NCBI RefSeq assembly: GCF_000425205.1
Contig: NZ_KE384328.1
Span: forward strand, 157,296-189,295
Direction of reading: 5' to 3'
DNA from: Pontibacillus halophilus JSM 076056 = DSM 19796
GTDB lineage: Bacteria > Bacillota > Bacilli > Bacillales > BH030062
DNA: 32,000 nt
In this document: positions 1-32,000 of the stretch, piece by piece
How the letters are laid out: each line of letters opens with the position of its first letter
How positions within the stretch are numbered: the stretch's first letter is position 1
Made by a program: the position numbers and the translations under genes
Notes under the pieces: generated by a model
What the model was told of the DNA's origin: nothing
The model's input: the letters and a program-made list of their open reading frames with translations, nothing else
Database searches by the model: none

Positions 1-978
1 AAAGTCTCAGAGGTGTTAGACCGATTTATTGAACGGATTATAGAGCTTGTGGAATTGGATTATTTATTTATCTTCGATGTAGAAGATGAACAAAGGTTAT
101 CCTTATACCGCTTTTATGATTCAACTGGTGAGATTACCTTAGATCATGTTGAACTTCAAAAGGGCGAAGGGATTAGTGGCAAGACGCTTGAGATTCGACA
201 AGGGTTGTTCGTAAGCACGAAGAAAGAGTGGAGAGATCTAGAGTCTCCATTTGTACCTACTGAGGTAGAGAGTATTATGTCCCTACCGATGATTCGTCAT
301 AATCGAGTTGTCGGCGTAGTAACCATCGCTTCTAAGCGGAAGCGAGGCTTCGAGAAATTGCAGTACAGAATTATAGACCTGCTGACGAATTATTTAGCCG
401 TTTCTATCCAGAATGCACGAAATTATGAGCGTACTAAGCAGTTAAGCGAAAGGTGCCCGCTTACAAATTTGTATAACTATCGATACTTAGAAAGTCAACT
501 ACAGTCCTATATTGAAGATAGTCACCATGAAATACTCTCTATGATTCTGTTAGACTTAGATCACTTTAAATCGGTAAATGATACTTATGGACATGAAAGC
601 GGAAATGAAATCTTATGTATGCTAGCGGACCGTTTGACTTCTACAATCGGGGATCAGGGAATTGTCGCCCGCTACGGTGGAGAAGAGTTCGTAATGCTCC
701 TTCCAGGAGTGCAGAAAGAGCACAGTATGCACATCGCTGAAAATGTGCGTCGAAAGCTTGCCCATGAACCATTCCCTTTACACCAACACATTCTAGGAGG
801 GGAAAAAGACGTGCAGGCTTATGTAACTGCCTCCATTGGTGTGGCGTCATTTCCAATGGATTGTGATGATCCTTCCGAGTTGATTCGTCAGGCAGACCGT
901 GCCATGTATGTAGGAGCTAAACAAAAAGGTAGAAATAAAGTGGCGAGCTATGAACAAGCCATAGGAGCAGCTGAGTAG
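1..978 (+). CDS. GAF-GGDEF diguanylate cyclase (5' end probably lies outside the window)
   Basis: The frame is open from nt 1. The C-terminal GGDEF domain has an intact active site (RYGGEEFVMLLPG) plus DLDHFKSVND and SIGVA motifs. The N-terminal part is GAF-like. Stop TAG at 976-978. Confidence 0.85.
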   Translation, partial: KVSEVLDRFIERIIELVELDYLFIFDVEDEQRLSLYRFYDSTGEITLDHVELQKGEGISGKTLEIRQGLFVSTKKEWRDLESPFVPTEVESIMSLPMIRHNRVVGVVTIASKRKRGFEKLQYRIIDLLTNYLAVSIQNARNYERTKQLSERCPLTNLYNYRYLESQLQSYIEDSHHEILSMILLDLDHFKSVNDTYGHESGNEILCMLADRLTSTIGDQGIVARYGGEEFVMLLPGVQKEHSMHIAENVRRKLAHEPFPLHQHILGGEKDVQAYVTASIGVASFPMDCDDPSELIRQADRAMYVGAKQKGRNKVASYEQAIGAAE

Positions 979-1011
979 TCTAAAGATTGCTCGGCTTTTC
1001 TTTGAATTCTC

Positions 1012-1040
1012 TTGACATCCTGTTTATTAAAACGTACAAA
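1012..1040 (+). promoter_or_regulatory. Candidate sigma-A promoter for the minor-pilin operon
   Basis: TTGACA (1012-1017), a 17-nt spacer, then TACAAA (1035-1040). An alternative -10, TAGAAT, lies at 1045-1050. The site is about 40 nt upstream of the ATG at 1080. Confidence 0.4.
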
Positions 1041-1079
1041 ATAGGTAGAATGGTTTATTATATTAAAGGAGGAGAGGTC

Positions 1080-1541
1080 ATGAAAAAATGGAAAAATGAG
1101 CAAGGGCTTACGCTCGTTGAAGTACTTGCATCCATGACGTTGCTCTCCGTAATCTTCATTGTCATCAGCGCCTTTGTCGTAAATAGCTTTACGTTCTCAA
1201 GCGCAATAAATCGAGATTATACAACTCTTCAAATTTCAGATAGTTTACTAGAGTACTACAAAAGTGAGAATTTCAGCAAATTACAAGATGAAGTAGGGAA
1301 GACCATCCAGCTTGATACTCCTGCCATCAAACAAACACTCAAGATGGATGCCTCGACTGACATAGGAAAACTGAATTCATCCATTACCATAACCAAACAC
1401 TCCAATCCTTCCTTGCAAAATCGACTCCTACACATAGAGGTGACGGTTTCTTCCACGCAAAATCGCAATACTCAACAAACCACTGTAGAAGGGTACAATC
1501 GCAATACTCAACAAACCACCAAAGAAGGGTACAATCGCTAA
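1080..1541 (+). CDS. Prepilin-type N-terminal cleavage/methylation domain protein (minor pilin)
   Basis: Strong RBS AAAGGAGGAGAGG lies 2 nt before the ATG at 1080. The class III signal is MKKWKNEQG|LTLVEVLASMTLL, with Glu at +5. The 987 start in the ORF track has no RBS. The stop overlaps the next start (TAATG at 1539-1543). Confidence 0.85.
   Translation: MKKWKNEQGLTLVEVLASMTLLSVIFIVISAFVVNSFTFSSAINRDYTTLQISDSLLEYYKSENFSKLQDEVGKTIQLDTPAIKQTLKMDASTDIGKLNSSITITKHSNPSLQNRLLHIEVTVSSTQNRNTQQTTVEGYNRNTQQTTKEGYNR
1461..1538 (+). repeat. 36-bp in-frame tandem duplication (2 copies plus a 6-nt partial copy) at the 3' end of the minor pilin gene
   Basis: 1461-1496 is aatcgcaatactcaacaaaccactgtagaagggtac and 1497-1532 is aatcgcaatactcaacaaaccaccaaagaagggtac, 33/36 identical. 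A partial copy aatcgc follows at 1533-1538. The repeat encodes NRNTQQTT(V/K)EGY twice. Confidence 0.95.
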
Positions 1542-2053
1542 TGAAGCATTTACAAAATGAAAAAGGTGTAACCTTAGTTGAACTGTTGGCAGTTATGGCC
1601 ATGTCCATTCTGGTGGTAGGTGTCGCATACCAAATCTTATTCTCAATGTTTTCAAGTATTGATAAGTCACAGGCCAATACGATGCTTCGGAATGAGGCTG
1701 CGGCTATCATGCTTGAGTTGGATGAAATTATGTTAAATCTGGATGAAGTAGAGACAATTCCAATTGACCTTAACGTAAATGTTCCATTCGACCATTTCAG
1801 AGTATTAGACATAAGAGAGAATTCGTCTGGTTTACCTAAAACTCTTTCAACAGAAATAGAAGTTGCTAATGGTGAACTTCTAGTTACCTATAATGGGAGC
1901 AGTCGAACGATTACAGATTCAAGTATCAATGCCTCTAATACTACTTTTACCCTTGATAAAGACGGGCGACTTCGTGTCAATTTGCACATAGAGGACAATG
2001 CTTCTTCAGAAACATACACAGTATTTAAAATTTATGAAATGGAAAATGAGTGA
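1541..2053 (+). CDS. Prepilin-type N-terminal cleavage/methylation domain protein (minor pilin)
   Basis: Class III signal MKHLQNEKG|VTLVELLAVMAMSILV. Translationally coupled to the upstream pilin gene. Confidence 0.85.
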   Translation: MKHLQNEKGVTLVELLAVMAMSILVVGVAYQILFSMFSSIDKSQANTMLRNEAAAIMLELDEIMLNLDEVETIPIDLNVNVPFDHFRVLDIRENSSGLPKTLSTEIEVANGELLVTYNGSSRTITDSSINASNTTFTLDKDGRLRVNLHIEDNASSETYTVFKIYEMENE

Positions 2054-3854
2054 TGAGCATATGAAGCTTAAAGAACAAAGTGGTTATACGATGTTGGTTG
2101 TGCTTCTAGTGTTTACAATCATTAGTATTCTTGGTCTAGCTTTAATCGGGTTAACTGTAAATTCAACTACATCTGTAAGTGTCACCGAAACCAAAGTGAC
2201 TAGTATTAATTCAGCAGAAAGTGAATTGGATGAGACGTTGGCAGTAGTCCAAAATGAACTGGATAGAATTAATGAGAAAATCGATAAAAACAAGATTATT
2301 GATATTGATGGGGCAAAACTCGGATTATTGAATTTAATACAGGAATTAATTCGGGATAATCCTGACTATGAAATCACCTATGATTTTGACCTTCTCTCAG
2401 AAGGGATGTTGGCTGCCAACGTAACGATGAAAATACCAGTGGATAATTCGGATAAGGTGCTAGTAAAAGAAATTGAGTTCTCTACTATAGCGGATATCTT
2501 TAAATATAGTACAGTTACTCCAGGAAACTTAACCCTAAACGGTGCGAGTTATATTGAAGGGGATGTGTATGTAGGGGAGGATTTATATACAAGTAAGTCT
2601 GGAAAGTTCATTTCGGGATCTACTTTCTATCCAGAAACAACTTACCCCGCATTTACAAGAGGGGAATTGACCGTAGGGGGGGATTTCAAAGAACTGGAGT
2701 ACGTAAAGCGGAGAAGCTGTTGGTTCTTTAGTTGTTATTATTACTACGATGATGTTACTTCTACATTCAATCCAACAGATGAAAACTTGGAAAAGTACTT
2801 TAGCTTACCTCCAAAGGTTGAGAATCAACAAGAGATTGACACCTCGTTAAAGGTTCTAGAAGACTTTATCGAACCAGCAGAGGAAACAATAGAATCTCTG
2901 AGGTTCATTTCCAGTAGTTACAATCGATTTACTCATATTGTAAAGAATAATTTGAATGGTTTCGAGAACAACACTACATATGGAACAACGCTAGTCGATA
3001 AGGGTCTTACGATTGCTTCTGGAAGAACCACAGTTATTCATGGTGACCTAGTTGTGAACAATCGATTTTCTCTTAAGAATGCATCTAAACTAGTGGTTCA
3101 TGGTGATTTAATTGTTGAGAGTGACATGGAATTAACAAAAGGCGCTGAATTAGAAGTCACTGGAGATTTAAAGGTTACAGGAAATCTAGAGAGTGAGGAT
3201 AAAGACAATTCCCTTATTGTGAATGGATCTATGTTGGTTTCAGGTAATCTTAGTGTTAGTGGGTACTTTGAAGTTCAATCAGATGATGGGATTATCTTTG
3301 TTTATGGGGATGCTTTATTGTCGAATGTAAGTTTTACAGGGGAAATGTATTCGAATGATGATGTAGACTTAAGGGAAGAGGTTAGTGGTAACAGTACCAT
3401 TTATGCTAAAGACGATATAACAGTCAAGCAACTGTCTAGTGGAGAGTTAAATGGGACACTTGTCTTATTGGCGAACGGTGATATGCAGTTATCAAATAAC
3501 AATTTGTATGAAGATGCATCAAAAGTGATGAGAGTGTTCTTATACTCTAACAATAAATTGGAAATTTATGGTGTCGGTTCAAATATTGAGATAAGTGGCG
3601 GGATTTATGGAAGTGATATTATCCTGAATGCAGTGAAAGGGAAGACGTACGAAGGTATAAAGAGTTACAAAACCGGTTTCGACGCTTATGAAGGAAATAA
3701 TTACACCTATATTGAAAGAAACCAAGAGAGTATAACGCCTAAATTATCTCGGTTGAAGGTCATTTACAATAAAGATATGATTCTAAATCCTCCAAAAGGT
3801 ATCCCGACGGTCGAGAACATTAGCTTTAAAGAAGTAGATCGGTATTACGAATAA
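2046..3854 (+). CDS. Large PilX_N-type pilus-associated protein with a C-terminal beta-helix-like repeat region (candidate tip or adhesin subunit)
   Basis: The N-terminus ...EQSGYTMLVVLLVFTIISILGLALIGL resembles the PilX N-terminal hydrophobic segment and has no Glu at +5. A ~20-aa periodic repeat is present (VIHGDLVVNN.., VVHGDLIVES.., EVTGDLKVTG.., IVNGSMLVSG..). The start is ambiguous: in-frame ATGs at 2034, 2046 and 2061. Confidence 0.7.
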   Translation: MSDEHMKLKEQSGYTMLVVLLVFTIISILGLALIGLTVNSTTSVSVTETKVTSINSAESELDETLAVVQNELDRINEKIDKNKIIDIDGAKLGLLNLIQELIRDNPDYEITYDFDLLSEGMLAANVTMKIPVDNSDKVLVKEIEFSTIADIFKYSTVTPGNLTLNGASYIEGDVYVGEDLYTSKSGKFISGSTFYPETTYPAFTRGELTVGGDFKELEYVKRRSCWFFSCYYYYDDVTSTFNPTDENLEKYFSLPPKVENQQEIDTSLKVLEDFIEPAEETIESLRFISSSYNRFTHIVKNNLNGFENNTTYGTTLVDKGLTIASGRTTVIHGDLVVNNRFSLKNASKLVVHGDLIVESDMELTKGAELEVTGDLKVTGNLESEDKDNSLIVNGSMLVSGNLSVSGYFEVQSDDGIIFVYGDALLSNVSFTGEMYSNDDVDLREEVSGNSTIYAKDDITVKQLSSGELNGTLVLLANGDMQLSNNNLYEDASKVMRVFLYSNNKLEIYGVGSNIEISGGIYGSDIILNAVKGKTYEGIKSYKTGFDAYEGNNYTYIERNQESITPKLSRLKVIYNKDMILNPPKGIPTVENISFKEVDRYYE

Positions 3855-3886
3855 AGGTTGAAACGTTAAGTTTCAACCTTTCATTT
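3854..3886 (+). terminator. Rho-independent terminator after the minor-pilin operon
   Basis: The stem aaggttgaaac (3854-3864) pairs with gtttcaacctt (3870-3880) around the loop gttaa. A T-rich tail follows. Confidence 0.8.
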
Positions 3887-3921
3887 AATATATCTTTCCA
3901 ATACATACAGTTTATTATACA

Positions 3922-5742
3922 ATGATAGATAGTCGAAATATGCCAATAACATGGGAAAAATGTTGGAAATGGGGTGGGGGTTTGGAGAACATTGTACTCG
4001 CTTTTATAGCCTTGGGAATCGTGATTCTCTTTGTCTATTACTTTCCACTTGGACTTAGTAAATGGGGGAGAATTGTGTTAGCAGGCTCCTCTTTTTTTAT
4101 AGCCTTATTAGCAATTTTTGTAGGCATCAATCTAGTCTGGTGGCAAGCTGTACTCATTTTACTACTATTTGCATTATTAACATCAATTGTCCTTGACCGG
4201 CGTTTCAATGGTCTTGTTTTTGCTGATGGCGGTATGAGTTATAGGGAAGAAGACACAGAAGATATGCAGAATCAGTATCAACTTACATACACAGGCCCCA
4301 AGAACAACCAACAATTGGATGAAGTGTGGGAAGACGAGTCTGAGCTTCCAGAGTCGTATGCACCAGAGTCTGATCTGCTTGACGAAGATGAGCTGAAAGA
4401 GTGGGAAGAACAGCTCGAAACTGTCTCTGAGATGGACCAATCAGGTGATGACCTCGCTGATTCAGAAGAGTTGGTAGAATTCCGCGCGACTCCTTCCTCT
4501 GAAGAAGTTGGCATGGATTATCTACATGATTACGAGGAGTCTATTGATCAACCAGAGTCTGATCTACTCTCTTCGGAGCTGCTTAGTGAGGAAGAACAAA
4601 TGCTGTTAGAGCGTGAATCACTTATGGAAGAACCTACATTTAACGGGGAAGAAGAAATCATCCAAGAACACGATTCCATTGAACTACAATGGAGAGAAGA
4701 CCTCCTGAATGATGAAGACGTTCAGATTGGGGATTCAGAGCTAATTGAAGATGAGGCAGAACAGGTGCAAGTAGGGCGTGAAGTACTTGAGGAAATTGCT
4801 CCAACTGAGAACGTTGAGTCTCAACAAGAGCTTGAGCAGGAGGGAAATCTCCCTGAGTTTCCTGATTCTTCTATCGAATATGGACATGATTATGCCGAAG
4901 AAGAAAGAGAGTCAGAGGAGAACTGGTTTGATAAAGTGGCTAGAGAGCCGATTGAAGTAGAACCAGAAGAAAATAGTGTAGAGCTCATGCCAGAAGACAT
5001 CATTCAACCATCCATTGAGGAACCACTGGTAGAAGAAAGAATTGAGGAGAAACCTCTTGATGATCAGGAGAAGCACATCGAAGAAGAAGTTGTTTCTGAG
5101 GAGGCACATCGAGAGTCTGAAGAAAGTGGTCCCACAAACGATGACACCTTAGAACAAGAAGAATACCTTGAAGATACACAACCTCTCCCATCCGATGTAG
5201 AAGAAGACGTGGCGGCAAGCACAGATGACCTTGTCGAAGAAGAAGTAATCTTTGAGGAGTTCAAGGCAGACACAGAAGATGTGATCTCTTCTCAAGATAA
5301 TGTGAAAGAAACGGAAGTTACAATAGAGGATGAATCCCCTATAGAAGAGCCTAGCGAGGTGGTTCTTGATGAGCCAATTATCGATGAGGAACCTTCCGAG
5401 GTGACTAGTGAAGTTGAAGAAGATACTCCTCAAGAAGAGCAACCATTAAGAAGGACACCTCTACAAGAGCAGTTGTTCCATACAATGGTAGAGCAAATTC
5501 GACTTCAGGAACACTTGATGAATAGTGTGGAATACGAACAATACATCATGGACCATATTCAACCTTCACTTGACGACCAAGATTACTTCACGTTTAGTTA
5601 TTTGCTCATCCAGCATTATGTGAAGCACAATCACCAAGAAGCCTTGCGTGACTTCCTTTCTGACTTGGGTAACCGCTTTAACCAGAATACAGCTATAAAA
5701 GCTCAAGTAGAACTGATGCAACAACTATATGTCCATTCATAG
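3922..5742 (+). CDS. Hyper-acidic membrane-anchored protein of unknown function
   Basis: 606-aa ORF. About 3 N-terminal hydrophobic helices (IVLAFIALGIVILFVYYF, IVLAGSSFFIALLAIFVGI, WWQAVLILLLFALLTSIVL). These are followed by ~400 aa dominated by Glu/Asp, then a ~100-aa non-acidic helical C-terminal region. The start is uncertain (ATG 3922, ATG 3940 or TTG 3982) and none has a good SD. Confidence 0.65.
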   Translation: MIDSRNMPITWEKCWKWGGGLENIVLAFIALGIVILFVYYFPLGLSKWGRIVLAGSSFFIALLAIFVGINLVWWQAVLILLLFALLTSIVLDRRFNGLVFADGGMSYREEDTEDMQNQYQLTYTGPKNNQQLDEVWEDESELPESYAPESDLLDEDELKEWEEQLETVSEMDQSGDDLADSEELVEFRATPSSEEVGMDYLHDYEESIDQPESDLLSSELLSEEEQMLLERESLMEEPTFNGEEEIIQEHDSIELQWREDLLNDEDVQIGDSELIEDEAEQVQVGREVLEEIAPTENVESQQELEQEGNLPEFPDSSIEYGHDYAEEERESEENWFDKVAREPIEVEPEENSVELMPEDIIQPSIEEPLVEERIEEKPLDDQEKHIEEEVVSEEAHRESEESGPTNDDTLEQEEYLEDTQPLPSDVEEDVAASTDDLVEEEVIFEEFKADTEDVISSQDNVKETEVTIEDESPIEEPSEVVLDEPIIDEEPSEVTSEVEEDTPQEEQPLRRTPLQEQLFHTMVEQIRLQEHLMNSVEYEQYIMDHIQPSLDDQDYFTFSYLLIQHYVKHNHQEALRDFLSDLGNRFNQNTAIKAQVELMQQLYVHS

Positions 5743-5788
5743 ATTTCGGAAAGCTATTAAACTATTACTTACTGCGTGGTGAAACAGA

Positions 5789-6535
5789 ATGAAGAAAAGT
5801 AGAGAGATTGTTGAATTGCCGATTATTAATATTACTGATGGTGAGGAAATGGGGACTGTCAAATCCCTTATCATTAACCCTGAAAAAGGAACCGTCGATT
5901 TTCTTGTTATCCAACATGAAGAGTGGGAAGTAAGTGTAAAAGCCATCCCATTCAAGAAGGTTGTAGGTGTGGGTGAATATGCGGTCACTGTCGATAACGA
6001 AAGTGCCATCATAGATTTGAATGAAATCCCGATTGCTAACAACTTAATGAACAAAAAGGTTAAAATTATTGGAACTCGTGTGATGACTAGAAAAGGCCAA
6101 TTACTTGGGCAAATCGATGAGTACTATGTAAACGATGATAACGGGAATATTGAGGCCATTCACCTTGATATGAAAGATCACACGGAAATGGTCCATCGAG
6201 ATGCTGTTGTAACGTATGGTGAGAAGATGATCATTGTGAATGAGAACATCGAGAACTACTACATTACAGAAGAAGAAGAGCCAACTGCTCCAGTCCTCCA
6301 AGAAGTACCGAGTGTTCTTAATCAAGAGGAAGAACAAGCAAGTGAACAGTTAAACGACCTGCAGAAGAAACAACTGGAATTACTTGAAGGAAAGAAAGTC
6401 GTAAAGGATATTACCAATCAAAACGGGGAACAGATTATTCAAGCAGGTACAATCCTTTCTCAGGACGAAATACAACGTGTTCAATCAGAAGGTCCAAGTG
6501 TCATCGTTGATGTAACGATGAATGTAGCTGAATAG
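5789..6535 (+). CDS. PRC-barrel domain protein (two YlmC/YmxH-like PRC barrels)
   Basis: IVELPIINITDGEEMGTVKSLIINPEKGTVDFLVI and KIIGTRVMTRKGQLLGQIDEYYVNDDNGNIEAIHL both resemble the PRC-barrel signature of YlmC/YmxH-family proteins. An acidic linker and a C-terminal segment follow. Confidence 0.6.
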   Translation: MKKSREIVELPIINITDGEEMGTVKSLIINPEKGTVDFLVIQHEEWEVSVKAIPFKKVVGVGEYAVTVDNESAIIDLNEIPIANNLMNKKVKIIGTRVMTRKGQLLGQIDEYYVNDDNGNIEAIHLDMKDHTEMVHRDAVVTYGEKMIIVNENIENYYITEEEEPTAPVLQEVPSVLNQEEEQASEQLNDLQKKQLELLEGKKVVKDITNQNGEQIIQAGTILSQDEIQRVQSEGPSVIVDVTMNVAE

Positions 6536-6558
6536 GGTTCCTTAAAGGAGGCTTTCTT

Positions 6559-7863
6559 GTGAAGAACAGGGAAGATATGAGATTATTCCTTTTATTGCTC
6601 GGGTTAAGCATATTTATCTACGGGTTTTCAAATCTTGGTACGTTGCTAACAACTGAAGTATTTGGTGATGAATATACCTACAAAGAGGGGACAGCAGTTG
6701 GACCTGTTGTCCTATCAGGACTTACAAAGTCAGAGGCTAATCATCTGTTAACGGAAGAGAGTAACAGGTGGATTGAAAGTCACCCAATCGAATTCGAGAA
6801 GAAGGAAGAAGAGTTTGTCATTGATAAGCCTGAAATTAACTTCGATATTGAGCAAACGCTTGAACAACTTCAAGAAGGGGTTTCGAATCCATTTGTTGTA
6901 ACCGTTGGACCTAGTTTCATTTCACAATTGTCGAGCGAGTTAGAGGGCGATTTAGTACAGTCGTTAACCCTCGACCAGCTTAAGAGTGACTTAATGCGAA
7001 GGGCCCAGCAGCTGAAACCTGAAGCAATCAGCTATTCTGTCTATCAATATATGGAGTCAGGGACGGAAGAACTTTATGAAGAAGTAGCACGTTATGAACT
7101 CCCAATATCAGATGACGTGCAACCTAGTGACGTAATTGCCTATTTAAATGGAACGCGTATTAAGCCTAATGAGCCTTACTCCATCCTAAATGAGGTGGAA
7201 GGGAAAGAAATCTTAAATGAACGCGCTCTGAATTTAGTTGCATCGGGGATTTATGGGGCGGTCTTACAAACGAATTTCGTTATTCAACAAAGACATTTAA
7301 GTGCTACCTTACCTGATTATGCTGAACTTGGGCGTGAAGCAAGTATACGAAGCGACCAGGCCCACGACCTAGTTATAAACAACCCTAATCAATCAACGTA
7401 TGAAGTTTGGGTGAAGCGTGATGGTGAACAGCTCGTCGTGACGTTACATGGCTATCCATTGCCTAATGATTATGATGTCCAGGTTACATCTAAACAAGAT
7501 TTAAAACCACGCACGGTTGTTCAATATAGTTCAACACTTGCCGAAGGTCAGTCGAAACTAGTAAATGAAGGCGTTGATGGGGTTGTAGTTGAAGTCTACC
7601 GAACGATTAAAGACAACGGTATTATCCTGTCAGAGGAGTTCATTTCAGAGGATTACTATCCACCGACAAATCGTACGATCCTAAAATACGGAGACGAATC
7701 CACGCTATCTGAATTTAACTCAAGCGGTACAGGTTCTTCAAATGGAGATGCCTCCTCAAATCCTGATGATGATGATGCTTCTACACCACCTTCAGACAAG
7801 GATGGCATTATAGATGACGTCGGAGATGTGTGGGAAGCACCAGGACAATTAAAGGGAAATTAA
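6559..7863 (+). CDS. Membrane-anchored VanW-like (degenerate) / G5-like domain protein
   Basis: GTG start with RBS AAAGGAGG. N-terminal signal or anchor LFLLLLGLSIFIYGF. A VanW-like core (...QQRHLSATLPDYAELGREASI..DLVINNPNQSTYEVWV..) lacks the usual GGGxCQ-type motif. A G5-like stretch is present (VVQYSSTLAEGQSKLVNEGVDGVVVEVYRT). The C-terminal tail is acidic and rich in D, S and P. Confidence 0.5.
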   Translation: MKNREDMRLFLLLLGLSIFIYGFSNLGTLLTTEVFGDEYTYKEGTAVGPVVLSGLTKSEANHLLTEESNRWIESHPIEFEKKEEEFVIDKPEINFDIEQTLEQLQEGVSNPFVVTVGPSFISQLSSELEGDLVQSLTLDQLKSDLMRRAQQLKPEAISYSVYQYMESGTEELYEEVARYELPISDDVQPSDVIAYLNGTRIKPNEPYSILNEVEGKEILNERALNLVASGIYGAVLQTNFVIQQRHLSATLPDYAELGREASIRSDQAHDLVINNPNQSTYEVWVKRDGEQLVVTLHGYPLPNDYDVQVTSKQDLKPRTVVQYSSTLAEGQSKLVNEGVDGVVVEVYRTIKDNGIILSEEFISEDYYPPTNRTILKYGDESTLSEFNSSGTGSSNGDASSNPDDDDASTPPSDKDGIIDDVGDVWEAPGQLKGN

Positions 7864-7878
7864 TCCTTTAGCAACAAG

Positions 7879-7909
7879 AAGCCCTTGCCAGCTGCAAGGG
7901 CTTTTATTC
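7879..7909 (+). terminator. Rho-independent terminator
   Basis: aagcccttgc (7879-7888) pairs with gcaagggctt (7894-7903) around the loop cagct, followed by ttattc. Confidence 0.8.
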
Positions 7910-7940
7910 TAAATGACGGTGAATGAAAGTAGGGGAATGT

Positions 7941-9569
7941 ATGGCGGTAAAGCGAAAGCGACTAGGTGACTTGTTGAAAGAGGCGGACTTGATTACCGAA
8001 TCAGAAATCGAGACGGCGTTGCAATCAAAGAAAGAAGGGCAGAAGCTTGGCGATGTTCTGCTCGAGAAAGGTTACATAACTGAACAACAATTAATTGAAG
8101 TACTCGAAGTCCAGTTGGACATCCCTCGCATCTCACTCTATCGTTACCCAATCGACCCAACTATTATTAATATTGTGGACAAAGAGTTTGCCCAGCGCAA
8201 TATGGTCATTCCTATAAATAAAGAGGGGGATGTTCTGACCGTTGCGATGAATGACCCGATGGATTATTTTGCTATAGATGATTTGAAGATTTCAACAGGG
8301 TTCCAAGTGACTCCTGTAATTGCAACGAAAGATGAAATCATCCAAGCCATTAACAAACATTACAATATTAAAGATGAAGACTTAGATGTCGAGGTTTCAG
8401 ATGATCCAGAAGATGCCCCAATTGTGCGGTTAATGAACCAGATTCTCCAAACAGGCATCCAGTTAAAAGCAAGCGATATCCATATGGACCCTCAAGAAGA
8501 TAAGGTGTTCGTACGTTACAGAATTGATGGTGTACTCCGTACAGAACGATCATTACCTAAGAACTTTCAACGTTCATTGACAGCACGGGTAAAGATTATG
8601 GCCAACTTAAATATTACTGAATCTCGCCTTCCTCAAGATGGGCGGATTAAGACAACTGTTGATATGAAGCCGGTAGATTTACGAATATCTACACTTCCGA
8701 CTGTTTATGGAGAGAAGATTGTAATTCGTATTCTCGACTTAGGTCAGGCTATGAATGGTTTAGACGACTTAGGGTTTAATAAAGTGAATCAGAAGAAATT
8801 GATGAATTTAATTGAGCAGCCTTCCGGATTAGTCTTAATTACAGGGCCAACGGGTTCAGGTAAGTCGTCCACCCTTTACGCCTCTTTGAATCATTTGAAT
8901 ACAGAGGATGTAAACATTATTACGATTGAGGATCCGGTGGAATATCAGCTGGAAGGAATTAATCAAGTGCAAGTGAACAACCAAGTGGGGTTAACGTTTG
9001 CCAGAGGCCTTCGATCTGTGCTCCGTCAAGACCCGAATATCGTCATGGTCGGGGAAATACGAGATTCTGAGACAGCAGAAATTGCAATACGAGCTTCGTT
9101 AACAGGGCACCTTGTTTTCAGCACCCTTCATACGAACAGTGCGATTTCAACGATTCCAAGGCTTTTCGACATGGATATCGAGCCTTATCTAGTTGTTTCC
9201 TCTGTAACGGGTATCATTGCACAACGACTTGTGCGAAAGATTTGTCGTGACTGCAAAACAGCCTATGAACCCACCGAAATGGAACGGAAACATTTTGTGA
9301 AGCGAGGCATTCAAGTTCAAACTGTCTACAGAGGTCAAGGGTGTAACAGTTGCCAACACACAGGATACAGAGGGCGGATGGCAATACAAGAGTTACTTGT
9401 TATTGATGATGAAATTCGTAAGCTATTAATGAACAACCACTCCATAAGTGATATCCATCACTATGCATTCAAGAATGGGATGATCTTTCTAATTGACGAC
9501 GGATTGTTGAAAGTAAAGCAAGGAAGGACGACAACTGAAGAAGTGCTGCGAGTAGCAAAATCTGACTAG
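7941..9569 (+). CDS. pilB: Type IV pilus assembly (extension) ATPase PilB, GspE family
   Basis: T2SSE N-terminal domain, Walker A GPTGSGKSS, His box GHLVFSTLHTN, and the tetracysteine CRDC...CNSC typical of PilB/GspE. The ATG at 7941 (MAVKRKRLGDLL) is preferred over the 7923 start in the ORF track. Confidence 0.95.
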   Translation: MAVKRKRLGDLLKEADLITESEIETALQSKKEGQKLGDVLLEKGYITEQQLIEVLEVQLDIPRISLYRYPIDPTIINIVDKEFAQRNMVIPINKEGDVLTVAMNDPMDYFAIDDLKISTGFQVTPVIATKDEIIQAINKHYNIKDEDLDVEVSDDPEDAPIVRLMNQILQTGIQLKASDIHMDPQEDKVFVRYRIDGVLRTERSLPKNFQRSLTARVKIMANLNITESRLPQDGRIKTTVDMKPVDLRISTLPTVYGEKIVIRILDLGQAMNGLDDLGFNKVNQKKLMNLIEQPSGLVLITGPTGSGKSSTLYASLNHLNTEDVNIITIEDPVEYQLEGINQVQVNNQVGLTFARGLRSVLRQDPNIVMVGEIRDSETAEIAIRASLTGHLVFSTLHTNSAISTIPRLFDMDIEPYLVVSSVTGIIAQRLVRKICRDCKTAYEPTEMERKHFVKRGIQVQTVYRGQGCNSCQHTGYRGRMAIQELLVIDDEIRKLLMNNHSISDIHHYAFKNGMIFLIDDGLLKVKQGRTTTEEVLRVAKSD

Positions 9570-9582
9570 GGAGCATGTGTAT

Positions 9583-10626
9583 ATGCAAGAGAGATTTGAC
9601 CATCTACTAAAATCCGCGTTTGAACTAAAGGCGTCGGATATCCACTTAACGGTCGGTGTGCCGCCAATCTTTCGAGTTCACGGGGACCTGAAGCAATATG
9701 GGAAGAACAAACTCCTGCCGGATGACACAGAAGGAATGTGTCGAGCGGTGTTATCTGATGTGTTGTATGAACAATTTAAATCGAAGGGTGAGGTGGATTT
9801 TTCTTACGGGATTCCAGGCGTTTCTCGCTTTCGAATCAACGCCTACCATCAACGTAATTGCGTATCGTTGGCTGTGAGGATTGTACCAACCTCAATTCCT
9901 TCTCTTGAGGACTTGCAGTTACCAGAAACATTAAAGCAAATTGCTGAGAAGCCCCAAGGTCTTGTGCTTGTCACCGGGCCAACAGGAAGTGGGAAATCGA
10001 CTTCACTTGCTTCCATGATTGATTACATGAATCGAACGATGCGGAGACACATTATTACCCTCGAAGACCCAATCGAGTATCTACACTCACACCGTTATTC
10101 AGTAATTGACCAACGTGAAATAGGGTTTGATACAGAGAACTTTGCAAATGGATTGCGAGCTTGTTTGCGGCAGGACCCAGATGTCATTCTAGTTGGCGAG
10201 ATGAGAGATTTAGAGACCATCTCTACAGCTATTACAGCAGCAGAAACGGGGCACCTTGTTTTAGGAACGTTACATACGACAGATGCCGCTTCAACTATTG
10301 ATCGAATCATTGATGTATTCCCGCCAAGCCAGCAACCGCAAGTGCGGATTCAACTTGCAAGTGTACTACAGGGCATCGTGTCGCAACGACTATTCCAACG
10401 TGCAGATAAAGCCGGACGTCGAGCGGCTACAGAGATTCTTCTCAATACATCAGCTGTAAAAAACCTCATACGTAATGAAAAGATTCATCAAATACCAAAT
10501 GTCATGCAAACATCGCGTTCTCAAGGGATGCATACGCTTGAGATGTCTGTGCGCGCACTATTAGAACAAAACATTATTACCAAGGAAATAGCCTCCCCTT
10601 ACTTAAGTGCAGAAAGAGGAATGTAA
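9583..10626 (+). CDS. pilT: Type IV pilus retraction (twitching motility) ATPase PilT
   Basis: About 348 aa. Walker A GPTGSGKST, Walker B ILVGEMRD, TGHLVLGTLHT, and a PilT-type AVKNLIRNEKIHQI motif. RBS GGGAG lies 9 nt before the ATG at 9583. Confidence 0.93.
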   Translation: MQERFDHLLKSAFELKASDIHLTVGVPPIFRVHGDLKQYGKNKLLPDDTEGMCRAVLSDVLYEQFKSKGEVDFSYGIPGVSRFRINAYHQRNCVSLAVRIVPTSIPSLEDLQLPETLKQIAEKPQGLVLVTGPTGSGKSTSLASMIDYMNRTMRRHIITLEDPIEYLHSHRYSVIDQREIGFDTENFANGLRACLRQDPDVILVGEMRDLETISTAITAAETGHLVLGTLHTTDAASTIDRIIDVFPPSQQPQVRIQLASVLQGIVSQRLFQRADKAGRRAATEILLNTSAVKNLIRNEKIHQIPNVMQTSRSQGMHTLEMSVRALLEQNIITKEIASPYLSAERGM

Positions 10627-11835
10627 ATGGCATACTTTAAGTACAAAGGTAGAACAGGTAGAGGACAAGTAAGACAAGGACGCGTAAAAGCAGGTACAAA
10701 GAAAGAAGCCATTGAAACGCTGAAAGGACAAGGAATCGCCCTCTCGCAAATTCAAGAGGTTAACAGCATTCTATATAAGGATATTACGATCGGAAGTCCT
10801 GTTAAGCCGAAGGAGTTTGTTATCTATTTAAGGCAATTCTCAACGTTGATTGAGGCAGGAGTTTCTTTGCTTCAATCAAATATGATCCTCTCGAAACAAA
10901 CGTCTAGTAAAGGGTTGCAACAAGCCTTAGCGGATATCACCCAACGCTTGGAAAGTGGGCAAGCGTTCTCAGACGCTGCTGAAAGTCACCGCAAAATCTT
11001 CCCTCCTCTCTTTATCAATATGGTTCGAGCGGGAGAAGCTGGGGGTAATCTAGATGAAATTCTAGACCGAATGGCTGTCTATTACGAGAAGCAATATGAA
11101 ACCCGTCAAAAGGTCATATCCGCTTTGACTTATCCACTTGTTGTAGGGGTAATTGCCATTGGTATTGTCATCTTCTTGCTAAGTTTCGTAGTACCTCGTT
11201 TTACTGATATGTTCGCTTCTATGGGGGGCGAGCTGCCACTTATCACTCAGTTCGTTATTGGTCTAGGAGAATTCTTCAAAGTGTACTGGTGGCTATTCTT
11301 ACTCGTTCCTCTTGTGTCAATTGTTGCATTTAAATATGTTCAGCAGAACAACGAACGCTTTGCTTATTCGGTTGATCTGCTGAAGTTGCGTATGCCGATC
11401 TTTGGTCCACTGATGCAAAAGGCTGCTCTCGTTCGTATGACCCGGTCGCTTAGTTCGTTGTTTCATAGTTCTGTCCCCATACTACAGTCCGTTGAAATCA
11501 CTGAAAAAATCGTAGAAAACCGAGTGATTGAAAAGGTCTTGAAGCAATCTAGAACTTCACTCGCGCGTGGAGAGTCAATGACAGGGCCATTTTCGCATCA
11601 TTGGATTTTCCCACCACTCGTTACACAAATGATTTCAGTAGGAGAAGAAACAGGTTCATTAGACCATATGCTAGGCAAAGTAGCAGATTTCTACGATTCT
11701 GAACTGAACCATACGACCGACCGATTAAAGACACTCATTGAGCCCATCATGATTGCTGTATTAGCAGTGATTGTTGGGACTATAGTCGCATCTATTGCGA
11801 TTCCGATGTTCTCTCTATTCGAACAAATTAATTAA
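10627..11835 (+). CDS. pilC: Type IV pilus platform protein PilC (GspF family)
   Basis: 402 aa with two T2SSF-type repeats and 3-4 TM segments. The ATG directly abuts the pilT stop (TAAATG). Confidence 0.93.
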   Translation: MAYFKYKGRTGRGQVRQGRVKAGTKKEAIETLKGQGIALSQIQEVNSILYKDITIGSPVKPKEFVIYLRQFSTLIEAGVSLLQSNMILSKQTSSKGLQQALADITQRLESGQAFSDAAESHRKIFPPLFINMVRAGEAGGNLDEILDRMAVYYEKQYETRQKVISALTYPLVVGVIAIGIVIFLLSFVVPRFTDMFASMGGELPLITQFVIGLGEFFKVYWWLFLLVPLVSIVAFKYVQQNNERFAYSVDLLKLRMPIFGPLMQKAALVRMTRSLSSLFHSSVPILQSVEITEKIVENRVIEKVLKQSRTSLARGESMTGPFSHHWIFPPLVTQMISVGEETGSLDHMLGKVADFYDSELNHTTDRLKTLIEPIMIAVLAVIVGTIVASIAIPMFSLFEQIN

Positions 11836-11869
11836 ATGTGAAGAATGTGCAAATTTAACCAATTAAGTG

Positions 11870-11898
11870 TAGATTTTTACCTATCATTTAACTATAAT
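11870..11898 (+). promoter_or_regulatory. Candidate sigma-A promoter for the pilA leader
   Basis: Perfect -10 TATAAT at 11893-11898. The -35 is weak (tagatt, 11870-11875) at 17-nt spacing. This would place the transcription start near 11905, just upstream of the putative aptamer. Confidence 0.35.
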
Positions 11899-11904
11899 AA
11901 ACAT

Positions 11905-12008
11905 AGATTAAGAGAACCGATAGAACATAACGAACGGAAGCGATAAAGGACTATCTGTATATGGGCACTTGGGTAGTCTGGAGCGAGTAGTGCAACCGAC
12001 CAGAATCT
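11905..12008 (+). promoter_or_regulatory. Candidate c-di-GMP-II riboswitch aptamer in the pilA 5' leader
   Basis: GGGCACUUG (11963-11971) and AGUAGUGCAACCGACC (11986-12001) match my recollection of the conserved core of the c-di-GMP-II class. GCACU (11965-11969) can pair with AGUGC (11988-11992). An upstream hairpin gata/tatc (11942-45 with 11952-55) has a GG-containing loop positioned for a pseudoknot with the CC of AACCGACC. P1 could not be drawn confidently. Confidence 0.65.
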
Positions 12009-12046
12009 GACCTGCTTATCTTCTAATTTTGGTCGGTTCTTTTATA
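11994..12046 (+). terminator. Intrinsic terminator / expression platform overlapping the aptamer 3' strand
   Basis: 13-bp stem: aaccgaccagaat (11994-12006) pairs with attttggtcggtt (12026-12038), with one G-U pair. The loop is 19 nt, followed by cuuuuau. The 5' arm is the conserved AACCGACC segment of the aptamer. Confidence 0.7.
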
Positions 12047-12076
12047 ACTAAACAATTCTCAAAAGGAGAGAGATGC

Positions 12077-12526
12077 ATGATTAAGCGTATGAAACAGTTG
12101 TTGAAAGACAACAAGGGTTTTACACTAGTGGAATTATTAGCAGTTATTGTCATCCTTGGAATTATCGCAGCGATTGCAATCCCGGCTATTGGAAGCATTA
12201 TTAATAATACGGAAGAAGAAGCTCATACTTCGAATGCGTTGAGTATTTTAGATGCTGGTAGAATGGCATTTGCTGCTGACCTTCCGGATGGTGGAGATGA
12301 TCAATACACAATAACTGAATTGGTTGAAGGAGGATTCTTAGAAGAAGCTCCAGTTAACCCTGAAACTGATGAAGTTTATGATCAGGGGGCTAGCTTTGTT
12401 ACAGTTACCCAAGATGATGATAACGGTAACGTGACTTATACAGTAACGTTGGCTGGAGTCGATGGTATGACAGACCAAAGCCGTGCAGACTTAACTGGCA
12501 GCGAAGATGATAACGATACCGAATAA
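12077..12526 (+). CDS. pilA: Type IV major pilin (PilA-like prepilin)
   Basis: RBS AAAGGAGAG lies 6 nt before the ATG at 12077. Class III signal ...KDNKG|FTLVELLAVIVILGIIAAIAIPA. Small (149 aa), no Cys, acidic C-terminal tail. The 12029 start in the ORF track would lie inside the terminator. Confidence 0.9.
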   Translation: MIKRMKQLLKDNKGFTLVELLAVIVILGIIAAIAIPAIGSIINNTEEEAHTSNALSILDAGRMAFAADLPDGGDDQYTITELVEGGFLEEAPVNPETDEVYDQGASFVTVTQDDDNGNVTYTVTLAGVDGMTDQSRADLTGSEDDNDTE

Positions 12527-12538
12527 TTAAACACAAGG

Positions 12539-12569
12539 CAAATCCCTCCTCAGCGAGGGATTTCTTTTT
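12539..12569 (+). terminator. Rho-independent terminator after pilA
   Basis: aaatccctc (12540-12548) pairs with gagggattt (12555-12563) around the loop ctcagc, followed by cttttt. Confidence 0.85.
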
Positions 12570-12635
12570 AACTAACAAGATTTTTAATTTAAGAGATAAT
12601 GACTTAAGTGTAAGGTGCGTAAGCATTACTCGTTA

Positions 12636-12756
12636 GGGGGAGGGAAAAGGTGAGACTCCCGTGGAATCACGTGCTCCTGAGACCCCACAGAGAGCGAAAG
12701 CGAACGAGGAGGCTCAGGAGTGCGTCCACTGGAAAGCGAACCTTTTCCACACCCCC
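12636..12756. repeat. ~120-nt nested imperfect palindrome (REP-like structured intergenic element)
   Basis: Paired segments, from the outside in:
- ggggg (12636-40) with ccccc (12752-56)
- ggaaaaggt (12643-51) with accttttcc (12740-48)
- cccgtgga (12658-65) with tccactgg (12725-32)
- cgtgctcctgag (12670-81) with ctcaggagtgcg (12713-24)
The apical region contains GC-GAAA-GC.
There is no start codon and no coding potential. Confidence 0.75.
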
Positions 12757-12838
12757 TTCACTTAACTTCCATGCGCACCTATCCATATCTAAAACACAGA
12801 ATGTAAGTTAATCAGAATCTTCCCCACTGGAGGACACT

Positions 12839-13597
12839 ATGCTTTCTACTATACTAACGGTCTACCTTTTCTTCATCGGCCTTGCGCTCGGGTCCTTTTA
12901 CAACGTCGTTGGCCTCCGTGTACCAAAAGGGGAGTCAGTCATAAAGGGCCGTTCACATTGTACGACTTGTAACCGTACGCTCAAAGCGTCTGAATTGGTT
13001 CCAGTTGTATCCTACCTTCTGCAACGTGGAGCGTGTAAGGGGTGTGGGAGTCGAATTCGTCCTCTCTATCCTGTTACTGAACTTTCCACTGGCTTGTTGT
13101 TTGCCGTAAGCTATCTTTCCTTTGGTTTATCAGGGGAGTTTTTTGTTGCCGTGATTTTTATTTCGCTTTTTGCGATTATTTTCGTTTCTGATATGGCCTA
13201 TATGATTATCCCGGATAAGGTGCTCCTTTTCTTCTTGCCACTCCTTCTTGCAGCTCGTGTCTATACACCCCTGACCCCTTGGTATGATTCACTGATCGGG
13301 GCTGTGGTTGGCTTTTTATTGTTGTTCGTCATTATCATGGCAAGTCGAGGAGGGATGGGAGCTGGTGATATGAAGTTATTTGGTGTCATTGGCCTTGTTC
13401 TCGGGTGGAAATTAACCCTTCTTGCGTTTTTTTTGTCTACATTATATGGGACAATAGGAAGTATAAGTTTATTAGCATTCAGAATAATAGATCGAAAGAA
13501 TCCAATTCCATTCGGTCCTTACATCATCCTTGGGTCACTTACGTCTTATTTCATCGGTGATGAGTTACTTGGATGGTACTTGGATTGGTTCCTATAA
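12839..13597 (+). CDS. pilD: Prepilin peptidase (A24 family; PilD/ComC-type)
   Basis: N-terminal 4-Cys region (HCTTCN...CKGCGS). Catalytic Asp motifs FVSDMAYMIIPD and GAGDMKLFG. Polytopic membrane protein. Confidence 0.93.
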   Translation: MLSTILTVYLFFIGLALGSFYNVVGLRVPKGESVIKGRSHCTTCNRTLKASELVPVVSYLLQRGACKGCGSRIRPLYPVTELSTGLLFAVSYLSFGLSGEFFVAVIFISLFAIIFVSDMAYMIIPDKVLLFFLPLLLAARVYTPLTPWYDSLIGAVVGFLLLFVIIMASRGGMGAGDMKLFGVIGLVLGWKLTLLAFFLSTLYGTIGSISLLAFRIIDRKNPIPFGPYIILGSLTSYFIGDELLGWYLDWFL

Positions 13598-13611
13598 GGG
13601 GGAACGGAAAT

Positions 13612-14595
13612 ATGAGTTTGTTAACGTGGAAATCTTCGAAGCAGCGAGTAGTCATGGTGATTAAAGATCATGTATTGCGTTTTCTACATGCAGATGGACC
13701 AGAGCTTGAACAGATAAAGTTTATTGGTGAGCGCCGCTTGCCGCGAGGGATTGTACAGGATGGGAAGATTCTAGATGCTCTTTCTTTATCTTCTATCGTA
13801 GAGGAACTGGTAGAGCTTTATGATTGGAAGCGGAAGAAATTGTATTTCTGTGTGCCAGATACCGCTGTTGTAATCCGACCATACACAGTTCCTGCAGATT
13901 TAAAAGAAGATGAGATTAAAGGGTATTTGTATATGCGGCTTGAGGATAATTTGCATCTCCCATTTGAGAATCCGACATTTGATTATCACATTGTGGAAGA
14001 AGGAGACACGGAGAGGCAGCTGTTGCTGTTTGCTTATCCTGATGATCAAGTCAAAGCGTATGAATACATATACAAAGATGCGAAGTTAAAGCCGTTAAAG
14101 GCAGACTTATCTTCTTTGTCACTTTATCGACTTTATTACGAATTAGACCGGGCGCAAGGCGATGACCATTTGTTGTCGATTCAGTGGTACGTTGATGCGT
14201 GTGTCCTAACGGTCTATCATAACCATCGACCTAGATTTATCCGACATATGAAGTCTTCATTAGATATGGAGCAATGGAATTTCCATCAAGAGTCCTCTAT
14301 CTACCATTCGGTCTGGAGTGGGGACCCTGAGGTGTATGAAGCGTTTATTGATGACCAACTCACAGAAATTGAGCGTATTATGGATTTCTATCGTTACTCT
14401 GTGACACAAGGAGAAGCCGGCATTACAAAGATTCTATTAACGGGCGACCTGCCGAACATGGACGTGCTACGGTCTCAAATGCAAGAGCGATTCCAGCAGC
14501 CAGTAGAGGGAATTAAGCAAGAGTTTATGACTAAAGAAGAAGAAGTCATTCCGACTGCATTCACAGATGTAATTGGCTTGGCTCTGAAGTCTTAA
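13612..14595 (+). CDS. pilM: Type IV pilus assembly protein PilM (actin-like fold)
   Basis: RBS AAGGGGGA lies before the ATG at 13612. About 327 aa and cytoplasmic. It sits directly upstream of the PilN- and PilO-like bitopic proteins. Sequence similarity is weak, so the call relies mostly on size and order. Confidence 0.75.
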   Translation: MSLLTWKSSKQRVVMVIKDHVLRFLHADGPELEQIKFIGERRLPRGIVQDGKILDALSLSSIVEELVELYDWKRKKLYFCVPDTAVVIRPYTVPADLKEDEIKGYLYMRLEDNLHLPFENPTFDYHIVEEGDTERQLLLFAYPDDQVKAYEYIYKDAKLKPLKADLSSLSLYRLYYELDRAQGDDHLLSIQWYVDACVLTVYHNHRPRFIRHMKSSLDMEQWNFHQESSIYHSVWSGDPEVYEAFIDDQLTEIERIMDFYRYSVTQGEAGITKILLTGDLPNMDVLRSQMQERFQQPVEGIKQEFMTKEEEVIPTAFTDVIGLALKS

Positions 14596-14611
14596 GGGGA
14601 GGACGCTAGCC

Positions 14612-15229
14612 ATGATGGTGGATATTAACTTTCTTGAAGAAAAAGAAAAGCCAAATATAGCGCCCTATCTTCTTATAGCAGTTGGCGTATTGGTACTCGG
14701 ACTTGCCTTACTTTTCATTACTTTCGAGAAGAATAGTTTGATAGCCGAAGATAACCAAATCCAAGAGGATATTGTTCAAATAAAAGACCAACAGACTCTT
14801 CTAACAAGGGATACCTTAACAGATGTACAGAAGTCACGAAATGAACTGAAGGACACGGTGTCAGAACTAAACCAAGTACTCATCCCTTCTGTACCTGTCT
14901 TGAAAGATATGATTTCTCTCTTGCCAGAACGAGGGTTCTTTCTAGAATACCAATTCCAGAAGCCAAATGTACTCACGATGCAAGTTCGCTTTGATGGTAT
15001 GCAGGATGTGGCAAGCTATACAAATGCACTCACGACGAAATCATATACTGAGGATGTCCAGGTGACGACAATTGATACAACGGCTGTTGAGGAAGGGGAC
15101 TATTTCGAAACTCTGCCTCGATATGTTGCGGAATTTGAGATGTTACTTAATCCAGTTGCGTCTAGAGCGTTGCTCCAAGTAGAAGAGGAGACAGACGTGG
15201 AAGAGGAGGCTGATGAAGGTGAGAATTGA
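14612..15229 (+). CDS. pilN: PilN-like pilus assembly protein
   Basis: Starts MMVDINFLEEKEK (the INLL-like PilN N-terminal motif), followed by a single TM (YLLIAVGVLVLGLALLFI) and a coiled-coil segment. Acidic C-terminus. Confidence 0.75.
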   Translation: MMVDINFLEEKEKPNIAPYLLIAVGVLVLGLALLFITFEKNSLIAEDNQIQEDIVQIKDQQTLLTRDTLTDVQKSRNELKDTVSELNQVLIPSVPVLKDMISLLPERGFFLEYQFQKPNVLTMQVRFDGMQDVASYTNALTTKSYTEDVQVTTIDTTAVEEGDYFETLPRYVAEFEMLLNPVASRALLQVEEETDVEEEADEGEN

Positions 15230-16142
15230 TTGGAAACGAGTACATACACTTTATCTCATCATCATCGTGCTCCTCGGAATTGCGACATTCGTTGTAGGGC
15301 GTTCATTTATCCTTCAACCTATAAAGGATGATATCGAAACTTCAATCGGAACACTCCAGAGCGAAAAGCAGATCTTACGTACAATGGAGGATAAGGTGAA
15401 GGATGATGTCGACATATCGCTTCAGACGTCGAAAGAGCTTCAACGCGTTGTTCCGGTACTTCCAGTTACGGATCAGCTCTTAATTGGTATGGAACGAGCG
15501 GAGAATGTATCTGGAAGTTTTATTCGAACGTATGATCACGCTGGTGATAACGAACTAATGGCTGAAGACTTTGATCTTATTGAAGACCAACAAAATGAGG
15601 AGCAATCGAGTGAAGATGACGTTGACTTAGAAGAGAGTAATAGCAACGCTATAAAGGAACCAAGTGAAGGAGAGCCTGTCTCACGAGGAAGCGTCCTTGA
15701 TGGGGTTCACGAAGCAACATTTACGTTGAAGGTGCTGTCTCCAAGTTTTGTTGAGCTCATGTCATTTCTAGAGGAACTTCAAAGATTACCACGACTTGTT
15801 AGTATTGATGCGATTACATTTGAAGCGCAGGATGTCGTCACGGAGGAGAATCCTCTAGAATACGAGGTTACGTTATCTGCTTTCTATGTACCTAGCTTAG
15901 TAGCTCTACAACCTGAACTTCCACAATATCACTACGCCTCTCCAGCAGGTAAAGAAAATCCGCTTCCGGTTGGGGCAGATGTACCTGTTGGGAACACGTC
16001 AACTGATGATGAAAATGAAGAAGAGGATGAAGATCGTGAGATTGAACGTCCCCCATCTGATAATGAAGACCAATCGAATGATGAAGGGGATTCAGATGGG
16101 AATAGTAATGACTCCGATGAAGATATAGAAGAACTTTCTTAA
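15213..16142 (+). CDS. pilO: PilO-like pilus assembly protein with a long acidic C-terminal tail
   Basis: Bitopic protein: TM LYLIIIVLLGIATFVVG, then a coiled coil and an alpha/beta core. It overlaps pilN by 17 nt. The last ~48 aa are almost entirely D, E, N and S. The start could instead be GTG at 15219. Confidence 0.7.
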   Translation: MKVRIDWKRVHTLYLIIIVLLGIATFVVGRSFILQPIKDDIETSIGTLQSEKQILRTMEDKVKDDVDISLQTSKELQRVVPVLPVTDQLLIGMERAENVSGSFIRTYDHAGDNELMAEDFDLIEDQQNEEQSSEDDVDLEESNSNAIKEPSEGEPVSRGSVLDGVHEATFTLKVLSPSFVELMSFLEELQRLPRLVSIDAITFEAQDVVTEENPLEYEVTLSAFYVPSLVALQPELPQYHYASPAGKENPLPVGADVPVGNTSTDDENEEEDEDREIERPPSDNEDQSNDEGDSDGNSNDSDEDIEELS

Positions 16143-16177
16143 GAAGCTTACACGCTTATGTGTGAGCTTCTTTTTTA
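16143..16177 (+). terminator. Rho-independent terminator ending the pilD-pilO operon
   Basis: gaagcttacac (16143-53) pairs with gtgtgagcttc (16160-70), with one G-U pair, followed by tttttt. Confidence 0.85.
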
Positions 16178-16234
16178 TGAATGAGAACTGGCAACCTTTC
16201 ACATCCTATTCTCAAGTAATGAGGAGGGGTTAGT

Positions 16235-17566
16235 ATGAGGAAATGGGTCTTGATGGCGCTTATATTCGTTCTGCTTCTTGGTGTAGTCCCGTTCCATGTG
16301 GAAGCGGGAATTATTTATGAGACAAGGAAAGGCGATACGTTATATAAGATAGGAGAAGTGTATGGCGCGCGTCCTAATGCTATAGCGGAGTACAATGGCA
16401 TGCCTGAACAACGGAAGCTTGTGGAAGGGCAAGCACTCATTCTCCCTGGTGATGTATACCATGTTCGTCCAGGGGATACTCTTCATCACCTTGCCATGAT
16501 CCACCAAACGACTGTTCAGAAATTGGTGGATGTAAACGGGCTACAGGGAAGGGTGATTAGGCCTGGTCAATCGTTGCAGATTCCACAACCAAAGAAAGAT
16601 GAAGTGTGGACTGGGGCATATTTCTATCCGAAAGACAAAGCGTATAACCAAGAGATGATTCGCTCTCTTGGTAAATACTTGTCCAGTATTTTTACATTTA
16701 GCTATAAGCCTTCTTCTGATGGGAAGCTTACGTATATTGACTTAAATGGAGCGAACAAAGAGGCGTGGAATCAAGGGATCTATCCTTATGCCACCGTAAC
16801 CAATTTATCAGCGGAGGGATTCGACCCAGACTTAGCCCATACGCTCATGTCAGAACCGACTCGTTCCGTGTTTATCGAGAATATTTATCGTATGTTGGAC
16901 GAGCTTGATTATTTCGGCGTGGTTATTGACTTTGAAGGAATTCACCCAGAAGATCGTCAGCTCTACAATACGTTTGTAGAGGAACTATCGGAACGGCTTG
17001 ATGTTGGGAAGATGCGCCTTGCATTAGCTGTACCACCGATGCAAGGGGCGACTGTCCCTTCTTATAATGCAGCTTATGACTACAAGACATTAGGGGAGCA
17101 TGCGGATTATTTGTTCTTGATGACATACGATTGGCATTGGCCGGGTGGTCCGTCTGGTCCCATTGCACCGATTCAAGAGGTGAAGAAGACGCTTGATTTC
17201 GCAACTTCCGTCGTCAATAGACAAAAGTTGATCCTTGGGATCCCGATGTATGCGTATGATTGGGTAGTGTCTGATTCTAATAAAGTAACAGCGAAGGCGT
17301 ACTCCGTTCAGAACGCAATTACTACGTATATCAAGAATGAGAGCACCATTCACTATGATGGAGAAGCCGAAGCACCTTGGTTTCGTTACAAGGATAGCGA
17401 GGGGCGGACGCATGAGGTGTGGTTTGAAGACCCACGTAGTCTCGTTGCGAAGTTTGAATTGGTACGAGATTACGACCTTGGAGGAATGGGAGCTTGGCAA
17501 CTTGATTTCAGTTTGAAGCAGTCTGAATCAATCTTGGAAGAGAGTTTCAACGTGAGAAGAAAATAA
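16235..17566 (+). CDS. Secreted LysM x2 + glycoside hydrolase family 18 protein (YaaH/SleL/YdhD-like spore peptidoglycan hydrolase)
   Basis: Signal peptide MRKWVLMALIFVLLLGVVPFHVEA. Two LysM repeats (YETRKGDTLYKIGEVYG.., YHVRPGDTLHHLAMIH..). GH18 core with GVVIDFEGI (the catalytic D-x-E is retained). Confidence 0.85.
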   Translation: MRKWVLMALIFVLLLGVVPFHVEAGIIYETRKGDTLYKIGEVYGARPNAIAEYNGMPEQRKLVEGQALILPGDVYHVRPGDTLHHLAMIHQTTVQKLVDVNGLQGRVIRPGQSLQIPQPKKDEVWTGAYFYPKDKAYNQEMIRSLGKYLSSIFTFSYKPSSDGKLTYIDLNGANKEAWNQGIYPYATVTNLSAEGFDPDLAHTLMSEPTRSVFIENIYRMLDELDYFGVVIDFEGIHPEDRQLYNTFVEELSERLDVGKMRLALAVPPMQGATVPSYNAAYDYKTLGEHADYLFLMTYDWHWPGGPSGPIAPIQEVKKTLDFATSVVNRQKLILGIPMYAYDWVVSDSNKVTAKAYSVQNAITTYIKNESTIHYDGEAEAPWFRYKDSEGRTHEVWFEDPRSLVAKFELVRDYDLGGMGAWQLDFSLKQSESILEESFNVRRK

Positions 17567-17680
17567 AGTATTGTGGCTGGTTATGACGAAAAGACACGTA
17601 GACCTCCCGACATAAGTCGCCTTCTTTTTTCCATAGAGTGTGATAGCTTATAAGAAACACAGGAGAAAAGAGGGGATTGT

Positions 17681-18634
17681 GTGGACAAGCCCAACCAAAT
17701 CTCGGTACGCATTAATGGGGAAGACTCGTATCTAGAACGGTCGGATGACCCAAAGGAACAAGAATCGAACCGGAAATTGTTTGAGAAAGCTCAAGCCGAG
17801 CAAGCTTCTGCTGTTGAAGAAGAACAGGAGGATTCTGACGAGTCCGCACCAACCATTTCAGTCATTGAGCGACCTTCAAAGAAAAAGAAGCGAAGCATTG
17901 CTATACCACTCTATGTGAAACAGTTAGCCGTTGCAGGTATTTCCGCCCTCGCAATAGGACTTGTGCTCGGAGTCGTGATGTTACGTTTAATGAGTGCAGC
18001 AGGAGGGAATGTCACTGAGGGGGTTCGGAGCGAGGCTGCTGTTCCCGCCTCTCAATATGCAACAACGTCGAACAATCAACCTTTCACCTTTTCAGCTGTA
18101 GATGGATACATCGTCCAAGTCGGTGTGTATTCGACTGTCGAAAAGGCTGAAGAATGGCAGCAAGTACTTGTCTCGAAAGGTGTAGAGACTCTTACATGGC
18201 AGCAAGATGGACAAGTTACGCTTGTGGCAGGTGTGGCTCCCTCTTTAGACCAGGCACAGAAAATAGGGGACGCACTCAAGACGAAAGGCGTAGAGACGTA
18301 TTCAAAATCATGGTCCGTCCCATCGGTAGATGCATCTGTTTCTCAAGCAGAAGGTAGCTGGGTGCAGGAAGGAATGAACGTGTGGGCAAACCTTGTAACA
18401 GAAGCAACTACGGGGAGTGAACAGCTCGGTGTGAATCCTTCTATTGAGAAGTGGCTCCAAGGTATGCCTGATGAAACGAGGGAAGCTGCATTGCCGTTAC
18501 GTGATGAATTTAAAGAACTCGCGACTCTTTCACAGAGTTATGATGGAAATCCGACAGAAGCAGGATTAATGGATATACAGATGAAGTTAGTAGGCATTTG
18601 GAAGAGCTATGAAACCTATCTTCAAAAGAGCTAA
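17681..18634 (+). CDS. SPOR domain-containing bitopic membrane protein (possible SpoIIB counterpart by position)
   Basis: GTG start with RBS AAGAGGGGA. Acidic and basic cytoplasmic N-terminus, TM LAVAGISALAIGLVLGVVML, and a SPOR-like segment YIVQVGVYSTVEKAEEWQQVLVSKGVETLTWQQDGQVTLVAGV. It lies immediately upstream of maf, as spoIIB does in B. subtilis. Confidence 0.7.
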   Translation: MDKPNQISVRINGEDSYLERSDDPKEQESNRKLFEKAQAEQASAVEEEQEDSDESAPTISVIERPSKKKKRSIAIPLYVKQLAVAGISALAIGLVLGVVMLRLMSAAGGNVTEGVRSEAAVPASQYATTSNNQPFTFSAVDGYIVQVGVYSTVEKAEEWQQVLVSKGVETLTWQQDGQVTLVAGVAPSLDQAQKIGDALKTKGVETYSKSWSVPSVDASVSQAEGSWVQEGMNVWANLVTEATTGSEQLGVNPSIEKWLQGMPDETREAALPLRDEFKELATLSQSYDGNPTEAGLMDIQMKLVGIWKSYETYLQKS

Positions 18635-18666
18635 TCTGGATCCATATGCAGATTAGCTCTTCTTCT
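18626..18666 (+). terminator. Rho-independent terminator (the stop codon lies inside the stem)
   Basis: aagagctaatctg (18626-38) pairs with cagattagctctt (18649-61), a 13-bp perfect stem, followed by cttct. Confidence 0.7.
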
Positions 18667-18852
18667 ACTATAAGATTTCAACGTTCCGAGGTTGATGAAC
18701 CCCTATCCTTTAAACTAGCGAAATGAAAAGTGTGGATTAAGATTGTGTAAAGTTGTTAAAAACTTACTTTTCACACGTTGGGTTCTTGCTCCAAAACAGG
18801 TATGATGTACATACCCTATTACACGAACAAAACTGATTAAAAGGATGATTAC

Positions 18853-19440
18853 ATGAAACAATTGATTTTAGCATCTTCTTCTATTCGTAGAAAAGAACTG
18901 CTACAACAAGCTCAGCTCTCATTTGACGTACAACCGCATCCGGTTGACGAAGCGAAAGTTCGCGCAAAGAATCCTCACGACCTCGTGCATCAGCTCGCGG
19001 AATTAAAGGGGCGTGCGCTTCATTTAGAGAATGATGACCAAGTTGTCATTAGTGCAGATACCGTCGTCTATGCTGACGGTGAGGTACTTGGAAAGCCATC
19101 AACGAAGCGTGAAGCATATGATATGCTCCTTAAACTGAGTGGAGGAACGCATGAGGTTTACACAGGAGTTATGCTTCGTTCCACTGAGCAAGAGCAATTC
19201 ATCGTAGAGAAAACAACGGTTGAGTTCTGGCCTCTAACGAAAGAAGATATTGAATTCTACATCGAAACTGGAGATCCTTTTGATAAGGCGGGCGGCTATG
19301 GGATTCAAACGGCTGGCGCTGTACTTGTTAAAGGAATTAAAGGAGATTATAACAACGTGGTTGGGCTTCCGTTAGCACGCGTCGTACGCGCCCTTCGTTC
19401 ATTTGATATTTATCCAAGCTTGCCGCTTGCCTCCGTTTAA
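18853..19440 (+). CDS. maf: Maf-like nucleoside triphosphate pyrophosphatase (septum formation protein Maf)
   Basis: LILASSSIRRKELL N-terminus and a GAYGIQ-like GGYGIQ motif. Synteny with radC and mreB. Confidence 0.93.
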   Translation: MKQLILASSSIRRKELLQQAQLSFDVQPHPVDEAKVRAKNPHDLVHQLAELKGRALHLENDDQVVISADTVVYADGEVLGKPSTKREAYDMLLKLSGGTHEVYTGVMLRSTEQEQFIVEKTTVEFWPLTKEDIEFYIETGDPFDKAGGYGIQTAGAVLVKGIKGDYNNVVGLPLARVVRALRSFDIYPSLPLASV

Positions 19441-19468
19441 TAGGGAACGTATTGGAGGAGGTTACATT

Positions 19469-20161
19469 GTGTCAACTGAACAACCGTTGTTGTTAAAGCA
19501 TGTCCCCCAAGAAGATCGTCCTAGAGAACGGATGGTTCGCTTGGGGGCAAGTCATTTATCGAACCAAGAGCTACTTGCCATTCTGCTCGGAAGCGGCACA
19601 CGCCATGAGTCCGTGATGGCGTTATCAAGCCGGGTATGGGCGCATTTCGAAGGGATTGCCCTTTTGAAAGATGCGACCATTGAAGAATTGACGGCCATTA
19701 AAGGAATTGGTCATGCGAAAGCCATCATGGTAAAGGCAGCCCTTGAGCTCGGTAAAAGGATCCACTCTCATAAAGTCCTCGACCGCTACATCATTAAGAG
19801 TCCTGAAGATGGTGCTGATTATGTTATGGAAGAGATGCGTCACCTTCATCAGGAACACTTCGTCTGTTTATTCCTCAATACAAAGAATCAGGTTCTTCAT
19901 AGACAAACCGTCTTTATTGGAAGCTTAAATGCGTCCATTGTACACCCGCGAGAAATCTTCAAAGAAGCTGTTAAACGGTCAACTGCGTCCATCATCGTGG
20001 CGCATAACCATCCGAGCGGAGATCCAACGCCCTCCCAAGAAGATATTCTTGTGACAAAGCGCCTCATGGAATGTGGGAAAATGCTTGGAATTGAAGTGTT
20101 GGACCATCTTGTAATTGGAGATCGAAAGTTTGTATCCCTAAAGGAAAAGGGGTATCTTTAG
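19469..20161 (+). CDS. radC: RadC-family JAB/MPN domain protein
   Basis: GTG at 19469 sits 7 nt after GGAGGAGG. RPRERM..G...LSNQELLAILLGSG N-terminus, an HhH segment, and the JAB motif HNHPSGDPTPSQED. Confidence 0.92.
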   Translation: MSTEQPLLLKHVPQEDRPRERMVRLGASHLSNQELLAILLGSGTRHESVMALSSRVWAHFEGIALLKDATIEELTAIKGIGHAKAIMVKAALELGKRIHSHKVLDRYIIKSPEDGADYVMEEMRHLHQEHFVCLFLNTKNQVLHRQTVFIGSLNASIVHPREIFKEAVKRSTASIIVAHNHPSGDPTPSQEDILVTKRLMECGKMLGIEVLDHLVIGDRKFVSLKEKGYL

Positions 20162-20412
20162 TAGCTAAATCTCCCTCGTTGTAGGTGCGTGCGAAGGGAT
20201 TAGGAAATTTATCCTCTCCTAATAAAAAGCCTTCTCGTACCACTATCTATTTTCTAGCATTTTTCGTATAATAAAATAGGACGAATTATATTAACAGCGC
20301 CAAGCAAGAGTTTCTTTCTTGTATTGGCGCTTCTTAACGTTCGTTTTTCACTTCACAATGAACATAATAACAAAGTATACATCTTGCGTTGATAAAAGAA
20401 AGGGAGATTGAA

Positions 20413-21453
20413 GTGGCTCGATTAGGATTCTCACAAGACTTAGGGATTGATTTAGGAACAGCGAACACGCTCGTATTTTTAAAGGATAAAGGGGTCGTTG
20501 TGCGCGAGCCAACGGTAGTAGCCCGTAATAATGAATCTGGGGATATTGAAGCCGTTGGTAGTTCGGCAAAGAATATGATTGGACGTACGCCTTCGAACAT
20601 TTCGGTCATTCGCCCAATGAAAGATGGCGTAATTGCTGACTATGATACGACTGCATCAATGATGAAGTATTACATTAAACAAGCACAGAAGAATCGTTCT
20701 GCATTTGCTCGTAAACCGAACGTGATGGTATGTGTTCCTTCTGGAATTACAATGGTTGAAGAACGTGCTGTCATTGATGCTACGAAGCAAGCCGGAGCGA
20801 AAGAAGCCTATCCGATTGCAGAACCATTTGCTGCCGCTATTGGAGCAGGATTGCCTGTATGGGAACCGACTGGTAGTATGGTGGTAGACATCGGTGGAGG
20901 TACAACAGAAGTAGCGGTTATTTCACTAGGTGGAATTGTCACTAGTCAATCCATTCGTGTAGCAGGAGATGAAATGGATGATTCTTTAATCCAATACATC
21001 CGAAAGCAGTACAATATGATGATTGGGGAACGTACGGCTGAGAGCATTAAGCTTGAGATTGGTACAGCTGGTAAACCAGAAGAAAATCTTGAAATTGATA
21101 TCCGTGGTCGTGATTTGTTGACTGGACTTCCGAAAACGATTCAAATTACATCTGAAGAAGTTTCAGCTTCCTTTAAGGATACAGTCGACCAAATCGTAGA
21201 AGCTGTGAAGATTACGCTTGAGAAGACACCACCTGAACTTGCAGCGGACATTATGGATCGTGGCATTGTGTTGACAGGCGGTGGCGCACTTCTTCATAAC
21301 TTAGATACGGTAATCAGTGAAGAAACTCAAATGCCTGTGTTCGTTGCAGAAGACCCACTTGATTGTGTTGCAATTGGTACTGGTAAGTCACTAGAGTACA
21401 TTCATCATTTCCGCTCGCAGCCAAATGTAGCTTCCCGAACTAGCAAGGATTAA
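20413..21453 (+). CDS. mreB: Rod-shape determining actin homologue MreB
   Basis: [34 protein letters not shown] at 20413 sits 6 nt after AAGGGAG. The 20389 start in the ORF track adds residues not seen in MreB. Confidence 0.95.
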
Positions 21454-21466
21454 GTAGGTGTAATAC

Positions 21467-22357
21467 ATGCCATCGTTTTTCCGGAACAAGCGTCTCGTAT
21501 TGCTCTTGTTAAGCTTTATGGTCTTAGTGATTCTCATTGGTTTCACGATGCGTGACCGTGATGAGGTAACAAAGCCTGAAGAACTGACCCGTGATGCCAT
21601 CGGTTGGGTGCAAGGCGTCTTCAATACGCCTGTCCAATGGGTGAGTGGCATCGTGACAAATGTGCAAGATATTCGGGACGTTTATGAAGAAAACAAAATC
21701 TTAAAGGCACGACTCGCAGAAAATAAAGCACTCATTGCAGAGAATCAGGAACTGCAGAACGACTTAGATGAACTTCGTAGTTTGTTAGATTATCAAGAAT
21801 CATTACGAGACTATGAACCAACAAAGGCAACGGTTGTTTCTCGTAGTCCTGAGAATCGATACCAGCAAATCACCATCAACAAAGGTACCCGAGATGGTGT
21901 TCAGTCCAATATGGCCGTGATTACAGGAGATGGATTGGTTGGAAAGGTGCAAGCGGCTTCATCCTTCACCTCAACAGTCCAGCTTGTAAGTGGCTTTGAT
22001 ATGACCAGTCTGATTCATGCAGCCATCGCGTCAGAGGAGAAGCAGTATGGTCTTGTTAAAGGCTATGATGAACAGACGGAAACCTTGTTATTGAAAGACA
22101 TTCCTGACGATGCTGAAGTGAAGAAAGGCGAAGAGGTTACAAGCTCTGGGCTTGGTGGCGTGTTCCCTGAAGGTCTTCCGATTGGAACAATCGAGAAGGT
22201 AGAGATGGATGACGATGGGTTAACTCAAACTGCCTACGTGAAACCATTCGCGAACCTTTACGATTTTAGCACTGTGTTTGTCATCGATCGTGAATTGTTT
22301 TCACCTCAGCTTGACGGTACAGAAAGAGAACAGCAAGAAGGAGAGGATGAACAATGA
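21467..22357 (+). CDS. mreC: Rod-shape determining protein MreC
   Basis: N-terminal TM, coiled coil (ENKILKARLAENKALIAENQELQNDLDELR), and beta-barrel motifs ITINKGTRDGV and GLVGKV. Conserved position. Confidence 0.93.
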   Translation: MPSFFRNKRLVLLLLSFMVLVILIGFTMRDRDEVTKPEELTRDAIGWVQGVFNTPVQWVSGIVTNVQDIRDVYEENKILKARLAENKALIAENQELQNDLDELRSLLDYQESLRDYEPTKATVVSRSPENRYQQITINKGTRDGVQSNMAVITGDGLVGKVQAASSFTSTVQLVSGFDMTSLIHAAIASEEKQYGLVKGYDEQTETLLLKDIPDDAEVKKGEEVTSSGLGGVFPEGLPIGTIEKVEMDDDGLTQTAYVKPFANLYDFSTVFVIDRELFSPQLDGTEREQQEGEDEQ

Positions 22358-22893
22358 AGCGATACTACGCTCCGCTAATCTTGTTCATCTTGCTCATCTT
22401 AGAAGGGACAGCAGTAAATTTCCTGCCTTCGTTATGGGCGGATTCTGGAACGATTATTACCCCGCATTGGCTTTTAATCGTTCTAGTCTTTATGGCCATG
22501 TTTTATGATTTTGATTACACATACTTTTGTGTGATTTACGCTGCAATCTTTGGTTTTCTATTCGATTTGGTTTATACAGACGTACTGGGCGTTTATATGT
22601 TCATGTATGGAATTGTGATTTATATCATACACGGCATAAAACGCATGCTTCATACGAACATCTTTGTGGCGTTGCTGCATGTGACGATAGCAGTCACATT
22701 AGCAGACGCAGGCGTGTATCTCCTCTATTCCTTTATAGGAGAAGCAGAGATGGTATGGCAAAACTATTTACTCGTACGTTTAGTCCCTACGTTGCTTGCT
22801 AATCTAGTATTTGCACTGATTGCGTATCCGTTTCTTTATGAACGATTAGATGAGTGGGGCGAAGAACATTTATCAACGAAAAAAACGGTGTAA
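22354..22893 (+). CDS. mreD: Rod-shape determining protein MreD
   Basis: Polytopic ~179-aa hydrophobic protein. ATGA overlap with mreC. Conserved position. Confidence 0.88.
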   Translation: MKRYYAPLILFILLILEGTAVNFLPSLWADSGTIITPHWLLIVLVFMAMFYDFDYTYFCVIYAAIFGFLFDLVYTDVLGVYMFMYGIVIYIIHGIKRMLHTNIFVALLHVTIAVTLADAGVYLLYSFIGEAEMVWQNYLLVRLVPTLLANLVFALIAYPFLYERLDEWGEEHLSTKKTV

Positions 22894-22938
22894 AAACGAT
22901 TCATCGTTTGAAAATAGAGTAGTTTGAGGTGAACTTCC

Positions 22939-23631
22939 GTGAGTGACAAAAAACCAATTGTTACGATAAAAGGGACAAAAGATGGTTTAAGTTTACATAT
23001 CGATGATCATTGCTCTTTTGAAGAAGCGATGAAAGAGTTGGACCGTAAACTATCCAGTAATTACATCGAAGAAGACCAACCTTTAATATCGGTGAATATA
23101 CACGTTGGCAATCGTTACGTAACAGATGAGCAGGCCGATCGCCTAAGAGATTTAGTTCGCGGTCACCACAAGCTTGTCATTCATTCGATTGAATCCAATG
23201 TGATTACGAAAGATGAGGCGCATGAATGGCATAAAGACCGAGAAGTCACTCCGGTCATTAAAGTCGTTCGAAGCGGTCAGGTTATGGAGGTTGAGGGCGA
23301 CCTTCTCCTTGTCGGTGATGTCAATCGCGGGGGACGAGTCGTAGCAACTGGGAACATTTATGTAATGGGGAATTTGCGTGGAATTGCGCATGCAGGGGTG
23401 AACGGCAATCGTTCAGCCATCATTGCAGCATCTTATATGAAACCTAGCCAGCTTAGGATTGCAGATTACATTAGTAGAGCTCCCGACTATGATGAAGAAC
23501 CTGAAGGGGATTACATGGAATGTGGATATGTTGACCTTCATCAAGAGAAGATTCTCATCGATCGTCTGCAACTTCTCTCGCAAAAGCGCCCTGACTTGAA
23601 GGGGTTAGAAAGGAGAATTCTAAATGGGTGA
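22939..23631 (+). CDS. minC: Septum site-determining protein MinC
   Basis: GTG start 7 nt after GAGGTGA. C-terminal beta-helix motif GDVNRGGRVVATGNIYVMGNLRGIAHAG. Confidence 0.92.
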   Translation: MSDKKPIVTIKGTKDGLSLHIDDHCSFEEAMKELDRKLSSNYIEEDQPLISVNIHVGNRYVTDEQADRLRDLVRGHHKLVIHSIESNVITKDEAHEWHKDREVTPVIKVVRSGQVMEVEGDLLLVGDVNRGGRVVATGNIYVMGNLRGIAHAGVNGNRSAIIAASYMKPSQLRIADYISRAPDYDEEPEGDYMECGYVDLHQEKILIDRLQLLSQKRPDLKGLERRILNG

Positions 23632-24427
23632 GTCTATTGTAATCACATCAGGTAAAGGTGGCGTTGGAAAGACAACGACAACGGCCAATTTAGGTACTGC
23701 CTTAGCCTTAATGGGGAAAAAAGTGTGTCTGGTTGATACAGATATCGGCCTCAGAAATTTAGACGTTGTGATGGGCCTTGAAAATCGGATTATTTATGAC
23801 ATTGTTGATGTCATCCAAGAGCGATGCAAATTGAAGCAGGCGCTCATTAAAGATAAACGTTTTGAAGAGTTGACTTTGTTACCGGCAGCCCAAACAAGTG
23901 ATAAAACAGACCTTACTCCAGAAGGAATGTTAGCGATTGTTCAAGAACTGAAGCAGGACTATGATTACATATTAATAGATTGTCCGGCGGGAATTGAGCA
24001 AGGGTATAAAAACGCAGTAGCAGGAGCGGACAAGGCGGTTGTCGTGACCACTCCTGAGAAATCATCTGTCCGTGATGCGGACCGAATTATCGGCCTTCTC
24101 GAGCAGGAGGAGCATATTGAACCTCCTCGCTTAATTGTAAACCGAATTCGCAACCACATGGTTCAGAATGGTGACATGCTTGATGTGGATGAGATTGTAA
24201 ATGTCTTATCTATTGAATTATTAGGAATTGTAGCGGATGACGACCACGTGATTAGTGCTTCAAATAGCGGTGAGCCTGTGGCGTTTCAACCCAACACAAA
24301 GGCTTCAGTAGCTTACCGGAACATTGCTCGCCGAATCCTTGGAGAATCGGTGCCGCTTCAATCCTTAGATGAGGACAAAGGTGTGTTGGCTAAAGTGAAA
24401 CGTTTCTTTGGTCTTCGCGCGAAATAG
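23624..24427 (+). CDS. minD: Septum site-determining ATPase MinD
   Basis: Deviant Walker A GKGGVGKTT and a C-terminal amphipathic helix KVKRFFGL. Overlaps minC by 8 nt. Confidence 0.96.
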   Translation: MGESIVITSGKGGVGKTTTTANLGTALALMGKKVCLVDTDIGLRNLDVVMGLENRIIYDIVDVIQERCKLKQALIKDKRFEELTLLPAAQTSDKTDLTPEGMLAIVQELKQDYDYILIDCPAGIEQGYKNAVAGADKAVVVTTPEKSSVRDADRIIGLLEQEEHIEPPRLIVNRIRNHMVQNGDMLDVDEIVNVLSIELLGIVADDDHVISASNSGEPVAFQPNTKASVAYRNIARRILGESVPLQSLDEDKGVLAKVKRFFGLRAK

Positions 24428-24433
24428 TAAAAC

Positions 24434-24476
24434 ATAAGCTCTTGTTCGGTGTATGCCGAATAAGAGCTTATTTTGT
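24434..24476 (+). terminator. Rho-independent terminator after minD
   Basis: ataagctcttgttcgg (24434-49) pairs with ccgaataagagcttat (24456-71), a 16-bp stem with one G-U pair, followed by tttt. Confidence 0.88.
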
Positions 24477-24553
24477 ATGGAATGGTAGCGCATATCTACT
24501 TGAGTTCCTTCATAGACTTGTACAAAGCATAGGACAAGGGATGAGGGGAAGCT

Positions 24554-25348
24554 ATGAAAAGGGATATTCGTGACGTTCGTAAAAGCATTGCGAAACGAAA
24601 GCAAGTACGCGGTCTAAACGGCAAGGAAGAACAGAAAACGATTCACCCTTCACACGTCTCCTACTTGCAAGAAGAAGAGAGGCATGGGTATATGCCATTT
24701 ACAACAGGGGAGCCAGACCCAACTCGTGCAAAGGATGGGAAGCTTGTGTCTACGTTGCTCGTTCAATCCGTCTGTGCAGCAGTTCTGTTTTTAGGAGTGG
24801 CAACACTCTTTCGCTCTGATGTGGAGTTTCTTGAGAAGCCGAAATTATGGGCAGAGAGGACGCTGACAGAAGATTTTCAGTTTGCTACTGTGAATAGTTG
24901 GTACGAGGACAAATTTGGAGAACCGCTAACGTTCTTACCAAATGATCAAGCTCAAGCACCCCTCCCGGCTCAGTCATCCGATACGTATGCGCTCCCTGTA
25001 GCAGGAACAATCACCGAAACGTTCGAGATGAATGGGCAAGGGATTGTCATTGAAACAACTCAAGAAGAAGATATTTATGCGACAGATGAGGGCGTTGTCA
25101 CGTTCGCTGGAAAGACAGAAACGACAGATAATACAGTCATAATTCAACATGCTGATAAGAGTCAGTCCTACTACGGCTATTTATCTAGCATTAACGTCCA
25201 TCAATACGAGAATGTGGACCAGTCCACCCCAATTGGGAAGACAACGGCTGGTGAGAATGGAGAGCAACAACACGTCTACTTTGCCATTAAAAAAGGGGAT
25301 CAGTTTATCGATCCAGTAAAGGTGATGCAGGTTGATGAACAACCTTAA
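24554..25348 (+). CDS. spoIVFA: Stage IV sporulation protein FA (degenerate M23/LytM domain)
   Basis: 264 aa. Basic N-terminus, a single TM, and a C-terminal LytM-like domain (LPVAGTITETF...VIIQHADKSQSYYGYL). It overlaps the downstream M50 protease gene, as in the spoIVF operon. Confidence 0.85.
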   Translation: MKRDIRDVRKSIAKRKQVRGLNGKEEQKTIHPSHVSYLQEEERHGYMPFTTGEPDPTRAKDGKLVSTLLVQSVCAAVLFLGVATLFRSDVEFLEKPKLWAERTLTEDFQFATVNSWYEDKFGEPLTFLPNDQAQAPLPAQSSDTYALPVAGTITETFEMNGQGIVIETTQEEDIYATDEGVVTFAGKTETTDNTVIIQHADKSQSYYGYLSSINVHQYENVDQSTPIGKTTAGENGEQQHVYFAIKKGDQFIDPVKVMQVDEQP

Positions 25349-26195
25349 AGTATTTCACATTCATCCGCTTATGTGGTTCATCGTTGCGGTAGCATTGATG
25401 ACCGGTTCCTTTGCGCAGTTAGTCGTCATCTTTTCAATTGTATTTATTCATGAATTGGGCCATTACGGAATGGCTCTTTTTTTTCGGTGGCGTATTCAAT
25501 CGGTTATGCTTTGGCCTTTCGGTGGGGTCATGAAAACAGACGAACATCACTCGCGACCTTTCAAGGAGGAGCTGTTCGTCGTACTTAGTGGTCCTCTTCA
25601 ACATGTATGGATGTATGGGGTTATCGCTTTACTTGGTGTGTTCCAAGTGTTTACGGATTCATTGATTCAAGCTATGTATACCTACAATACAGTCATCCTT
25701 TTGTTCAACCTTCTCCCAATATGGCCGTTGGATGGAGGGAAACTATTTTTCTTAGTGCTTTCATATCTGAAGCCATTTCCGAAAGCTCAACAGGATGTTC
25801 TAGTCTGTTCCTTGTTCACATTAGTGACGGCTTTAGCCTTGTGTACATTTGTGTTTCCGTTTACGTTAAATCTTGTTCTCCTCATTGCTTTTCTCATGTG
25901 GGAAAATTGGATAGAATGGAAACAACGCCATTACGGGTTTTTGCGGTATTTATTGCGGCGACATGAAGAACGGGCAGAACGGGTGAAAGGAATAGAGCCA
26001 TTGTATGTCCCATTTGATATGACGCTCACTGAAATCTTCCAGAAATTCCGGCGTGGCATGCGACACCAAATCTATGTCACAACGTCTGATGGGAATCGCG
26101 TCATGCTTGATGAGAATGAATGCATGTATGCCTATTTCACATTAAAACGTTCTCAGGCGAAAGCATCGGATCTTGTTCAATGGTTTGGGACTTAG
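25335..26195 (+). CDS. spoIVFB: Stage IV sporulation pro-sigma-K processing metalloprotease SpoIVFB (M50 site-2 protease)
   Basis: HELGH (FIHELGHYGMA) and NLLPIWPLDGG motifs. Multi-TM with a C-terminal CBS-like region. ATG at 25335. Confidence 0.9.
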   Translation: MNNLKVFHIHPLMWFIVAVALMTGSFAQLVVIFSIVFIHELGHYGMALFFRWRIQSVMLWPFGGVMKTDEHHSRPFKEELFVVLSGPLQHVWMYGVIALLGVFQVFTDSLIQAMYTYNTVILLFNLLPIWPLDGGKLFFLVLSYLKPFPKAQQDVLVCSLFTLVTALALCTFVFPFTLNLVLLIAFLMWENWIEWKQRHYGFLRYLLRRHEERAERVKGIEPLYVPFDMTLTEIFQKFRRGMRHQIYVTTSDGNRVMLDENECMYAYFTLKRSQAKASDLVQWFGT

Positions 26196-26227
26196 AACGT
26201 ATTTATCGACATAAAGGAAGTAGAGAT

Positions 26228-27673
26228 ATGAAGCACATGTATATACACACCCTTGCCACAGAGAAGTGGGCAGTGGTAACAGAAGGGCGAGACATTGTAG
26301 ACCTCGTTGTAGAGCGTCCTTCAAAAGCGAGTCTTGTAGGAAACATTTATCAGGCTCGGGTCATTAACGTTGAGAAAAGTTTGGACGCTGGGTTCGTAGA
26401 TTATGGGGAAGAGAAGTTTGGGTTCTTAAAGCGCACTGAGATTCCAGAAGCTCGGCAACATGGACTACCCATTGAAAAGGCTGTTCATGAAGGTCAAGCT
26501 CTGTGGGTCCAAGTAACAAAAGATGCGTATGATTCAAAAGGCGCTCAAGTCACAGCTAATGTGACTTTACCTGGGCGCAATATGGTCTATCTTCCGTTTG
26601 GGGGATATGTAGCCATGTCTAGAAAGTTTCAGCAAGAAGAGCGCGAACAGCTTACATCTATCTTTAATGAGAAGTTGGGCGATGGAGAAGGACTTATTGT
26701 ACGTACCTCTGCGAAAGATAGAGACGAAGATGCGCTGTTAAATGAGTTACAACAACTGAGGAAGGATTGGGAGGAGATTACTTCTACTCCTAACAAGAAG
26801 CCTCCATTTATCGTGTACGAGGATAACGAAATTCCAAACCGCTTATTGAGCAGGTATCGCCCTGAGGAGATAGAAGGAATCTTCGTAGATGAAGCGGAAA
26901 TAAAGCAAGCTATTGTGAGCAAGTATTCTGAATTTCCAACACCAGTACTTCAAAGTGAATTAGAAGCATCGTTGCCAATCTCATTTACGGCTATTCGTGA
27001 ACGGATTGTCCAACGGAATGTTCCGTTGAAGAATGGGGCAGAGCTTATCATTGACCGCACCGAAGCGATGACCGTCATGGATGTGAATACGGCGAAGCGG
27101 ACAAAGACGGCTCACAAGGGGATGAACACACTTGAGACGAACCGTCTTGCTGCTACAGAAGCGGCCCGCCAAATTCGTCTTAGAAATCTATCTGGTATTA
27201 TCGTCATTGATTTCATTGATATGAAGAATGAACAAGAGCGGGCACAAGTTATCCATACCATGAAACAGGAGTTGAGAAAGGATCGAATTCGTACGGAGGT
27301 GTATGGGTTTACAAGGCTCGGTATATTAGAGTTAACTAGGAAGCGAGAGTCTGTATCATTGCCCCTTCTCTTTCTCGAAGAATGGAATTCAACTGTTTCA
27401 GCAGAGTCCCATGCGTATGATTGGGAGCGAGAATTATGGTCGTATCGCCGCAACGACCAAGATGTGATGTTGTATGAAGCGCGCCCTGATGTAGTTGAAG
27501 CATTTCACAATTCCATAGACTTAAAAAAATTACAATCTCATCTTTACAAAGAAGTCTATGTACTGAATAATAGGGAAAGTGATGTTCCATATCGAATCCG
27601 CTATGTGGGCAATAAAGACAGCATGAAAGAACGTCCGTTTTACAGCGATTCCGCTGTTGACAGGATGTTATGA
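26228..27673 (+). CDS. rng: Ribonuclease E/G family protein (RNase G-like)
   Basis: ATG at 26228 follows AAAGGAAG. S1 domain ([24 protein letters not shown]) and the catalytic-core pattern [10 protein letters not shown]...IVIDFIDM. About 481 aa. Confidence 0.88.
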
Positions 27674-27685
27674 TAATGGTAACAT
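27657..27685 (+). promoter_or_regulatory. Candidate sigma-A promoter of the rplU-prp-rpmA operon (inside the rng 3' end)
   Basis: TTGACA (27657-62), a 17-nt spacer, then an extended -10 TGgTAACAT (27677-85). Confidence 0.5.
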
Positions 27686-27691
27686 CAATAT

Positions 27692-27794
27692 GTTATGTCT
27701 CGTAGCACCAAGTGCTACAACCGCTCAAAACAGGTCTTTAAGTCCTTCGGGGCACCTGCATGGCGAGTCTGAGTGCAAGAGGAGGTGCAAGTAT
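27692..27794 (+). promoter_or_regulatory. L21-leader-like structured 5' UTR
   Basis: Hairpin gtagcac-caa-gtgctac (27702-18). A C(UUCG)G tetraloop hairpin lies at 27744-51 inside cagg../..cctg. GCACCU (27752-57) is complementary to the SD region AGGUGC (27783-88). The position matches the ribosomal-protein L21 leader described in Bacilli. Confidence 0.45.
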
Positions 27795-28103
27795 ATGTAC
27801 GCTATTATTGAAACTGGTGGCAAGCAGATCAAAGTAGAAGAAGGTCAAACAATCTACGTTGAGAAGCTAGAAGCTACTGATGGTGAATCCGTTAAGTTCG
27901 ACAAGGTACTTGTAGTAGGTGGCGACGAAACGAAAGTCGGCGCTCCTTACGTAGAAGGTGCTTCTGTAGAAGCTTCTGTTGAAAAAACAGACCGCGCTAA
28001 GAAGATCACTGTATTCAAATACAAGCCTAAGAAGAACTACAAGCGTAAACAAGGTCACCGTCAACCATACACGAAGCTTACTGTTAACAAAATTAACGGT
28101 TAA
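27795..28103 (+). CDS. rplU: 50S ribosomal protein L21
   Basis: [18 protein letters not shown]..., 102 aa. RBS GGAGGTG. Confidence 0.98.
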
Positions 28104-28114
28104 GGTAGTAACGG

Positions 28115-28444
28115 ATGATTGAAGTTACATTTACTCGCAAAGAAAATTCCATTGTAGCTTTCGAGCTTAGTGGACATGCAGAGAGTGGTCCTTATGGTTA
28201 CGATCTAGTCTGCGCTGCTGTGTCTGCTGTTTCTTTTGGAACAGTGAACGCCATCGTAGAACTATGTGAATTTGAACCTATTATTGAGCAGGGAGGAGAA
28301 GGTGGATACCTTCTGGTAGAACTACCGAAATACCTTACTGCCACTACTCAAGAAAAGGCTCAAACCTTAATTGAGGGAATGTGGGTTTCATTGCGAACAA
28401 TTGAACGTGACTATGGACAATATATTACCATCTCTTCAAAATAA
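28115..28444 (+). CDS. prp: Ribosomal-processing cysteine protease Prp (YsxB)
   Basis: [22 protein letters not shown] carries the His/Cys dyad context. It lies between rplU and rpmA. Confidence 0.93.
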
Positions 28445-28458
28445 GGAGGTGCAAAGCC

Positions 28459-28752
28459 ATGCTACTTCGTCTAGATTTGCAATTCTTCTCTCAGAAGAAA
28501 GGTGCAGGTAACACGAAAAACGGTCGTGATTCCATTTCCAAGCGTTTAGGAGCTAAACGTGCGGACGGCCAACTCGCTACTGCAGGAGCAATCCTTTACC
28601 GCCAACGCGGTACGAAAATTTACCCAGGTAACAACGTGGGTATTGGTGGCGATGACACACTATTCGCTAAAGTTGACGGTGTGGTTAAGTTCGAACGCGT
28701 CGGACGTAACCGCAAGAAAGTTAGCGTATACCCTGTAGCTCAAGAAGCGTAA
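28459..28752 (+). CDS. rpmA: 50S ribosomal protein L27 (with a Firmicute N-terminal propeptide)
   Basis: [10 protein letters not shown]|[15 protein letters not shown]. The N-terminal extension matches the Prp-cleaved propeptide of Firmicute L27. Confidence 0.98.
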
Positions 28753-28759
28753 ATCAGGT

Positions 28760-28796
28760 AAAGAACTCTAGCCTTCTGGTTAGGGTTCTTTTTTAT
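28760..28796 (+). terminator. Rho-independent terminator after rpmA
   Basis: aaagaactctagcc (28760-73) pairs with ggttagggttcttt (28778-91), with two G-U pairs, around the loop ttct. A T-run follows. Confidence 0.85.
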
Positions 28797-29031
28797 TTTA
28801 TTCAACCTTTCATGAAGCTGTGGTAGGGAGCGTTGTACGAATTGTAGAGGGACGTGAGCCTTGCCATAGATAGCGCGGATAGATGACCGATTTAATGAGA
28901 ATGTTTGCAAAGGTTCGTAACGACAGTTCCACACAGAACGCTGGAAATTGAAAACCGATTGTGGTTTATTTATTTTTCCTTCGTATATTTGCTATAATCT
29001 TAGTTAAATGATTGGTAAGGGAGCGGGAGTT

Positions 29032-30848
<1,817 letters not shown>

Positions 30849-30870
30849 AGTCGGTGAATGAGGTGGAAAT

Positions 30871-31320
30871 ATGGAGGAGAAAGAAGAACAGTTTTTTCTA
30901 GTGCGTAGTGATGTCCTTCCAGAATCTATGCAGAAGACGCTTGAAGCAAAGGCGTTGCTTGAGCGAGGAAAGGTCCATTCTGTTCATGAAGCGGTGCAAC
31001 GTGTTGACCTAAGTCGGAGTGCTTTCTATAAGTATAAAGATGCTGTATTCCCGTTCCATGCAATGGTGAAAGAGAAGATGATTACACTATTCTTTCACTT
31101 GGAAGACCGCTCAGGTACACTTTCCCAGTTGCTTCAGATGGTAGCAGATTCAGGATGTAACGTATTAACCATACACCAAACGATTCCGCTACAAGGAAAG
31201 GCGAACGTAACCCTTTCTTTGAACACGAGTGGAATGCATATGAATATAGAAGAGTTGATGCAACAATGTCGACGTCTTGATTTCGTCGATCGTGTTGAAG
31301 TATTGAGTAGTGGTGCGTAG
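30871..31320 (+). CDS. pheB: ACT domain-containing protein PheB (UPF0735)
   Basis: 149 aa with a C-terminal ACT fold ([33 protein letters not shown]). It lies between obg and pheA, as in B. subtilis. Confidence 0.88.
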
Positions 31321-31336
31321 CTAAGGGGGATTCATT

Positions 31337-32000
31337 TTGTCAAAAGTGGGATATTTAGGACCAAAAGGAACGTTCACACATCAAGCGGTTCATGCGTTGT
31401 TCGACCAGCATGAGTTCTTGAGCTATCGGACTATCCCGGAGTGTCTTGATGCTGTAGAAAAAGGTGAGATTGATGTAGGTGTCGTTCCACTTGAGAACAC
31501 GATTGAAGGTACAGTACATTTAACGATTGATTACCTCATTCACCATGTAGATCTTCCAATTGTGGCTGAAGCGGATTTGCCAATCGAGCAACATTTACTT
31601 GTACCACATTCATTTGATGGGGACTTGTCTAAGGTGGAGGCCATCTATTCACATAGTCATGCCGTAGCTCAGTGCCATCAGTTTATTCACCATCAATGTG
31701 AACGAGCAGAAGTGGAATATTCTACGTCAACTGGAGAAGCTGCTCGTATGGTAAATGAAAAGGGCGGCAACATTGCTGCAATTGGGAACCGCCAGGCGGC
31801 AGAAGAGTACGGATTGAAGGTACTGAGGGAGAACATCCACGACTACCCAAATAATCATACTCGATTTGCCGTTGTCCAAAAAGGAAGCGAACCAATCGAA
31901 ATGCGTGAATTACGTGAAGTCAATCGTAAAACGACTATTTCAGTTACGTTGCCTAGTGATTATGCAGGTGCACTTCACCAAGTTCTTTCTGCATTTTCAT
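31337..32000 (+). CDS. pheA: Prephenate dehydratase (3' end lies outside the window)
   Basis: TTG at 31337 sits 6 nt after AAGGGGGA. VGYLGPKGTFTHQA N-terminus and a TRF motif (NNHTRFAVV). The frame stays open to the end of the window. Confidence 0.9.
   Translation, partial: MSKVGYLGPKGTFTHQAVHALFDQHEFLSYRTIPECLDAVEKGEIDVGVVPLENTIEGTVHLTIDYLIHHVDLPIVAEADLPIEQHLLVPHSFDGDLSKVEAIYSHSHAVAQCHQFIHHQCERAEVEYSTSTGEAARMVNEKGGNIAAIGNRQAAEEYGLKVLRENIHDYPNNHTRFAVVQKGSEPIEMRELREVNRKTTISVTLPSDYAGALHQVLSAFS

Follow-up and report, generated by a model that had tools for sequence, protein, structure and literature searches.

The window, the whole stretch of 32,000 nucleotides of Pontibacillus halophilus DNA analyzed here, contains a type IV pilus (T4P) locus with the gene order minor pilins, acidic protein, PRC-barrel protein, VanW/G5 protein, pilB, pilT, and pilC. 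The gene encoding the acidic protein heads a three-gene unit with the PRC-barrel and VanW/G5 genes, as an earlier note on the same DNA had proposed, and this unit is conserved in relatives. The features identified in and around the gene are listed in Table 1.

Table 1. Features in and around the gene encoding the acidic protein (window positions)
Feature	Position	Strand	Details
Terminator-like hairpin closing the upstream minor-pilin/PilX-like operon	3853..3881	+	12-pair stem, 5-nt loop; consensus scan only
Promoter-like site	3895..3923	+	TTTCCA-17-TACAAT; 9/12 matches
Shine-Dalgarno-like GGGGTG	3971..3976	+	5 nt before TTG 3982; duplex with 16S 3' tail, -13.5 kcal/mol
Most likely CDS of the acidic protein	3982..5742	+	TTG start, 586 aa plus stop; basis: Shine-Dalgarno duplex, public gene call, family starts
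N-terminal anchor, family-defining	3982..4206	+	three predicted transmembrane helices; conserved P22, W54-Q55
Polyacidic tail, predicted intrinsically disordered	4228..5433	+	aa 83-484 (586-aa numbering); 37% D+E; AlphaFold2 pLDDT <50
Conserved short amphipathic helix motif in the tail	4588..4623	+	SEEEQMLLERES; family consensus [YL][ML]S[ED][IE]E.LL
Five-helix C-terminal domain	5458..5739	+	pLDDT 90.1, pTM 0.80; conserved loop and helix QPSLxDQDYYTFAxLLxxHY
Double PRC-barrel gene, inferred partner of the C-terminal domain	5789..6535	+	PF05239, two stretches; no signal peptide
VanW/G5 gene, third of the unit	6559..7863	+	bitopic, one N-terminal membrane helix
GC-rich hairpin between the VanW/G5 gene and pilB	7879..7909	.	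T-rich tails on both sides

An open reading frame is present on the forward strand at positions 3922-5742 and encodes 606 aa if read from the ATG at 3922. The real start is likely the TTG at 3982, which is also used in the public gene call (586 aa); helix 1 stands right at the N-terminus of the family members described below. The earlier note saw no candidate start with a convincing Shine-Dalgarno sequence, which is incorrect, as the GGGGTG before this TTG forms a strong duplex with the 16S 3' tail, whereas the corresponding pairing energies of the upstream candidates were +0.8 (ATG 3922) and -2.2 kcal/mol (ATG 3940). The promoter-like site is weak evidence, because the region contains just as many such sites as expected from shuffling; if used, it would put the transcription start after the ATG at 3922. 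Both hairpins previously taken as terminators bounding the unit exist. The second (7879-7903) was flagged by the scan on the minus strand, and because TTTTATTCT stands after it on the plus strand, it is plausible as a bidirectional terminator.

Architecture of the acidic protein

The description of a hyper-acidic, membrane-anchored protein was borne out, with three membrane helices, a tract of about 400 residues (37% D+E, 4% K+R), and a folded helical C-terminal domain. The three hydrophobic helices lie at about residues 22-95 of the 606-aa reading, and AlphaFold2 placed the anchor helices at residues 2-20, 27-47, and 53-74 of the 586-aa reading, with only about 1-5 residues predicted outside the membrane. 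Residues 106-500 (606-aa numbering) contain 37.2% D+E and 4.1% K+R and carry a net charge of -131. When the 2,458 open frames of 200 aa or more in the P. halophilus genome are ordered by D+E fraction, the protein comes third (genome median 13.7%). Adaptation to a halophilic lifestyle was rejected as the source of this acidity, because the protein stands out even within its own proteome and because relatives from Robertmurraya, Mesobacillus, and Calidifontibacillus, which are not known as halophiles, are equally acidic.

The only block of the tail modeled with pLDDT near 69 was the helix at residues 203-214, which coincides with the conserved amphipathic motif; one Glu of this motif is nearly invariant in the family alignment. 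The recurring short motifs reported earlier were recovered, namely PESDLL at residues 148 and 211 and (E)EPSEV at residues 476 and 490. Repeated 5-mers were in mild excess (five versus a mean of 1.3 in composition-preserving shuffles, P = 0.023), and no tandem DNA repeat was found in the gene.

The end domain of normal composition was likewise confirmed, the last ~95 residues being predicted as five helices with pLDDT of at least 90. The earlier note had suggested a Foldseek comparison of this module (hereafter C-domain), which revealed only a weak TPR-like resemblance. TPR-like folds dominated the top of the list obtained against the PDB, including the adaptors Fis1, LapB, NprR, LGN, and the C-terminal domain of TssA, with query-normalized TM-scores of about 0.5 (mostly 0.46-0.63) and a best E-value of 0.8, which is not significant. 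In contrast to these adaptors, the C-domain bears its own signature (Table 1), and the TPR sequence models of Pfam gave no match to it.

An unnamed protein family and its distribution

Searches of Pfam, NCBIfam, and PDB sequences with the whole protein and with the C-domain returned nothing credible. Matches to TgpA_N (E = 0.065, over the membrane helices) and to the PI3K p85 BH domain (E about 3e-3, 21 bits, 49 residues) were taken as chance matches. The earlier statement that the protein fits no known family thus stands in so far as no described family matches, but it misses a large, recognizable, unnamed family with a defined partner gene. Judged from sequence profiles, the acidic protein belongs to this family, which is found almost only in T4P gene clusters of Bacillus-like bacteria and was not described in any paper found in our literature search.

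A word-indexed search with the whole protein was overwhelmed by 8,000 candidates from low-complexity words and recovered nothing beyond the query. A region-restricted search with its own C-domain also returned only itself, whereas the same search with the homolog from Bacillus yapensis found relatives, and a C-domain alignment search for related loci yielded five named loci. The full-length alignment contained no conserved stretch of 7-10 columns. When the C-domain profile was searched against 1.84 billion proteins, 231 sequence clusters were obtained, and the domain always formed the very end of the protein (336-884 aa in total length). N-terminal hydrophobic helices were present in 135 of 139 C-domain proteins. 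The family tails span 185-711 aa with a median of 32% D+E (range 23-45%), a median of 5% K+R, and net charges of -31 to -246, and some members carry tandem acidic repeats (70 aa in 5.7 copies or 25 aa in four copies).

The anchor is recognizable by its own profile, built from 145 members, which singled out the gene studied here from the 7,648 ORFs of its genome (E = 4e-27, the sole significant match; second best, 5e-3) and gave E = 1.7e-21 in the genome search. Among 301 genomes of the order, the anchor domain was found in 125 and the C-domain, as a single copy, in 70, representing 39 of 117 genera. The acidic protein combines all features that mark the family: the anchor profile match, the polyacidic tail, the C-domain with the PRC-barrel gene, and the location in a T4P locus. 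Short forms consist of the anchor and an acidic tail and lack the C-domain and the PRC-barrel gene. In ten genomes of one genus, all of them PilT-positive, the anchor frames are just 104-133 aa long and the tail is almost absent; therefore, the tail is dispensable for pili in some lineages.

Partner genes and linkage to the pilus locus

The product of the PRC-barrel gene has neither a hydrophobic leader nor a membrane helix. Besides its two barrels, it contains an acidic linker of its own and a conserved C-terminal module without a Pfam match; a KDPG aldolase match on its tail was taken as chance. The gene was present in 75 of the 301 genomes, that is, in all 70 with the C-domain and in five with a divergent C-terminal helical domain, and it lies directly 3' of the acidic-protein gene throughout (75/75, counting divergent copies). 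None was seen in 19 short-form or other pilus loci. In three loci, the pair has been relocated together to a position after pilO. The PRC-barrel domains recall the PRC scaffolds CdpB1/CdpB2 of archaea and YlmC/YmxH of Bacillus; the product encoded here differs by its two barrels, acidic linker, and C-terminal module. Archaeal PRC-barrel proteins stabilize the divisome, a membrane-tethered machine (PMC12186497).

The third gene of the unit was assigned by its G5 domain (E = 4e-12) and a VanW match (E = 3.6e-6) whose 26.9 bits fall just under the 27-bit cut-off. It adjoins long or short family members in most loci.

The linkage to T4P genes in relatives, which the earlier note had named as a test of its own reading, proved strong. 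A T4P locus surrounds the acidic-protein gene in all 45 related loci inspected. PilT was encoded in 69 of 70 C-domain genomes and in 120 of the 125 genomes with the anchor domain, compared with 207 of all 301, although these counts are drawn from related genomes and are not independent. Since 138 of the 207 PilT-positive genomes lack the C-domain and 69 have it, the C-domain is an add-on rather than a core part of the pilus system. Among 20 pilus loci without the C-domain, 17 carry a short form directly upstream of the VanW-pilB genes.

Proposed role and alternatives

We propose, at roughly even odds, that the acidic protein is a T4P accessory protein that, as a tether or hub in the membrane, holds the PRC-barrel protein close to the pilus machine. 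The earlier note's reading of a membrane-anchored polyanionic tether is supported; the hub function is our inference from the anchor, the polyanionic tail, and the putative PRC-docking end domain. The three-helix anchor, the conserved core of the family, would sit in the cytoplasmic membrane beside the pilus platform and the VanW/G5 protein. The tail, which has kept its charge but not its sequence or length, would form a long, flexible, self-repelling polyanion that faces the cytoplasm and includes the single conserved amphipathic motif. In roughly one in three pilus-bearing genomes, that of P. halophilus among them, it ends in the five-helix TPR-like domain, which may dock the soluble product of the adjoining double PRC-barrel gene. 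The acidic protein could thereby keep a cytoplasmic partner near the type IVa pilus machine.

In architecture, and probably in its logic, this arrangement resembles that of the FimV/HubP polar hub proteins of proteobacteria, which consist of a transmembrane region, a large, acidic, unstructured cytoplasmic region of variable size and poor conservation (sometimes with repeats), and a C-terminal TPR domain for client binding; FimV organizes T4P and second-messenger signaling (PMC12918733). The acidic protein shares with FimV/HubP/TspA a membrane anchor, a long, variable, acidic, and mostly unstructured tail in which tandem repeats sometimes occur, a small C-terminal helical domain as the putative site of client binding, and a link, genetic or functional, to T4P and second-messenger signaling, which for the acidic protein consists of linkage to pilus genes. 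There are also clear differences. FimV/HubP have one transmembrane helix and a periplasmic LysM-like peptidoglycan-binding domain, whereas the acidic protein has a three-helix anchor with almost no external loops, showed no LysM match along its whole length in Pfam and NCBIfam scans, and has its gene within the pilus locus, adjacent to that of a dedicated PRC-barrel partner. The FimV C-terminal model (TIGR03504) did not match six C-domains of the family at E-values up to 10 or any part of the P. halophilus genome at E-values up to 0.01, and the acidic protein has no sequence homology to FimV/HubP. Because it lacks the LysM and FimV domains, the acidic protein is not a member of FimV/HubP.

A more speculative extension, which we consider doubtful, is that the three-gene unit represents a split Gram-positive counterpart of FimV/HubP. 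The VanW/G5 protein would then serve as the wall-binding module outside and the acidic protein as the anchor and inside hub, whose C-domain would recruit a PRC scaffold that possibly forms polymers as archaeal CdpB does; together they might determine the place of the pilus machine, or gate it, and link it to local c-di-GMP signaling. If true, no landmark or hub system would have been described for T4P in monoderm bacteria before this one.

Much less is understood about the T4P of Gram-positive bacteria than about those of proteobacteria. 'Hypothetical proteins of unknown function' still appear on the T4P cluster map of Paenibacillus thiaminolyticus, which its authors compare with a cluster of Bacillus infantis (PMC9765702). 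Three such unnamed genes can now be placed in a conserved module carried by a large share of pilus-bearing Bacillales, encoding a three-helix acidic tether, its strictly co-occurring PRC partner, and a VanW/G5 membrane protein. The domain-partner pair, the topology, and the analogy with FimV/HubP provide testable hypotheses. The natural series of tail-less, short-tailed, and long variants with repeats or an end domain also lends itself to asking what a polyanionic disordered tether adds to a membrane machine.

Two other readings appear unlikely, and to a similar degree. According to the first, the protein is a signaling adaptor whose tail or C-domain regulates or localizes c-di-GMP signaling through the GAF-GGDEF cyclase or a c-di-GMP-binding PilB, with the PRC protein as effector and the control of pilus expression or activity as the main role. 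Many relatives, like the window, indeed have a GGDEF gene just upstream, and FimV reportedly binds a diguanylate cyclase and modulates second messengers (PMC7033161; PMC12918733). However, minor-pilin genes separate the GGDEF gene from the unit in the window, many of the examined loci lack a GGDEF gene, and no PilZ, MshEN, or degenerate GGDEF/EAL domain was detected in the acidic or PRC protein.

According to the second, the anchor is a core subunit of the pilus platform, for example a partner of the VanW/G5 protein or of PilC/PilN/PilO, and the tail is a largely passive, fast-evolving appendage without a specific client. The wider conservation of the anchor compared with the C-domain (125 versus 70 of 301 genomes), the lack of conservation in tail sequence, and tail lengths of about 20 to 650 aa, with near absence in one genus, are consistent with this reading. 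Against it, acidity has been kept family-wide despite the turnover of sequence, the short tail motif is conserved, and the well-conserved C-domain co-occurs strictly with the PRC-barrel gene.

The orientation of the tail bears on a further reading. Family members carry on average 2.2 K/R in loop 1, 1.8 just after helix 3, and 0.4 in loop 2, and because of this distribution, the acidic tail is predicted to face the cytoplasm. The positive-inside argument is somewhat weakened because the segment directly after helix 3 is strongly acidic (mean 3.6 D+E in 18 residues). This acidic stretch would suit a tail exported into the wall zone, where it might bind Ca2+/Mg2+ or act with the VanW/G5 protein as a spacer or lubricant for the passage of the pilus through the thick peptidoglycan. 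The polyanionic character of the tail would recall teichoic acids, and a gene for a VanW/G5 protein, with a predicted extracellular location, is always close. We nevertheless regard an extracytoplasmic polyanion as somewhat less probable than the two readings above, as the K/R distribution points to a cytoplasmic C-terminus, the strictly co-occurring PRC partner has no signal peptide or membrane helix, and no wall-anchoring motif was found in the acidic protein. The cation buffer suggested earlier is unsupported and sits poorly with the predicted cytoplasmic tail.

A function unrelated to pili (e.g., in sporulation or the cell envelope), with the linkage an accident of the conserved valS-folC ... 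spoIIB-maf-mreB neighborhood, is highly improbable: the gene order does place the locus in the comC/spoIIB region of B. subtilis, the PRC-barrel proteins YlmC/YmxH are annotated as sporulation proteins, and a single genome retains pilMNO together with the three-gene unit but has no pilB, pilT, pilC, pilA, or pilD nearby, but the PilT frequencies in C-domain and anchor genomes exceed the base rate as given above, and the acidic-protein/PRC pair adjoins pilus genes even after rearrangement.

SpoVID, a strongly acidic spore-coat morphogenetic protein of Bacillus encoded in the same chromosomal neighborhood, has no membrane helices and ends in a LysM domain. The acidic protein is similarly acidic but has neither the SpoVID N-terminal domain nor LysM. 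About 10 kb upstream of the window, a separate open frame resembles SpoVID and has a LysM-like end; identity with SpoVID or SpoIIB was rejected on account of this frame and the different architecture. Additionally, a 317-aa frame at 17681-18634 occupies the spoIIB position, before the gene read as maf.

Architecture and start of the acidic protein

The frame at 3922-5742 on the plus strand was open throughout, and its hyper-acidic, membrane-anchored architecture, which the earlier note had described by eye, is confirmed. Hydropathy analysis identified three segments of membrane-helix length at residues 22-95 of the 606-aa reading, followed by the acidic tract (residues 106-500; 37.2% Asp+Glu, 4.1% Lys+Arg, net charge of -131) and, in the last ~95 residues, a domain of ordinary composition, all as described. 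The repeated motifs PESDLL and (E)EPSEV were also found, in slight excess over the expectation from composition alone, and the gene contained no tandem DNA repeat. In acidic content, the protein ranked third among 2,458 long open frames of its own genome (median 13.7%). AlphaFold2, supplied with a 29-sequence alignment, predicted three N-terminal helices (pLDDT about 70), a region of pLDDT <50 at residues 83-484 (586-aa numbering), and five helices in the last ~95 residues (pLDDT of at least 90). When modelled by itself, this C-terminal domain (C-domain) reached a pLDDT of 90.1 and a pTM of 0.80. The tail contains one short conserved element (consensus [YL][ML]S[ED][IE]E.LL; SEEEQMLLERES in this protein), the sole tail segment for which a helix of raised confidence was predicted.

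The gene was taken as starting at TTG 3982, a codon overlooked when it was claimed that no start had a convincing Shine-Dalgarno (SD) site. GGGGTG lies 5 nt before this codon, and the 3' end of the 16S rRNA is predicted to pair there at -13.5 kcal/mol, at least as strongly as at the neighbouring genes, compared with +0.8 kcal/mol for ATG 3922 and -2.2 kcal/mol for ATG 3940. The public gene call is likewise the 586-aa protein from TTG 3982. In family members, helix 1 lies right at the protein start, and in relatives the residues encoded in frame just 5' of the start, K/R-R/G-G-E/G, are what a GGAGG-type site gives on translation. Additionally, a promoter-like -10 box ending at 3923 hints weakly that ATG 3922 would be excluded.

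An acidic anchor family linked to pilus genes

The earlier note placed the protein in no known family, which stands insofar as sequence searches of Pfam, NCBIfam, and PDB returned no match, but the protein is not an orphan, since proteins of the same plan occur in related genomes. In six-frame searches of these genomes, such proteins had a similar three-helix N-terminus, an acidic middle differing widely in both length and sequence, and ~100 conserved residues at the C-terminus. Named examples are those of Pontibacillus salipaludis, P. chungwhensis, Bacillus yapensis, Robertmurraya massiliosenegalensis, and Calidifontibacillus erzurumensis. Against 1.84 billion representative proteins, the C-domain profile matched 231 clusters (182 at E<=1e-10), and the domain formed the extreme C-terminus in every full-length match (336-884 aa). 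N-terminal hydrophobic helices were present in 135 of 139 C-domain proteins, and the linkers (185-711 aa, median 310) contained 23-45% D+E (median 32%) and a median of 5% K+R, with net charges of -31 to -246. Charge is thus conserved where sequence and length are not, as is characteristic of disordered polyanions that are functional, and by this mark the tail would be one. The anchor-domain profile was specific, matching only the acidic protein gene among 7,648 open frames of its own genome. The source annotation was 'hypothetical protein' for all C-domain family members, and the acidic anchor family has no name in Pfam or NCBIfam. A literature search found no earlier description of it, and a Paenibacillus pilus-cluster map leaves such genes blank (PMC9765702).

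Conservation and co-occurrence with type IV pilus genes, a check that the earlier note proposed, bore out the linkage, with pilus genes in the same locus at all 45 excised C-domain loci. Among 301 genomes drawn evenly from the order, whose relatedness makes the counts a description of pattern and not independent statistics, the C-domain occurred in 70 (39 of 117 genera), in exactly one copy each, and the anchor domain in 125 (56 genera); PilT, present in 207 genomes, accompanied them in 69 of the 70 and 120 of the 125, respectively. The usual order was minor pilins, acidic protein, PRC, VanW/G5, and pilB-pilT-pilC-pilA-pilD-pilM-N-O. In three loci (L020, L024, and L027), the acidic-protein/PRC pair lay after pilO and before a spoIIB-like gene and maf, instead of before pilB, with no VanW/G5 gene detected nearby. 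A class-wide sample added a few members from other orders, and there too PRC and VanW/G5 genes came next. In locus L053, the acidic protein, PRC, VanW/G5, and pilM/N/O-like genes adjoin a spoIIB-like gene and maf; pilB, pilT, pilC, pilA, and pilD were not detected in the locus, nor PilT in its genome, and it is possibly a decaying pilus locus.

Positions of the acidic protein gene, its neighbours, and related features (bare numbers, window positions; L, excised loci; G and C, genomes and contigs)
Feature	Position	Remarks
Acidic protein gene, as taken	3982-5742 (+)	
Double PRC-barrel gene	5789-6535	
C-terminal part of PRC-barrel protein	6260-6535	Protein has its own acidic linker; well-conserved ~50-aa module KQxELLxGKxVxKDIxxxxGxxLxxxGxxLxxxDVxxAQxxGPSVVVDLTMNV, no Pfam match
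VanW/G5 gene	6559-7863	
pilB start, ambiguous	7923-7945	RBS match -9.8 kcal/mol at ATG 7941 (in frame, residue 7 of the frame opening at ATG 7923) vs -2.7 at ATG 7923
Second very acidic frame	G000:C3:147807-148892 (+)	Window's own genome, about 8-9.5 kb upstream of window; 362 aa, 29% D+E; LysM-like end, SpoVID-like, unrelated
Acidic tail repeat, family member	L067:4179-5366	Tandem, 210 bp (70 aa) x 5.7 copies, 90% identity
Acidic tail repeat, family member	L085:1033-1388	Tandem, 75 bp (25 aa) x about 4 copies
Short forms	L007, L008, L010, L012, L058-L077 (e.g. L059:5987-6673, L069:3161-3946)	No PRC-barrel gene present
Locus L053	G167:C11:456000-472284	

Short forms with the same three-helix domain (profile E 1e-32 to 4e-4) were identified in 17 of 20 pilus loci without the C-domain, directly upstream of VanW/G5 and pilB; their acidic tails of about 70-650 aa lack an end domain. 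Several share a terminal motif, R-x-x-L-F-x-x-L-E-E in type. All ten sampled genomes of one genus (G020, G069, G106, G139, G168, G195, G221, G246, G270, and G293) had anchor-domain frames of only 104-133 aa, nearly the anchor alone, and all ten had PilT, so that in this lineage pili do not depend on the acidic tail. From the short and tail-less forms together, the tail and end domain are seen to be a regulatory or organisational elaboration and not a core assembly part.

The putative PRC-barrel partner and a proposed mechanism

The double PRC-barrel gene was the next gene after that of the acidic protein in 45 of 45 C-domain loci. The 75 PRC-positive genomes (of 301) comprised all 70 C-domain genomes and five others, in each of which the gene directly upstream encodes a long, acidic protein with three helices and, at the C-terminus, a helical domain of divergent sequence; end domain, divergent versions included, and PRC gene thus occurred together in 75 of 75. 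Only one of the 20 loci without the C-domain contained a PRC gene, namely the one with a divergent end domain.

Across 145 members, Lys/Arg averaged 2.2 at the helix 1/2 junction and 1.8 right after helix 3, compared with 0.4 in the helix 2/3 loop and about 0.25 in the N-terminal stub. Three helices place the first loop and the C-terminus on the same side, which the positive-inside rule assigns to the cytoplasm, and a cytoplasmic tail and C-terminus are on this distribution quite likely. A hydrophobic leader is absent from the PRC-barrel protein, in keeping with the two proteins meeting in the cytoplasm. The VanW/G5 protein has a single N-terminal membrane helix, and its body would by inference be external.

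The anatomy, family, and pilus linkage of the acidic protein are solid and provide a basis for sharp experiments. Its function we infer from context only, and the interaction steps are likewise proposals. The anchor, as the conserved core, would probably share the membrane with the pilus platform, the VanW/G5 protein, or both, and the tail, flexible and self-repelling, would serve as a polyanionic tether. In long forms, the window's protein among them, the PRC-barrel gene is the strictly co-inherited neighbour of the five-helix end domain, and on the simplest reading this domain might dock the PRC-barrel protein and hold it near the pilus machine.

Comparison with FimV/HubP

The closest known kind is the FimV/HubP group of hub proteins in proteobacteria, for which the described plan is LysM, a transmembrane region, a large cytoplasmic region that is acidic, poorly conserved, and variable in size (in HubP it includes acidic repeats), and, at the C-terminus, a client-binding TPR 'FimV domain' (PMC12918733). 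FimV is reported to organise type IV pili and to affect both cAMP and c-di-GMP (PMC12918733, PMC7033161). Shared features are the acidic, disordered, variable region, the small helical end domain, and the setting among pilus genes, where a GGDEF gene lies upstream; tandem acidic repeats, which recall those of HubP, occur in some family members (table), although not in the window's protein. Membership was rejected, since Pfam and NCBIfam searches found no LysM in the protein, FimV_Cterm matched neither the C-domain nor anything in its own genome, and there are three membrane helices instead of one. The best Foldseek matches of the C-domain were TPR-like folds, at non-significant scores (best E=0.8, TM about 0.5). 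The acidic protein may therefore work like FimV/HubP without being a member, and we rate it as a putative hub or adaptor of pilus systems, of the kind that is acidic and tethered to the membrane. Archaeal PRC-barrel proteins stabilise the divisome (PMC12186497), a loose precedent for the partner's PRC barrels as scaffold parts.

Follow-up and report, generated by a model that had tools for sequence, protein, structure and literature searches.

Control of Gram-positive type IV pili by c-di-GMP has been worked out mainly in C. difficile, and the spacer between pilC and pilA of Pontibacillus halophilus raises the question of whether a halophile from the Bacillaceae rather than a clostridium sets its major pilin supply with the same kind of RNA. 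An earlier note on a 32,000-nt stretch of P. halophilus DNA (hereafter the window; contained in NCBI assembly GCA_000775595.1, contig AVPE01000002.1) had proposed that this spacer carries an aptamer of the c-di-GMP-II class, a riboswitch family reportedly described by Lee et al., fused to a transcription terminator. Covariance-model searches and comparison with related loci confirmed, as far as sequence can establish it, that the pilC–pilA spacer holds a genuine c-di-GMP-II riboswitch joined to a terminator. We further consider it probable that this class II switch acts as a transcriptional ON switch for pilA of P. halophilus.

The c-di-GMP-II element and its place in the pilus cluster

All features described below lie on the forward (+) strand. 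At the head of the pilus cluster, the window begins within the gene of a GAF-GGDEF protein (1–978, cut by the window edge; Pfam GGDEF 143.5 bits, GAF_2 44.5 bits), which stands directly upstream of two minor-pilin-like genes and has an intact GGEEF motif; it is a candidate source of c-di-GMP. The assembly genes assigned by Pfam are pilB (7923–9569), pilT (9577–10626) and pilC (10627–11835, T2SSF family). The PilB ATPase scored 451 bits for T2SSE and 77.4 bits for MshEN, and its N-terminus contains two repeats, RLGDLL and KLGDVLL, which we take to resemble the c-di-GMP-binding MshEN motif. The spacer had been given as 240 nt; as the pilC stop codon ends at 11835 and the pilA ATG lies at 12077, it measures 241 nt. 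The gene pilA (12077–12526) encodes a major type IV pilin of 149 aa (Pfam N_methyl, 36.2 bits), whose translation begins with MIKRMKQLLKDNKG followed by FTLVELLAV, the cleavage site falling between G and FTLVE. Behind it comes a second terminator-like hairpin (12540–12563; 9 bp, then CTTTTT), which suggests that the switch mainly gates a short pilin unit, and then pilD (12839–13597) and pilM (13573–14595), both identified by Pfam.

When the whole window was scanned with Rfam cmscan, the c-di-GMP-II family RF01786 matched at 11928–12010 with E = 3e-11 over the full model (positions 1–84). The score of 60.3 bits exceeds the gathering score of 53.5, the check on which the earlier note had made its assignment depend. 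The c-di-GMP-I family, which it had named as the control, gave no match in a permissive Rfam scan of 11800–12100 with E up to 10, and no Rfam family other than RF01786 was reported for the spacer under the same settings; one weaker overlapping match, to another family of clan CL00127, was suppressed in the permissive scan. Our own covariance model (A1, R1), built from 12 spacer sequences, scored the aptamer at 79.8 bits (R1). For an independent comparison we used a metagenomic set of 83 further aptamers, found by a pattern whose constraints all fall in the 3' half of the aptamer. The window agrees with this set at 26 of the 27 columns that are conserved at 90% or more, and the columns of UGGGCAC and GUGCAACCG equal the consensus throughout.

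Apart from one kink-turn base discussed below, the window has the same P2, kink-turn and P3 layout as the RF01786 family, together with its P3 loop, pseudoknot complementarity and pocket strand. In the Rfam alignment, P2 (11940–11984; G11940–C11984 and C11941–G11983) encloses the kink-turn and P3. The bulged strand of the kink-turn, GAU-AA-A at 11942–11947, lies opposite GGA at 11980–82, and the P3 hairpin pairs 11948–55 with 11972–79 below the conserved loop UGUAUAUGGGCACUUG, the loop sequence UGUAUnUGGGCACuU being identical to the consensus. The pocket strand GUGCAACCG occupies 11990–98 and matches columns that are 98–100% conserved in the 83 aptamers. At 11999 the window has A (CCGACC) where the usual base of the family is G, a change common to the P. 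chungwhensis clade.

The strings quoted in the earlier note are found where it had placed them (GGGCACUUG at 11963–11971 and AGUAGUGCAACCGACC at 11986–12001), and the spacing from CGGAAGC to GGGCAC is that of the family, with no insertions or deletions relative to the Rfam model. The helix between GCACU (11965–69) and AGUGC (11989–93), which it had also pointed out, is complementary in the window and paired in 20 of 20 related loci. This pairing is not drawn in the nested Rfam consensus; after the crystal structure, we take it to be the family pseudoknot. Compensating changes at two pseudoknot pairs occur in the Clostridium locus (L032; GGGUACC / GGUAC), and since the pseudoknot columns are otherwise invariant across loci, their covariation support is thin. 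A further pseudoknot, suggested between a GG loop and the CC of AACCGACC, could not be confirmed in that form: Rfam pairs CC 12000–01 with GG 11936–37 as the top of P1 and leaves CC 11996–97 unpaired in its nested model. The GG/CC idea is beyond a covariation test because all columns concerned are invariant.

A PilC-anchored scan with one genome per species yielded 80 loci, and in 19 of these (Bacillaceae) our covariance model placed an aptamer about 70–170 nt after the pilC stop codon. Together with 5 further Pontibacillus loci, 24 other Bacillaceae loci in eight named genera carry the element. The carriers are Pontibacillus marinus, Halobacillus (2), Halalkalibacter (2), Terribacillus (6), Cytobacillus (2), Peribacillus (3), a locus labelled Paenibacillus sp. 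FJAT-29882 (L007) and one Bacillaceae MAG; in one Clostridium locus the aptamer sits elsewhere in the pil cluster. The 5 further Pontibacillus carriers are P. chungwhensis, P. salipaludis, sp. ALD_SL1, CP126446 and a marinus-like Logan contig. All relatives tested (13 of 13) pass the Rfam gathering score, with 60.1–78 bits. The aptamer is missing in P. yanchengensis, Bacillus suaedaesalsae, Oceanobacillus, Lysinibacillus, Sporosarcina, Kurthia and others, and in P. salicampi the locus is rearranged, the gene after pilC encoding a VWA-domain protein of about 1,220 aa.

Covariation in these relatives, by which the helices of the earlier note were to be judged, supports them. Each of the 8 P3 pairs has changed at both of its positions, P3 is 97–99% paired, and the whole structure is 88% paired in a MAFFT alignment, against 26–45% when the partners are slid. 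Model-fitted alignments of 20 and of 84 sequences agree with this result.

The terminator and the predicted direction of control

Downstream of the pocket, AACCGACCAGAAU (11994–12006) pairs perfectly with AUUUUGGUCGGUU (12026–12038) to form an intrinsic terminator hairpin (11994–12038) of 13 bp and −17.6 kcal/mol with a 19-nt loop (12007–12025), followed by the U-tract CUUUUAU (12039–12045). The stem and U-tract sharing an aptamer strand, as originally described, were thus recovered with exact arms and with the tail C-UUUU-A-U. A simple terminator scan missed this hairpin because it accepts loops of 3–8 nt only; by folding, the terminator is the minimum-energy structure of the nascent RNA ending at 12038. 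Against the reading as an ON switch stand the large terminator loop and the short U-tract, which has four consecutive U only.

The first eight bases of AACCGACCAGAAU are the pocket and P1 strand of the aptamer. Because this strand is shared, the folded aptamer and the terminator are mutually exclusive, as in an ON switch. The other Bacillaceae pilC–pilA riboswitches resemble the window in having the same aptamer at the same site after pilC, and in most of them, as in the window, the terminator shares the 3' strand of the aptamer: in 14 of 20 loci a hairpin with a U-run starts inside CCG(G/A)CC or the P1 3' strand, and the overlapping stems of the 14 loci are unrelated in sequence. Across the group, this overlap strongly supports reading the element as an ON switch, and both it and the anatomy of the window support the direction that had been deduced before.

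A putative promoter of the pilA leader was located at 11870–11898, composed of a −35-like TAGATT (11870–75), a 17-nt spacer and a −10 TATAAT (11893–98), with transcription predicted to start near A11905. The consensus promoter scan did not call it, its −35 element matching 3 of 6 positions where the scan needs at least 4 of 6. Given these limits of the simple promoter and terminator scans, folding and comparison were used instead. A −10-like hexamer stands 15–37 nt before the aptamer GG in every related locus, and the Terribacillus loci have TAGATT and TATAAT separated by a 16-nt spacer. The terminator scan found no terminator between pilC and the aptamer, so that transcripts reading through from pilC would meet the switch too. 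The ribosome-binding site GGAGAG (12065–12070) lies 20 nt past the U-tract and takes part in no alternative pairing, which argues that control is exerted on transcription.

From these features we propose the following mechanism. Transcription would start at the dedicated promoter near 11905, with read-through from pilC as a further possible source of transcripts. Without c-di-GMP, AACCGACCAGAAU would pair with 12026–12038, and the polymerase would stop at the U-tract (12040–45), releasing an RNA of about 140 nt. With c-di-GMP, the AACCGACCAGAAU strand would be captured in the ligand pocket, which is presumably formed by the top of P1 (GG 11936–37 with CC 12000–01) together with the GCACU/AGUGC pseudoknot; the terminator could then not form, and the polymerase would read into pilA. 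The direction of regulation, and any estimate of its size, we infer from this anatomy: high c-di-GMP should give more pilin, and the GAF-GGDEF enzyme of the same cluster is a possible source of the ligand.

The kink-turn substitution, the leader and competing readings

Where the Rfam consensus of the kink-turn reads gaUGAa, the window reads GAUAAA, so that position 1b is A (A11945) and not G. The kink-turn is otherwise present, with the bulge GAU, A at 2b (11946) and GA at 2n/1n (11981–82). A11945 is the sole mismatch of the window among the 27 conserved columns, and its column is G in 104 of 104 other aptamers examined: 80 of the 80 metagenomic aptamers that have a residue there, 19 of 19 PilC-linked relatives and 5 of 5 further Pontibacillus loci. 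Six other Pontibacillus loci are among those with G at 1b, and the window differs in this base from all other Bacillaceae pilC–pilA riboswitches. Both the NCBI assembly and a Logan assembly built separately from run SRR896434 have this A, and the two possibly overlap in their reads.

The G.A pair at 1b belongs to the core of the kink-turn motif. When the bond from G N2 to A N7 was lost (G to inosine) in either G.A pair, isolated kink-turns showed no ion-induced folding, and in the SAM-I riboswitch disruption of the 1b.1n pair abolished SAM binding (PMC4316175). The SAM-I riboswitch did tolerate the chemically equivalent change from G to A at 2n, since its tertiary contacts keep the kink in place (PMC4316175). 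In the P. halophilus copy, A11945 could weaken or disable ligand sensing, and its effect may lie anywhere from mild retuning to loss of function.

P1 is the other weak point of the window. Its pairs are mostly non-canonical in the Rfam alignment, and the helix can be drawn only as GG/CC (2 bp) plus AGAUU/AAUCU (5 bp), the two being separated on their 5' strand by a bulge of 26 nt; AGAUU (11905–09), the start of the 5' leader (11905–11927), can pair with AAUCU (12004–08) as distal P1. In the relatives, too, P1 is the weakest helix, being 74–76% paired. A leader of this length is not unique to the window, since leaders of about 26–28 nt also occur in the P. chungwhensis clade, P. marinus and Halobacillus; those of Terribacillus and Halalkalibacter are short, unlike that of the window. 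The 26-nt bulge was also considered as a duplicated terminator 5' arm, a candidate that we rejected because the likeness of AACCGA-TAGAA to AACCGACCAGAA is equalled by 10% of shuffles and 5% of genomic 26-mers. The A at 11945 and the largely unpaired P1 both count against the ON-switch reading, and because of them the ligand responsiveness of the P. halophilus copy is less certain than its family assignment; with the kink-turn G changed to A and a weak P1, it may respond less well than its relatives.

The reading that competes best with an ON switch is that of an impaired or decaying riboswitch, true by descent, whose sensing has been abolished or much weakened by the G-to-A change and the broken P1. 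The terminator would then be a constitutive attenuator, or it would be bypassed independently of ligand by pairing of 11909–21 with the terminator 3' arm. We judge this unlikely. Besides the G that fills the 11945 column in all 104 other aptamers, it can draw on the Rfam score of 60.3 bits, near the bottom of the 60.1–78 of the relatives, and on the dispensability of the element in the genus, P. yanchengensis having none and P. salicampi a rearranged locus. However, a decaying element would be expected to carry more than one lesion, and the other 26 conserved columns are intact, with P3 and the pseudoknot perfect; moreover, the equivalent G-to-A at 2n is tolerated in a riboswitch through tertiary contacts (PMC4316175).

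The proposed bypass directs attention to the leader, in which UAAGAGAACCGAU (11909–11921) is complementary to 12032–12044, that is, to the terminator 3' arm and the U-tract. The duplex comprises 13 bp with −18.0 kcal/mol, and equal pairing was obtained in 0.2–0.6% of shuffled leaders or genomic segments. For the full leader, the minimum-energy fold contains the long-range helix and reaches −34.8 kcal/mol against −33.1 kcal/mol for the best terminator-containing fold; being iso-energetic with the latter or slightly better, it speaks for decay and against the ON-switch reading. Yet 6 of its 13 pairs need the U-tract, so that the helix cannot form before the termination decision and cannot easily pre-empt it, and RNA transcribed as far as 12038 adopts the terminator fold in the prediction. 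A role of the long-range helix as a pre-emptive antiterminator is therefore unlikely. When the aptamer core is enforced, the long-range helix is the predicted fold of the read-through RNA. Distal P1 and the long-range helix, when imposed together as constraints, gave crossing pairs, and this fold was discarded as topologically invalid.

A similar arrangement recurs in the P. chungwhensis clade, where AGAUGAUUACAC, a leader segment from the predicted 5' end, can form 12 bp with the clade's own terminator 3' arm GUGUGGUCGUUU, a pairing equalled by 0.6–3.4% of shuffles and made of sequences that differ from those of the window. Nothing comparable was found in the P. marinus type and in 12 of 14 other loci tested, where the complementarity is not significant; it is thus not a general property of pilA-associated switches and is restricted to the window and the P. 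chungwhensis clade, with one further locus (L005) marginal. That two lineages have it with different sequences suggests a lock of the holo state or a helix that stabilises the 5' end, which we offer as a lead and not as a finding, as it was conceived post hoc and draws on folding predictions only.

The fullest version of this lead is a three-strand platform in Pontibacillus, in which the leader locks read-through and the switch functions with the natural A at kink-turn 1b, and this version we hold to be doubtful. In such a platform the leader segment, 11909–21 in the window or the first 12 nt in the P. chungwhensis clade, may pair with the terminator 3' arm and the U-tract once the aptamer has taken the terminator 5' arm. 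If this were true, the read-through state would be locked and the 5' end of the pilin mRNA closed in a long helix, and P. halophilus would provide a natural case of a working kink-turn that departs from the near-universal G.A rule at 1b.1n.

Class I c-di-GMP aptamers are known to have changed their specificity (PMC5473149), and the lower-scoring overlapping match that was suppressed in the Rfam scan belongs to the same clan, CL00127, so one might think of a variant aptamer for a different ligand, for example another cyclic dinucleotide. But the canonical RF01786 model scored best, the strand GUGCAACCG and the UGGGCAC loop equal the consensus, and the deviant base is in the kink-turn, outside the pocket, which makes a change of ligand very improbable. 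Ligand binding itself we infer from the sequence.

The six Terribacillus loci have a competing hairpin without a U-tract, so termination control is not universal in the pilA-associated group, and an OFF switch or a translational action might be imagined for the window as well. There, however, the shared strand makes ligand binding and termination mutually exclusive, and the ribosome-binding site stands 20 nt past the U-tract outside the alternative pairings; either action would be highly unlikely. Finally, the free energy of the region is unremarkable compared with shuffled sequence (z = −0.87), a point that also counts against the ON-switch reading, but chance resemblance in an AT-rich spacer with no RNA element is refuted by the comparative data (E = 3e-11, and a position conserved in 24 related loci with compensatory changes) and can be given practically no weight.

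Relation to the C. difficile switch and meaning for the Bacillaceae

The switch upstream of the C. difficile pilA1 operon CD3513-03 is the one named Cdi2_4. Class II switches, including one before the C. difficile pilin operon CD3513-03, have been described as transcriptional ON switches (PMC11477304), and for the CD3513-03 switch the passage concerned in PMC11477304 cites Bordeleau et al. 2015. The P. halophilus element has the same aptamer class as the C. difficile pilA1 switch and likewise precedes the gene of a type IV major pilin. Its predicted logic is also the same, in that c-di-GMP would block an intrinsic terminator and pilin would be made at high c-di-GMP. The two differ in position: the P. 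halophilus switch stands in mid-cluster, between pilB-pilT-pilC and pilA, with the assembly genes upstream of it, whereas that of C. difficile is at the operon head. They also differ in host lineage, and the P. halophilus copy has the kink-turn, P1 and leader peculiarities set out above.

In the literature on Bacillaceae pilus riboswitches we found no paper. The riboswitch type is already known and is common at the pilC–pilA site in Bacillaceae, and it is not a new mechanism; as all relatives tested are picked up by the standard Rfam model, its novelty is limited to being uncharacterised.

Within this common type, the P. halophilus copy with A11945 is a natural experiment on a base that is otherwise G in 104 of 104 aptamers. 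If this copy still binds its ligand, it would show to what extent tertiary contacts can rescue a defective kink-turn; if it fails to bind, the decay of a riboswitch would have been caught in the act, in a genus where outright loss has also occurred (P. yanchengensis). For the family as a whole, the same RNA solution is found between pilC and pilA in Bacillaceae of at least eight named genera, mostly aerobic and often halophilic. In P. halophilus, whose cluster also encodes a diguanylate cyclase and a PilB with an MshEN domain, it points to a compact module in which c-di-GMP is made, an RNA sensor sets the supply of pilin, and the assembly ATPase is perhaps a second sensor.

Presence of the riboswitch in Pontibacillus and aptamer variants in relatives

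Within Pontibacillus, the c-di-GMP-II riboswitch is not a fixed feature. When the pilC-pilA spacer of P. yanchengensis (locus L002, 5207-5408) was compared, it was found to be unrelated in sequence and to carry no aptamer, and in P. salicampi, as in a Logan contig related to it (L203 and L204, 2710-2790), a VWA-domain protein of ~1,220 aa follows pilC, replacing the pilin.

Outside the genus, the aptamer of Halobacillus salinus (L003, around 5340) has a U at kink-turn position 2n, with UUA in place of GGA/UGA. Variation of this kind at 2n is known from the ribosomal kink-turn Kt-23. The H. salinus sequence shows that 2n tolerates change in the c-di-GMP-II family while position 1b appears not to. 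In a Clostridium sp. metagenome-assembled genome (L032, 1280-1366), the pseudoknot is doubly compensated, with GGGUACC facing GGUAC, and this variant is the sole covariation evidence for the pseudoknot within the aptamer set compared. The ORF that follows this aptamer looks like a prepilin peptidase, judging by eye from its translated start. Multiple aptamers were also found on two metagenomic contigs: L097 (12.6 kb) has four c-di-GMP-II matches (6257-6343, 6680-6765, 6891-6966, and 11171-11257), and L152 has a tandem pair at 4396-4612.

Leader complementarity and hairpins around the aptamer

In the window, nucleotides 11909-11921 of the 5′ leader are complementary to 12032-12044, a segment comprising the terminator 3′ arm and U-tract. 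The P. chungwhensis clade (L205-L208) likewise has leader nucleotides 1-12 complementary to the terminator 3′ arm, in sequences that differ from those of P. halophilus; no such complementarity was found in the P. marinus type, nor in most other genera compared. The predicted leader-terminator helix could lock the RNA in its read-through state, or it could stabilize the mRNA at its 5′ end.

The pilA leaders of Terribacillus (L018, L019, L022, L023, L024, and L026, around 5354-5420) have a hairpin, CCGGCCAU/AUGGCCGG, after the aptamer, which competes with a second hairpin formed by GUUUCC/GGAAAC. A U-tract ahead of the ribosome-binding site is absent from all six, so the output mechanism in these leaders is not a classical terminator.

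Other elements of the window and candidate c-di-GMP genes in the pilus cluster

At 27709-27780 on the forward strand, the ribosomal protein L21 leader family RF00559 scores 54.8 bits, where the gathering score is 36. This leader sits directly 3′ of an RNase E/G-family gene (26120-27673), with a Prp protease gene (28115-28444) and obg downstream. Such an arrangement is usual in the mreBCD-minCD...obg region in Bacillaceae. Pfam matched none of four forward-strand ORFs, namely two large ones (618 and 606 aa, within 1998-5742) flanked by the minor pilins on one side and by the PRC-barrel and VanW/G5 genes on the other, and two within 14612-16142 after pilM, where pilN and pilO are expected.

At the window edge, which cuts the gene, a GAF-GGDEF protein is encoded at 1-978 (+) with its GGEEF motif intact and no obvious RxxD I-site directly upstream of this motif. 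Two pilin-like genes (987-1541 and 1541-2053) lie directly downstream, and the GAF-GGDEF protein could supply the pilus cluster with c-di-GMP locally. PilB matches the Pfam MshEN domain and contains two N-terminal repeats (region 7923-8100, +), RLGDLLKEADLITESEIETALQ and KLGDVLLEKGYITEQQLIEVLEVQ, which resemble the c-di-GMP-binding MshEN motif. If the repeats are indeed this motif, c-di-GMP would act on both the supply of pilin and the assembly ATPase.
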